Part shown: positions 1 through 38,526 of the stretch, piece after piece
How positions within the stretch are numbered: position 1 is the stretch's first letter
Layout of the letters: every line of letters begins with the position of its first letter
Origin: Bdellovibrionales bacterium
GTDB taxonomy: Bacteria; Bdellovibrionota_C; UBA2361; RFPC01
NCBI GenBank assembly: GCA_020434565.1
Contig: JAGRAO010000005.1
Coordinates: 1-38,526, forward strand
Reading direction: 5' to 3'
Length of the DNA stretch: 38,526 nucleotides
Translations under genes and position numbers: made by a program
The notes under the pieces: generated by a model
What the model saw: only the letters and a program-made list of their open reading frames with translations
What the model was told of the DNA's origin: nothing
Database searches by the model: none

Positions 1-470
1 GACCTGTCCTAGCGAAGACCCCGTAGGCAGAGTTCGAGAAGAGATATCTCTCGAAACAACCGGAGCTCCCAAGGGAGTCCTCGAATCAGCGCTTCGAGAA
101 TCAAAAGAGGTATCTCCCTTGAAGCGCACGCTATCTTGAGAAAGCCGACGCAACTCATCTATCTGGTTCTTTTGAGCTTCGATGATTTTGTCTTGTCGCT
201 CTAGAGCAAGATCCTGAGAGCTAATCGCTTGATCCCGCTCATCAAGAGCGTTCCCGACCGCTGCTCCAGCACCAGCGCCGGCAAGACCTCCTATCACGAG
301 GCCACCGGCTGCATCTCCGGTCTGACTTCCGATCACGGCACCCAAGCCGGCGCCCACCGCTCCGCCAGAGATCGCCCCCACCTTGGTCGATTCACCAGCC
401 TCCGTACATCCCAAAAGAAACACGAGCGCAGTCGCGAGCAGAATTACCGTTCCTCGTCTCATTTCCGTAT
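1..470 (-). CDS. Outer-membrane glycine-zipper lipoprotein (17-kDa-antigen/Gly-zipper_Omp-like), partial: C-terminus lies beyond the window start
   Basis: Minus-strand translation from the ATG at 468-470 reads MRRGTVILLATALVFLLGC (lipobox FLLGC) ...GAVGAGLGAVIGSQTGDAAGGLVIGGLAGAGAGAAVG (glycine zipper), then a Q/E-rich coiled-coil tail. It has no stop before position 1. The plus-strand ORF 229..516 is its antisense shadow. Confidence 0.6.
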
Positions 471-564
471 TACTCCTTGTCTTACTTCTTCATTCACTTT
501 TACAGAACTGTGCTAGCGGGAACCACAAAAGAACATCTCCTTCGGGCCCTTCTTAAAAGATTGC

Positions 565-942
565 CTAGGGGGTGTCCCCGTCAGGCTTCTTTTCGTACTC
601 CTGCAACGCCTTGTTGTAGTACTTCTGCCTCTTGAGCTCTCGAATCTCTCGATTCTGTCGCTCTTTTTCCAACTCTTGTCGGCGGAGGATCTCCTTTCGG
701 CGAGCGACTTTCTCTTCGAATGTGTCTTCCTCTTCGTCTTCCACAATCAATGAGCCGGGATCTGCGCCGTCTTGGTAATTAAATTCATCCGGATTTGCAG
801 GCGATGAGGAGCATCCAAGAGTCATGACGTTCAGAACCGCAAGGCTCACGATGACTCCTCCACGCACGAGCAGCCTCTGCCACAAACTTGGAGAACCGCA
901 ACAGGTCGTTGGCAAAGAATTTTTCACGATCAAGCGTGCCAT
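565..942 (-). CDS. Small lipoprotein with highly charged, coiled-coil-like mature part
   Basis: ATG at 940-942. The signal peptide ends ...LAVLNVMTLGC|SSS. The real start may be the in-frame TTG giving MWQRLLVRGGVIVSLAVLNVMTLGC. The mature region is rich in E, K and R. Confidence 0.5.
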   Translation of the reverse strand: MARLIVKNSLPTTCCGSPSLWQRLLVRGGVIVSLAVLNVMTLGCSSSPANPDEFNYQDGADPGSLIVEDEEEDTFEEKVARRKEILRRQELEKERQNREIRELKRQKYYNKALQEYEKKPDGDTP

Positions 943-1371
943 GAGAAACTTTCACTCACCAATACATTTCACAGAGACCGCCCCACGACAAACAAGCGCA
1001 GGGCAACGTCCAAGTCCATTTTCGAACGTTCAACAAAAATAAGGCCAGGGAGTGGTATTAGTTTTGAAGAACGCTCCCAGTGTACACAATAGAGGATGCC
1101 CTAAAAAGAACAAGATTTTACTCTGCCTTTAACGCGGCGCCTCAAGAGGAGGAACGAGATGGAAGAGAGATCGATTGGCAGGATTCAGGGACCGTCCGTG
1201 AGATGGGAAGAAAACGGTGTACTGTCGGTTCTTAGAGAACCCTTAGGGCAAGAACATGGTGCCTCCAGAAAAAAAGACCGGTTAGCTAGCCTCCGCTTGG
1301 CTAACACGGCACAAGTCATCACCTCAGCATCCTGCTTCGGTTTGAGAAGATCGCTTCTTTGCGATCGCGGG

Positions 1372-1632
1372 TCAGCCACCCTGACGACGGAACGACGTTG
1401 AGGACTGGCCGAGAGACATGCTGTTCTCGCGGAAGTTCTTCTCGACGCTGCGGGTGGGCGACATGTGAGCCTGATCCACCTTGCCGAGCGTCGTTTCGAC
1501 GTTCCGTCCGTACGCGTGCATGCCAATGATCAGCCCACCATCACCGTCAGCCTGACAGCCAACCGCACTCAGGGCACATCCCAGGCCCAGCGCCAAAGCG
1601 GTGAGCCTCCGAACACTGCGAAGCTTACTCAT
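1372..1632 (-). CDS. Small secreted/lipo-protein (hypothetical, ~86 aa)
   Basis: An internal ATG (MSKLRSVRRLTALALGLGCALSAVGC...) is preceded by AGGAGAAG at 7 nt and is followed by a signal peptide. The longer 1806 start lacks an RBS. Confidence 0.4.
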   Translation of the reverse strand: MSKLRSVRRLTALALGLGCALSAVGCQADGDGGLIIGMHAYGRNVETTLGKVDQAHMSPTRSVEKNFRENSMSLGQSSTSFRRQGG

Positions 1633-2032
1633 GATGCTTCTCCTAGGGACCAAAATGAACATCGAGAAACCGTTTCCCGACAGTTCACCGTTTTCTTCTG
1701 CCCAACACACGAACACGAAAAGAGCGCTGGAGCGTTCCTCGCAGTAGTGTCCGGAATCGGACATTCTTCTCGAAGAGTGCTCCAACCGGCGATTATAGGA
1801 AGGCACCCCAGCTACACAAAAATAATGTGCCCCAATTGAAAGGGTATTCAGGGTTAGGCGCGATTACAGGGCATGCCTCCCATAACCCCAAAAGCTCGTT
1901 CTTTCTCATTGGCACCGACATCGACTCAAGTGCCTCAAAATATTGCAGAAGTGGTGAGACAATGATTTCGGTACGCTTTTCCCCGAAGGGTTTAGCGTTT
2001 ACTGCCTCTCACTCTGAAAGGAGCGCGGCGTC

Positions 2033-2575
2033 ATGTTGAAATCACAATCACCGAAGTTCGCGCTGTATGCGGGAGCCGTTGTGCTTTTCCTCATTCAGCT
2101 GCTCAGTGCCGGGATCGACAAGATCGCGCCTGAGTACTTCTCGAGTCCGATCCTGTTCTTTACACACCAGATGGAAGAAGGAGTTCCTCTCGCTAAGGGT
2201 GGCCTCATCTTCTATGTGCTGGGGACCTACCTTCTCTGGCATTTCTTCTTCATGTTCAGGCGTGTGGTGCGCGATCGGATCAGCTTTGAAGGGATGAAGC
2301 CCGGTATCGCTTACGCGCTCGGTGCTCTCTGTCTCTTCTTGGCAGAGATCTTGGTGTATTGCGTCGGGGTGTGGCTTCCGAATCTGTACTCCCCTGTGAC
2401 CCTCAATCTCCCCCTGATGGAGGGAGGCCAGTGGTCACTCGAATACTGGTGGAGCCAGGTTCCCTACTACGTCCCTGAGATTCTCATGATGGTGCTTGCA
2501 TGGACTATTGTGGGCTTCGTCGCAGACTCTGCTATCAGCAGAGATGACAAGCGCCCTCGGCCTCAGATGGCCTGA
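2033..2575 (+). CDS. Hypothetical integral membrane protein (4-5 TM)
   Basis: ATG at 2033 with AAAGGAG 8 nt upstream. Hydrophobic helices are present throughout. Confidence 0.55.
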   Translation: MLKSQSPKFALYAGAVVLFLIQLLSAGIDKIAPEYFSSPILFFTHQMEEGVPLAKGGLIFYVLGTYLLWHFFFMFRRVVRDRISFEGMKPGIAYALGALCLFLAEILVYCVGVWLPNLYSPVTLNLPLMEGGQWSLEYWWSQVPYYVPEILMMVLAWTIVGFVADSAISRDDKRPRPQMA

Positions 2576-2617
2576 CACGGTACCAAGGAGTGGTACATGA
2601 ATTGTCCTTGCAACCGG

Positions 2618-2658
2618 AAAGTAGCAGCGGCGGAGTCGCTCTACTTATCCTTTTTTTC
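2618..2658 (+). terminator. Rho-independent terminator for the 2033..2575 gene
   Basis: Imperfect GC hairpin AGTAGCAGCG-GCGGAGT-CGCTCTACT followed by TATCCTTTTTTT. Confidence 0.5.
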
Positions 2659-2742
2659 TGAAAGGAGCTCTCTATGAGTGAATCGGTTCCCCCCTAAAGG
2701 TTCACAGAAGCGTATCGAAATGATTGTCCTCTTCACTTCTCA

Positions 2743-3240
2743 TTACTCTTCTCTCCCCTCTCGCTCATGGCGAATCTGATCAAAAAGCCCACGCGAACAC
2801 TGCCGTATCCATATGAAAGCTTTTTCGTAGGTCACCTCTCCATAGAGAGGTTCGGGAAGTTCTCGCATTCCAAGTTGGGTTGTCCATTCTGAAAACATTC
2901 TCACTTCGCCAGTGAGCTCTTCCGTCCAGAGATTCCGAACGAACCAAAAATTATCCTCCCTCATGCAAATGACAAGGGTCCGAGCCTGAAGGTGCTCCGC
3001 TTCCAACTGCCTCGACCTGTGCGCCTCAAGCGACAAACCTTGTTGGATCGAGAAACGCAACAGATCGCTCGGCACAGAGCGTGTCGCCTTTCCGGCATGA
3101 GATCCAGCTGAGTCTATCTGAACGCTTCGAGACAGATGATACTCCTGCGCCAGGGATCGACAATACGCAGCGGTGAGGGGAGCAAGAGAAGTGTCGGTAT
3201 CATCGACAAAAAGGACCAAGTGAGAGGCAGCACCGGACAC
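2743..3240 (-). CDS. Low-molecular-weight protein-tyrosine-phosphatase (LMW-PTP/ArsC) fold protein with degenerate active site
   Basis: GTG start. VLFV..., VDSAGS, and the R..L / DL(V)ICM spacing match the LMW-PTP family. The P-loop reads LFVDDTDTSLAPLTAAYCRS instead of LFVCxGNxCRS: the nucleophilic Cys is absent, C-R-S is retained, and DPYYG is replaced by EPLYGE. Confidence 0.5.
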   Translation of the reverse strand: MSGAASHLVLFVDDTDTSLAPLTAAYCRSLAQEYHLSRSVQIDSAGSHAGKATRSVPSDLLRFSIQQGLSLEAHRSRQLEAEHLQARTLVICMREDNFWFVRNLWTEELTGEVRMFSEWTTQLGMRELPEPLYGEVTYEKAFIWIRQCSRGLFDQIRHEREGREE

Positions 3241-3253
3241 GATGATTCCACTT

Positions 3254-3985
3254 CTATAAAGTTGCCAACAGCACCGGTCCGTAGTAGTTCAAGGAAGCAC
3301 CAGTCTTTTCAAAGTACTGCTTCCAGAACCCTTCTATTGCCCTTCCAGTGCTATCCGAAACTCCGCTCCCGACGCCTGCTACAGCTACCTGCACATCCCG
3401 AAGATCCCAAACAAGAGAAAGTTTCTCGGCCCGTTGAACAAAATCATTGGCGACAAAGTTCTTCACTCCATAAAAAGAGAGTTCCTTACTGTTCTGCATC
3501 ATATCCGAAAAGATCACGAGCCGTTTTTTGGGAGAGTGGTCCGAGGAGAGCGCTTTACTTGCGAACGAAAGTGTTTCAAGCAGAGCCGAGGAAGGATGTT
3601 CTTCATCTTGAACGAGCATTTCACTTCTCAGCTGACCAAAACAGTCCTCAAAGTGCTTTTCCTGCGCACGAATCTTGAGCTTCGAAACCCAAAGCGATCC
3701 CTTGGGACGAACAATATCGAGAAGAATTCGTGTTTCGCTTGCCCGATCCGTACTTACCGCTGCAACGAGTCTCTCTCCAGGTTGGAGGAGCGCTTTAAGC
3801 GCTTCAAGGGATTTATCAAGATTATCGACGTTCTTTAACTCATCAGTTCGATCGATCAGAAGGAAAGTAACGCTTTCATGTTCGTTTGGAACGATACAGT
3901 TCGCTGCGTCCACAGCGAATGCGTCTTGGAAACAAGACAGCCCAACGATGACAAGAAACAAAAGAGATCTACACTCGGTTATCAT
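3254..3985 (-). CDS. Secreted hypothetical protein (signal peptide; possible degenerate VWA-like fold)
   Basis: ATG at 3983-3985. N-terminal MITECRSLLFLVIVGLSCFQDAFA is a signal peptide. LLIDRTDE and VIFSDM resemble VWA strand motifs. It overlaps the upstream gene by 17 nt. Confidence 0.5.
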   Translation of the reverse strand: MITECRSLLFLVIVGLSCFQDAFAVDAANCIVPNEHESVTFLLIDRTDELKNVDNLDKSLEALKALLQPGERLVAAVSTDRASETRILLDIVRPKGSLWVSKLKIRAQEKHFEDCFGQLRSEMLVQDEEHPSSALLETLSFASKALSSDHSPKKRLVIFSDMMQNSKELSFYGVKNFVANDFVQRAEKLSLVWDLRDVQVAVAGVGSGVSDSTGRAIEGFWKQYFEKTGASLNYYGPVLLATL

Positions 3986-5225
3986 GAGACACCTCCGATT
4001 GAGAATCGTTAATGAGTTTTTCTTTCATCTTTTCAAGCTTCAATGGAAAATCAAGATTGGCACTTATCGATTGAATTGTTGTTTCCCCGTTTCGGTATCG
4101 AAGATTCTCGTGACGATATACCGCAAGATTTTGCTGCAATCGGTGAAGGCACTGCCGCTCCAACTCCTCACCTTCCTTTAACACCTGGTCATACATCCCT
4201 TTGAGAAGAATAACCTCGACAAGCCCGTCCTGAAAATCTCTATTTGCTCGGTGTGTTTCAGCAATTTTCTTTTGTCCAAGCCTCACAAGGGTCTGCACCC
4301 GGCGTCTCTCCGCCGCTTCGATCTTTTTCCTGTTCTTTGAATGCAGGTGCTCAGCCTCTTGAAATCCCGGGACGGTATCGTGTGCAAGATACGAGACCAC
4401 GATTGCCGCCGAAAACACCGCCAGGTTTAACCAGAAAAAGAGGAAACTGCTTTCGACCAGCGTGTCCGTCAAACCAAGGTCTTCCTTAAATTCCCCTAAA
4501 TACGTCTGCCTCATGACCGACAATCCGTAGAGCGCTATGGTCACGACGGCAAAGGCGGCCAGGGCTTTCAAAGCATTTGGCCATGAGACCGTTCCTTCAT
4601 GTTCGCGTAACTTAATACCGATGAAGTGGGCAACCAATGGAACCGAAAGGCCAATAATGAACGCCATAATCCAGGTCATAACTTGATTTTCGCCAAAGAT
4701 CTGAAAGACAAGAGCGTTGAGTGGTATCTCCCCAACAAAAATGAGGAAGGCAAAAACGAGATACAACCAATGCGGTACATACACCACAGGAGCACGCCCG
4801 AAGCGCTCGTACTGCTGGTTAAATCGCTGCTCAGCTACTGAGTATGCTCTGTGGGCTTCGCTCAACCCAAAAGAGTTTTCGCAGGCATCAGTCTCAACTG
4901 AATAATTCGCTTCAATAGCTGCAAGCGCATCTTTGTGCTTGCGGTGCAAGAGTTCTTCTTCTGCTTTGATCTTTGCATCAAGCAACTCAAGAGAAGATTT
5001 GAAAGTAGAAGCTACCTTACTCGCAAGCGTAGAAGCTGCGTGTTGAAGCTGAAGTTCAAAAGGAGAGGGCTCGTGTGAATCTGGGAGCGGAAGACCACTC
5101 TCAGCGTCCGCTTTGGCGTGGTCCCGTATCTTCTGATCACTAAACTCACGCCTATGATCATCAAAAAGTCTCCGCAAGACCCTCATATCGGGAAGGAAGG
5201 CGCTCTTTTTCCACTTTCGAAACAT
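3969..5225 (-). CDS. Hypothetical membrane protein: N-terminal coiled coil, 4 TM helices, C-terminal coiled coil
   Basis: ATG at 5223-5225 with GGTGAGG upstream (the track start at 5246 is TTG). Four hydrophobic helices sit in the middle. It lies 72 nt downstream of the flotillin gene on the same strand. Confidence 0.55.
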   Translation of the reverse strand: MFRKWKKSAFLPDMRVLRRLFDDHRREFSDQKIRDHAKADAESGLPLPDSHEPSPFELQLQHAASTLASKVASTFKSSLELLDAKIKAEEELLHRKHKDALAAIEANYSVETDACENSFGLSEAHRAYSVAEQRFNQQYERFGRAPVVYVPHWLYLVFAFLIFVGEIPLNALVFQIFGENQVMTWIMAFIIGLSVPLVAHFIGIKLREHEGTVSWPNALKALAAFAVVTIALYGLSVMRQTYLGEFKEDLGLTDTLVESSFLFFWLNLAVFSAAIVVSYLAHDTVPGFQEAEHLHSKNRKKIEAAERRRVQTLVRLGQKKIAETHRANRDFQDGLVEVILLKGMYDQVLKEGEELERQCLHRLQQNLAVYRHENLRYRNGETTIQSISANLDFPLKLEKMKEKLINDSQSEVSHDNRV

Positions 5226-5297
5226 AACCTCACCAACAAAAAACAAGAGAGGGGCCGTCGCACCCTCTCTTGCTGCTTTACCCTTTAAAAGCGCGGA

Positions 5298-6719
5298 CTA
5301 CACGTCCTTGCGGCTTCGCGAATAATGAATTCCGTCCGTTGGCTCCTCTGAAGGGTTCTCCTCCGAAGCTCCATTTGTTGAGTGGCTGACAGGTTTTGGT
5401 CCTTCAACCATATCCCCGAGATATTCGGGCAATTCTATTCCTGCCATCTTCGCAACTTCATGAAGCGGCGGAAGAGTCTTAATCATGTTGCTCATAAAGT
5501 TTGATGTACTGCTCCCGTTCCCGTTTGTGCCGCCAGCACTGTCCCAAACCGTGACTTTGTCGATTTGGATATTTCGAATGGCTTCGGTCTGCAGGCGAAC
5601 GATCGTTTCGATTTTCTCAACCATCAACATCGTGGCAGCTTCTTTCGGAGAAGCGCTACACGCCTGAACCATCTTTCGGTATCCCTCAGCTTTGGCATTC
5701 AAGACTTTATCAATACCGGCCGCTTCGGCACTCTTTACCGCAACTATCGCATCGGCTTCCCCGACGGCTTCCTTACGCCGCTTTTCAGCCTCAGCTTCTG
5801 CGTTAATGGCAATCTTTCGCTTTTCAATCTCGCGAGGAACAACCTGCTCAGCGATAAGCCGTTTCTCTTCGGCTTGAGCCTTTGCGATCTGAATTTGTGC
5901 AGCAGCATTTTGTTCAGCTACCCGACCACGCTGTTGAGCGACCGCCTCTTGCTCGGCGAGATCCGCGTTGTATTGCGCAATATGTGCTTTCGCTCGGTTC
6001 TCCCCTTCAACCGCATTTGCGTTGTACTCAGACACCTTAATTCGTCTCTCCTTGTCCGCTTCGGCGGCTCCGATATCCCCTTTTTTCTCCTGCTCAGCCA
6101 CATCAATCTTGGCTTGGTTTATCGCTGTAGAGGCCGCCTTCTTTCCGATAGATTCGATATACCCAGACGCATCGGTTATATCGGTTATGTTTACGTTGAT
6201 AAGCGTCAGTCCGATCTTTCTCAGCTCCGGTCCAATGTTGTTTCGAATCGCTTCAAGGAAACGTTCTCTGTCTTGGTTAATCTCTTCAATCGTCAATGAC
6301 GCAATCGTCAAACGGAGTTGCCCGAATATGATCTCTTTCGCCATCGACTCCAGCTCGTCGTGTTCCAGATCCATCAAACGGACGGCCGCATTCGTCATAT
6401 TGTCTGGGCTCGTATCGATCGCTATGGTGAAGGTGCTTGGTACGTTAACCCGAATATTTTGCTGCGAAAGAGCACCTTGGAGTGGAATGCTAATCGTAAT
6501 CGGGGTCAAATCGAGAAATTGTGCTTGCTGAATAAGTGGAATCACAAAGTGCGCGCCCCCGTGATAACACATTACTGAGCGACCCTTCCCAACTTTCCCC
6601 TGCACGGCAAGAATCTTGTTCGAAGGACACCGGACGTAGATCCGCGAGAGAAGCATTGGAATGACGACAAAGATCGACAATCCAGCAAGGATCGTTATAA
6701 TCAGTAGCGAGCTATTCAT
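5298..6719 (-). CDS. Flotillin (SPFH/band-7 domain, FloT/YuaG-type) with long Ala/Glu/Lys-rich coiled coil
   Basis: N-terminal TM, an SPFH domain, then EA-repeat coiled coil (AEQEKKG...AEAEKRRKEA). It overlaps nfeD by 8 nt. Confidence 0.85.
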   Translation of the reverse strand: MNSSLLIITILAGLSIFVVIPMLLSRIYVRCPSNKILAVQGKVGKGRSVMCYHGGAHFVIPLIQQAQFLDLTPITISIPLQGALSQQNIRVNVPSTFTIAIDTSPDNMTNAAVRLMDLEHDELESMAKEIIFGQLRLTIASLTIEEINQDRERFLEAIRNNIGPELRKIGLTLINVNITDITDASGYIESIGKKAASTAINQAKIDVAEQEKKGDIGAAEADKERRIKVSEYNANAVEGENRAKAHIAQYNADLAEQEAVAQQRGRVAEQNAAAQIQIAKAQAEEKRLIAEQVVPREIEKRKIAINAEAEAEKRRKEAVGEADAIVAVKSAEAAGIDKVLNAKAEGYRKMVQACSASPKEAATMLMVEKIETIVRLQTEAIRNIQIDKVTVWDSAGGTNGNGSSTSNFMSNMIKTLPPLHEVAKMAGIELPEYLGDMVEGPKPVSHSTNGASEENPSEEPTDGIHYSRSRKDV

Positions 6720-7338
6720 TGCTTTCTCCTGTGGTAGTGGATAGCCGACCCACGACGACCATCCCGTTTTCTAAAACTTTGTGAACTTGAACAGCTTCGA
6801 ATGAAGAGATTTCGCTCCCATCTTCAGCTTTGGCTTCAAGCTCATACAATTGATCATTGATAGTGACCTGAATCTTTCCAATCCCTGCTGCAGGTATTCG
6901 TTGATATACAGTCGCGGTGAGTCCAACGGCATCCTTCGGATTGAAATTAGCGCCCTCGCTCGCCAAGCGAAACGCAAGGCTGTACAAAACGGCGGTTACA
7001 ATCATCGCACCGAAACCAACGGCAAACGCTATCGCAACTGATCCTCCCTCACTCCAGTGGAACTGAGAATATGCACAAAGACCGGACCAACCAAACATCA
7101 TGAGAAAAGAGCCGATCGTGTTAAGTGAAAAGAGCCGAAAGCTTGAATCGGTTGAGTCACCGTGAAGATCTCCATGATGCTCAAGATGACTCGACGAACC
7201 AAATTCGAGCTCTCCGCCAAATCCCCCAAGAAACATAAGAGCCACTCGGGCGACAAAGAAGAGAGTCCCAACTACAGCGCACGTCCAGAGGGCGAGCTCC
7301 ACACTTGAGGGGGCATCGGAGAGGAATGGGAGTGACAT
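6712..7338 (-). CDS. NfeD-like short-form protein (YuaF-type), membrane anchor plus C-terminal OB-fold
   Basis: N-terminal TM helices and a C-terminal GLTATVYQRIPAAGIGKIQVTINDQLYELEAK...VVV OB-fold typical of NfeD. ATG at 7336-7338 with GGTGAGG 7 nt upstream. The nfeD-flotillin pairing is canonical. Confidence 0.8.
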   Translation of the reverse strand: MSLPFLSDAPSSVELALWTCAVVGTLFFVARVALMFLGGFGGELEFGSSSHLEHHGDLHGDSTDSSFRLFSLNTIGSFLMMFGWSGLCAYSQFHWSEGGSVAIAFAVGFGAMIVTAVLYSLAFRLASEGANFNPKDAVGLTATVYQRIPAAGIGKIQVTINDQLYELEAKAEDGSEISSFEAVQVHKVLENGMVVVGRLSTTTGESNE

Positions 7339-7367
7339 AAGAGAACCTCACCTGTAACCAAACATAC

Positions 7368-7410
7368 ACACATTATACATATTAATGTGTAGTTTGTATA
7401 CTAATATACA
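7368..7410. promoter_or_regulatory. Two adjacent palindromes in AT-rich promoter of nfeD-flotillin operon (candidate operator)
   Basis: ACACATTA-N7-TAATGTGT (7368-7390) and TGTATA-CTAA-TATACA (7395-7410), 30-70 nt upstream of the nfeD start. Confidence 0.45.
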
Positions 7411-7684
7411 CAACTATGCGCAATTTAGACTCTTTCTCTAGCCGACGATCGATAGCCCTCCTCAAAAGGAACACCACTTTCTGGCATTATTGTAAGTGAA
7501 CACTCTAAAAATCGGTCCCGCTTCTAGTACGAAGGTGTCGGTTTCTAGGGCTCGACTCGGCGCAAGGTATACACCAATGAGCTATCTGATGTGGACTGAA
7601 ATGTTGGCGATGCGTTATCAGACCCTTTTCTCCGGACAATCCGTCAGAAAGGACCTGACAGAAATCAAACTCCGTGTGGAAGAC

Positions 7685-8299
7685 TCACTCCGAAGCCGGT
7701 TCGCACTCCACATCGGAGCGGGCTGTGATCACAGCTCTCGGTCGACGAAGCAAGAGGATCACAACCCCAACACAGATTGCGGAGTCGGCAACATTGAATG
7801 CTGGCCAGTGGGATGAACCCACATAGACATCGAGAAAATCGACTACGTGGCCTATCTGAATTCGATCGAGGAGATTCCCTATCGCCCCCCCAAGGATTGC
7901 CCCGAGTGCTGCTTGGGCGATTCTATCTCTTTGATAGTCGTACAGAAGGAAGTAGAGAATGACTCCAAGCGCCAGAACCGTCACGCCAAAAATAATCAAC
8001 TGTCGAACCGTTGATTCAAGTCCACCCAACATCCCGAATGCGGCTCCAGGGTTGAGCACGTGCGTGATATTGAAAAAATCCGGGATTACCTCGACCGACT
8101 CATACAGCCGAAGTTTTGATACAACCAAATGCTTCGTGACCTGATCGAAAATCACCACAACAAAAATACTCACCGATAATATTGTCAGTGCAGTTCGGTC
8201 CTGAAGCAACTCTTTCAACTTCTCTTTCACGCCACCTCGTTCTCTTTTTTCTCTCTCTTCTCTCTTCGATCTACCAAGAAGATCCTTCCTGAATTTCAT
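7685..8299 (-). CDS. lspA: Lipoprotein signal peptidase (signal peptidase II)
   Basis: Contains FDQVTKHLVV, NPGAAFGM, IGNLLDR and VDFLDV...FNVADSAI, the conserved LspA boxes. The start is taken at MKFRKDLL (ATG 8297-8299), which overlaps the upstream gene end by 29 nt. The longer track ORF to 8428 is unlikely. Confidence 0.8.
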   Translation of the reverse strand: MKFRKDLLGRSKREEREKRERGGVKEKLKELLQDRTALTILSVSIFVVVIFDQVTKHLVVSKLRLYESVEVIPDFFNITHVLNPGAAFGMLGGLESTVRQLIIFGVTVLALGVILYFLLYDYQRDRIAQAALGAILGGAIGNLLDRIQIGHVVDFLDVYVGSSHWPAFNVADSAICVGVVILLLRRPRAVITARSDVECEPASE

Positions 8300-9659
8300 C
8301 TGGGTCCAGCACTTCTTCACCAGCCTCGGGCTCTTCGGTAACCTCAACATCGTCGGCGACAGAGGACTGACGCTCCCCTCTACGAGCACTCCCTTGAAGT
8401 TTCTGCCCTTCGAGCTTAGCGGGATCAACCTCTAAGACTCTTCCGTTCTCCTCTGAGACAAGTAGAGTTCCGGACGGGAGAAAGAACAGCCGACGAGCAT
8501 CGAGAAAAAGGCTCTCACTCGAAAGCTCAAGAGAAAAATCATTCTTTTCTCTAAGTGGATTCTCTTTTTCGGCCACTCTCCAGAAGCGCAAAACACCATC
8601 GCGGCCGAGAGATGCAATCAGCGCTCTCTGAGGTGAATAAACAACATCACGAACCAGCCCGCTGTGAGCTACCATCCTCGTCAACAACTCTGGACCACGA
8701 ACCCGCCAAAGCTCTAACGCTCCGGTGTCGGTAGAGAGGAGAAATTCCTCTCTCCCAACCGCTACGATCTTTTCAATTCTCTCAGCTTTCCCGCGAGAAA
8801 CCTTCCGCCGGAGAGCTTCTCGTGTAAAGAATCCGATATCGAAGAGATCGTCATCGGGATAGGGTTGCTCACTTCCTTCGTCATAGGGCAACCAGATACT
8901 GACCCCTCCAGCCCAATCGCCGGAGAAAAAGGCTCTCCCATCAGGATGAACCAGAAGGGCACTCACAACTGTCCCGTGACCGAGATACCTCTCGATGTTT
9001 CGAGAGTCCGGACCACCAGAAGAACGAAACGAAAGATTCCACCGATAAATCTTGCCATCAGCTCCACCGAGTAGAACTCGCGGGCGAAAAGGATCAAGCT
9101 CCGCAGATGCTGCACGAGTCCGAATCACGTTCGTCTCGACCACCATTTTTTTTTCGAGAAGACCCCACACCTGGATTGCCGAACCGTTCTGAACAACGAG
9201 GAACGGGAGTTCCGTCTGGGTTGGAATCACCTTTGCATTGTCGGGGAGGGACATGTACAGACGGGAGTCACCAGACGCCAAATCCCACAGATAAACTTTC
9301 CCCTCGTTTGAAACACTCCAAAATGCGACCGGGCTCGGTCCCTCTTGCGAAGCTCCACTTATTGGAACGAGTACGATCTGAACCGAAGCGGCTGAAGGGT
9401 GTTCTGACGGAAGAGCTTCGCGCCAACTCTTGACTTTGTTCGGTGTACCCCTGGACCTTTTGTAGAGCAGATCCCAGTTCGCTTCATCGGAGGACAAAGA
9501 ATCACGGGACGGAGAGTCAGCGGGCACCGGATTGAAACTCTCTGGAACAAACCCCTCAAGCGAACCGCATCCTCCCAAAAGCAAAAGGACAACAAGGGCC
9601 GCACCTAAGTTCCGCCAAGATACTGGGAATAATGGCTTTTTCCTGAACTGCCCAGTCAT
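8271..9659 (-). CDS. WD40/beta-propeller-repeat lipoprotein
   Basis: ATG at 9657-9659 with AAGGGGAAAA upstream. The signal peptide carries lipobox LLLLGGCGS. Repeated ...W(D/N)L / ...VSIW / ...LELWRV / ...LRFWRV blade-like motifs. Acidic C-terminus. Confidence 0.65.
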   Translation of the reverse strand: MTGQFRKKPLFPVSWRNLGAALVVLLLLGGCGSLEGFVPESFNPVPADSPSRDSLSSDEANWDLLYKRSRGTPNKVKSWREALPSEHPSAASVQIVLVPISGASQEGPSPVAFWSVSNEGKVYLWDLASGDSRLYMSLPDNAKVIPTQTELPFLVVQNGSAIQVWGLLEKKMVVETNVIRTRAASAELDPFRPRVLLGGADGKIYRWNLSFRSSGGPDSRNIERYLGHGTVVSALLVHPDGRAFFSGDWAGGVSIWLPYDEGSEQPYPDDDLFDIGFFTREALRRKVSRGKAERIEKIVAVGREEFLLSTDTGALELWRVRGPELLTRMVAHSGLVRDVVYSPQRALIASLGRDGVLRFWRVAEKENPLREKNDFSLELSSESLFLDARRLFFLPSGTLLVSEENGRVLEVDPAKLEGQKLQGSARRGERQSSVADDVEVTEEPEAGEEVLDPDEIQEGSSW

Positions 9660-10037
9660 TGATTTTCCCCTTAACCCCCTCACCGACGAGGGCTGGCAAT
9701 AAGCCCCGTATACGCTTGAAAGTAATAGCCTTCCTGGGGCACTATGCCAGTCTCACATGTAAACAGAAAGTCCAGTGCAAGGACGACATGTGAGGGAACT
9801 CAGCGAAACCGTCTTCCACTGATTCTTTAAGAGCGGAAGACCAATGATCTGGGGCCTTGCATTTAGGGAACATGCATTAAAGGAAAGGAAGGGGCTAAAC
9901 AGCGCCGCTCTTCCGGGAAGACTTGTAGCTATATCGAGAGACAAGCGTCGAGTTTAAAGGCGGTGGTTACTCAACCCCGAAAAGCAGCTCGACGAGGCCT
10001 CGTAAGACAACCATTCCATTATTACAGGAGAAACAAT

Positions 10038-11849
10038 ATGTCTCGTGACTCTGTTGGTCAGTCAGCAGGTACAGAAGCTGAAACGGATATACAGCTTACG
10101 GATGTGCTCACAAACGACTCGCTCCGCTCAGCTATTTCGGGCAAAGGCTTCCCGTCCTCAGCTTCCAAGATCCACACGGAACTGAAGGCCAAGAAAAATC
10201 TTTGTATCGTCAGCTCTGGTTATGAGGACCTCCTTGTTCCTACGGTCATCGCCGCACTTGATCTCACAGAAGACGAAAAGAAAGTTTTGGTCGTCACGTC
10301 AGATCGGAATGTAGGAAAGAAGCTCGCAAAAGATTGTGAGAACCTCGGCGTACAAGTTTTCGTCGACATGTCTGAAGAGAGCCATGGCCGAGGGAGCATT
10401 TCACCCATTGGTGATGCAAAGCTCGTAGTCGGCACTCCGAATGAGTTACTCTTGACCGCTCAGGAACACCCTTATCATTACCACTCGACGATTGTAATCT
10501 GCCCAAAGAAACGGGGGAGTTCAGTTCCAACTGCTGAAATTTCAACTCTGCTGAGCACAGTTGACGAGGAAAGCGTATCTCTCAAAGTGTTAATCGGAAA
10601 TGAAATTCCTCAAGGTTACGAAAATCTCGTTTCAAGATACTGGAACGAAGGAAACCAATGCGAGGAGCTCAACCTCGATCGCGAGCAGATGCAGGCTGTC
10701 GATCACGTCTTTTTTGAAGTTGGCGCCGATCTCCTCGCAAAGCCCGAAGCTCTCTGTAATCTCATCACCGTCATGGGAAATCCGCGTGCCGCGGTTTTCT
10801 GTAATTCGCCGTCAGATACAGATCTCGTTGAGGTTCTCTTGAAGAAGCGTGGAATCTCAGCCAAGAAGCTCGTGGGACACATTCCCGACCGAGCTGTAGG
10901 TGGAATCATGGATCGAGTTCGAGAGGGCGAAGTAACAGCTCTCGTTCTTACCGACGTATCTGCTCAGCGGGTACCGGTTCAGGAGTTCGACATCGTGGTG
11001 AACCACGGGACGCCAGAGGATCCTCAAGCCTATCTTGATCGAATGGGTGCTCCGTCATCAAAGGCTCGGCTCAAAAAAGTCATCAGCCTTGTTGGAACAA
11101 CTGATGTAGGAAACTTCCACCATTTGAAAAAAGTCTCAAAAATTGACTTTGTCCAGGAATCGCTCCCCTCTTCGGAAGCAATAGCGCGAGCTGGCTTTGA
11201 TAACCTTAAGCGAGAAGCAATTGAGCATCTCGAAGGCATTCAAGCCGACTACTCCGAGACCATTAAGCTGATTCTGGAAGATGAGTCCAAGGAAGACCTC
11301 CTCCGATACCTGCTGCACGCCACTGTGGCGCTTCTCCCGGAAGCGAAAGCTCAAAGTTCTCGGGGGAGGAGAGATCGAAACGGACGCGATGACGAACGGG
11401 GTGACGATTCGCGGGATCGTCGCTCGCGAGACCGCGACAATCGCTCAGATCGAAGGGACTCAGACCGAGGTCGCGATCGTGACGACAGACCGAGCTTGCC
11501 TCCGAAGAAAGATGTCCGAATTTATGTGGGACAAGGAGAGAGTTCTGGTCTTACAGAAGAAAAACTTCTTCAACTCCTGAAGGACAACCTACCGGCAGAC
11601 GCAGCAGTTGAGCGGCACATCGTCCGAAGCTCGTATGCGTTCTTTGATGTCGACGAGTCCAAGGCCGAAGATGTCTTGAAGAAGATGGAAGCTCTCTCAC
11701 TTGATGGAGAGAACCTCTTTTCATGTCGTGCAACCATAATCTCCTCTCCGCGTGCGGCAGACGAAACAGCAGGCACCAGTGCTGAGGAAGCTTCCACTCC
11801 TCACGATGAGGGCTCTTCTAGCGAAGAGGAAGCGGCGTCAGAGCTGTAA
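10038..11849 (+). CDS. DEAD-box RNA-helicase-like protein with eroded ATPase motifs, Arg/Asp-rich low-complexity region and C-terminal DbpA/DeaD-type RNA-binding domain
   Basis: ATG at 10038 with AGGAGA 8 nt upstream. The RecA-like fold spacing is kept, but motif I reads SSGYED (not GSGKT), Ia TSDRNV, Ib TPNE, II IVICPK (not DEAD), V TDVSAQRV and VI YLDRMGAPSS (not HRIGRTGR). An (RD/RS)n tract follows. The terminal domain DVRIYVGQGESSGLTEEKLLQLL...FFDVDESKAEDVLKKMEALSLDGENL matches DbpA_RBD. Confidence 0.7.
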   Translation: MSRDSVGQSAGTEAETDIQLTDVLTNDSLRSAISGKGFPSSASKIHTELKAKKNLCIVSSGYEDLLVPTVIAALDLTEDEKKVLVVTSDRNVGKKLAKDCENLGVQVFVDMSEESHGRGSISPIGDAKLVVGTPNELLLTAQEHPYHYHSTIVICPKKRGSSVPTAEISTLLSTVDEESVSLKVLIGNEIPQGYENLVSRYWNEGNQCEELNLDREQMQAVDHVFFEVGADLLAKPEALCNLITVMGNPRAAVFCNSPSDTDLVEVLLKKRGISAKKLVGHIPDRAVGGIMDRVREGEVTALVLTDVSAQRVPVQEFDIVVNHGTPEDPQAYLDRMGAPSSKARLKKVISLVGTTDVGNFHHLKKVSKIDFVQESLPSSEAIARAGFDNLKREAIEHLEGIQADYSETIKLILEDESKEDLLRYLLHATVALLPEAKAQSSRGRRDRNGRDDERGDDSRDRRSRDRDNRSDRRDSDRGRDRDDRPSLPPKKDVRIYVGQGESSGLTEEKLLQLLKDNLPADAAVERHIVRSSYAFFDVDESKAEDVLKKMEALSLDGENLFSCRATIISSPRAADETAGTSAEEASTPHDEGSSSEEEAASEL

Positions 11850-11880
11850 AAACCAGTGCTCTAAGATAAGAGATTCGAGT

Positions 11881-13659
11881 TCAGGGGAGATGCAGCCGCT
11901 GCCCCACGGTGACTTTATTTGATTTGAGCTTGTTGCGTTGCTTTAACGCACTGACCGCTACGCCGTACTTTCGACTGAGAGACCAGAGCGAGTCTCCTTT
12001 TCGAACAAGAATGGAGCGGGACATCGGCTGTGGTGCTGGCATAGCCCTATCACCTTGGGAGGAATCCCCAACGATGAGAGACTGTCCTATTTTTATTCGT
12101 GATGACGAGAGCCCATTAAGACGCCTCAGTTCAGAAACCGATATGGCAAATTTTCGAGCAATCCCATAGAGCGTATCCCCAGGTTGTACCGTATATCGAT
12201 CGCTCGACTCAGACCTCGTCACGGTGCGGGTAGTTGAAACACTCTCCCTCACCGGAGGAGCGCTTTCTCTCTCAGATACGACCAATCTCTGCCCTACCCT
12301 TATGGAATCAGAGCTGAGGTTGTTCATTTCACGGAGGGCTGAGACCGAAGTACCAAACTTTTTGGCAAGCCGACCAAGTGAATCCCCAGAACGAACTTGA
12401 TAAACAACTCCCCCGTATACGGAGCTGGCGCTCATAGCCGTATCCACCCGCCTCTCAACGTTCGAAAGCTTTCCGACTCGATCAGAATAGTTCGCTGGGA
12501 TATTGAGGATGTATCCTTGCGGGACACGGTACTGACCCTTCCAAACACGAGGAAGCAACGCATAATTCACCGCCTGCAGCTCGTCTTGCGGAATACCGAG
12601 ATGAGAAGCAAGCACACTCACCGGCATGCTTGCTTCAACTTCCTTCCGTACTAATTGAAGCTTGGGGTGAGGAGAAATACCGGGGAAATATCTGGGGATG
12701 TTATCGTAAATCTCAAGCGCTGCGAGAAACTCGGGATAGAAATTCTGCGAGGCGAAACCAAACGGCTGTGGTGAAGAGTCCTCAACAATTCGAGCAATAT
12801 CTCTTGTTCCCAGCTGCTTTACCTTGCGTTCCACCCCATAAATTCCGTGATTGTAAGAGGTCAAAGCAAGAGGCCACGTTCCAAGCTTGCGATACGCGTC
12901 AAGGAGATATCTCGCAGCACCATGAGACGCCTTAACGACATCCCTTCGTTCATCAACAGCTCGATCAACTTTCATGTCATACAAACGGCCAGTTCTGGGC
13001 ATAAATTGCCAAATTCCTGCAGCTCCTACGGAACTGTACGCAGCGTAATCGAAAGAAGATTCCACGAACGGGAGTCGGGTTAACTCTACCGGGAGGCCAT
13101 ACTCCTCAACAAAGATCTTTTCAATGAGATGGAGATACCGACCAGACCTCTGGACAGCTTCTGCGTATCTCTCGCGGATTCCAGTCTGCGACCGAATCCA
13201 GTCCTCTTTAATGACGTCGTTGTACTTCTGCGGACCGGGCCCGAGCACAGACATGACTCCAGCGATTCGCTCCTCGAGGGCTGAACTCGGTGCCCGGCCA
13301 GCCGCCAAATGCTTCATCGCCGATTGAATCGCAGACTGGTGCCGCTTAAATGCGTCGGAACGGAGTCGCTTGAGAGCCCCCTCACTCAACGTCTGAGCCT
13401 CACGTTCGAAGTCAAGCACCTCAAAAACAATATGTGGATACATTCTGTGGTGGATCACCATATTGTTCTTGCCGTACTTACTAAAGATATCGATCCAGAA
13501 CTCGACCCGAGGTCGCATCTTTGCAGGAACGACAAAATCGGGATGGCGATTAAGGGACCGATGACCTCCTGACTGAGGTGAAGCCGAAACTATCTCAGCG
13601 TGCAGCGAGGCAAGTGGGAGGAGAAAACAAACAGCGAGCTTGAAAATCAGAGCCTTCAT
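11881..13659 (-). CDS. mltD: Membrane-bound lytic murein transglycosylase D-like (SLT domain + 3 LysM)
   Basis: Signal peptide. SLT catalytic region ESSFDYAAYSSVGAAGIWQFMPRTG. Three C-terminal LysM repeats (YQVRSGDSLGRLAKKFG, YTVQPGDTLYGIARKF, ILVRKGDSLWSLSRKYG). Confidence 0.8.
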   Translation of the reverse strand: MKALIFKLAVCFLLPLASLHAEIVSASPQSGGHRSLNRHPDFVVPAKMRPRVEFWIDIFSKYGKNNMVIHHRMYPHIVFEVLDFEREAQTLSEGALKRLRSDAFKRHQSAIQSAMKHLAAGRAPSSALEERIAGVMSVLGPGPQKYNDVIKEDWIRSQTGIRERYAEAVQRSGRYLHLIEKIFVEEYGLPVELTRLPFVESSFDYAAYSSVGAAGIWQFMPRTGRLYDMKVDRAVDERRDVVKASHGAARYLLDAYRKLGTWPLALTSYNHGIYGVERKVKQLGTRDIARIVEDSSPQPFGFASQNFYPEFLAALEIYDNIPRYFPGISPHPKLQLVRKEVEASMPVSVLASHLGIPQDELQAVNYALLPRVWKGQYRVPQGYILNIPANYSDRVGKLSNVERRVDTAMSASSVYGGVVYQVRSGDSLGRLAKKFGTSVSALREMNNLSSDSIRVGQRLVVSERESAPPVRESVSTTRTVTRSESSDRYTVQPGDTLYGIARKFAISVSELRRLNGLSSSRIKIGQSLIVGDSSQGDRAMPAPQPMSRSILVRKGDSLWSLSRKYGVAVSALKQRNKLKSNKVTVGQRLHLP

Positions 13660-13669
13660 GTCTTTGCTC

Positions 13670-15088
13670 TCATGACATTGATTTGGAGATTCGATCGAGT
13701 AAACGCTCCTCTAGTCTAGCTGCATCAGCCCCAGAGGACACCTTATTTTGAATCAACACGAACAGGAAACGGCGCGAGTTCTTGTTTATGACAAACCCGG
13801 CCAGTGATTTTACCCCATCAAGCGTGCCGGTTTTTCCCCTCACAAGCGGTGTAAAGTGCCTCTTTTCAAGGGTTCCGGTTCGGCCAGAAACCGCCAAAGA
13901 CCGCGCAAACTCAACGTCCCAATCGATAGATGCCTGGGCATCGCGCAACACCTGTAAGATCGCATAGGGACTTATTCGATTTTTATGACTCAGTCCCGAT
14001 CCATCAAAGACAGCATACTCGCCAGCTGGAATTCCCAAGCGACTGAGGTAACTCTCCAATTTTCTTAGACCGAAATCTCGCTCAAAGGTACCAGGAGTCA
14101 CTTCCCCAAGAGCCATAAGGAGCTGTTCGGCGATAAAATTACTACTGTAGTGGTTCAGATCCCGAATGATCTGTGCCAGCGGCCGCGACTCCAAAGTGTA
14201 AATGAGACTGCTATCAGCAGGCGTTTTTCCAGCTCGGATTCCCTCTCGAACCCGGACACCAAGGCGCTCGAGAAGTCGCTGAAAGACCGTTCCAACGTAA
14301 CTATCAACATCTTCAACACTTCTATAGACCGTTTCGCAACTTCGATTGTGACCAAACGTTCCGGCTACTCGATACACTGGAGCAGCAAACGAGGCATTGC
14401 GACCACCGCCTGGGAGCTCATCCAAACGGAACTGTCCAGCCCCACGGGGTATAGTCTGAATGCTTCCATCGACTCTGACCGGGTACTCAAAGGGATCAAC
14501 CGTAATTCGAGCTGGTGCTCCAGAGCCCGCGGGACAGATGTAGAACGAGACTGAATTAAAGTTGAAAGCCAGGGCCGATGCCCCGGCTTGATACGCTCGC
14601 TGCCCACTTCTTTCGGCAGCTCCAGAGAACGCCGTGCTATCGATAAAGAGTTTTCCGATAGACGAGACACCTCGTAACTTGAGTGTACGCGCAAGCAGCC
14701 ACAGATTTTCAATTGTGAGATCCGGCGCGCCACCTCCCCTTAAGTAGACTTCGCCAGCATCACTTCCAACAAGACGCCGGCCATACACCAACGTCTTAAA
14801 CCGATACTGCGGTCCCAACTCGTGCATGGCTGTTCCAGTGGTGACAAGTTTCAAAATGCTCGCCGGCTTGAGTGGCCGTCGAGCATCCCTCTCATACAAG
14901 ACCCGTTGGGACTCGGGATCGTACAGAATAAACCCAGCATTCGGGTGATGCGAGAGAAGGGAACTCAGCTGAGAAGTAAGCGAGGAGTCCGGAGGAGTCT
15001 TTGCAAGAGAGATAGAAGTGAGAAAGAGAGAGAGGAAGCCAAGTGCCAGACAGGCTAATAGCCGCCCGAGGGAAACAGTTCTCCTCAT
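13670..15088 (-). CDS. dacB: D-alanyl-D-alanine carboxypeptidase/endopeptidase, PBP4 (peptidase S13) family
   Basis: Signal peptide. SxxK ASILKL, SxN YSSNF and KTG RGKTGTL in PBP4 order and spacing. Confidence 0.75.
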   Translation of the reverse strand: MRRTVSLGRLLACLALGFLSLFLTSISLAKTPPDSSLTSQLSSLLSHHPNAGFILYDPESQRVLYERDARRPLKPASILKLVTTGTAMHELGPQYRFKTLVYGRRLVGSDAGEVYLRGGGAPDLTIENLWLLARTLKLRGVSSIGKLFIDSTAFSGAAERSGQRAYQAGASALAFNFNSVSFYICPAGSGAPARITVDPFEYPVRVDGSIQTIPRGAGQFRLDELPGGGRNASFAAPVYRVAGTFGHNRSCETVYRSVEDVDSYVGTVFQRLLERLGVRVREGIRAGKTPADSSLIYTLESRPLAQIIRDLNHYSSNFIAEQLLMALGEVTPGTFERDFGLRKLESYLSRLGIPAGEYAVFDGSGLSHKNRISPYAILQVLRDAQASIDWDVEFARSLAVSGRTGTLEKRHFTPLVRGKTGTLDGVKSLAGFVINKNSRRFLFVLIQNKVSSGADAARLEERLLDRISKSMS

Positions 15089-15189
15089 AGTACTTTTTGA
15101 AACCTCAATGATCGAAGGTAGCTCACCTTTCCGCAGGCTTGCCCCTACGCAAAGCGCTAGAAAAACCCGATCCTATTTGGCAGCACATC

Positions 15190-15531
15190 CTATTTGGCTG
15201 TACACCGGAGCCCATCAAGGTCCTCCTCGCCAAGCGAAACGGTTTCTTCTTCATTTATCTTGATAAATTCTTTGAAATCTTCTGGAACAGCGGAGTCCTC
15301 ATAAATCGCCTCGACGGGACACTCGGTCTCACACGCACCGCAGTTAATGCATTCGTCGGGGTGAATGACGAGCAGACCAACCGTCTCATCCCCGTCATCT
15401 CCAGAGATCTCGACCCCGTACTGGCTGTTATATTTTTTCTTCCGGATATCGTAGAAACAGTCCACCGGACACACTTCGACACAAGAACGATCCTTGGTTC
15501 CGAGGCACGGTTTTGTAATCACGTAAGTCAT
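15190..15531 (-). CDS. fdxA: 7Fe-type ferredoxin ([3Fe-4S][4Fe-4S], FdxA-like)
   Basis: MTYVITKPC....SCVEVCPVDCFY...IHPDECINCGACETECPVEAI matches Azotobacter/Thermus 7Fe ferredoxin cysteine spacing. ATG 15529-15531 with AAGGAG 8 nt upstream. Confidence 0.8.
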   Translation of the reverse strand: MTYVITKPCLGTKDRSCVEVCPVDCFYDIRKKKYNSQYGVEISGDDGDETVGLLVIHPDECINCGACETECPVEAIYEDSAVPEDFKEFIKINEEETVSLGEEDLDGLRCTAK

Positions 15532-15684
15532 TGCCGACACTCCTTCGTGTAGAGAGCGTCGATACTACGACAGGAGGTCTGGCTTGAAAACCGGTCGGAA
15601 GCGCTGTTCACGGAAACTTTTTGTCGAAAGATCTAGGAAAAATTCCTGGACGGTACTCTGTATCGGGGCAACCGCTTTAACGGC

Positions 15685-15722
15685 AAAAAAAAGAGGCGAT
15701 TCAAGTGTCTTGAATCGCCCCC
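15685..15722 (-). terminator. Rho-independent terminator on minus strand (11-bp stem GGCGATTCAAG/CTTGAATCGCC followed by U8 on minus strand)
   Basis: On the plus strand: A8 then a perfect 11-bp inverted repeat with loop TGT. This gives hairpin plus U-tract on the minus strand, upstream of the fdx promoter. Confidence 0.6.
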
Positions 15723-15956
15723 AACTCGCAGAAAGGATGGTGTCATGCCTACTACATACAACATCGACGGTTTTTCTCTTTCTTTTAGAATTGGACGCTC
15801 CGAAGTAAAAATAAATTTACTGGTTTTTTCAGGGGGTTACTAAGCGTTTTGCCTCTTTTTCTCTTTGCCTGCTCATTCCATTCCCCAACCTACCAACCCC
15901 CACACAAGTTGCTAAGACTGCTCTACCTTCGCTATAACTCCCTTCTTTTCCCTTGC

Positions 15957-16030
15957 GGCCCGATCGCCAAGATGGCTAAGGCAATGGTTTGCAAAACCAT
16001 TATTCGCCGGTTCGAATCCGGCTCGGGCCT
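15957..16030 (+). tRNA. tRNA-Cys(GCA): tRNA-Cys (anticodon GCA)
   Basis: Acceptor GGCCCGA/TCGGGCC. Anticodon arm ATGGT-TTGCAAA-ACCAT with U33-GCA-A37. T-arm GCCGG-TTCGAAT-CCGGC. Discriminator U. No encoded CCA. T6 tract immediately 3'. Confidence 0.9.
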
Positions 16031-16086
16031 TTTTTGACCTTTCTTCTCGATCACAAATACGGGGAACCTTTGGGCAGTCTTAAACG

Positions 16087-16225
16087 AGAGTTCCCAGGGG
16101 CGCGAGCCGGATTCGAACAGAAAATGCTGCGAATCCGCCAAGCGATGGAACATCGCTTATTCGCTCGGGCCTTTTTTGACCTTCTGCAATGAGTTTCCTC
16201 CTTTGTTAAGTCTGTGGAAGAAGCC
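16087..16225 (+). repeat. Copy 1 of tandem ~135-bp tRNA-like structured repeat (87-bp core 16098-16184)
   Basis: The core is identical to 16398-16484 except 1 nt. It contains two perfect hairpins (CGGATTCG-N14-CGAATCCG; AGCGATG-GAA-CATCGCT) closed by an acceptor-like stem (GGCGCGA.../...TCGGGCC). It ends in the same 21 nt GCTCGGGCCTTTTTTGACCTT as the tRNA-Cys 3' end and tail. Confidence 0.7.
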
Positions 16226-16389
16226 GAACGGAGAAGACGCCGTCACGAGAAGTCGTGTAGCGTGCGATATCGAGGAGACCGACGGAGGGAGCGCGCAAGC
16301 AGCCTAGAGAGGCTACTGAGCACTCCCGACGAGGTTCGACGACGAGAGTGTGCGCTACACGAACTTCGGAGTAGGTGGATACTCCGAGA

Positions 16390-16525
16390 GGGTTCTTGGG
16401 CGCGAGCCGGATTCGAACAGAAAATGCTGCGAATCCGTCAAGCGATGGAACATCGCTTATTCGCTCGGGCCTTTTTTGACCTTCCCACAAATAGATTCCT
16501 TCTTTGTTAGGTCTTTGGGAGAGAG
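16390..16525 (+). repeat. Copy 2 of the tandem tRNA-like structured repeat (period 300 bp)
   Basis: See copy 1. The downstream 40 bp (ttcct(c/t)ctttgtta(a/g)gtct...) are also conserved with a few mismatches. Confidence 0.7.
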
Positions 16526-16633
16526 GTGATGCTTCGAAAGGATTCGCGGGCCTTGCGCAATCCCTGTCCTCGTCCTGCTCAAGCGCTCTCTGACCGCAGA
16601 GTTGCATTTTTGAGATTGCTTCTAGAACCGAGC

Positions 16634-18301
16634 TCAATTCGAACCTGATTTATCATCTTCCATAAGAGCTCGAATGGCCTTAAAGGCCTGTGTCTGAATC
16701 TGACGAATCCGCTCACGCGAAAGCGGTTTACTATCAAGGGGGCTCTGAACTCCCATACCGAATAGATACGCAGCAGTTTCATCAAGAGTGAACTCTCTAT
16801 CTTGATTGTTCAGGCCAAACCGGAGTCGCAATACAAGTTGAGGTATCGGCTCAAGTTGATCGAGATAGTGGCGCATTTCAATACCAATTAACCGCCGTTC
16901 TTCAGACAACCGAGAACCTTCAAACGCTTCCCGACCATCCAAGAGACTAAAGGTCTCATTTGACTCAGATCCCGGCTGCTCTTCGCTCAGAATTCTCGAG
17001 GCCGCAGCTCCACGCAATTGAGCCACATGGCGAGCAGTCAATCGAAAAGAGGTTCCCTTGCCGACTTTCTCCTTCTTTTTCTCCAGTTCTCGAGAAGCTT
17101 GAACGATCTGCTGGTCAGTCGGATCCCGTTCTCCTTGCATTTCCAAGTATGCGATCGCCCCACGTATCTTCCCCATAATGAGGTACGCATGGCGTGGCAC
17201 TCTCACGAGCGAAGCTTCATCTGATACACAGTTTCCGACTTCTTTGCGAATCCATTGTGTCGCCATAGTGGAAAATTTGTATCCTTTTTCTGGGATAAAC
17301 TGCCGTACTGCCTCTACCAGCCCTCCATTTCCAGCAATGATGAGGTCAATCAACGGCACACCGCGATCGGCATATCTCTTTGCGATTGAAACAACGAGAC
17401 GCAAGTTTGACTCGGCGAACTCTTCTACAAATGGCTCGATTCTCCGTTCAAGCGAATTCAGTTGGCGCATAAGCCGTTTGAATTCATTTGGCTCGATGCC
17501 GTTCATAGCTTTCCATTGAACAAAGCCCGCTAAGAGGGCTCGGCCTTCTCGCGCACCTTCTTCAGAAAGTTCGGCAAAGACCTCTACCTCTCCCCTCTGA
17601 ACTCGCTCAAGACCTTTTGAAAATGTTGCACGAGAGATATGAGCCCTTTTACAAAAAAGATTCCGTCGTTCATCGAGTTCTTTCAGCGCGCGAAGTGCGC
17701 TATCGGCGATATTTCGACAACTTCGAAATTCCGAGTAGGTCATCAAGCTCCCGAGGTCAGGATCCATCATGATCTCTTTCTCACGTTTGGGAGAAAACCG
17801 AGTGCGATAGTCGGGCTCGAGAGCACCGGTCGGGCAAGCAAGAGTGACCTCAATTCCTTTCGTTTTCTCAAATTCACGCTTTTGAACAGAGTAGCGACGT
17901 TCGACTAATTCCCGGGCCTGCGGGGTAAGTGGTCTCCGCCCCGCTGCCGGATGAAGTAACTCGTGAAGAGCTGGTAAGTATCGGAGCATCAGCTGATGCT
18001 GTTGAAATGTTATCTGTCGAATCCTCGCTCCCAAGCGGAGCTCATCTTGGCGAGTGAGAAGGGGTCGTGACCCCGAAATTCTCGTCAGATCTCGAATAAA
18101 GGCCTGAAATTCACCTTCATATCCTGACTTTGGCGGAACAAGTGCTTCGAATTCATTATTTTCGGGATTTCTCTCCGCACGAGCAGGCAGCCTCGCACTT
18201 CCGAAGATCTGGGCTGCTGATTGTTGTGTGCCGTTTAAGTGCGGCCCCTTTTCTATCATTCTTTCTCGACAAAAGGGGCTGAATACGGCCCCGCTCCCCA
18301 T
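16634..18301 (-). CDS. RNA polymerase sigma-70 family factor (RpoD-like: long N-terminal region, regions 2, 3 and 4)
   Basis: Region 2: NLRLVVSIAKRYADRGVPLIDLIIAGNGGLVEAVRQF...GYKFSTMATQWIRKEV. Region 4: LSRERIRQIQTQAFKAIR. ATG at 18299-18301. Confidence 0.8.
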   Translation of the reverse strand: MGSGAVFSPFCRERMIEKGPHLNGTQQSAAQIFGSARLPARAERNPENNEFEALVPPKSGYEGEFQAFIRDLTRISGSRPLLTRQDELRLGARIRQITFQQHQLMLRYLPALHELLHPAAGRRPLTPQARELVERRYSVQKREFEKTKGIEVTLACPTGALEPDYRTRFSPKREKEIMMDPDLGSLMTYSEFRSCRNIADSALRALKELDERRNLFCKRAHISRATFSKGLERVQRGEVEVFAELSEEGAREGRALLAGFVQWKAMNGIEPNEFKRLMRQLNSLERRIEPFVEEFAESNLRLVVSIAKRYADRGVPLIDLIIAGNGGLVEAVRQFIPEKGYKFSTMATQWIRKEVGNCVSDEASLVRVPRHAYLIMGKIRGAIAYLEMQGERDPTDQQIVQASRELEKKKEKVGKGTSFRLTARHVAQLRGAAASRILSEEQPGSESNETFSLLDGREAFEGSRLSEERRLIGIEMRHYLDQLEPIPQLVLRLRFGLNNQDREFTLDETAAYLFGMGVQSPLDSKPLSRERIRQIQTQAFKAIRALMEDDKSGSN

Positions 18302-18464
18302 CCGCTGGCAGAAGGGGCTTGGGATAACAGGTTCCTGCCCAACTCTTTGAGAGGCCCCAATTTAGGCACTCCCTATGGTAGATGGTCCATTCTTTTAGGC
18401 AAAAAATTCTGCAGCGAGGATTCCCTGCGAAAATGGAGCACAGACGGGGGGTTATGAGACAGAT

Positions 18465-18722
18465 TTACTCTCCCGCACCCTCTTCCTTCGAGAGGATCTG
18501 AAGTTTACTTTCGGCCTGTGACAGCAAAGCTCTCAGCCTCTCGACAAGCCTCACTCCCTTCTCATACGCGAGCATAGAGTGATCAAGGCTCAAGTTCCCC
18601 CCTTCTACCTTCTCTACGAGCTGCTCCAGGAGCTGGAGCGCATCTTCGAAATTGAGCCCAGCGAAAAGCTCAGTCGCATCCTCCTCGGAAAGAAGATCTT
18701 TGAGGCTCACTTTTTTGTTCAT
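18465..18722 (-). CDS. xseB: Exodeoxyribonuclease VII small subunit
   Basis: 85 aa: FEDALQLLEQLVEKVEGGNLSLDHSMLAYEKGVRLVERLRALLSQAESKL matches the XseB helical hairpin. The start overlaps the xseA stop. Confidence 0.8.
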   Translation of the reverse strand: MNKKVSLKDLLSEEDATELFAGLNFEDALQLLEQLVEKVEGGNLSLDHSMLAYEKGVRLVERLRALLSQAESKLQILSKEEGAGE

Positions 18723-20134
18723 TGTTCTTCCCTCGTATTTTCAACTTTTACGTCAGCTTGACCACGGGCAAATTGAATCGAAAGCTTCTCTTGTTGCTTC
18801 AAGTTTGAAGAGGAGACAACCACTTCTCCCTGGGCAGATCGCACGATACTAAAGCCTCTTCTCAAGACTGAGTCAATTTCAAGCCCACGTATCTGCCGCT
18901 CAAGTTGATCAACCTTCTGATTCCACGAGGACATCATACGGAGTCCCTCTCGGGTAATCCTTCTCTCGAGTTCCTTAACCTCGCGTGTGGCTTCAGCTAC
19001 TCGCTTCTTAGGAGAGGCACCTCGAACCCGAAAGACCAAACTCTCCACTCGTGCTCGTCCCCTTTGAATGCTCGAGTCGGAAACATGTGAGAGTTTTTCC
19101 CGTAAAAGTGAAATTCGGGTGAAGAAGAGCCGTACTATGTTCGTTGGCTTGAGTCGTTGGAGAAGCGAAATCGCAACTTGAAGTTGGCGAGTGCCATCAT
19201 TCAAGGCACGGCGAGCTCCACGTTCTAGACGCTGATGGATATCATCCACTCTCTGACCAAGCGGATAAAACCATACGTCGAAATCGAGCAGTACTTTCTC
19301 TAAACGAGCGATCCGCTCAAACAGCTCATCCCGCCTCGGGACCGCCAGCTCCGCTGCCGCGGTGGGAGTGGGAGCCCGAACATCTGCAGCGAGATCAGAG
19401 AGGGTAATATCAGTTTCATGTCCGACACCTGAGATAACCGGAATCCGCGAAGCGGCAATCGCTCGGGCCACTTGTTCCTCATTAAACGCCCAGAGATCCT
19501 CGAGTGAGCCTCCGCCACGGGCCACAATAATGATGTCAACATTATTGAGCCGATTAAATCGCTCGATAGCACAGGCAATTTCCAGAGCAGCGCCCTCTCC
19601 TTGCACTCTCACATCAATGAGGAAAACGGGAAGTGATGAGAGTCGCTCTCGGACCTTCGTCATGATGTCATGAATAACGGCCCCACTGCGCGAGGTAATG
19701 ACCCCGAGAGCCTTTGGGAAAAATGGCAACTCCCTCTTTCTCTCATCACGAAAGAGTCCTTCTTTTTCTAATTTCTCTTTGAGCCGGAGAAACTCCTGCT
19801 GGAGCGCTCCCTCTCCAGCCAAAAGGAGTCGCTGAACAACGAGCTGCAATCGACCGGTGCCGCTATAAACGGATGGCTTTCCGATACACAAGACCTCCGC
19901 GCCCTGTTCCGGTGTGAACGAGAATCGAGCCGCAGTACTTCTCCACGCGACAAGAGCGACTTGGCTCGAATCATCTTTCAAGGTCATGTACCAGTGTCCC
20001 GAAGCGGCACGGGTGCACTGACTCAACTCCCCGCGAACACGAAGAATGGGAAGGGAGTCAGACAGGGTCCGATTCAAAAGTTCGTTCACATCAGAAACCG
20101 ATAAGAAATATTCTTCTTCAGGGACCCGGCTCAT
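18719..20134 (-). CDS. xseA: Exodeoxyribonuclease VII large subunit
   Basis: N-terminal OB-fold LSVSDVNELLNRTL...VRGELSQCTRAASGHWYMTLKDDSSQVALVAW, then the catalytic domain and a C-terminal coiled coil. The start is taken at MSRVPEE (ATG 20132-20134). The longer track start is doubtful. Confidence 0.8.
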   Translation of the reverse strand: MSRVPEEEYFLSVSDVNELLNRTLSDSLPILRVRGELSQCTRAASGHWYMTLKDDSSQVALVAWRSTAARFSFTPEQGAEVLCIGKPSVYSGTGRLQLVVQRLLLAGEGALQQEFLRLKEKLEKEGLFRDERKRELPFFPKALGVITSRSGAVIHDIMTKVRERLSSLPVFLIDVRVQGEGAALEIACAIERFNRLNNVDIIIVARGGGSLEDLWAFNEEQVARAIAASRIPVISGVGHETDITLSDLAADVRAPTPTAAAELAVPRRDELFERIARLEKVLLDFDVWFYPLGQRVDDIHQRLERGARRALNDGTRQLQVAISLLQRLKPTNIVRLFFTRISLLREKLSHVSDSSIQRGRARVESLVFRVRGASPKKRVAEATREVKELERRITREGLRMMSSWNQKVDQLERQIRGLEIDSVLRRGFSIVRSAQGEVVVSSSNLKQQEKLSIQFARGQADVKVENTREEQ

Positions 20135-20342
20135 AACGTCATAATTTTTCGTAGAGAGTATCGCGAACGAAAGAACATCAAATGCTCTCCAGAAGTGCAA
20201 TCCTTAGGGATAATATCCTAAACGTTGAGGCGAATGAGCGACGAACTGTCGCTAAAATGGCATCCCAACAGTTTTGCAACTCCACTCAGATTTAGCCCAT
20301 AACAGGTTGAAAGTTTTAGGGTACTCTCAATTCTTCAAGAAA

Positions 20343-21341
20343 ATGTACAGCGAACCTTATCCACCGTCTTCAGTACAAGCGCTTCACGAAGTCACAATTG
20401 GTGCTCTTCGCCAGTTCAATCACCTTTCACAGTCATGGCGTTTACTGTTCCTTTCGATTCCGCTTGATGCTCTCACCTTTTATTTTATTGTGAACATCTC
20501 CGAGACGTTTCCAAAAGCCTTTGCGGAAAGCACATTGACCCTCACATTGGTACTGATTGCTGGGATTAGCCTTTTTCGTGACCAAATTGTCGAAGCAGCA
20601 ATGAGTAGTTTTACGCTGTACGGGAAGATATATAACACCCGTCAAAACTATTCTTTTCTTGTAATGGCCGCTGTTGCGCTTGCACTCCTTATAGATGTGA
20701 CAACAAAAGCCTATGAGGCATATGGATCACTCGCGGTCCTCGCGCTTCTCGCGGGCGCCTTTCTCTTTTTTCCGAGATGGTACAGAGCAATCCGGCGACA
20801 GCAACCTCAGCTTGGCCCAGCACCTTCTCGCCTTCTTCGGGCAACCCAGACGATGAAATTTTTGTTTCGCATTCATTTTGCAGTCATGATCGCAATGCGA
20901 GTAAGTCTCGTCGTAGCAGCCGTCGCGGCTGGGATACTGTATTCTGAATTAGGTGTCGTCTTGGCGCTTATAGGAGTAGGCGCAATTGCTTTTGTGAACG
21001 TTCAGCCAGATCAATGTGACTTTCTCCGACAGTGTCGACGATGTGCTCGACCTACAGCTCGTATCTTTTTCGATGAAGGTTCGTGTCCCACTTGTGAACA
21101 ACAGAATTATCGAGATCGAGAAGTTCGCCAGCAGGCACTTGAACAACAAGCTCGTGCTGGCTTTAACCTCGACAAAGTGGATGCACTGATGGATTCGGTT
21201 ACCGCTAAAAAGATCTCGAAGAAGAATATTCTGCAAATTGGAAAGAAAAAGACTTTTCCCCATGGACCTCAATTAACGTTTGCCCAGAAAGCGGAACGTC
21301 GGTTGTTTGAACGAGAGCGGAAAAAGGCCGCGAACCTGTAA
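20343..21341 (+). CDS. Hypothetical membrane protein with C-terminal C4 zinc-ribbon and basic tail
   Basis: ATG at 20343 (MYSEPY). About six hydrophobic helices, then CDFLRQCRRC...CPTCEQ and a K/R-rich C-terminus. Confidence 0.5.
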   Translation: MYSEPYPPSSVQALHEVTIGALRQFNHLSQSWRLLFLSIPLDALTFYFIVNISETFPKAFAESTLTLTLVLIAGISLFRDQIVEAAMSSFTLYGKIYNTRQNYSFLVMAAVALALLIDVTTKAYEAYGSLAVLALLAGAFLFFPRWYRAIRRQQPQLGPAPSRLLRATQTMKFLFRIHFAVMIAMRVSLVVAAVAAGILYSELGVVLALIGVGAIAFVNVQPDQCDFLRQCRRCARPTARIFFDEGSCPTCEQQNYRDREVRQQALEQQARAGFNLDKVDALMDSVTAKKISKKNILQIGKKKTFPHGPQLTFAQKAERRLFERERKKAANL

Positions 21342-21586
21342 ATTCGGGAAGCTGAGTTTCTTAGCTCCCTTTCTCATGATTGATACCTTCTTGAACTTTC
21401 GCTTATACTCTCGGACCAACTGAAGCTCCTTCGGCCTCGTTTTCTCTCTATACCTCAGAGTTGAAGCCAAAGAAGAGAGCCATCCAGTATAAAGACATAG
21501 AATATGTCGATATTGCTTCCCGAGGAGATAGGACAATCTACGGACAGCGCACTCAACGGAATGAACACTCAACGGAATGAAACGGT

Positions 21587-22912
21587 ATGGCGACAGAAAT
21601 AAAAATGCCCCAGCTCAGCGATACGATGGATTCGGGCAAGATCCTTACGTGGAACAAGAAAGAGGGGGATACGATTTCTCGTGGTGACATTCTTGCCGAA
21701 GTTGAGACGGATAAAGCAAATCTCGAGATTGAGTCGTTTCACGAAGGGACACTTTTGAAGATAGTTACCCCAGCTGACAACAGTGCCAACGTGGGTGAAG
21801 TCATTGCGTACATTGGTGATCCTGGTGAAAGCGTCGGTTCAAGTTCTTCTGCAGCAAAATCTTCAAGCTCGCCTGCGCCAGTTTCAGAGAGTCCATCGAC
21901 CGGGAACGTGAGTCAGGACCCGGCACCTCGCAACGGCTCTTCAAATGGTTCAAGCGAGTATCACACCGGCAAAACCTCAGAATCGACGATCAAGAGTGAA
22001 GGAAGGATAAAAGCCTCTCCGGTGGCCAAAAAGTTGGCTGAGCAAAACAATATTGATCTCGCATCCGTGAGAGGAAGTGGTCCTGACGGACGAATCGTCA
22101 AACGAGACGTTGAAAGCTTGGGCGCTGATGTTCAAGCCGCGCAGAATCTTCACACCCCTGCGCCCCAAAGAGGCCGACCCTCTTCGTCGAACCAGCCTCA
22201 GCAATCCTCCGGAAGCGCAACCGCCGAAGGAACGCTCACACCGCTTTCAAAGATGCGGGATACGATTGCAAAGCGCATGCAGCAGAGCGTGAACGAAGCT
22301 CCTCACTTTTACACCACGGTCTCTATTGAGATGGATTCGGTTATCAGCCTTAGAGCGCTTCTGAAAGAGCGAGGGATAATTGAGGGGGTGAGCTTGAACC
22401 ACTTTATTATCAAGGCTGCTGCATACGCCCTCGCCCACGAGCCTCGGGTGAATCGAGCGATAAGGGATGGGAATCAGGTATTTGAACCGTCGTCTATTAA
22501 TATCGGGGTCATCACAGCTCTCAACGATGGACTCATCATCCCCGTGCTTCACGAAGTAGACAAAATGTCACTCAGTGACGTCGTATTTGAGTCCCGAGCG
22601 ATGATTGAGAGAGCTCGAGCCGGTCGGCCGACAGCTCGAGATCTCTCTGGCGGCACATTTAGTATTTCGAACATGGGGATGTTTGACGTGGAGAGCTTTA
22701 CCGCGATTATCAACCCGGGTCAGGGTGCGGTTATCGCAATTAGTGCTACGAAAGAGCAACCGATAGTGAAGGATGGGGTCATTCAGGTGGCTCAGATTAT
22801 GAAAGCCACACTTTCGGTTGATCACCGGGTGATCGACGGGGTGATGTCAGGGAACTTTCTCAAGTTCTTCAAAGAAGGCTTGGAGTATCCAGCGCTTCTC
22901 ATGGCATCGTGA
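21587..22912 (+). CDS. 2-oxo-acid dehydrogenase complex E2 dihydrolipoamide acyltransferase (one lipoyl domain, E3-binding domain, catalytic domain)
   Basis: Lipoyl-lysine motif EVETDKANLEIES. Peripheral-subunit-binding domain KASPVAKKLAEQNNIDLASVRGSGPDGRIVKRDV. Catalytic DHRVIDG. Ser/Pro-rich linkers. Confidence 0.85.
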   Translation: MATEIKMPQLSDTMDSGKILTWNKKEGDTISRGDILAEVETDKANLEIESFHEGTLLKIVTPADNSANVGEVIAYIGDPGESVGSSSSAAKSSSSPAPVSESPSTGNVSQDPAPRNGSSNGSSEYHTGKTSESTIKSEGRIKASPVAKKLAEQNNIDLASVRGSGPDGRIVKRDVESLGADVQAAQNLHTPAPQRGRPSSSNQPQQSSGSATAEGTLTPLSKMRDTIAKRMQQSVNEAPHFYTTVSIEMDSVISLRALLKERGIIEGVSLNHFIIKAAAYALAHEPRVNRAIRDGNQVFEPSSINIGVITALNDGLIIPVLHEVDKMSLSDVVFESRAMIERARAGRPTARDLSGGTFSISNMGMFDVESFTAIINPGQGAVIAISATKEQPIVKDGVIQVAQIMKATLSVDHRVIDGVMSGNFLKFFKEGLEYPALLMAS

Positions 22913-23139
22913 GCGGAGCTTGATTCACCGAGACCAAGCGCTTTTCGCGTAACCTGAGACGTTGACTCACGTGAAAAACCTCAGAACTCAGGGTAAACAT
23001 GACAATCGGGGTCAGAGGCGGTGTCTTTCGCCTTTACCTCTGCTAGACTTTCAGAAAGTCGTCCGTCTCGCACTCACTGTGATTTCAGAGAGTTTCTGAA
23101 GGACCGACTTCAGCGAGCTCAGGTCAAACGAGGAGTGAC

Positions 23140-24105
23140 ATGACCATAAAAGTTCCCCGCTCTCAACAGACGATGAAAGAGCGTCTCGTAAAACCAGCTT
23201 GGTTAAAGGTCAAAGCTCCAGGCTCTCCCGAATATATGAAGACAAAAGAGGTGGTCAAAGGACTTGCCTTGAATACCGTTTGCGAGGAAGCGCACTGCCC
23301 AAACATCGGTGAGTGCTGGTCGCATCGAACTGCGACTTTCATGATCATGGGCGAACTGTGTACTCGCCGATGTCACTTTTGTTCAGTAAAGGACGGTACC
23401 GACGAGAATCTCGAACCTTTAGACCCTCTCGAACCTCATCGAGTCGGAATGGCCGTTAAGAAACTTGGCCTCAGACATGCCGTGATAACTTCAGTCGACA
23501 GAGATGATGTAGCAGATTTTGGGGCAAGCCATTTTGCACGCACGGTCGAGTCGATCCGGCGTCACGCCCCAGAGTGTAAGATCGAACTCCTCATACCTGA
23601 CCTCCGGGGCTCTCGAGAAGCTCTCTCCACTATTCTCGATGCCGGAGTCGATGTCCTGAATCATAATGTTGAAACAGTTCCTCGACTGTATAAGCGCGTT
23701 CGACCAGGTTCTGGCTATATTCGCTCCTTAAGCATTTTGAGGTGGGCTAAAGAACGTAGCCCCTCAGTAAAGACGAAGTCGGGAATTATGGTTGGTCTCG
23801 GTGAGGCTCCGGAGGAGGTCCACGCCCTCATGGATGACTTACGTTTTTGCAATGTCGACATCATGACCATAGGTCAGTATTTAAGACCGACTGAAAAACA
23901 GATGCCCGTGAGGGAATTCGTGACTCCAGAGGAATTCGAAAACTATCGAATGATTGGCCTGTCAAAAGGCTTTCAATTTGTTGAATCTGGCGCTCTCGTG
24001 AGAAGTTCGTATCATGCTTGGAAGCATACATCTCCAGAGCCACTCGCTGAGGTTGAAGGCCACGATTCGAACGAAAGGAACACTCGGACCACTCTTTCTG
24101 CCTAG
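23140..24105 (+). CDS. lipA: Lipoyl synthase (radical SAM)
   Basis: CEEAHCPNIGEC (auxiliary cluster) and CTRRCHFC (radical-SAM CxxxCxxC). GAGGAG RBS 6 nt upstream of the ATG. Confidence 0.9.
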   Translation: MTIKVPRSQQTMKERLVKPAWLKVKAPGSPEYMKTKEVVKGLALNTVCEEAHCPNIGECWSHRTATFMIMGELCTRRCHFCSVKDGTDENLEPLDPLEPHRVGMAVKKLGLRHAVITSVDRDDVADFGASHFARTVESIRRHAPECKIELLIPDLRGSREALSTILDAGVDVLNHNVETVPRLYKRVRPGSGYIRSLSILRWAKERSPSVKTKSGIMVGLGEAPEEVHALMDDLRFCNVDIMTIGQYLRPTEKQMPVREFVTPEEFENYRMIGLSKGFQFVESGALVRSSYHAWKHTSPEPLAEVEGHDSNERNTRTTLSA

Positions 24106-24267
24106 AGACTCTCCAAGTTAATCCTCCCTGGGAAAGCACTTCTCCGAGTCGGGAGCGGCGCCACTTCTCTCGGTAGCCGAGTCTCCTCATGACACGATAT
24201 GATGTCATGTGAGGCTCTCGAAGAGAGCGTTGGTGAGAACTTCGCGAGACTGTAGACAGAGCTCCTC

Positions 24268-27200
24268 ATGACGGGACAACGGAAAAAGCGTGGCATTCGA
24301 TTGGCGGTATGGGGGCTCGTTCTCGGCGTTCTCTTCGGCACCGGCGTCCGCTTGCTTGAGCGATTCATCGCATCATCGCTTATCGATCTTCTCCGCGATG
24401 AAGCTCGAGCTTCTTGTGCCTGTGACTTTCAAATCGACTCAATCAAGATGTCACTCTTGACCATGAGCGCTCGAGCAAAAAACGCGCGTGTGCTTTTCAA
24501 CGGCAAACCGGCTCTGACCGTTAAGAATCTGCGAGCAACATTTAGACCTTTCGAGCGGATTCTCAAACGAAAAATAGTTCTCAAACATCTCCTCCTTGAT
24601 GACATAGACGTCGACGGAGTCGGGGCTGAAAGTGGAACGTTTCTGTTTATTAACCATCTCGCGGAACCGCTCGATCCCTCAAAGGATCACCCGCTCAAGT
24701 TTACCGTTTCACTTATGAACATGACAGTTCAAAACGCGCACGTACAACAACATGTAGGAGGGGCAAAGGTTGAGGGATTCGATGTCGGGCTCACGTATCA
24801 GAGAGACGACTCTGACAATCTCGTGTTACATCCACATGCTGCAAAACTTGTTTACGCCTCTTCAGAAGAGGAGCCAATTGAACTTGGGCAACTTGAAAGC
24901 GAACTGTATATTACCGACGACTCGATTGAATTTCGTACGCTTGCTTTACAGGCTCAAGACATCCTCTCTCAGGTTACCGCCACAGTCTTTCCACAAGATG
25001 GACACCGACTCGAAGGGAAATTATCAGTAAAGGTTGGAGAGAAAGCGAAAGTCTTTCCTCCTTGGCTCAGCGTTCCACTTTCGGCTCAGGCCGATCTCGG
25101 GGGAACTTTCTCGTCTCCGACTGCTGAAGGATCCTTTCAGATACCCGCAGACCATTCTGCCCGCATCCAGATCTCAGAGACGCCGCTTTTGGAGTTTCAG
25201 CAGGGAGCAGGTTCATTTTCCTTCAACGAGCACTCTGGACTTGAAGTCCCCACCCTCTCCTTTTCGGGGCCAACGACTGAACTTCATCTTCAGGAACCCC
25301 TGGTACTTCAGGGCGACACGGCACGTGGAGCCGCCCGCTTTCAGCTCCAGGAGCTCCGACTCGGACAAACCGTCATCGGCGATATCGATCTCGTTGCCAA
25401 GCTTGAGAGTACTCCTCAGAATTCGCTTGCGGTTTCAATCGGCGGAACGGTAGGACGTGTTCAGGGCTTTGACTACAGAACCCCGCCGGTTTCTCTTAGA
25501 GCAACCGTGTCGTCTGAGAAGTTCAAAGTTTCTCTCTCTCATTCGAGCCCACAATTTGGTGCTTTTTCAATTCAGGGAGATGGATCTCTTCAGGGCGGTC
25601 CTGAGAGTAATCAATTCCAATTTCAATTCGAAAACTTTGCTATACCGAAAGTTCTCGAATCACGTTTGGACAGCGAATCAGATCCACTTCGAATCTCTGG
25701 CTCGGGGGCCCTCTCAGGTGGCCTCTCACTCTCGGATCTCAGCGGCGCCGCAGAGATATCACTGTCTTCCCCTGACTTTTCTGGTGAAGCAGCCTTGAGA
25801 GGAGAAGCCACACTCAAAAATCAAAGAGTTTCACTCCAAATCGGTAACGACTCAAAATCGATAGAGGCATCTCTCCAGTTGCCCCTCGATGAGACAGTCT
25901 CGGAACGAGGCCTCCTTCATCTCGAACTTCGAGATTTCCGTCCCCAGGAGTACGACCCAAGTCTCAGTTGTATTCTGCTCGATCTCAGTGCCGATTATTC
26001 CTTTGAGGCCGTAGCCCCCTGGGAGGGCGAGGGCAATGTGGAACTCCGGAAGGCCACTGTCGGATGTTCTCCCCATACGTTGGGCCTCTCAGCCCCAGCT
26101 TCCCTTTCGATCAACCTCGGCTCGATTCAGTTACGTGACCTCCTCTGGAAAGGTCGAGATGCAGGCTTACGTATTTCAGGAACGGTTGGAATCCCTGAAG
26201 GATACGATCTCGCCTTGAGTGGTGAGATCGATCTCGAGAGCCTCCTGCCTTACGCCTCTTCGATAGATGACTTGCGAGGAAAGACACTCATTCAGGCTCA
26301 TGTGGGCGGCTCCTTCGAAGCTCCCCGTTTCGGGGGAAGTGCGAAAATCGAGGGGGGTGAACTCTCTCTTGAGAAAGCGAATATGAGCCTCTCTCATGTC
26401 GAAGGCACTCTCGAAATAGAGCCGGAACGGATAAACATCCGCGATATCTCCGGCACGCTCAACGGGGGATCCTTTAATCTCTCCGGTGAAGTCTTTCCGT
26501 TTACCTTAGAGCATTCAAACCTCGGTCTTTCGTTTCAAGACTTTTTCATAGAGCCGGAGAGCGAGTTGCAGGCCTCACTCTCGGGAGAACTCTTTCTCAC
26601 CCAGGGGGAGGCAGATCGACCTGCTCTCGCTGGAACGGTAACGGTAGATTTTGCAGAACTGAAAAAAAGTTTTGATCTCCTCTCGTTGCTACGCTCTCTC
26701 CCGTCTTATCTCCTTTCAAATTCAAAAACTCGTGAAAGCACCTCAACTCAAAACCTTCCAGCGGTAGACCTTGATGTAAGAGTCAAAGCCGACAGAAATG
26801 TCTTTATTCTTACAACCTTCCTCGGTGCTGAACTAAACGGTGACCTCTATGTTCGGGGGCAACTCTCCGACCCAAAAGTTATCGGCACGCTCCAGACGCT
26901 CAATGGCTGGTTCGGATTGCGGGATACTCGATTTCAAATAACGTCTGGCCAGGTTACGCTTGGAACTTTGCAACCTGAACCACAATTGGACGTTGTAAGT
27001 GAGACCTATGCCAGTAGCATTGGCGGAGATGACACACTCATTATTCTCGAGGCGAAGGGTCCACTCGATTCACCCAAGATAACGCTTTCCTCGAATCGAG
27101 GACTGACGCAGAACGAAATTCTTTCCCTCGTGAGTTCTGGCAGGGTCGGGATTCAGCAGGATGAATCCCGATTTTTCACTTCTGGTCTTCGACTGCAAGA

Positions 27201-29955
27201 GACGGAGGAGAAAGCCGAGGGGATCGAACGCCTCATTCAGCTCTTCCGAAGACTCACACGAATCGACAATATTACCGTCAATCCGAAGGTGAACAGTCGG
27301 CGCGGGACCGTTGAACCGGCGTTGCTGGCTGAGAAACATCTTCTTCCGCGACTCGATCTCCTTGGTGAAACCTTCTTGAGCGGGAGCGGTGATGAAGCAC
27401 TCCTGTCGTTGCGCTACGAACTCACTGACAAGCTCAATCTTTTAGGAACTGCAGATACCATTACTGCAGAGGATACAACCGCCCTCGGTGCTGACCTTGA
27501 ATACGTAATTCTTGAACGCCAAGGGACTCTCACGAATTATACCTTTACGGGTAATTCCTCTCTCTCAAGTAGTGAAATCCTCGAAGAACTCAGATTGTCC
27601 AAATTGTCACGCATCCAGATTTCATCCGTTCCCAATCTTGCAAACCAGGTAGTCGCACTCTATCGCGCGAGAGGATTTTTGCAGAGCACAGCTACAACAG
27701 CATGCTTAGACGGTCGATACTATTGCCGCTCAATCGGAATCAACATTGAAGAAGGTCCCATTTCAAAAATTGCAGAACTGCGATTTACGGGAGAGCCGCT
27801 ACCAGCTGATGCGGTAAAACCGCCCAAATCGCCCCAAGGAGACGAGGCGACATTCGAAACGAGAGACCGTTATGTGCAAGACCTTACCCGAGCACTGCGA
27901 ACGGAGGGATATCTTCAGGCCAGAGTGAACGCTGCATATGAAGCGGTAGAGACCAAATCCAATGAGGTGTCTCTCACAATTGATCTCCGAACGGGGCCCC
28001 CGGTGAGTTTCATCTTTGAGGGAAACACGGTCTTTAGTGCAGAGGATTTCCTCAAAACGATTAACCTCTTTGATAGAAAGCTGCCTTTCGGAAACAACAC
28101 TATCCACATTCTCATAGAGAATATGGATAAACTCTACAGGGGGGCTGGCTATCTGTTTGCGACCATTCGCTTTGAAAAAGAAACGGCACCCGATACCAAG
28201 AGAACGACCTATCGGATCACTATTTCAGAGGAAAAGTCAGCTGCAGTATCCCAAGTGCAGTTTCTCGGAAACTCCTCTTTTCCTGGAGAACAGCTCAGAG
28301 AACTAATTGCAAACAATCCGGACAAAGAGCTTGTCGCCGAGATTTTTACTCCAAAAGTCGCCGTCCTCGAGGACCTTCAAGCACACGCTCAGCTTTTGGA
28401 AGGCGTGTATGAGGAGCAGGGATTTCCGGAGGTCTCGATTGAGCCGGGAATTGTGCCTGATCCAAATGAGCCGGTGGTAAGAATCACTTATACGGTTCAC
28501 GAGGGCTTTCGACAAATTTCCCAAGACATTCAGGTTCAAGGGTTTCCATCGGCAATCGTGCTCCCCTCCCTCCCCGCGGCTCCTTACTCCATACCTAAGG
28601 TGAATCGCTACATCCTTACTCTTCTTGATCGCCTGAAAGCGGCGGGGTATATACACGCCCAGATTCGCTCAGAGTGGTCTGAACAGGTCGCACAGATATT
28701 CGTTAAACCAGAAGCTCGTCATTCTCTCCGAGAGGTCATACTTCGCGGAAATCAAGAGATCGCAAGTGAAGTCATATTGTCTCAGCTCCGTCTCACGAAG
28801 GGCATGGCGTGGGATGACGAGGTGCTTGCGGAAGCTCGTCGACGATTGCTTCGACTCGGCGTCTTTTCCCGGGTTTCCTTCCAACGTGACGAAGTTACCC
28901 CAGACGAATCAGACCTTATAGTCAGGCTGAGTGAGCGACCCCTTCAAACCTTGGAGCTTGGCACCGGGATCAACTCTGAATTCGGTCTTCATCTGTTTGG
29001 AGAGGCCACCGACCGATCGCTGTTCGCAGATGGTCGAACGCTCTCCCTGCGATTCGATACCTACTACGACGATACCAAGGCCGAAATTTCACGTGGTTTA
29101 GCGAGTCTTCGATTCGTTGACCCGAGCCTCTTTGAAGAACGATATGTCTTTAGTAACGAACTTCGATACCAAAAGCTCAATCTCTCAACCCAAGAGTTCG
29201 ATCTCGACCGCATATCCTTTCTGACCTTTCTCTTTAGGGATTTTTCTCATGGGTTAAGCGGAAACCTCGGCCATACAATCTTTCAAGAAGACCTCAACGA
29301 CGTCAGTCCGGGAGCTGTCATTGGAGATTTTGATGAGGGAGTTGTCGACTTGAGCATCCTCTCCGGTAACCTGCTCTATGATCAGAGAAGCGATCCCCTG
29401 AATCCTCTTTCGGGATACCGCCTTCGCTTTGATTGGAGTCTCTCAAGCAAAGCGATTGCATCTGATGCAGACTATTTTTCGTTCGGAGGACAAGGAAGTT
29501 ACACCCTTCCTTTTGAAGCTCGCCAAGAACGTTTTGCATTGGCCACTCGCTTGCTTGGAGCCTCAGCCTGGACCTTTGGGGGTACGGATGAGATCCCAAT
29601 TAGTCAACGGTACTATGCCGGAGGTCGAAATACGGTGCGCGGATTTCGCGAGAACTCTCTCGGACCGAGAGGTTTTGACGGTGCAGTGATCGGGGGAGAT
29701 CTCGTTCTGACTTCAAACAACGAATTTCGATACTTTCTGAACGATGCCCTCTCGACACACCTCTTTTTTGACCTCGGAACAGTATTCCTCAAAGAGGAAT
29801 CAACGGATCTTCACAATCTCAGACGGAGCACGGGAGTTGGCATTCGATACCTCTCGGCAATTGGACCGATTGGCTTTGACATCGGTAAACCTCTAGACGA
29901 AAAGGAAGGAGAGCCGTCCGTTCGAGTTCACTTTTCACTCGGCACAAATTTTTGA
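24268..29955 (+). CDS. Giant 1,895-aa envelope protein: TamB-like (N-terminal signal-anchor + AsmA/DUF490 beta-taco, ~aa 1-1085) fused in frame to a POTRA-repeat + Omp85/BamA-type 16-strand beta-barrel (~aa 1090-1895)
   Basis: N-terminus KKRGIRLAVWGLVLGVLFGTGV is a signal anchor. TamB C-terminal signature: VRGQLSDPKVIGTLQTLNGWFGLRDTRFQITSGQVTLG...LTQNEILSLVSSGR...ALLSLRYELTDKLNLLGT. Several POTRA-like units follow (ISKIAELRFTGEP, VSQVQFLGNSSFPGEQLRELI, SLREVILRGNQEIASEVILSQLRL). The Omp85 barrel has YYAGGRNTVRGF and a terminal ...VHFSLGTNF. There is no stop codon over 5,688 nt. Confidence 0.75.
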   Translation: MTGQRKKRGIRLAVWGLVLGVLFGTGVRLLERFIASSLIDLLRDEARASCACDFQIDSIKMSLLTMSARAKNARVLFNGKPALTVKNLRATFRPFERILKRKIVLKHLLLDDIDVDGVGAESGTFLFINHLAEPLDPSKDHPLKFTVSLMNMTVQNAHVQQHVGGAKVEGFDVGLTYQRDDSDNLVLHPHAAKLVYASSEEEPIELGQLESELYITDDSIEFRTLALQAQDILSQVTATVFPQDGHRLEGKLSVKVGEKAKVFPPWLSVPLSAQADLGGTFSSPTAEGSFQIPADHSARIQISETPLLEFQQGAGSFSFNEHSGLEVPTLSFSGPTTELHLQEPLVLQGDTARGAARFQLQELRLGQTVIGDIDLVAKLESTPQNSLAVSIGGTVGRVQGFDYRTPPVSLRATVSSEKFKVSLSHSSPQFGAFSIQGDGSLQGGPESNQFQFQFENFAIPKVLESRLDSESDPLRISGSGALSGGLSLSDLSGAAEISLSSPDFSGEAALRGEATLKNQRVSLQIGNDSKSIEASLQLPLDETVSERGLLHLELRDFRPQEYDPSLSCILLDLSADYSFEAVAPWEGEGNVELRKATVGCSPHTLGLSAPASLSINLGSIQLRDLLWKGRDAGLRISGTVGIPEGYDLALSGEIDLESLLPYASSIDDLRGKTLIQAHVGGSFEAPRFGGSAKIEGGELSLEKANMSLSHVEGTLEIEPERINIRDISGTLNGGSFNLSGEVFPFTLEHSNLGLSFQDFFIEPESELQASLSGELFLTQGEADRPALAGTVTVDFAELKKSFDLLSLLRSLPSYLLSNSKTRESTSTQNLPAVDLDVRVKADRNVFILTTFLGAELNGDLYVRGQLSDPKVIGTLQTLNGWFGLRDTRFQITSGQVTLGTLQPEPQLDVVSETYASSIGGDDTLIILEAKGPLDSPKITLSSNRGLTQNEILSLVSSGRVGIQQDESRFFTSGLRLQETEEKAEGIERLIQLFRRLTRIDNITVNPKVNSRRGTVEPALLAEKHLLPRLDLLGETFLSGSGDEALLSLRYELTDKLNLLGTADTITAEDTTALGADLEYVILERQGTLTNYTFTGNSSLSSSEILEELRLSKLSRIQISSVPNLANQVVALYRARGFLQSTATTACLDGRYYCRSIGINIEEGPISKIAELRFTGEPLPADAVKPPKSPQGDEATFETRDRYVQDLTRALRTEGYLQARVNAAYEAVETKSNEVSLTIDLRTGPPVSFIFEGNTVFSAEDFLKTINLFDRKLPFGNNTIHILIENMDKLYRGAGYLFATIRFEKETAPDTKRTTYRITISEEKSAAVSQVQFLGNSSFPGEQLRELIANNPDKELVAEIFTPKVAVLEDLQAHAQLLEGVYEEQGFPEVSIEPGIVPDPNEPVVRITYTVHEGFRQISQDIQVQGFPSAIVLPSLPAAPYSIPKVNRYILTLLDRLKAAGYIHAQIRSEWSEQVAQIFVKPEARHSLREVILRGNQEIASEVILSQLRLTKGMAWDDEVLAEARRRLLRLGVFSRVSFQRDEVTPDESDLIVRLSERPLQTLELGTGINSEFGLHLFGEATDRSLFADGRTLSLRFDTYYDDTKAEISRGLASLRFVDPSLFEERYVFSNELRYQKLNLSTQEFDLDRISFLTFLFRDFSHGLSGNLGHTIFQEDLNDVSPGAVIGDFDEGVVDLSILSGNLLYDQRSDPLNPLSGYRLRFDWSLSSKAIASDADYFSFGGQGSYTLPFEARQERFALATRLLGASAWTFGGTDEIPISQRYYAGGRNTVRGFRENSLGPRGFDGAVIGGDLVLTSNNEFRYFLNDALSTHLFFDLGTVFLKEESTDLHNLRRSTGVGIRYLSAIGPIGFDIGKPLDEKEGEPSVRVHFSLGTNF

Positions 29956-29961
29956 TGCACT

Positions 29962-31722
29962 TTAAGCTACCTTTGAGATTTCAGCATTCTCTGGGGAGTT
30001 CACGGCTGGGAGGGGAACCGCTTTGGGGGAGTCTTTTCCCTTGCTTCGCTCGAGTTCCCACAACTTGACGTATTTTAAAAATGTGTAAAAAGCTTCAGCG
30101 ACGGCTACCATGAACCCGATGCCTCCTTCTCGATAGCCACGCTTGAGAAGAAAGAATTTCATCCATCGAAACGGTGGTCGCAATACAATCTTTGCAAGAC
30201 TGCTTCGGGTTCCCTGCTGATACATCGCTTCGGCAGACTGACTCGAAAAGCGGTTCAACGTCGCTATAAGATCCGAAAAGTTCTCATAGGTATAGTGAAA
30301 GAGGTGACCCGCCAACTTCGAGGTATTCCCACACACTATTGCCTTCTCGTGCGGGTTCACTCCACCCCACTTCGCCAGTTTTCTTCGAAAGAACCGCATG
30401 CGATATTCCGGATGCCATCCTCCCTGATCCCACCATCGGTCTAAGAACCGAACAACCCGGCAAAGAAAGTAGCCATCACTCACTGCTTGTCCGTGAAAAT
30501 CCTCCGCGAGGATTCTCCCGATATTCCCCTGCAGCTCAGTCGAGAGTTCTTCGTCCGAATCGAGATTTAATACCCAATCGTAAGAGCACTGTTCCAATGC
30601 AAACTGCTTCTGTTCTCTGTGGCCGGGCCAGTGACGCTCAATCAAACGAACCCGTGGATACCGCCGACAAATCTCAAGAGTTCGATCGGTAGAGCCACTA
30701 TCGACAATAACCAATTCATCACACCACGAGATTGAGTCTAAACAACGAGCGATGTTCTTCTCTTCATTCTTACAGATGACAAAGGCAGATATACGAGAAC
30801 GGTTGAGCTGACTCGGAGTAAGTCCATCCTGAAGGACACGAAAGACCTCTTCAGGTGACGTTTCTTGCGCGGGTGAGAGAATGTCAAGAGTCGAACGAAA
30901 CGGTGCCCAACGTTGCGGATGCATCGAGCGATTTCCTGGATAAATTCCCACTCCAGCGAGCCCAATAGCTGAAGCAAGATGAGTGATACCCGTTGAGGGA
31001 CCGATATACTTCTTCGCTCTCGAGAGAAGCCCCAACACTTCATCCAGTTTCTGAAGCCGTACAAAGTGAAGCCGTTCAGAATCTTTGAGAATTTTCGGAA
31101 ATTTTTCGAAGAGGCCTTTCTCAGCCGGTCCGGCAAGTACAACAACATCAAGTTCGAGCTTCGCTCTCACGAGTTCAATCAAGGCAAACCACTTATCTAA
31201 AGGCCACGCGACGGCTGAAACACTCGCACCAGGCATACAAACCAGGTACGGACGATCTGTGGGTGAGGCATTCGTGATGACTCGAAAGTCTTCGAGAGAG
31301 AGCCTCTCTTTCAATCTCCTATTCTTCAACGCAGGATCAACAAGCGTTAAGAGCTGCCAATTGTATTCTGCTTCATTGAGGAGAGCTCTTGAGCGGCGAA
31401 TATATCTCCGATCAGTGTAGAGCGCGCTAAACCAACGGGCAGAATTTCCTACTCGCTTCGGCACCCGCTGACCGAAGTAATGCGCTGCCGTGCGCCACTT
31501 GGCCATCAGATCTACCACGACATCAAATTCACCCCGCGCAATCGGGTCCCCGAAAGTGTGCACCCCATCAATGAAGGACACATTCTCAACGAGCGGACGG
31601 GTATACGGACTAACATCAAAGTAGATCTCAGCCGAAGGAAGGAGAGCCTTGAGCTGCTTGGCTCCGTGAAGAGCTAAAACAACGTCTCCGATTTTATCAG
31701 GCCGGGATATAAGTACTCTCAC
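29962..31722 (-). CDS. Bifunctional glycosyltransferase: N-terminal GT9 (ADP-heptose:LPS heptosyltransferase-like) fused to C-terminal GT2 family glycosyltransferase
   Basis: GTG start with GAGGAAAAG upstream. N-terminus MRVLISRPDKIGDVVLALHGAKQLK is the GT9 start. The C-terminal half has ISAFVICKNEEKNIARCLDSI...LVIVDSGSTDRT and DSDEE (GT2 DxD). It is convergent, 6 nt from the giant gene's stop. Confidence 0.7.
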   Translation of the reverse strand: MRVLISRPDKIGDVVLALHGAKQLKALLPSAEIYFDVSPYTRPLVENVSFIDGVHTFGDPIARGEFDVVVDLMAKWRTAAHYFGQRVPKRVGNSARWFSALYTDRRYIRRSRALLNEAEYNWQLLTLVDPALKNRRLKERLSLEDFRVITNASPTDRPYLVCMPGASVSAVAWPLDKWFALIELVRAKLELDVVVLAGPAEKGLFEKFPKILKDSERLHFVRLQKLDEVLGLLSRAKKYIGPSTGITHLASAIGLAGVGIYPGNRSMHPQRWAPFRSTLDILSPAQETSPEEVFRVLQDGLTPSQLNRSRISAFVICKNEEKNIARCLDSISWCDELVIVDSGSTDRTLEICRRYPRVRLIERHWPGHREQKQFALEQCSYDWVLNLDSDEELSTELQGNIGRILAEDFHGQAVSDGYFLCRVVRFLDRWWDQGGWHPEYRMRFFRRKLAKWGGVNPHEKAIVCGNTSKLAGHLFHYTYENFSDLIATLNRFSSQSAEAMYQQGTRSSLAKIVLRPPFRWMKFFLLKRGYREGGIGFMVAVAEAFYTFLKYVKLWELERSKGKDSPKAVPLPAVNSPENAEISKVA

Positions 31723-32207
31723 CTTTTCCTCGAGATAAATTTGGTCCCTGTAAAATTACGAGAGGGTCATACAGAGAATCTCGCCCGAGATCTCTAAAGT
31801 CGTACGATCAAACCCCGTACGGTCTCCCTCTTAACGACTTTCGACCAACGAAAAGTATTCGTGTGCTTTGGACAGGCCGACTCCGTTTCGACCGCTTTCA
31901 GCCGCCAAAAGTATAAATTGGTCACCGAGTATACCTACTCAGAGGTTCGAAGCTACTGGGAGACGAGAAATTACCCCTTTTTTTGCCGGGGCGACAAGCA
32001 CATAAAAATTAATATTGTTAGTTAGTTAGCTAGCTTTCCCCCAGACCCTCTCCCTTTTGGGTCTGGCAAACCACGTTTTTTGTACCCTCGCCACAGCTCC
32101 CTGCATCCTAACTTACCAGAAAGGGTTATTCCCGTTCTACCGACCGGAAGTGTGTGTGGTTCAATGACGAAAAAAATGGGTTACTTCCGGGATTTAAGAG
32201 GTTGGAC

Positions 32208-33257
32208 ATGGAAAAGCAGGTGATAATATTTGCAAATGGTGCTGAGAAGGGTCGAGTGGAGGAGATAGCCAATCTCTCTCCTATGAGCTCAGTGCTGATA
32301 GTTGACGATAGCAACAGAGGGTTCAGCCTCCCTGAGGGCGCACAGACGACCAATTCACAGGATTTTTTCGGCACACGAATAGCTGAGCTTGAATCAACTC
32401 GTTGTGCCGCTATCGTGATCGACGCAGCGTGGGATATCGAAATTGCCTCTCTCGGGCCGGTACTTGAAGAAGCGAGCCGATCAGACGAGAACACTGTCAC
32501 GATCTTCCCCTTAAGCCACGGAGAGGAGATTCAATTCTCGCAAGATCTCACGATTGACACTGCGATCAACCTCTGTCACCCGCAGCAAGCCTGGCCAGTA
32601 GGGACAGCCGCTATCTGCTCGTCGACGTTTGAATCCATAAAGGAGCCTGAGAATTGCTCTCAGTTTATTGGACAAGCGATTCTTGCCGCACTCAGCATCG
32701 GGTGTAGCCTTCGACTTGGAGCGAATACCCTTGTTCTCAAAAAATCTTCAGAATGGAAGGGGACTCTCTCTCAAAGAGATCTCTCCGCACTTCTCAAGTA
32801 CGCTGTTGGGACGCTCAATATCGAAGAACTCTTCCCAAATCACTCATGGCAGACTCATCAAGAAGAGAGTGCGGCTGCTTGTTATCACACTCTAGCGGCA
32901 ATGTTCTTGAAATTTAATGACCTTGAGGCTGCCAAAGAATGTCTCTCTTTCGGAGATCAACTTGAAGATAGTCCTCGATCATTGGCTCTTAAAGGACTGA
33001 TCGCACTGACAGAAGGAGAAACCCTGACGGCAGTGGCGAATATGGTTTCAAGTCTTCAAGAGTATGAAAAGCGAAAAAAGTCGACTTCACAGCACTATCT
33101 CGCTTTTCAACCTCGGGATTTGGAGCAAATCAATACGAGTCTTCAGAGCGGACTTTCAGCTTTGAATGAGAGAGACAACGACCTTGCGATGAAACATTTC
33201 ACAAGCGCTGTTTTCAACTTCGACCAATTCTATCTCGATATTGGTCTCTCTCAGTAG
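32208..33257 (+). CDS. Hypothetical protein (N-terminal alpha/beta region, C-terminal TPR-like helical region)
   Basis: ATG at 32208 (MEKQVIIF) with AAGAGG upstream. Transcribed divergently from the GT9-GT2 gene across an AT-rich 480-bp intergenic region. Confidence 0.45.
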   Translation: MEKQVIIFANGAEKGRVEEIANLSPMSSVLIVDDSNRGFSLPEGAQTTNSQDFFGTRIAELESTRCAAIVIDAAWDIEIASLGPVLEEASRSDENTVTIFPLSHGEEIQFSQDLTIDTAINLCHPQQAWPVGTAAICSSTFESIKEPENCSQFIGQAILAALSIGCSLRLGANTLVLKKSSEWKGTLSQRDLSALLKYAVGTLNIEELFPNHSWQTHQEESAAACYHTLAAMFLKFNDLEAAKECLSFGDQLEDSPRSLALKGLIALTEGETLTAVANMVSSLQEYEKRKKSTSQHYLAFQPRDLEQINTSLQSGLSALNERDNDLAMKHFTSAVFNFDQFYLDIGLSQ

Positions 33258-33598
33258 TTGCACTTCTCGACACCTCTCTTGGATAAGAGAGCCGTGTCGT
33301 AAACAAACTCCTGCCTTGTACTTAGGCGTGAGCGCGATTCGGCCGCTCCGAACTACGCCCTCGTCAATACGGGGACCCGCCCTTTCCTGCTCCTAATCCT
33401 TACCCTCATCCAATAACGATCGAGGAGGAGAAGGATTGGGGGCTGTCACTGACAGATCTACATGAAATTGAGCTTTCTTTTCCTTGTGAGTTGCACTTGA
33501 ACGTGCACGCTAAAGGGTATCGCATCTGATTATCCCAGAGTGCGTGGGGATTTCTCAGGGGCTGTTACAAGCAAGACGAGGTACACGGCTTCTGCCTT

Positions 33599-34429
33599 CT
33601 AACGTATTCCAGCCACGTAGCAGATCCAGGTATCCCAATCAGGCCCGACCGTCTCACGACATTCGTATCCGGTAGGATGCTTATCGGAATTTTCAACTTC
33701 CCAATAAATTTTCATGTCTGAGAAACCGGCTTCTTCCAGACAATCCCTCAGTTCCGGCAAAGTCCATATTCGCCAATCATAGTGAAAAACATTTCTAAAC
33801 TTTTTCTTCTTGGAGAGATCGAAGTGAATATTGTACTTCGCTCGATGCGAAATCGGATCGTACTGCTCGTGCTCCCAGCGATATTGAAATTTTGTCACTG
33901 AACTATCACCGTTAAGCCGACAAGAAACCTTCCGCTTTTCTTCAAAAGGGACCTCGATAAAGCCGGGGCCACCCGGAGTTTCCAATACGACAACGCCCTC
34001 TTTCCTGAGGCTTTCTCGACACCCCAAAAGATACCGAAGGAGTTCTTCTCGAGAGTGAAAGACAAAATAAGAAAAATTACAGGCCGCAATAAGGTCGACC
34101 TTTGGGTCTCGCACATCAAGCACGTTCGACTGAACGATCTGAAGCCTTTCCTGCTCATTTTGACTGAGGTGACTGAAATGCTTCTTTCGACCCACTGCGA
34201 GAGGCTCGCCATCAAGATCGATACAGAGCGCTCTCCTCTTTGGACCTTGCTTCACCCATTCCGACGAGATGAGGAATGTTCCACAAAAATCCTCCCGTAG
34301 AAATTGCGGCTTCTTCTTAAACGTCTCAGTGTATATCTGCTCAAATACCCCAATCTGCTGATCCGCATCCTGGACCGATGCCTCATACAGCTCATACTTC
34401 AGAGTAGTTTCGAGTTGATGCTTCGCCAT
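33599..34429 (-). CDS. Class I SAM-dependent methyltransferase-like protein
   Basis: AAGGAAAAAGGAAAG RBS. Motif I-like EDFCGTFLIS and post-I ALCIDLDGEPL. Rossmann-like alternation. A weak call. Confidence 0.45.
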   Translation of the reverse strand: MAKHQLETTLKYELYEASVQDADQQIGVFEQIYTETFKKKPQFLREDFCGTFLISSEWVKQGPKRRALCIDLDGEPLAVGRKKHFSHLSQNEQERLQIVQSNVLDVRDPKVDLIAACNFSYFVFHSREELLRYLLGCRESLRKEGVVVLETPGGPGFIEVPFEEKRKVSCRLNGDSSVTKFQYRWEHEQYDPISHRAKYNIHFDLSKKKKFRNVFHYDWRIWTLPELRDCLEEAGFSDMKIYWEVENSDKHPTGYECRETVGPDWDTWICYVAGIR

Positions 34430-34759
34430 TCTTTCCTTTTTCCTTCAAAATTTTGAAACAAGACAAATAACGAGGTTACGCTCAAATGTCCACCCACTTC
34501 AGCAAAGCACTGTACGCCCGGCTCATTCTCAATCGTGAGGGGATCTACTCGCAGAGCACTCACTATGCGAGCGAATGGGAAAATGCCCCCTCTTTCCCGC
34601 AAATCCGGGCCCAGAGAAACAGCGCGCCGACATGTACCTCGCGACATCCATTCTCGGGAGTCGGACTCGACCGTAAGAGGTATTCACTAAATTCTCTCTT
34701 ATGTATAGTAGGAGAATCATAATCTGAGAGTACCGGCTCTTTCAGGAAGCAGCGCAAGG

Positions 34760-35791
34760 ATGGCGTTTCAATTTTTTCCAAAAAGCAGGGAGCTTCGTGA
34801 GGATCTCTTTCTTCTCGGGATTATTTCCGTGCTCATGATTATTGGAACAGTTGGATTTCGATATCTTGAGGGATGGACAATCCTCGAATCTTTTTACATG
34901 ACGGTGATAACTCTCTCGACCGTTGGATTTATGGAAGTCCACCCCTTGTCGGACGCCGGCCGTATTTTTACGTCATTTCTAATCATTGCTGGAGTAGGGG
35001 TTGTCATGGTGTTGCTTACACAAGCCGCAAGCCACGTGGTACAGCGCCAACTTCACTGGGTTGCAAGGAGAGGACCGATGAATCAACGCATTCAAAATCT
35101 ATCGGGGCATATTATCTTTTGTGGATTCGGGAGGCTTGCGCAGGTCGCCGTAGAAGAACTTCGACACAAGAACAAGCCTCTTGTGATCATCGATGCAGAT
35201 GAATCTCGGATCGACGCTGCCACCGAAGCAGATATTCTCGCAATACACGGGGACGCTACGAATGACGAACTCCTGCGAAAGGCAGGTATAGGTCGAGCTG
35301 CTCAGCTCGTAAGCCTTCTCCCGAAGGACGCCGACAATTTGTATGTCATTTTAGCTGCTCGAGAACTCAATCCAAACGTTTTTACTCTCACGCGAGCTGA
35401 GTTTGAAGAGGGAGAAAAGCGACTCAAGCGTGCCGGAGCTAGCAAAATTATTTCTCCCTTTCGAGTTGGGGGTCAAAAGATAGCAGACGGACTCTTGCGT
35501 CCACACGTTATGGATTTCCTTGAGCTCGCGGCTTCAGGAACACAAAAGGATCTCGTCATTGAGGAGATTCGGATCCCTGAGAGCGCATCACTTCACGGCA
35601 AAACCCTTTTGGAAACAGGGCTGCGGGAAAAAACTCAGATTCTTGTCGTTGCGATTGTTTCTTCGTCTGGGGAAACAATTTTTAATCCCAAGGGAGATAC
35701 GCGAATCTCTGGCGGAACGACTCTGATTGGACTTGGACGCCGCGTCGACTTTGAGAAACTCGAATCACTTCTCATCGAAGATGTGGCATAA
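34760..35791 (+). CDS. Two-TM potassium-channel family protein with cytoplasmic RCK (TrkA-N + TrkA-C) domain (MthK/Kch-like), non-canonical filter
   Basis: Two N-terminal TMs flank a pore helix and filter TLSTVGFME (the canonical sequence is TVGYGD/TVGFGD). The RCK Rossmann fold is IIFCGFGRLAQVAVEELR...VIIDAD. The TrkA-C region is IEEIRIPESASLHGKTL. Confidence 0.75.
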   Translation: MAFQFFPKSRELREDLFLLGIISVLMIIGTVGFRYLEGWTILESFYMTVITLSTVGFMEVHPLSDAGRIFTSFLIIAGVGVVMVLLTQAASHVVQRQLHWVARRGPMNQRIQNLSGHIIFCGFGRLAQVAVEELRHKNKPLVIIDADESRIDAATEADILAIHGDATNDELLRKAGIGRAAQLVSLLPKDADNLYVILAARELNPNVFTLTRAEFEEGEKRLKRAGASKIISPFRVGGQKIADGLLRPHVMDFLELAASGTQKDLVIEEIRIPESASLHGKTLLETGLREKTQILVVAIVSSSGETIFNPKGDTRISGGTTLIGLGRRVDFEKLESLLIEDVA

Positions 35792-35820
35792 GCAGCCAGA
35801 GATTTTTGAGTGAAAGAGAC

Positions 35821-35856
35821 GGCACGAGCGCTGCTTTAGGCTCGTGCCCTTCGTTT
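35821..35856 (+). terminator. Probable intrinsic terminator of K+ channel gene
   Basis: GGCACGAGC-N10-GCTCGTGCC, a perfect 9-bp stem, followed by CTTCGTTTG. Confidence 0.5.
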
Positions 35857-36022
35857 GCAGGGACTCCAGTCGAGGCTCCACTCGCTTAACAGCGTTGGCT
35901 CGCCGTAGGCGAAAAGGGCGGACGAAGTATGGTTCCAAGATTGATCCGTAAAAATTGTCGCGACACTAGCGAGTTAGAACCAATCACGGTACCGTTAGTG
36001 AACCCTTTTTTTTGGATGAATC

Positions 36023-38266
36023 TTGGAAGTTACATCTGATTCTAAACTATCCGCTCAACGTCGCTTGGTTCAAACTACCGGGTGGCTTGCTCTGGTGGTC
36101 GGGTACTTTTTTATCCTCTCTGGTCCGGTCGGCTTCTGGAGTCATTCGACCGTGGTCATCCAACACGGAGGAAAAGTCGGAGCTGTCCTCCTGGCGATCG
36201 GGGCGCTTCTCTTTGTGGTACAAAGACACAGCATCCTCCATGATCCAGTACCTGTGACCTTGCTGGGGCTCACCCTCAGTCTCTTTTTCTTCTCCGGCTG
36301 GCATGAGTACAGCTACAATTTGATTCAAGGGCCTACGACTCGGGGCGAACTCCTTTTCTTCGGATTCTGTGGATTCTGTATCGCAAAATGGAGTCCTCCG
36401 AAGCTCCAAACACTTCTCTTCTTTACCCTTGGTTCTCTCGCCTTGTTGATTGGGATTTTTTTCCTTTCAAGCAGAGGCGAGATCCTCTTTTCAGACGATA
36501 ACCCGACATTTCTTTACCGTCTGATCCTTCTGAACCAGAATTTTCCGTTTATTCCGTTCTACAATCCCTTGTGGAACGCCGGGATGGAAGCTCGAGACTT
36601 TTTCGCTACCGGGGCCCTTAATGTTTACTTACTCAGCACCCCTCTCCTGGTCTTCTTGGAACCTCAGACTCTCTACCGTTTTATTCATCCAACCTTGCTC
36701 TTTCTCTTTCTCCCAATTTGCATCTATTACGCCGCTCGACTCTTTGAACTCCCAAAGTCGTCAGCACTTCTCTCGTCTGTTCTCGCAGTAGCAGGGAATC
36801 TCGCATGGTACCGATGGTCGCTCCAATACGGAACTCTCGGGTTTGTCACGAGCAGCGCGCTTGTGCCTCTCGTGCTCGGAGTAGTCTATCGCTTCTTGAG
36901 TACCGACATTCGACTACCGTTGGCAGTCGCGGCAGTTTTTCTCACAACACTCATGTTGTTTTGGACACCTACTGGCCTGATTTTTGTACCTGCATTTTTG
37001 ATCGGACTTACCCTTCTGCCAAAACTGCTTCGTAAGACCTATTTCGTGCCTGTAATTGTTGTACTCGCCCTTCTCAACCTGCCCTGGATCGTGCTTTTCT
37101 GGTCGGCCTCTGGTGTAGGTTCATTTCTTTCATCAGAGGCGCCGAGCTTCGCTCAACAGGCGGAAATGGCAGAAGCCAGTCAGCTCTCCGACGCTCCCAA
37201 GAAGAGCCCTCCTTCCTCCTCTCACAAATCGTATAAAACCAAAAAAGAACCTCTTTCATTGCGGGGGATCTTTCGACTTATTCGTGAGGCGGCTGTTCCG
37301 ACCAATCCACTCATTCTTCTCTTTGGGGCCGTGGGAATACTTTTGCTTCGACCACTGGCGCGCCTGACATATCTATTTACGGGAACGTGGCTCGTCTTTC
37401 TCGGAGGGGTGATAGCACTTTTGAAACCTCAGCTCGAGCTCGATCGAATGCTCGTGATCCTCACGCTTCTCTTGAGCATCCCAGCCGGTGCAGTTTTTGG
37501 AGTACTGTGGGAGGAAAGAGCCGGGCTCTGGAGGAAGGTTGGTTTCGGAATCGCCTTCGCTTACCTCGTCGTTGGACTACTTTCTGTTGGCAGTATCCTC
37601 CTCGCACGGACACGAATTCCTATTTACTTCGAGGAACCGGAGGTAGTGAATCTCACGCGAGCAATTCAAGAGCATGCGAGAGAAGGAAGGGTTTTATTCT
37701 CCGGGTTTGTTCTTCACGAACTCAGTCACGGACACGTTGCTCCCTTAGCGGGCTTTACAGGAGTCCCACTCATGGCTTCGAGTCCAGTGCATAGCCTGTG
37801 GCGATATCAGCAGATTTTTCCCGCGGAATTCCTTCACCGAGGAGAGAAGGGAATCCTTGAGTATCTCGGCCTTTTCAATGTCTCAGCTGTTACAGCTCAC
37901 GAAAGATACTGGAAAGAATATTTTCTCGATCGACCAGACTTCTTTCACCTCGAATGGAAAGGTAAGCGATTCTGGCTCTTCTCGGTAACTCAGTTTCAAG
38001 ACTCATATTTTTTTACTGGATCCGGTAGGGTCCTTTTTCAGAACTCCTCCAGTATTCGTGTAAGAATAGATTCTCCATCAGCGGTGCTTAAGTTTCGGTA
38101 TCTCCCCTTTCTTACCTCCACAGGTTGCCAACTGCGGGAAAAGGACGTTTCTCCTTCGGTATCCTTTGTGGAACTTTTTGATTGTCGACCGGGAGAAACG
38201 GTTGAGATTCGAGCTCTTGATCCGATTCACAGGCTTTCGTCTTTCATGGAGAAATCAGGCCGATGA
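36023..38266 (+). CDS. Large polytopic membrane protein (>=12 TM; GT-C/YfhO-like glycosyltransferase-fold candidate) with ~250-aa C-terminal soluble domain
   Basis: Continuous 747-codon ORF, TTG at the track start. No internal ATG for ~190 codons, so the start is uncertain. There are many hydrophobic helices. Its stop overlaps the next gene's start (ATGA). Confidence 0.55.
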   Translation: MEVTSDSKLSAQRRLVQTTGWLALVVGYFFILSGPVGFWSHSTVVIQHGGKVGAVLLAIGALLFVVQRHSILHDPVPVTLLGLTLSLFFFSGWHEYSYNLIQGPTTRGELLFFGFCGFCIAKWSPPKLQTLLFFTLGSLALLIGIFFLSSRGEILFSDDNPTFLYRLILLNQNFPFIPFYNPLWNAGMEARDFFATGALNVYLLSTPLLVFLEPQTLYRFIHPTLLFLFLPICIYYAARLFELPKSSALLSSVLAVAGNLAWYRWSLQYGTLGFVTSSALVPLVLGVVYRFLSTDIRLPLAVAAVFLTTLMLFWTPTGLIFVPAFLIGLTLLPKLLRKTYFVPVIVVLALLNLPWIVLFWSASGVGSFLSSEAPSFAQQAEMAEASQLSDAPKKSPPSSSHKSYKTKKEPLSLRGIFRLIREAAVPTNPLILLFGAVGILLLRPLARLTYLFTGTWLVFLGGVIALLKPQLELDRMLVILTLLLSIPAGAVFGVLWEERAGLWRKVGFGIAFAYLVVGLLSVGSILLARTRIPIYFEEPEVVNLTRAIQEHAREGRVLFSGFVLHELSHGHVAPLAGFTGVPLMASSPVHSLWRYQQIFPAEFLHRGEKGILEYLGLFNVSAVTAHERYWKEYFLDRPDFFHLEWKGKRFWLFSVTQFQDSYFFTGSGRVLFQNSSSIRVRIDSPSAVLKFRYLPFLTSTGCQLREKDVSPSVSFVELFDCRPGETVEIRALDPIHRLSSFMEKSGR

Positions 38267-38526
38267 AAGTCTTTCTTCATACAGCCTCGCTGCTAGCCCT
38301 TGTTATCATGATCGGGGTCATTTCAGTTTCTCCTGCTGGTTCAATTACCTCACTCAGTGGGGTGCACGGCTGCTCAAGTTCTCTTCATCTCCTCTCGAAT
38401 GCATTTCTGTGTATCTCTGCACTTCCGGAGTTCCTCGCGGCTGAGTTTCAACCGTCTGGTTCTCCAGTCGCATCTCAAATTTTCGTTGGTTGTTTTGAGC
38501 TCCTGATTTTTTTTACTGGCCTCTCT
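38263..38526 (+). CDS. Hypothetical secreted/membrane protein, partial (runs off window end), translationally coupled to upstream gene
   Basis: ATG at 38263-38265 overlaps the TGA of the previous gene. It reads MKVFLHTASLLALVIMIGVISVSPAGS... (signal peptide). The frame stays open to 38526. Confidence 0.45.
   Translation, partial: MKVFLHTASLLALVIMIGVISVSPAGSITSLSGVHGCSSSLHLLSNAFLCISALPEFLAAEFQPSGSPVASQIFVGCFELLIFFTGLS

Follow-up and report, generated by a model that had tools for sequence, protein, structure and literature searches.

No family of RNA helicases is larger than that of the DEAD-box proteins, in which non-catalytic roles are difficult to tell apart from those driven by ATPase activity. 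Here, we ask what kind of protein is encoded by a gene with the NCBI product name “DEAD/DEAH box helicase” whose helicase motifs look eroded throughout. The gene lies in a 38,526-nt stretch of DNA from a Bdellovibrionales bacterium, referred to below as “the window.” An earlier note, made from the sequence of this DNA alone, took the gene to be a pseudo-helicase that has been kept for an ATP-independent role rather than a broken gene. The gene, its signals and its neighbors are as follows:

7685..8428, minus strand: lspA, which adjoins the WD40 gene (Pfam)
8271..9683, minus strand: WD40 beta-propeller lipoprotein gene, divergent, with the lipobox LLGGC near the N-terminus (Pfam)
9752-9760 and 9786-9794, plus strand: perfect 9-bp inverted repeat CTCACATGT / ACATGTGAG with a 25-nt spacer (repeat search, fold)
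10026..10030, plus strand: Shine-Dalgarno-like AGGAG, 7 nt 5′ of the ATG at 10038 (sequence read directly)
10038..11849, plus strand: pseudo-helicase coding sequence, 603 aa plus stop, complete (ORF list; identical to P0001; single frame)
11881..13659, minus strand: MltD-like lytic transglycosylase gene (SLT and LysM domains), convergent (Pfam)

The reading frame of the pseudo-helicase gene is open from a GTG at 9963, and all 603 codons from the ATG at 10038 are intact. With one divergent and one convergent neighbor, the gene appears to be monocistronic. A frameshifted true helicase, or a second helicase gene in the window, was considered and rejected, since tblastn searches of the window with canonical and family helicases gave one colinear match, in one frame, and nothing else. 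The parts of the encoded protein, and the positions of the former motifs within them, are these:

10095..10688, plus strand: degenerate RecA1-like domain, aa ~20-217 (alignments, profile match, AF2)
10209-10235, plus strand: RecA1 motif I remnant, SSGYEDLL (alignment)
10293-10316, plus strand: RecA1 motif Ia remnant (alignment)
10431-10448, plus strand: RecA1 motif Ib remnant, GTPNEL (alignment)
10494-10511, plus strand: RecA1 motif II remnant, VICPKK (alignment)
10596-10604, plus strand: RecA1 motif III remnant, GNE (alignment)
10698..11165, plus strand: RecA2 domain, aa 221-376, conserved better than any other part (Pfam Helicase_C, 1.3e-10, aa 235-337; pLDDT 90-97; family-invariant residues)
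10794-10817, plus strand: RecA2 family signature VFCNSPSD at the motif IV position
10875-10904, plus strand: RecA2 degenerate motif IVa
10950-10973, plus strand: RecA2 motif V, TDVSAQRV
11031-11072, plus strand: RecA2 motif VI region, YLDRMGAPSSKARL
11166..11360, plus strand: three-helix domain, aa 377-441, equivalent of the Hera/DeaD/CshA dimerisation domain (HMMER, Foldseek)
11358..11489, plus strand: Arg/Asp-rich polyampholyte linker, aa 441-484, predicted to be disordered (composition; pLDDT <50)
11508..11753, plus strand: C-terminal DbpA-type RNA-binding domain (RBD) with an RRM fold, aa 491-572 (Pfam DbpA, family profile, AF2)
11628-11651, plus strand: RBD motif RxxY[SA]FxDV (RNP1-like), invariant
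11754..11846, plus strand: acidic Ser/Glu-rich C-terminal tail, aa 573-603, predicted to be disordered (sequence; pLDDT <50)

When aligned with canonical helicases, the protein is colinear with them across both RecA-like domains, and seven of the motifs have been destroyed, namely Q, I, Ia, II, III, IVa and VI. Motif I reads SSGYEDLL (aa 58-66) in place of TGTGKTAAF, with no Lys/Thr and thus no Walker A sequence; motif Ia reads SDRNVG in place of PTRELA; motif II reads (VI)CPKKRG (aa 153-160) in place of DEADEM, with nothing left of D-E-A-D; and motif III reads GNE in place of SAT. In RecA2, GHIPDRAV stands at motif IVa in place of GDMRQASR, and DRMGAPSSKA at motif VI in place of HRIGRTGRAG, with one of the three arginines kept (R335). 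Motifs Ib (TPNEL, canonically TPGRI) and V (TDVSAQRVP, canonically TDVAARGLD) are partly kept. No intact GKT, DEAD or HRIGR sequence is found elsewhere in the protein, and a Pfam scan at E≤1 found no match to the DEAD model, PF00270. The claim of general erosion therefore stands, with motifs Ib and V the least affected. Judged from these alignments, the residues that would bind and hydrolyze ATP (Q, I, II and VI) are lost, as are those that would couple hydrolysis to unwinding (III) and those that would hold RNA on RecA1 (Ia) and on RecA2 (IVa).

The fold appears to have outlasted the motifs. A profile built from fully degenerate N-terminal domains matches the RecA1 domain of Hera over its full length (3mwj, 3e-8), as well as the RecA1 domains of DeaD, DbpA, CshA and eIF4A. 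For the window protein, HMMER aligned aa 82-370 with the Methanocaldococcus jannaschii DEAD protein 1hv8, aa 129-380 with CshA (5ivl), and aa 26-430 with P0034, a family member with intact motifs (E 8e-56). An AF2 model from a deeper alignment has a RecA-like beta/alpha order in the N-terminal domain at pLDDT 65-88; that alignment included canonical helicases and so was biased toward a helicase-like domain, and with family sequences only the pLDDT was 40-65. Foldseek matched the AF2 model to full-length DbpA (7pli; 568 columns, E 4e-21) and to open-state DDX6, Dbp5 and eIF4A at TM 0.59-0.65. HMMER and Foldseek thus both find two colinear RecA-like domains, with a confidence for the N-terminal one that is moderate and dependent on the alignment.

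The region that follows RecA2 ties the protein to a particular subgroup of helicases. Both predicted structure and sequence place a helical domain directly after RecA2, as in DeaD, Hera and CshA, with predicted helices at aa 379-400, 403-414 and 418-441 (AF2). HMMER alignments run into this domain, to aa 410 for the DeaD fragment 5gi4 and to aa 389 for Hera 3eaq, and Foldseek gave TM 0.70-0.75 against the crystal structures of Hera RecA2 plus dimerisation domain (3eaq, 3ear and 3eas). PF25399, a Pfam model annotated in canonical relatives, had no match in the window protein at E≤1. Next comes the Arg/Asp-rich tract, part of a 58-aa low-complexity stretch composed of 31% R, 28% D/E and 12% S, behind which a repeat search found no DNA tandem repeat. 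The earlier note had likened this tract to eukaryotic RS domains. The tract is indeed present, but membership of the SR/RS class, with its long Arg-Ser runs by RRMs, was rejected given the low serine content and the occurrence of the same tract in canonical DeaD-like helicases. Every family member has such a linker, and in the canonical bacterial DeaD-like helicases P0020, P0021, P0101 and P0102 an R/D/G tract joins the dimerisation domain to the RBD; by sequence, the tract is therefore an inheritance from DeaD-like helicases and is not eukaryote-like.

The RBD that ends the structured part of the protein was described in the earlier note as a good match to the DbpA type. The description was overstated for the window protein alone, in which the DbpA model PF03880 scores 23.3 bits (6.8e-5, aa 494-558), just under the gathering score of 25.6. 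PF03880 matches are precomputed for most family members, so a DbpA-type RBD is present at the family level; the family RBD profile matches the YxiN RBD (2g0c) over its whole length at E 0.006, followed by canonical RRMs. AF2 predicts a beta-alpha-beta-beta-alpha-beta order at pLDDT 87-96, and the RBD has an invariant, RNP2-like RxYVG motif in addition to the RNP1-like one. From N- to C-terminus, the order of parts is RecA1, RecA2, dimerisation domain, Arg/Asp-rich linker and RRM-like RBD.

The window protein is not a solitary oddity. At least 186 related sequences were collected, and clustering at 50% identity (E≤1e-30) gave 464 clusters. Members score ≥193 bits and canonical helicases ≤146 bits; against the family profile, the window protein scores 472 bits. 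We name this group the Bdellovibrionota “NSPSD” pseudo-helicase family, defined by the gap in bit score together with a signature (C-N-x-P-S-D-[AT]-D at motif IV, LLAKPxAL, RxYVG and RxxYxFxD) that the window protein has in full. All 57 loci from the genome collection belong to uncultured Bdellovibrionota-type MAGs. The gene is divergent from the WD40 lipoprotein gene and lspA in the window, and the same pair lies upstream of the family gene in 46 of 58 other loci, absences occurring mainly where the contig ends near the gene. The MltD-like gene is found downstream in the window and, by tblastn across loci, in 20 of the other 58. We use the lspA-WD40 and MltD synteny only as a marker of orthology. 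The pseudo-helicase family is large, vertically inherited in Bdellovibrionota and previously undescribed.

RecA1 is not a constant part of these proteins. Approximately three-quarters of family members begin directly at RecA2, without RecA1, and in approximately one-quarter RecA1 is degenerate. In 38 short-form loci, upstream stop codons exclude an N-terminal domain. The possibility of a split helicase, with the N-terminal domain encoded by an ORF upstream of the short forms, was rejected, as only relics were found: ~27 in-frame codons of RecA1, and no other remnant, in one short-form locus (L002), and a frameshifted RecA1 relic in another (L014). An internal start at Met218, which would yield a short form in the window, was also rejected; the closest GAGGAG is ~22 nt upstream, too distant to convince. 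Among 50 distinct long forms, GKT is present in 8, D-E in 3, all three motif VI arginines in 1, and SAT or PTRELA in none. Walker A and D-E are both kept in P0034, P0033 and P0019, and P0034 also has motif Q and all of the motif VI arginines; given these three sequences, the ancestral role of the family may have used ATP binding. In a rough tree, long and short forms are interleaved. Sequence comparison thus indicates repeated erosion or deletion of the first helicase domain, with RecA2 and the RNA-binding tail strictly kept. RecA1 is dispensable, being degenerate or absent and, in some members, caught mid-deletion.

Selection follows the same division. Family-specific invariant residues are found in RecA2, in the dimerisation domain and in the RBD. 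The dN/dS ratio (omega) lies at 0.02-0.06 in RecA2 with the dimerisation domain, compared with 0.06-0.13 in the linker with the RBD and 0.11-0.28 in the degenerate RecA1. These values come from close pairs within the family, and the lineage of the window protein lies outside them, dS being saturated at 36-40% identity to its closest relative. Purifying selection is strong on RecA2, on the dimerisation domain and on the RBD. The earlier note had looked to orthologues and dN/dS to tell an ancient loss from recent decay. Both favor its view of a retained pseudo-helicase, as does the failure to find intact motifs or a frameshift: genes at the same locus in the genomes of 57 species lack RecA1 or show every stage of its decay, and omega outside RecA1 is low.

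The gene thus probably encodes a protein that descends from a DEAD-box RNA helicase of the DeaD/Hera/CshA type, is catalytically dead, and now works as an ATP-independent and probably dimeric RNA-binding adaptor. The RRM-like RBD would hold RNA through its conserved RNP1/RNP2-like aromatic and arginine residues, and the arginine-rich disordered linker would also do so. The surface of RecA2 appears to have been repurposed: an acidic NSPSDxD sequence has replaced the basic motif IV, and QxxR is lost. This surface would most likely serve to dock a partner, either a protein or an RNP, candidates being the ribosome, the RNA-decay machinery and a canonical helicase. What remains of RecA1 in the window protein would be a slowly eroding appendage, with an accessory structural role at most. 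We infer RNA binding, dimerisation and partner docking, and likewise the role as an RNA chaperone or scaffold that the earlier note suggested. The genomic neighbors of the pseudo-helicase gene hold no hint of a partner. A functional link to the WD40 neighbor is unlikely, because a protein with a lipoprotein signal would be extracytoplasmic. An anti-phage defence role was rejected, there being no PADLOC match, and the neighbors are housekeeping cell-envelope genes.

A different role is that of a regulatory paralogue, which would form a heterodimer with an active DeaD/CshA-type helicase or compete for that helicase’s partners. It would then serve as an inhibitor or targeting subunit, or else as a placeholder on complexes for ribosome assembly or RNA decay. 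Pseudoenzymes commonly regulate their own active paralogues. The equivalent of the dimerisation domain is kept and is, with RecA2, the most constrained part of the protein, and the architecture, including linker and RBD, is otherwise identical to that of canonical DeaD-like helicases. However, neither the window nor ~550 kb of flanks contains an active DeaD/CshA-type helicase, and a single, fixed, conserved locus fits degeneration of an ancestral gene in place at least as well as it fits a duplicate. We consider this role rather unlikely.

Could the gene simply be dying, a recently inactivated helicase with no function left in this genome? The RecA1 remnant is very divergent (24% identity to the nearest relative), motif V and the motif VI histidine are more degenerate than in most members, and the window protein ranks 27th lowest of 162 for matches at family-conserved positions, i.e., in the lower fifth. 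Nevertheless, it keeps 58 of 65 such positions (the family median is 95%), including all of the RBD and NSPSD signature residues. Its ORF is intact and has a good ribosome-binding site, the degenerate region spans 220 stop-free codons (chance ~(61/64)^220, about 3e-5), and purifying selection on the family is strong wherever it can be measured. Loss of all function is thus very unlikely. That the protein is still an enzyme, using non-canonical residues to bind or hydrolyze nucleotide or serving as an ATP-gated RNA clamp, is extremely improbable: the long forms with GKT and the motifs kept in P0034 speak for it and suggest that the first members of the family bound ATP without unwinding, SAT and PTRELA being lost throughout, but in the window protein acidic residues occupy the P-loop position, motif II reads CPKK and motif VI has only one of its three arginines left, and since most orthologues have no RecA1, the conserved function cannot need an inter-domain ATP site.

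How does the ATP-independent adaptor favored here compare with known proteins? Its closest counterparts are the DeaD/CsdA, Hera and CshA-type helicases, which have the same domain order and R/D/G-rich linker before the RBD and are colinearly homologous in sequence; the best PDB sequence and fold matches are CshA (5ivl), Hera (3eaq, 3i32 and 3mwj), DeaD (5gi4 and 5gju) and DbpA (7pli). Unlike these helicases, the window protein has lost all ATPase and coupling motifs, the RecA2 of the family has acidic NSPSDxD for motif IV and no QxxR at IVa, most orthologues are without RecA1, and the RBD has RNP1/RNP2-like aromatics. DbpA and YxiN, helicases specific for hairpin 92 of 23S rRNA, have a C-terminal RRM-fold RBD of the same Pfam family, weakly similar as the scores above indicate, but are monomeric, active ATPases with neither the dimerisation domain nor a long R/D linker.

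Two helicase-derived proteins offer parallels. Utp25/Def is a nucleolar DEAD-box pseudohelicase of the eukaryotic SSU processome (PMC9539457). It shares a DEAD-box-derived fold of two RecA domains, vestigial motifs, the lack of a DEAD sequence, a disordered accessory region and, as proposed here, a non-catalytic role in an RNA-protein machine. In Utp25, both RecA domains are still present, and there is neither a DbpA-type RBD nor a dimerisation domain; here, RecA1 has repeatedly been deleted. Membership of the Utp25/Def family was rejected, there being no Utp25 match in a Pfam scan at E≤1; the likeness is one of kind, not descent. The second, the PriA protein of Deinococcus radiodurans, is a homologue of SF2 helicases in a bacterium; its helicase motifs are gone, yet the protein has been retained (PMC4504706). 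It belongs to a different SF2 family, acts in DNA replication restart and is a single-lineage case, in contrast to the large family with domain loss described here. As Utp25 but no bacterial DEAD-box pseudo-helicase was found in searches of open-access papers, the NSPSD family may be the first bacterial example.

The family may amount to a natural experiment, with one orthologous gene in hundreds of lineages in which the ATP site is apparently intact, RecA1 is dead, or RecA1 is absent. Across these forms, constraint remains tight from RecA2 through the dimerisation domain and linker to the RBD, which points to an ATP-independent function of the C-terminal half of DeaD, Hera and CshA that could be hidden in the active enzymes too. 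The database labels “DEAD/DEAH box helicase” and “ATP-dependent RNA helicase DeaD” are wrong for most of the family. Tentatively, and as a possibility rather than an expectation, the family could be a new class of bacterial RNA-binding regulators made from the back half of a helicase. RecA2, with its acidic NSPSDxD surface, would be a dedicated protein-docking module, and a dimer would tether specific RNAs, through the RRM-like domain and Arg-rich linker, to ribosome-assembly or RNA-decay machinery without ATP turnover, perhaps replacing an ancestral DeaD in a possibly predatory lineage. If so, the series from P0034, with its intact ATP site, through the window protein, with dead motifs, to the short forms, with RecA1 deleted, would be a stepwise record of the change from motor to scaffold.

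The inverted repeat at 9752..9794 lies inside the 354-nt divergent intergenic region upstream of the gene. This region gave no Rfam match at E≤1, and blastn against all 58 other loci returned chance-level matches only, i.e., the hairpin is not conserved in relatives. The 9-mer of the hairpin is not enriched in the window, and no sigma-70 promoter was found in a scan of positions 9500-12100. The earlier note’s placement of the hairpin in a long 5′ UTR was overstated, but the hairpin itself is real: it forms in the minimum-free-energy structure computed for the 377 nt upstream of the gene (z = -2.4), and the repeat is a candidate RNA hairpin or operator.

The pseudo-helicase gene occupies a long ORF on the forward strand (9963..11849, +). 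Its ATG at 10038, preceded by AGGAG at 10026-10030, gives a 603-aa product identical to the NCBI protein "DEAD/DEAH box helicase [Bdellovibrionales bacterium]". Pfam matches Helicase_C at aa 235-337 (1.3e-10) and finds no DEAD domain (PF00270) in the protein. For the NCBIfam models of CshA, DbpA, SrmB, DeaD and RhlB/E, no match begins before about residue 166, and all score far under their own cut-offs. Among solved structures, the top sequence matches are CshA, Hera, DeaD, eIF4A and DbpA; two structure alignments, to M. jannaschii 1hv8 (aa 82-370) and S. tokodaii 2z0m (aa 69-352), span both RecA domains.

An earlier note had described motifs I, II and VI as eroded, and alignment of the protein with canonical DeaD-like helicases (P0020, P0021, P0101, P0102) and family members confirms this.

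Helicase motifs of the window protein and their canonical counterparts
Motif I (aa 58-66): SSGYEDLL, canonical TGTGKTAAF
Motif Ia: SDRNVG, canonical PTRELA
Motif Ib: TPNEL, canonical TPGRI
Motif II: CPKKRG, canonical DEADEM
Motif III: GNE, canonical SAT
Motif IV: VFCNSPSD, canonical VFCNKKSK
Motif IVa: GHIPDRAV, canonical GDMRQASR
Motif V: TDVSAQRVP, canonical TDVAARGLD
Motif VI: DRMGAPSSKA, canonical HRIGRTGRAG

The motifs are truly lost: the ATP site is absent, as are the catalytic motifs that define DEAD-box enzymes. A frameshifted true helicase, which the same note had raised against its own reading, is ruled out because canonical helicases gave one colinear, single-frame tblastn match to the window, with no second helicase gene found anywhere in it.

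The N-terminal domain is a genuine RecA1 in degenerate form. A profile into which only fully degenerate N-terminal domains went matches the isolated Hera RecA1 3mwj (3e-8; profile 26-213, chain 9-205), as well as RecA1 of DeaD, DbpA, CshA and eIF4A. Q, GSGKT, D-E and HRLGRSGRGG are all preserved in one family member, P0034, which aligns with the window protein over aa 26-430 of the latter (E 8e-56). With family sequences alone, AlphaFold2 models aa 1-220 at low confidence (pLDDT 40-65); an alignment of 40 sequences, canonical helicases among them, raises this domain to pLDDT 65-88 and yields the RecA beta/alpha order. The latter model aligns with full-length DbpA (568 columns, 4e-21) and with open-state DDX6, Dbp5 and eIF4A (TM 0.59-0.65), which is supportive rather than independent evidence, since canonical sequences are in its alignment.

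In the C-terminal half, three helices (aa 377-441) align by sequence to fragments of DeaD (5gi4) and Hera (3eaq) that contain the dimerisation domain (DD), with Foldseek TM values of 0.70-0.75 against Hera RecA2+DD structures. Next, at aa 441-484, comes a tract rich in Arg and Asp for which disorder is predicted. The earlier note likened it to eukaryotic RS domains. The likeness does not hold, because every family member has such a tract (the tracts are 56-129 aa long, about 27% R and 25% D/E, with near-zero net charge), as do the four canonical helicases, so it was inherited within this subgroup of helicases. No DNA tandem repeat was found under it. The proposed DbpA-type RNA-binding domain (RBD) fares better at the family level, where the profile matches the YxiN/DbpA RBD 2g0c over its full length (E 0.006), than in the window protein itself, whose Pfam DbpA match (aa 494-558, 6.8e-5) is sub-threshold, scoring 23.3 bits where the cut-off is 25.6. 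The next profile matches are canonical RRMs (PABP, hnRNP Q, nucleolin and U2AF65 among them), and aa 491-572 are predicted as beta-alpha-beta-beta-alpha-beta (pLDDT 87-96). In RRMs, the RNP2 and RNP1 motifs stack on single-stranded RNA; the invariant RBD residues R-x-Y-V-G and R-x-x-Y-[SA]-F-x-D would resemble these.

The protein belongs to a family that is large and conserved. A first protein search gave 18 relatives, all with Helicase_C and most also with DbpA; all but one lack a DEAD-domain match, and many start exactly at RecA2 ("MEHVYYEVG..."). Scanning a single genome for each species gave 57 loci, all in mostly freshwater MAGs of uncultured Bdellovibrionota, Bdellovibrionales, Oligoflexia or "delta/proteobacterium", and one complete genome (CP129486.1, 2.28-Mb) also carries the gene. 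A profile search of 1.84 billion representatives returned 464 cluster representatives at E<=1e-30, the best 150 of which each score at least 197 bits; family members (at least 193 bits) are separated by a gap from canonical helicases (at most 146 bits). The 186 sequences collected for the family share the signature [C/N]-x-P-S-D-[A/T]-D where motif IV lies. In a large subclade (P0004-P0017, many loci), an acidic tail is followed by a conserved C-terminal peptide, (E/D)(E/G)GPT(L/M)LAVD(E/D), which has the look of a short linear docking motif. This peptide is missing from the window protein, whose last residues are SSSEEEAASEL.

Of the 58 other loci, 46 have WD40 lipoprotein and LspA genes upstream in divergent orientation (the exceptions mainly have a contig end near the family gene), and 20 have a convergent MltD-like gene downstream. 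The window has both arrangements. It follows from this conserved locus that the family genes are vertically inherited orthologues. The upstream pair in the window is:
7685..8428 (-): lspA, signal peptidase II
8271..9683 (-): WD40 beta-propeller lipoprotein, lipobox LLGGC

The pair is tightly conserved clade-wide (window, L002-L059) and always divergent from the pseudo-helicase gene; to our knowledge, WD40 lipoproteins of this kind are uncharacterised. The 354-nt divergent intergenic region contains the hairpin noted earlier, a perfect 9-bp inverted repeat at 9752-9794, a candidate RNA hairpin or operator in a divergent promoter. Compared with shuffled controls, the region folds a little better (z -2.4); it has no Rfam match, no sigma-70-like promoter by a simple scan, and no detected similarity to relatives' upstream regions.

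Among 50 distinct long forms, GKT is kept in eight, D-E in three, and SAT and PTRELA in none; P0034 alone keeps all three motif VI arginines. At 38 loci, the stop-to-stop ORF opens just 33-93 codons ahead of the signature, so no N-terminal domain can be encoded there. Two short-form loci carry relics of RecA1 upstream of the start, only ~27 in-frame codons in L002 (7920-8021) and two pieces in different frames in L014 (1595-1794), which read as snapshots of domain loss. In a neighbour-joining tree of RecA2+DD, which is rough and without support values, the family is a single clade that a long branch separates from canonical helicases. Within it, long and short forms interleave (short P0008 beside long P0004), and the window protein falls in a clade of degenerate long forms. 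Interleaving and relics together indicate that RecA1 was deleted several times independently. RecA1 is dispensable in the family, where one orthologous gene grades from having its ATP site intact to lacking RecA1 entirely. In the window gene, an in-frame ATG (Met218, 10689-10691) lies just ahead of RecA2, exactly where short-form orthologues start. The closest GAGGAG is ~22 nt upstream, and the sequence does not support an internal start.

Selection was estimated by Nei-Gojobori dN/dS for pairs with unsaturated dS (L018/L025, L012, L013/L023/L024/L029). The window lineage falls outside this set because relatives of its protein reach ~40% identity at most, and for its RecA1 the nearest reaches only 24%.
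RecA2 + DD: dN/dS 0.02-0.06
Linker + RBD: dN/dS 0.06-0.13
Degenerate RecA1: dN/dS 0.11-0.28

RecA2, DD, linker and RBD are constrained; the dead RecA1, where present, still is, though much less.

By descent, the closest known systems are DeaD/Hera/CshA-type helicases. Utp25 of eukaryotes, described as the first validated DEAD-box pseudohelicase (PMC9539457), and the D. radiodurans PriA pseudohelicase (PMC4504706) are alike in kind; the open-access papers searched yielded no account of such a family of DEAD-box pseudo-helicases in bacteria.

We infer an ATP-independent, probably dimeric RNA-binding protein, in which the RBD and Arg-rich linker would hold RNA. No part is better conserved than RecA2, but the RNA contacts of canonical RecA2 have changed in it (basic motif IV has become acidic NSPSDxD, and QxxR is lost), so it more likely serves to dock a partner, either a protein or an RNP. 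Such docking on RecA2 occurs elsewhere, as with RNase E on RhlB, and eIF4G, Gle1 and CNOT1 on eukaryotic DEAD-box proteins. If DeaD, Hera and CshA are a guide, the obvious arenas would be ribosome assembly or RNA decay. Rival explanations are that the protein heterodimerises with an active paralogue and regulates it, or that it is a residual non-canonical ATPase or clamp. A dying gene fits poorly: the window protein keeps 58 of the 65 positions at least 85% conserved across 162 members (family median 95%; it ranks 27th lowest), which is not the pattern of a decaying pseudogene.

Other genes in the window include six ORFs of 208-747 aa with no Pfam family (E-value cut-off 0.001 for the first three listed, 0.0001 for the other three):
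3969..5246 (-)
6712..7338 (-)
20274..21341 (+)
32154..33257 (+)
33599..34429 (-)
36023..38266 (+)

Three others have recognisable domains:
16634..18301 (-): 555-aa sigma-70 family protein, region 2 from aa 296 after a long N-terminal extension, probably the primary sigma factor
29962..31722 (-): 586-aa fusion of GT9 heptosyltransferase-like (aa 59-291) and GT2 glycosyltransferase (aa 312-396) domains
24268..29955 (+): single 1895-aa ORF with a TamB domain (aa 727-1079), POTRA repeats and a C-terminal Omp85 barrel (aa 1611-1895)

The last seems to fuse TamB and TamA (translocation and assembly module) into a single polypeptide; if true, the arrangement would be unusual.

Follow-up and report, generated by a model that had tools for sequence, protein, structure and literature searches.

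Downstream of the tRNA-Cys(GCA) gene of a Bdellovibrionales bacterium lie two tandem repeats, each of which contains the tRNA 3' end twice, once inverted and once in direct orientation, and this architecture is kept downstream of tRNA-Cys elsewhere in the Bdellovibrionota. We favour, at somewhat better than an even chance, the interpretation that the two repeats are tRNA-Cys trailer modules resembling the RtT repeats of E. coli, and that they are created and homogenised locally and act in cis in termination or processing.

Repeat units downstream of tRNA-Cys

The tRNA-Cys gene has no encoded CCA, and its discriminator T at 16030 opens a run of six T nucleotides (16030–16035). Farther downstream, a direct repeat with a period of 300 (16085–16184 and 16385–16484) includes a sharply bounded core of 87 nt (16098–16184 and 16398–16484), which is present in only two copies in the window, meaning the whole stretch of 38,526 nucleotides that was analysed. 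The sole mismatch between the cores is C/T at 16138/16438, located in an unpaired linker. These results from ARAGORN, Rfam and a repeat search bear out the earlier note on this DNA, which had described tRNA-Cys followed by two near-identical repeats with a 300-bp period and an 87-bp core differing at one nucleotide. The larger unit of approximately 135 bp given there is explained by a similarity of approximately 82% that runs approximately 34 nt beyond the core (16187–16221 versus 16489–16522), a level reached by none of 500 shuffles. An independent ENA contig (L011) matches positions 15176–16136 at 100% identity and ends inside the first core, and a Logan contig (L002) begins 31 nt inside the second. 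Because these contigs agree with the window, the layout is not an assembly artefact. The features are as follows.

15957–16030, plus strand: tRNA-Cys(GCA) gene (ARAGORN; Rfam RF00005, 62.2 bits)
16031–16097, plus strand: trailer A (sequence, fold)
16098–16184, plus strand: unit 1 core (repeats; fold −37.1 kcal/mol, z −4.1; arms aligned to the tRNA 3' end)
16099–16107: unit 1, P1 5' strand, GGCGCGAGC
16108–16115: unit 1, P2 5' strand, CGGATTCG
16116–16129: unit 1, A-rich loop
16130–16137: unit 1, P2 3' strand, CGAATCCG
16138–16139: unit 1, linker between P2 and P3
16140–16158: unit 1, hairpin 2 (P3)
16159–16162: unit 1, linker between P3 and the P1 3' strand
16163–16171: unit 1, P1 3' strand, GCTCGGGCC
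16172–16177: unit 1, T6 run
16178–16184: unit 1, GACCTTC
16185–16397, plus strand: spacer B (fold −92.3 kcal/mol, z −4.9)
16398–16484, plus strand: unit 2 core, parts as in unit 1, shifted 300 nt
16399–16407 and 16463–16471: unit 2, P1 5' and 3' strands
16408–16415 and 16430–16437: unit 2, P2 5' and 3' strands
16438: unit 2, single difference from unit 1, T for C
16440–16458: unit 2, P3
16472–16477: unit 2, T6 run
16485–16633, plus strand: trailer C, up to the stop codon of the convergent sigma-factor gene
16628–16645, plus strand: possible third, decayed inverted copy of the tRNA T-arm and acceptor strand (repeat search, weak evidence)

At the start of each core the tRNA 3' end is present in inverted form: the first 20 nt are the reverse complement of the last 20 nt of the tRNA at 19 of 20 positions. 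This copy is followed by the A-rich loop, then by a direct copy of tRNA nt 56–72 that is split by a perfect 8-bp hairpin, and finally by a U6 run. As had been noticed, 21 nt are common to the end of tRNA-Cys and to both copies: the sequence GCTCGGGCCTTTTTTGACCTT occurs exactly three times (at 16021, 16163 and 16463), where the chance expectation is zero. The core is predicted to fold into a three-way junction (−37 kcal/mol, z about −4 to −5), and the two perfect hairpins proposed previously form in this fold, with the second stem measuring 8 bp instead of 7 bp. The acceptor-like closing stem (P1) is likewise present and is here revised to 9 bp including one G·G mismatch. It abuts the T6 run in both units, and this T-tract is composed of the discriminator and five additional T nucleotides.

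Trailer A holds the remainder of the T-run, GACCTT, a CU-rich tract (16038–16048) and a hairpin (16062–16095), and its first 12 nt alone are common to the other two trailers. Spacer B contains a CU-rich tract (16194–16205), a long imperfect hairpin (approximately 16249–16368) and a further hairpin (16367–16386) upstream of unit 2, such that each copy does have its own upstream hairpin in the predicted folds, as the earlier note stated. The CU-rich tract of trailer C is at 16495–16506. The possible third inverted copy is complementary at 15 of 18 positions and overlaps the stop codon of the sigma-factor gene, which is convergent with the tRNA-Cys/repeat array.

Membership of a known Rfam family, a pseudo-tRNA identity and a dispersed family had each been considered for the repeats, and none was found. 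Specifically, an Rfam scan of 15800–16700 yielded only the tRNA, both at the gathering score and at E ≤ 10, with RF00391 (the RtT family) unmatched. Neither default nor relaxed ARAGORN runs (-ps, -ps80, -ps70) placed a tRNA or pseudo-tRNA on the cores, and the Rfam tRNA model matched only at 15957–16030; with no cloverleaf recognised by either, the cores are not tRNAs or tRNA pseudogenes. A pattern scan gave zero matches in GTDB species genomes and viral contigs, and two chance matches in high-GC metagenome contigs. A dispersed repeat of the REP or MITE type was also rejected, given the mere two copies in the 38.5-kb window, the outcome of these pattern scans and the linkage of all matches in relatives to tRNA-Cys. 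A hammerhead-type three-way junction was dismissed as well, since the junction strands are 0, 2 and 4 nt without the conserved hammerhead core and Rfam reports no match.

On the minus strand, a Shine–Dalgarno-like AAGGAGG at 16197–16203 raised the possibility of a small protein. A one-base difference separates the frames following the two copies, the ORFs show no conservation, and a 143-aa ORF (16206–16637) has no Pfam match; this candidate was therefore set aside.

Modules at related tRNA-Cys loci

The sigma factor is an orphan whose only close match is an identical protein, so it is of no use as a synteny anchor. The ferredoxin gene on the other side of tRNA-Cys was used instead, and a ferredoxin-anchored scan of Bdellovibrionota/Oligoflexia MAGs with one genome per species provided approximately 31 syntenic tRNA-Cys loci. 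Comparison with these loci, which the earlier note had suggested, revealed modules of the same design in 11 of them. Each of the 11 carries one to three tandem modules, always directly downstream of tRNA-Cys and on the same strand. An nhmmer search of approximately 390 kb gave the same picture, with all significant matches directly downstream of tRNA-Cys on the strand of the tRNA. Roughly two-thirds of the related loci lack modules, and therefore the modules are dispensable.

The general design consists of an inverted copy of the last ~20 nt of the tRNA, from the T-loop to the acceptor 3' strand, an A-rich loop, and a direct copy of nt 56/57–72, followed by the discriminator and U-rich trailer of the tRNA. 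Units of the clade to which the window belongs have an additional short, perfect hairpin that interrupts the direct copy at nt 63/64. The direct copy matches its cognate tRNA perfectly in all units, whereas the inverted copy carries one to three mismatches, tracks tRNA variants (TTCGAAT versus TTCAAAT, CCGGC versus CCGGG) and extends beyond its pairing partner. In other words, the arms co-vary with the local tRNA. The window units might also be viewed as a tRNA copy with the T-arm deleted, since TTATTCGC before TCGGGCC resembles the tRNA variable region and the 73-nt body has the length of a tRNA. That candidate was ruled out because relatives carry different linkers in the place of TTATTCGC, and a direct copy interrupted at nt 63/64 by a hairpin is preferred as the better fit to all genomes. 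Of the tRNA-sized structured RNA put forward earlier, the structure is real and conserved in relatives, while the likeness to tRNA is confined to the closing stem.

Pairing was evaluated on a structural alignment made by hand, because MAFFT applied to whole units misaligns hairpin 2. In this alignment, which was fitted to the structure and in which N counts as a gap, 87.9% of cells are paired compared to 74.6% in shuffles, with 0 of 500 shuffles reaching the observed level; 13 pairs are changed on both sides, and slid controls are 24–45% paired. Hairpin 2 is represented by six unrelated sequences, each perfectly paired and all at one insertion point. The closing stem is missing from L013 unit 1 and L012 unit 2. 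Among 15 units for which an 8-nt tail was read, 13 have a U-rich tail, and the L016 units end in CCA. Copies inside other genomes are as homogeneous as the pair in the window.

Template switching and slippage are especially frequent at tRNA genes, and the modules could be functionless by-products of such events, namely neutral quasi-palindromes that come and go while conversion keeps them homogeneous with the tRNA. We regard this explanation as unlikely, despite several observations in its favour. The stems are perfectly Watson–Crick paired, with about one G·U among the hairpin-2 cells, and the sense and antisense folds differ by a mean of only 0.2 kcal/mol. Because both strands fold equally well and G·U pairs are rare, there is no sign of selection on an RNA strand over a DNA palindrome. 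The distribution is patchy, copy number ranges from zero to three, the excess length of the inverted copy is what copying directly from the tRNA would produce, and decaying copies are seen in L013 unit 2, in L015 and at 16628–16645 of the window. Conversely, the architecture and the A-rich loop are conserved among genomes whose ferredoxins are only 60–83% identical, with the loop alignable where the flanks are not. Hairpin 2 has held one position through six replacements of its sequence, and E. coli has the same design, independently arisen or retained.

Integration, transcription and function

The earlier note had offered nested, att-like remnants of integration as one explanation for the repeats, and this reading is largely refuted. 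In its favour, repeated integration is known to leave arrays of partial tRNAs (bioRxiv 10.1101/2020.12.28.424599). Moreover, a tyrosine integrase with T4SS genes directly follows the same tRNA-Cys in L004 and L022, integrases also follow the tRNA in L023, L026 and the JGI contig Ga0556162_0000041, and in L026 the last unit is succeeded by an integrase. However, the JGI contig carries two tandem islands at tRNA-Cys, and the internal att site there consists simply of 42 nt of partial tRNA beginning in the anticodon loop; it lacks both the inverted copy and the A-rich loop and does not match the unit. We reject the att-remnant reading because the real att scars of this integrase family have that form; the window units retain only nt 56–72.

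Other observations point the same way. A tblastn search of the window with the L004 integrase returned only matches with E > 1, in line with the earlier statement that no integrase is left there, and at least eight genomes have units and no integrase within approximately 3.5 kb. The array trailers are chromosomal and common to L026 and L033, the 21-mer was not found in viral contigs, and the spacers of 67 and 213 nt between the repeats contain no island DNA. It is thus very unlikely that the units are remnants or secondary sites of ICEs or islands targeting tRNA-Cys.

A folded single-stranded DNA recombination site, comparable to an integron attC site or the attP hairpin of CTX phage, would use the same palindrome in another way. 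In such a site, the hairpin would rebuild a duplex equal to the 3' end of the tRNA gene, and hairpin 2 would serve as an extrahelical marker. The perfect Watson–Crick stems, the retention of structure while sequence is replaced, the identity of the duplex with tRNA gene nt 56–72 and the ICE that abuts a unit in L026 are all consistent with this idea. Nevertheless, there is no dedicated recombinase nearby and there are no ORF cassettes between units, an R''/L''–L'/R' consensus is not seen by eye, and the local integrase is known to use att copies of the ordinary duplex type. We consider this the least probable of the explanations, and only barely credible.

With regard to transcription, a consensus scan found no promoter-like site between the tRNA and the cores. 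In the explanation that we favour, the modules would be transcribed solely in the form of a 3' external spacer to tRNA-Cys, when transcription runs through the weak stop that the tRNA's own acceptor stem and U6 form, and we infer that they function in cis on this transcript. Each module would fold into a closed three-way junction in which the acceptor-like stem abuts U6, and stem and U-run together would provide successive back-up termination points before the convergent sigma-factor gene. The acceptor-like end could also be cut by tRNA-processing enzymes. Both units have the G+C-rich stem directly before a U-run that is expected of an intrinsic terminator (P1 and T6), and they lack a simple hairpin with a loop of 3–8 nt. 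A terminator consensus scan misses them because P1 closes a three-way junction, and a closing stem that encloses approximately 55 nt is not a canonical terminator. Since the closing stem is absent from L013 unit 1 and L012 unit 2, termination is not a universal role.

As for their origin, local duplication of the tRNA 3' end and its trailer may have come first, and replication template switching would then have added the perfect hairpins as well as the inverted arm. Copy number would change by unequal crossing-over, and gene conversion with the tRNA gene would keep the copies identical within a genome. The near-identity of the window cores could therefore be due to gene conversion instead of selection.

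The trailer and unit might instead be released from the tRNA-Cys 3'ETS as trans-acting sRNAs with a regulatory, sponge or decoy role, an option that we judge improbable. Parts that could carry such a role are the CU-rich tracts of the trailers, the A-rich loop, which is conserved, and the 20-nt stretch that can base-pair with the 3' end of tRNA-Cys. The loop and stems are conserved, an anti-SD-like CU-rich tract is present in each of the three trailers with similar tracts in L012 and L013, and, in a structure predicted for the read-through transcript, the 3' strand of the tRNA can be captured by the inverted copy. There are also precedents in rtT RNA (PMC3318445) and 3'ETS-leuZ (bioRxiv 10.1101/2021.04.25.441314). 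These points are offset by the missing promoter-like site, poor conservation of the trailers among genomes, the many relatives without modules and the lack of strand asymmetry.

A broader proposal is that the modules are not a by-product but a conserved functional element of the Bdellovibrionota, either a structured 3'ETS RNA or a folded-DNA mimic of the tRNA 3' end. We advance it only tentatively and think it doubtful, if less so than a role as trans-acting sRNAs. As a 3'ETS RNA, the module could affect tRNA-Cys maturation or act in trans through the anti-tRNA arm, the A-rich loop and the CU-rich trailers. If this proposal is true, the modules and E. coli RtT would belong to one general and so far unrecognised class, 'tRNA 3'-end palindromic modules', and share a mechanism. 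The natural variation among loci, with zero to three copies and with or without the closing stem and hairpin 2, can be used to ask what role the modules have in tRNA transcription or maturation.

Comparison with E. coli RtT and other known systems

Several known systems share individual features with the units. The partial-tRNA att repeats of ICEs, tycheposons and prophages are direct copies of a tRNA 3' end downstream of an intact gene, as here, and tRNA-Cys is an ICE target in the relatives. In contrast, the real att copies of this lineage, which are 42 nt long from the anticodon loop and have no inverted arm or loop, flank kilobases of island DNA. The practical warning is that short repeats of a tRNA 3' end beside tRNA genes are not always integration scars. 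Intrinsic terminators likewise have a G+C-rich stem and an immediate U-run, but with a short loop in place of the ~55-nt three-way junction that the unit stem closes.

Hairpins produced by template switching, or quasipalindromes, also have perfect Watson–Crick arms, identical arms and extension past the pairing partner, and replication template switching both creates and maintains perfect hairpins (PMC8794818, PMC7202029). This is a mutational mechanism rather than a family of elements, and its involvement here is presumed. The 3'ETS-leuZ of the glyW-cysT-leuZ transcript, an sRNA sponge demonstrated experimentally (bioRxiv 10.1101/2021.04.25.441314), is similarly a structured RNA that separates the final tRNA of its transcription unit from the terminator. 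Unlike the window units, it is neither repeated nor built from inverted and direct tRNA copies. The passage of PMC3318445 that cites Bosl and Kersten (1991) describes rtT RNA as processed from the tyrT operon transcript.

The closest precedent is RtT itself (RF00391; rttR), the 178-bp repeats of the E. coli tyrT-tyrV operon, which had been overlooked in the earlier note. RtT has reportedly been known since the late 1970s to early 1990s and, to our knowledge, has been treated as an enterobacterial curiosity without an established function. For comparison, a scan of NC_000913 with RF00391 finds four RtT units (133–137 bits). As in the window, these are tandem repeats directly downstream of a tRNA gene and on its strand. 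In both systems, the T-arm and acceptor 3' strand stand in inverted form at the start of the unit, and the unit ends with a direct copy of the tRNA 3' end, which begins inside the T-loop and is followed by the trailer of the tRNA itself. Pairing between the inverted and the direct copy closes a branched structure around internal hairpins, and for E. coli this closing helix is supported by the covariance-model alignment and by inverted-repeat pairs. The inverted copy even lies at a similar distance after the tRNA arm, 67 nt in RtT and 69 nt in the window.

Nonetheless, there is zero sequence similarity between the two. RtT is located behind tRNA-Tyr in Enterobacteria, whereas the units described here are behind tRNA-Cys in Bdellovibrionota. 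Bodies are 73–87 nt here compared to 130 nt in RtT, the window units end in the discriminator and U6 rather than in CCA, and they lack the tpr-like ORF annotated in RtT. The construction rule of RtT is thus newly found in unrelated sequence, with a different tRNA, in a distant phylum and in many genomes, which points to a general process or function behind such modules and provides a second, comparative system beside RtT.

Two folded units downstream of tRNA-Cys

The tRNA-Cys(GCA) gene lacks an encoded CCA, and its T6 run begins at the discriminator T. Downstream of this gene lies a direct repeat with a period of 300 nt. The features of the locus are as follows.

15190-15531, minus strand: 7Fe-type ferredoxin gene, on one side of tRNA-Cys
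15957-16030, plus strand: tRNA-Cys(GCA), the sole tRNA gene of the window
16038-16048, 16194-16205 and 16495-16506: CU-rich trailer tracts (CCTTTCTTCTC, TTTCCTCCTTTG and ATTCCTTCTTTG)
16098-16184, plus strand: core of unit 1, sharply bounded, 87 nt
16398-16484, plus strand: core of unit 2, sharply bounded, 87 nt
16634-18301, minus strand: sigma-70-family gene (555 aa), convergent, on the other side of tRNA-Cys

The two cores differ at a single position (16138/16438). A 21-mer, GCTCGGGCCTTTTTTGACCTT, made up of the discriminator with 9 nt of tRNA before it and 11 nt of trailer after it, is present in exactly three places in the window, compared to zero expected. In both cores, the first 20 nt match the reverse complement of the last 20 nt of the tRNA at 19 of 20 positions. 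Structurally, each core is predicted to form a three-way junction (-37 kcal/mol, z about -4 to -5). In its closing stem, P1 (9 bp, one G.G mismatch), the inverted copy is paired to the direct acceptor strand, and T6 follows at once. The P2 stem consists of 8 bp formed by CGGATTCG and CGAATCCG, and P3 is a hairpin of 8 bp, all matched, capped by a GAA loop. Moreover, two independent assemblies break exactly within the repeats, as a real repeat would predict: one, from ENA (contig L011), shows full identity to positions 15176-16136 of the window and ends inside core 1, and the other, a Logan contig (L002), begins inside core 2 at 16454. These results confirm the earlier note's description of tandem, near-identical repeats that reuse the 3' end of tRNA-Cys, including a closing stem around two perfect hairpins, although the second hairpin has 8 bp rather than the 7 bp proposed.

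Several additional features are present nearby. Most of the inter-unit spacer is occupied by a long imperfect hairpin of ~120 nt (predicted, 16249-16368), and the spacer as a whole has a predicted fold of -92 kcal/mol (z -4.9). In one relative (L013), a multi-hairpin segment is repeated 5' of each unit. A degenerate third inverted copy of the tRNA T-arm/acceptor strand lies 228 nt past unit 2 (16628-16645, 15/18 complementary), where it overlaps the sigma-factor stop codon. The CU-rich tracts, which resemble anti-Shine-Dalgarno sequences, are found in each of the three trailers that follow copies of the tRNA 3' end, and similar tracts are present in the trailers of two relatives (L012 and L013).

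Next after the sigma-70-family gene come xseB and xseA. In the sigma protein, nothing but region 2 and part of region 4 can be recognised, and the N-terminal ~290 aa are unique. A search of 5.8 billion proteins yielded no close relative beyond an identical copy, encoded on a Logan contig, and in the relatives nothing homologous adjoins tRNA-Cys. Between the ferredoxin gene and tRNA-Cys (15684-15751) is an invariant 27-nt sequence, CTCGCAGAAAGGATGGTGTCATGCCTA, which is present in 25 loci (window, L003, L004, L012-L017, L020-L026, L029-L034, L039, L043 and L055) and always adjoins a hairpin of covarying sequence and an A8/T8 run. On the minus (ferredoxin-sense) strand, a predicted RNA of ~70 nt would begin with 5'-UAGGCAUGACACCAUCCUUUCUGCGAGUUG and proceed through the hairpin to U8; a TATA-like box immediately precedes it. 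This element, which has no match in Rfam, may be a small RNA or else serve the ferredoxin gene as a leader/attenuator.

A module family linked to tRNA-Cys

A ferredoxin-anchored scan of one genome per species recovered ~31 loci in which the ferredoxin gene and tRNA-Cys are arranged as in the window. All belong to Bdellovibrionota/Oligoflexia MAGs, the closest with a ferredoxin identity of 81-83%. Eleven of these (window, L012, L013, L016, L025, L026, L031, L032, L033, L041 and L042) carry one to three tandem modules of the same construction, located directly 3' of tRNA-Cys and on its strand. A profile search of ~390 kb gave no significant match at any other location.

In every unit, the direct copy perfectly matches nt 56/57-72 of the tRNA-Cys from its own genome. 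Apart from one to three mismatches, the inverted copy equals tRNA nt 52/53-72 in reverse complement, and both copies track lineage-specific differences in the tRNA (e.g. TTCGAAT versus TTCAAAT, CCGGC versus CCGGG). The trailer that follows each unit is the one that follows the tRNA. In the nearer relatives (L012, L013, L016 and L041), the direct copy is interrupted at one shared point, nt 63/64, by an inserted hairpin; together with the window, these inserts comprise six unrelated sequences, each perfectly paired. The apical loop is A-rich and can be aligned, with a consensus near AAAA.AA.ACTG ahead of the direct copy, whereas the module flanks cannot be aligned between genomes. P1 is absent from unit 1 of L013 and unit 2 of L012.

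In a structural alignment (A4) that was made by hand, with N treated as a gap, and fitted to the structure, P3 above all, 87.9% of cells are paired compared to 74.6% in column shuffles (0/500 reach 87.9%) and 24-45% in slid controls. Changes on both sides are found in 13 of its 27 pairs. In another relative (L025), ~7 tandem copies of a ~19-nt motif, CTCAGCGCTGTGTTTCTCG, which resembles the hairpin-2/trailer sequence of L012, span positions +1 to +150 after tRNA-Cys, ahead of the single unit.

The units correspond neither to a known RNA family nor to a pseudo-tRNA. An Rfam scan matched the tRNA alone, and ARAGORN at relaxed thresholds called no pseudo-tRNA. Nor are they a dispersed family: there is no further copy in the window, the core pattern was absent from a set of genomes with one per GTDB species and from IMG/VR, and two matches in JGI metagenomes lie in unrelated high-GC contigs and are due to chance.

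Origin and possible action of the units

The earlier note had offered remnants of att sites, left by integration and excision at tRNA-Cys, as one possible origin. This merited a serious test because elements have integrated at this same tRNA gene in relatives. A tyrosine integrase with VirB/Trb genes is located directly after tRNA-Cys in L004 (7766-9134) and L022, and homologous integrases are present in L023 and L026. More broadly, this tRNA gene is a hotspot for a tyrosine-integrase family with the ICE genes VirB3/4/8, TrbL and TraG, whose attL arms contain two direct ATCCG(N)AAAT repeats. However, a genuine internal att copy looks different. On JGI contig Ga0556162_0000041 (L092/L094), two tandem elements at tRNA-Cys are split by a plain 42-nt partial tRNA, from anticodon loop to discriminator, which has no inverted arm, A-rich loop or match to the unit profile. 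By contrast, the window units retain only tRNA nt 56-72, at spacings of 142 and 300 nt. Also, at least eight genomes have units with no integrase nearby, and array trailers are common to L026, which has an integrase, and L033, which does not. On these grounds we reject an origin from att scars, a reading that we judge very improbable. In the window, as had been noted, nothing homologous to the tRNA-Cys integrase of this lineage remains.

In L026, tRNA-Cys is separated from a frameshifted integrase by at least 2-3 units (+1 to +480; locus 3441 down to ~2960), which form an array partly hidden by a 100-nt masked N run, and the trailer of the last unit turns into ICE-like sequence. This order, with units before the integrase, does not fit anticodon-loop integration.

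Some features are marks of DNA-level processes, namely template switching, unequal crossing-over and gene conversion. Sense and antisense folds are equally good (mean difference 0.2 kcal/mol), G.U pairs are rare, and the inverted copy overshoots the pairing reach of the direct copy by 3-4 nt, as though copied from the tRNA itself. Furthermore, copies are nearly identical within a genome and very different between genomes. Published work documents that template switching both generates perfect hairpins and keeps them perfect (PMC8794818, PMC7202029). With such processes at work, the contrast in the window between one difference in 87 nt of core and 6 mismatches plus a gap in the next 34 nt (~82% alike, divergent thereafter) is not by itself a sign of purifying selection. 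Nevertheless, it is unlikely that the units are a functionless by-product: the loop is conserved, hairpin 2 is kept at one site despite complete replacement of its sequence, and the same rule recurs in E. coli, which together argue for a maintained design rather than mere debris. That they serve as a recombination site in folded DNA is hardly credible.

The units have a common architecture, an exclusive linkage to tRNA-Cys, arms that change with the local tRNA and a design like that of the E. coli RtT repeats. We lean slightly towards the interpretation that they act in cis as modules of the tRNA trailer. Because no promoter-like site was found ahead of the units, presumably only transcripts that read through the acceptor-stem/U6 stop of the tRNA itself would include them. 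Each unit might then fold into its junction with the acceptor-like stem abutting U6, creating successive back-up stops ahead of the convergent sigma gene, and the acceptor-like end could be a cutting site for tRNA-processing enzymes. In the predicted minimum-energy fold of the tRNA, trailer and unit 1 (15957-16180), the inverted copy takes up the tRNA 3' strand, and the direct copy of the unit pairs with the 5' acceptor strand of the tRNA. Such a domain swap, which would break up the T-arm, makes a cis effect on tRNA-Cys maturation conceivable. An action in trans, as an RNA from the 3' external transcribed spacer, seems doubtful.

Comparison with the RtT repeats of E. coli

The tyrT operon of E. 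coli carries 178-bp repeats that include the 3' end of tRNA-Tyr. In NC_000913, this region contains four RF00391 (RtT) units with a period of 178 nt. At the start of each unit stands an inverted copy (22 nt, 86% complementary) of the T-arm and acceptor strand, and at its end AAUCCUUCCCCCACCACCA, the tRNA-Tyr 3' end from the T-loop on, with the trailer of the tRNA itself behind it. A closing helix between the inverted and direct copies surrounds internal hairpins, as in the window units, and the distance from the tRNA arm to the inverted copy is 67 nt in E. coli and 69 nt in the window. However, the two groups have no sequence similarity, and RF00391 gives no match on the window. In their ends, inverted copy and closing helix, both follow the same construction rule. 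The rtT RNA is reportedly processed from the tyrT transcript and may take part in modulating the stringent response (PMC3318445; bioRxiv 10.1101/2024.07.17.603846).

The units are a non-homologous variant of the known but obscure RtT type of tRNA-linked repeat, which can now be seen as a family that spans a phylum. RtT is thus no longer a one-off but a recurring design, for which these genomes offer a comparative system, known here from sequence.

Follow-up and report, generated by a model that had tools for sequence, protein, structure and literature searches.

A TamB-like protein fused in one reading frame to six POTRA domains and an Omp85 outer-membrane barrel, conserved across a large family

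The window, by which we mean the whole 38.5-kb stretch of DNA analysed here, carries on its forward strand a single gene that joins a TamB-like protein to an array of POTRA domains and an Omp85 barrel. The gene has an ATG start and encodes 1,895 amino acids plus a stop codon, with zero internal stops in the translation. The neighbouring genes and the parts of the fused protein lie as follows.

21587..22912, upstream of the fusion: E2 acyltransferase gene
23140..24105, upstream of the fusion: lipA
24268..29955, + strand: whole fused gene, TamB-like part, six POTRA domains and Omp85 barrel (ORF translation, Pfam, NCBIfam, full-length orthologues)
24292..24357, + strand: N-terminal signal-anchor transmembrane helix, aa ~9-30, after RKKR (Kyte-Doolittle; AF2)
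24424..27093, + strand: predicted beta-taco, or repeating-beta-groove, a TamB-type lipid groove, aa ~53-942 (AF2, Foldseek)
26446..27504, + strand: DUF490, the TamB C-terminal domain (PF04357), aa 727-1079 (Pfam)
27109..27516, + strand: end of DUF490, two helices and six beta-strands (AF2 DSSP)
27517..27528, + strand: junction QGTL, four residues from the last DUF490 strand to the first POTRA strand (translation)
27529..28935, + strand: six POTRA domains (AF2 DSSP, Pfam)
28945..29952, + strand: Omp85 beta-barrel of ~16 strands, aa ~1560-1895 (Pfam, AF2, Foldseek)
29962..31722, - strand: GT9 (heptosyltransferase) and GT2 glycosyltransferase gene, convergent with the fusion

The preliminary description of this DNA had proposed a single 1,895-aa ORF at this place, and both the ORF list and the translation bear this out, with the TamB-type and Omp85 parts in the same frame; the motifs quoted there (...ALLSLRYELTDKLNLLGT...LEYVILERQ, YYAGGRNTVRGF and VHFSLGTNF) all occur in the translation, and the E2 acyltransferase and lipA genes 5' of the fusion and the convergent glycosyltransferase gene 3' of it are present as claimed. 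A run of 1,895 codons without a stop is not expected by chance, since its probability in DNA of ~50% GC is (61/64)^1895, or ~1e-40. Within the 38.5-kb window there is no second Omp85 gene; skp, lpxD and rseP do not adjoin the fused gene either here or in the annotated related loci, and the window fusion has neither a TPR gene upstream nor skp downstream. An exact look-up of the window protein gave no record. In the clade to which the window belongs, an ORF of ~340-367 aa is conserved 3' of the fusion, and its C-terminus appears helical and TPR-like; the conserved neighbour ORFs gave no Pfam match even in relaxed scans.

That the N-terminal ~1,085 residues are TamB-like had also been claimed, and this is supported by the DUF490 profile, the signal anchor, the AF2 beta-taco and the Foldseek matches. 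In a Kyte-Doolittle scan with a 19-aa window, values of at least 1.6 occur only in windows starting at aa 9 and 12, so that aa ~9-30 form the sole transmembrane-like hydrophobic segment of the fused protein; homologues are alike in this. In the AF2 model a helix at aa 3-50 is followed by an uninterrupted beta-taco, with a mean pLDDT of 78 and many blocks of at least 90. The best PDB match of this N-terminal model in Foldseek is the TamB chain of the 'TamAB hybrid barrel state' (9xdc_B, E 1.3e-10), and other top matches are LPD-3 (9cap_A, a eukaryotic bridge-like lipid-transfer protein) and TamB in 9xdd_B and 5vtg. DUF490 itself scores 104.4 bits against a cut-off of 22.4 (E 1e-29) and is essentially complete, covering profile positions 3-377 of 381. 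The likeness to E. coli TamB at the level of sequence needs a profile to be seen: a single-sequence PDB search with the DUF490 part finds it weakly (E 0.048), while in a profile search positions 11-197 of our junction profile align to E. coli TamB 1063-1248 of 1259. The proteobacterial TamB equivalog, NF047952, reaches 37.5 bits against a cut-off of 825.

The end of DUF490 consists, by AF2 DSSP, of two helices (aa 948-957 and 984-997) and six strands (aa 1001-1009, 1014-1026, 1029-1036, 1044-1051, 1056-1065 and 1070-1083). The final strand (aa 1070-1083), TALGADLEYVILER, is amphipathic in sequence, with L-A-L-Y-I alternating with G-D-E-V-L-R. In the hybrid barrel of E. coli, TamB contributes an amphipathic helix and six membrane-embedded strands, of which the C-terminal one pairs with beta1 of TamA (PMC13119328); the strand count at the end of DUF490 is thus the same as that of TamB in this state.

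The claimed run-through from TamB into POTRA without a stop is confirmed by the translation, and the alignment of the junction is continuous across 23 fused proteins. No signal peptide is present at the junction, where the peak 19-aa hydropathy within aa 1040-1180 is 0.74, and a scan for promoter- or terminator-like sites finds none there and rises nowhere above shuffled expectation. The QGTL linker of the window clade holds no recognisable protease site, and the linker sequence differs between clades. We considered an internal start that would give a separate Omp85 and rejected it, since such a product would have no signal peptide; lacking one, the Omp85 half would not be exported if translated on its own.

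Beyond the junction, AF2 DSSP gives six beta-alpha-alpha-beta-beta units (aa 1088-1161, 1167-1241, 1246-1320, 1326-1411, 1420-1480 and 1486-1556), with the first helix reduced or missing in POTRA2 and POTRA5. Pfam finds POTRA_2 at aa 1088-1143, POTRA (PF07244) in three stretches with E 1e-28, and also POTRA_1; aa 1227-1579 align to E. coli BamA 55-423. The barrel matches Omp85 (PF01103) over aa 1611-1895 with E 2e-46, has AGGRNTVRGF (aa 1784-1793) as its loop-6 motif and ends in the beta-signal ...SLGTNF; G1785, G1786, R1791, G1792 and F1895 are invariant in the 23 fused proteins. With ~810 aa, six POTRA domains and 16 strands, the C-terminal part is BamA-sized, as had been proposed. Full-length BamA chains are the best Foldseek matches of this part (E down to 8.5e-42), and the BamA equivalog TIGR03303 (NCBIfam) gives 302.2 bits over aa 1224-1895, a marginal pass of its cut-off of 297.15. 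The plan of a canonical BamA, with five POTRA domains behind a cleavable signal peptide of its own, is not seen here, as there are six POTRA domains and 1,087 TamB residues precede them. Nor is the protein a TamA by profile (NF047950, 118.1 bits against a cut-off of 625); TamA has three POTRA domains. Two further Omp85 types were considered and rejected: TamL (NF052279) reaches 85.5 bits against 400, and the Omp85 part has no N-terminal lipoprotein signal; TpsB/ShlB (PF03865), with two POTRA domains, gives 26 bits over aa 1734-1860, far below the Omp85 and BamA matches. Confidence in the relative placement of domains is low in the AF2 models (pTM 0.44-0.45).

The same architecture is found as a single ORF in four orthologues (P0001, P0002, L004 and P0198) of 1,896-1,911 aa that are 33-42% identical to the window protein. 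All four loci have lipA upstream, three of them together with E2, and P0002 is identical across three independent metagenome assemblies. Altogether, five orthologues with identities in this range retain the one ORF at the E2-lipA locus. Among named proteins, those closest to the window protein come from 'Bdellovibrionales' MAGs (P0001 and P0183). Taking clusters at 50% identity as representatives, the junction profile is matched over positions 1-467 in one stretch by at least 150 of them (150/150 of those listed) with E <= 1e-135, and the N-terminal, DUF490 and barrel parts are all present in 112 of the 149 representatives listed, none of the 112 having a signal-like hydrophobic segment at the junction. 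Well over a hundred divergent lineages of uncultured bacteria, from at least two phyla, carry the fusion; in Acidobacteriota-type fusions the junction falls at about aa 1,300-1,800, the taco of the window clade being shorter. Names given by annotation pipelines within the family are generic, e.g. 'TamB domain-containing protein' or 'BamA/...TamB'. A misassembly, a missed stop or a frameshift is effectively refuted by the syntenic orthologues and the large family; because the same single ORF is kept in both, the comparison of sequences tells us that the fusion is real and under selection.

Separate genes in the same order are known from Bdellovibrio (Bd2494/Bd2495), Bacteriovorax (BMS_0139/0140) and Myxococcus (MXAN_5764/5763); Bd2495 has seven POTRA domains, and Bd2494/Bd2495 have been connected with predation and with a polar TPR protein (PMC3983030). 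Further phyla, among them Spirochaetes and Negativicutes, also have the order tamB-omp85 (PMC5007114). The window protein is only ~25% identical to the nearest unfused Omp85. The nearest unfused relative, metagenomic locus L006, represents the split state: the TGA stop of its tamB overlaps by 4 nt the TTG start codon of a POTRA+Omp85 gene of 954 aa, whose product has its own signal peptide. This overlap of stop and start suggests that the fusion arose from a neighbouring tamB-omp85 pair by loss of the tamB stop codon and of the Omp85 signal peptide.

Based on these data, we suggest that the gene product is probably a TAM (TamAB-like) whose parts are covalently joined into one envelope-bridging module, derived from such a tamB-omp85 pair. 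The protein would be exported by Sec, and its uncleaved N-terminal helix would keep the chain anchored in the inner membrane, while ~900 residues of TamB-type hydrophobic beta-groove would span the periplasm up to a complete DUF490 that closes with six amphipathic strands. After four residues the chain would run on into six POTRA domains and then a BamA-like barrel of 16 strands, set in the outer membrane. That the protein forms its own outer-membrane pore, and hence a covalently tethered conduit, as the preliminary description had it, is a reasonable inference from homology. By homology with E. coli TamAB, the six DUF490 strands would most likely sit beside barrel strand 1 in the lateral gate of their own barrel, as a permanent 'hybrid barrel' in cis, which would make the POTRA array a closed periplasmic loop linking two adjacent strands. 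It speaks against this geometry that the pairing strand is internal here, so that the 470-residue array would have to fold back on itself; the low pTM of the AF2 models, the weak single-sequence match of DUF490 to E. coli TamB and the low scores of the proteobacterial TamB and TamA equivalogs also count against the reading as a TAM module. The groove would carry phospholipids from the inner to the outer membrane and perhaps also aid particular outer-membrane proteins, a choice of substrate (lipid or protein) borrowed from work on E. coli and Veillonella. Placement in the envelope, lipid transport and an uncleaved product are likewise what we would expect of such a module.

Other explanations have to be weighed against a TamAB-like module. 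The fused protein could instead be the organism's only BamA, with BAM and a TamB bridge in one polypeptide, much like the proposed ancestral TamB+BamA state; we give this a small but real chance. The TIGR03303 cut-off is indeed passed (302.2 vs 297.15 bits), the best PDB entries by both sequence and fold are full-length BamA and not TamA, the 38.5-kb window is without another Omp85 gene, and lineages with a single BamA beside tamB do exist (PMC4494059; PMC5007114). The pass is only marginal, however, the POTRA domains number six and not five, and an Omp85 bound for good to one TamB would make an awkward general insertase. BamA, the essential general insertase of the cell, works with BamD and is usually encoded near skp and lpxD, and in proteobacterial genomes lpxD and rseP usually flank the canonical bamA; none of the seven distinct fused loci has skp, lpxD or rseP (one of them, L004, judged from its ORF list). 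Moreover, extra POTRA domains have been tied in Acidobacteria to a second, TamB-linked BamA that exists beside the canonical one (Heinz et al., PMC4494059), and Bd2495, which adjoins a DUF490 gene, likewise has many POTRA domains (seven) (PMC3983030). If the protein were the sole Omp85, one ~205-kDa chain would span both membranes, insert outer-membrane proteins and deliver phospholipid anterogradely through a single-chain barrel of 22 strands. This seems rather improbable to us; if true, the bifunctional TamB+BamA machine that has been proposed as ancestral would still exist in present-day bacteria, its hybrid barrel hard-wired.

It is also improbable, in our estimation, that the end of DUF490 stays outside the barrel and that the POTRA arm lengthens a short taco (1,085 aa here vs 1,259 in E. 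coli TamB), so that the protein mainly tethers or spaces the inner and outer membranes or is dedicated to secreting or assembling particular cargo, a role that has been proposed at the predatory pole for Bd2494/Bd2495 (PMC3983030). The very short linker of 4 aa between DUF490 and POTRA1, the lack of confident inter-domain packing in AF2, the shorter taco of the window clade compared with Acidobacteriota-type fusions, the tie of the Bdellovibrio homologue pair to a polar TPR protein and predation (PMC3983030), and the conservation in the clade of a TPR-like ORF of ~340-367 aa 3' of the fusion would all fit such a role. Against it, the terminal strands and helices of DUF490, which form the hybrid barrel in E. 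coli, are fully kept and conserved, the last strand is amphipathic as expected of a membrane-embedded strand, and a groove that ends one POTRA arm below the membrane has no obvious route for lipid. Finally, as TamB and Omp85 are separate in known systems, the single ORF might be a sequencing or assembly artefact, or its product might be cut after export into separate TamB and Omp85. Either is very unlikely: the frame is continuous in five syntenic orthologues and, across many independent assemblies, in no fewer than 112 representatives with the full architecture, the Omp85 half could not be exported by itself without a signal peptide, and the four-residue linker of the window clade has no recognisable protease site and is not conserved in sequence between clades.

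The claim that the architecture is undescribed holds, with a qualification. No description of a TamB-Omp85 fusion was found in the full-text literature searched, which included the key TAM and Omp85 surveys and lay mostly outside subscription journals; none of the ten Omp85 classes of Heinz & Lithgow 2014 has TamB or DUF490, DUF490 being unmentioned there and TamB named once, in the introduction, as the partner of TamA. Rare the architecture is not, as it belongs to a large, generically annotated metagenomic family, which comes near to the common annotated family that the preliminary description had named as grounds for refutation. Annotation pipelines currently mis-describe the family as either 'TamB' or 'BamA'.

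Where two proteins occur as a gene fusion, this is classic 'Rosetta stone' evidence that they work as one stoichiometric unit. That this fusion is kept across well over 100 divergent lineages and at least two phyla argues that the contact between TamB and Omp85 is permanent and 1:1, and not a transient assembly intermediate; this is the point now under debate for TamAB, between the 'stable hybrid barrel' and the 'non-hybrid' cryo-EM states. The fusion also supports the view of an old partnership in which TamB works with a BamA-like, many-POTRA Omp85 outside Proteobacteria, and places a topological constraint on any mechanism, as the pairing strand of TamB and strand 1 of the barrel are joined via the POTRA loop. 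How a protein anchored in the inner membrane gets the barrel at its own C-terminus across to the outer membrane is a puzzle of biogenesis. For structural work and reconstitution, a TAM in a single chain would be convenient to handle.

Compared with the TAM of E. coli and other proteobacteria (9xdc, 9xdd, 5vtg, 4c00), both systems have an anchored TamB beta-taco with a C-terminal DUF490 that ends in helices and six strands, and both have an Omp85 partner made of POTRA domains and a 16-strand barrel. The TAM consists of two polypeptides encoded in the order tamA-tamB, whereas here one chain runs from TamB to Omp85; the pairing strand, which in E. coli TamB is a free C-terminus, is internal in the fusion, with POTRA1 only four residues on. 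The pairs of tamB followed by bamA or omp85, including TamB-BamA of Borrelia, share with the fusion both the order and a BamA-like, multi-POTRA Omp85, but in them the two proteins are encoded separately, and the Omp85 starts with a signal peptide of its own. The fused loci also differ from the TamB/BamA/Skp clusters of Negativicutes and Spirochaetes (PMC5007114) in being without skp. Among eukaryotic bridges, LPD-3 has a fold that the N-terminal model of the fusion matches, and in TIC236-TOC75 a TamB-type groove spans two membranes and docks on an Omp85, as here, but as separate polypeptides. Precedents exist for an Omp85 joined to a partner- or cargo-like module, in Omp85 proteins whose N-terminal extension is not of POTRA type, namely the patatin-Omp85 PlpD and a WD40-like Omp85 'reminiscent of a BamA-BamB fusion' (Heinz & Lithgow 2014). 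The trans-envelope MlaD of Veillonella parvula, of a type that is widespread and has been proposed to be ancestral, is likewise one chain that combines a lipid-handling domain at the inner membrane, a bridge through the periplasm and an outer-membrane beta-barrel of its own (PMC10665443); it belongs, however, to an unrelated family (MCE, with a helical bridge), its barrel is not an Omp85, and the direction of its transport is proposed to be opposite to that of TamB.

Positions 24268..29955 (+) of the window hold one ORF that starts with ATG and runs for 1,895 codons free of stops, as read from the ORF list and its translation; an ORF this long cannot arise by chance in DNA of ~50% GC. The preliminary description had proposed that a single frame here joins a TamB-like part to POTRA domains and an Omp85 barrel, and the Pfam and NCBIfam searches bear this out, with significant Pfam matches in each half. 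Domains (Pfam) and structural elements (AF2 model of aa 700-1895) are:

aa 727-1079, TamB/DUF490, near-complete (profile positions 3-377 of 381), E 1e-29 (Pfam)
aa 948-957 and 984-997, two helices closing the taco (AF2)
aa 1001-1083, six strands after the helices (AF2)
from aa 1088, POTRA_2 match (Pfam)
three more stretches, POTRA (Pfam)
aa 1088-1556, six beta-alpha-alpha-beta-beta POTRA units, the first four residues past the last DUF490 strand (AF2)
aa 1560-1895, 16-strand barrel (AF2)
aa 1611-1895, Omp85 barrel, E 2e-46 (Pfam)

Among NCBIfam equivalogs, BamA (TIGR03303) is passed marginally over aa 1224-1895 (302 bits vs a cut-off of 297), and the protein stays far under the cut-offs of proteobacterial TamA, TamB and TamL. 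Judged by sequence, its domains are bona fide members of the TamB and Omp85/BamA families.

A hydropathy scan of the whole protein gives aa 9-30 as the sole TM-like segment, with RKKR just before it; there is none at the DUF490/POTRA1 junction, where the top 19-aa value across aa 1040-1180 is 0.74. In the AF2 model of aa 1-1100 (mean pLDDT 78), a helix at aa 3-50 is followed by strands without a break to aa 942. The top PDB fold match of this model is 9xdc_B, the TamB chain of the 'TamAB hybrid barrel state' (E 1e-10); further top folds are 9xdd_B, 5vtg (the TamB beta-taco crystal structure) and LPD-3, a eukaryotic bridge-like lipid-transfer protein. The model of aa 700-1895 (pLDDT 73, pTM 0.44) is closest to full-length BamA chains, with E down to 8.5e-42. 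E. coli BamA 55-423 aligns by sequence with aa 1227-1579, which makes the N-terminal POTRA the extra one. Fused homologues show no variation in the loop-6 motif AGGRNTVRGF or the C-terminal Phe. The last DUF490 strand is amphipathic (L-A-L-Y-I on one face, G-D-E-V-L-R on the other). The inter-domain confidence of the AF2 model is low.

The protein search returned two full-length fused relatives, P0001 (1,896 aa, from an NCBI 'Bdellovibrionales' MAG) and P0002 (1,911 aa, coded identically in three independent metagenome assemblies), as well as twenty longer fused proteins (2,013-2,334 aa), including one from an Acidobacteriota MAG. A genome scan yielded, in MAG JAUIBK01, a fused ORF of 1,907 aa, 41% identical, and a 1,897-aa orthologue (P0198) has two separate sources, one contig being from a JGI/NCBI metagenome and one from a Logan assembly. 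Given the shared locus and the one ORF at 33-42% identity, these window-clade relatives are orthologues in which the fusion has been kept. A junction profile, reaching from the second half of DUF490 across the linker to the end of POTRA3, was searched against 1.84 billion cluster representatives; positions 1-467 aligned as a single stretch in all 150 matches listed (E <= 1e-135). Both the N-terminal region of TamB and the barrel were also present in 112 of 149 new sequences, the others being contig-end fragments, and none of the 112 carries a signal-peptide-like segment at the junction. The size of the fused family is between at least 150 clusters and 3,791 matches at E <= 1e-30, some of which will be unfused proteins. 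A misassembly or missed stop, against which the preliminary description had cautioned, is answered by the recurrence of the single frame in orthologues and a large family: on this comparison, the fused gene is real and no artefact, and its architecture is common in uncultured Acidobacteriota-like and Bdellovibrionota-like lineages.

The neighbours had also been described correctly, with an E2 acyltransferase gene and lipA upstream, and a convergent GT9+GT2 glycosyltransferase gene ending six bases beyond the fused-gene stop codon. lipA lies upstream in all of these window-clade genomes, with 0-7 small or mobile-element ORFs between, and E2 also in loci L004 (JAUIBK01), L007 and L008; the same unannotated genes follow the fused gene in L001, L004 and L008. 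At L001 2335..9771, a DDE transposase, an AbiEii toxin-like gene and two AAA ATPase genes separate lipA from the fused gene, and the linkage therefore survives such an insertion. The glycosyltransferase gene, 29962..31722 (-), is itself a fusion of two such domains (GT9 heptosyltransferase-like, aa 58-290; GT2, aa 311-395), and is not found at the equivalent position in L001, L007 or L008, loci with gene calls and Pfam annotation. Two further genes recur downstream:

window 36023..38266 (+), L001 17730..19970, L004 19953..22208: ~746-751-aa protein with many hydrophobic stretches, polytopic by eye
window 32154..33257 (+), L008 15851..16948, L001 16562..17578, L007 8309..9349: ORF of ~340-367 aa without a signal peptide

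The former is 40% identical over 672 aa between the window and L001, has no Pfam match even at E <= 1, and may have a functional link with the fusion or with glycan processes of the envelope. Unaligned 782-aa genes at the same relative position (L008 18355..20703, L009 10202..12550) are possibly the same protein. The latter, also without a Pfam match, is conserved in its C-terminal 160 aa (40% identity, window vs L008), which are helical and TPR-like by eye. Small TPR proteins, with faint Pfam support, adjoin Acidobacteriota-type fused genes (L011 7627..8280, L010 18728..19318), and in Bdellovibrio the TPR gene bd2492 lies upstream of the split tamB/omp85 pair (PMC3983030); a recurrent TPR partner of the fusion is possible.

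Elsewhere in the window, 16634..18301 (-) encodes a 555-aa sigma-70 family protein with a long N-terminal extension ahead of region 2. In the databases, it has a single close relative, a Logan SRA assembly protein that is 100% identical, and the window's organism has therefore also been sequenced in another data set. A 470-aa WD40 beta-propeller protein, 8271..9683 (-), overlaps the start of the lspA (signal peptidase II) gene region, and several other ORFs in the first 7 kb have no Pfam match.

Separate tamB and omp85 genes, in that order, are known from B. bacteriovorus (Bd2494/Bd2495, with a seven-POTRA Omp85), Bacteriovorax and Myxococcus (PMC3983030), and also from Spirochaetes, Negativicutes and other phyla (PMC4494059, PMC5007114). 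Loss of the stop codon and of the signal peptide in such a pair would give exactly the present architecture; the window clade (~1,900 aa) and the Acidobacteriota-type clade (~2,250 aa) may go back to a single such fusion or to more than one. Among unfused Omp85 proteins, even the nearest relatives share just ~25% identity with the window protein; one, in metagenomic locus L006, directly follows a TamB-domain gene and has a typical N-terminal signal peptide. There, the TGA stop of tamB and the TTG start of omp85 share four bases (TTGA, within 2530..2540), plausibly a precursor-like state of the fusion; since the two genes are in different frames, fusing them would need a frame-restoring indel and not a simple stop-codon change.

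In outer-membrane barrels, the C-terminal strand of a substrate finishes at the periplasmic face, which is also where Omp85 beta1 begins. In a hybrid barrel, the points joined by the POTRA domains would therefore lie side by side, which makes a hybrid barrel in cis topologically natural; we suggest such a barrel of 6 + 16 strands for the window protein, in which the six POTRA domains would form a closed loop in the periplasm. TamB of E. coli pairs the C-terminal beta-signal strand of its DUF490 with strand beta1 of TamA; the resulting hybrid barrel is stable and keeps six TamB strands within the outer membrane, and phospholipid-like densities lie in the lipophilic taco (PMC13119328). Compared with E. 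coli TamB, the window protein keeps the whole hybrid-barrel apparatus (helices, six strands, amphipathic last strand), and lipid transport is a putative function, assigned to it from its homologues.

That the fused Omp85 is instead the organism's only BamA seems unlikely to us: the BamA-like fold and the marginal TIGR03303 pass speak for it, but the six POTRA domains do not, skp, lpxD and rseP are not beside the fused gene in any locus with gene calls or domain scans, and extra POTRA domains have been tied to second, TamB-associated BamA copies (PMC4494059). Whether a separate BamA is present would shift the significance of the fusion considerably, up or down. We consider a tether acting 'in series', or a device dedicated to secretion, slightly less probable still, and an artefact or post-export cleavage together very improbable, with cleavage taking nearly all of that small share.

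Overall, the first interpretation is supported: its architecture stands, the trans-envelope 'conduit' is a putative mechanism, and commonness in uncultured lineages is a caveat. A TamB-Omp85 fusion is unmentioned in the 2014 Omp85 superfamily survey, the 2015 TAM evolution paper (PMC4494059) and the 2024 TAM review, and a full-text search for explicit fusion phrases gave no literature match; many members are nonetheless in databases as 'TamB domain-containing protein' or 'outer membrane protein assembly factor BamA/...TamB', so the sequence family itself is not new. What appears to be new is that it is recognised as a single-chain TAM, distinct and conserved. By analogy, we suggest that the fused protein works like TAM, although it fails the equivalog scores of proteobacterial TamA and TamB, has no free C-terminal strand as TamB does, and differs from BamA in having six POTRA domains rather than five and no signal peptide on its Omp85 part. 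A conceptual precedent comes from a different family: in Veillonella, the trans-envelope MlaD is equipped with an outer-membrane barrel of its own.
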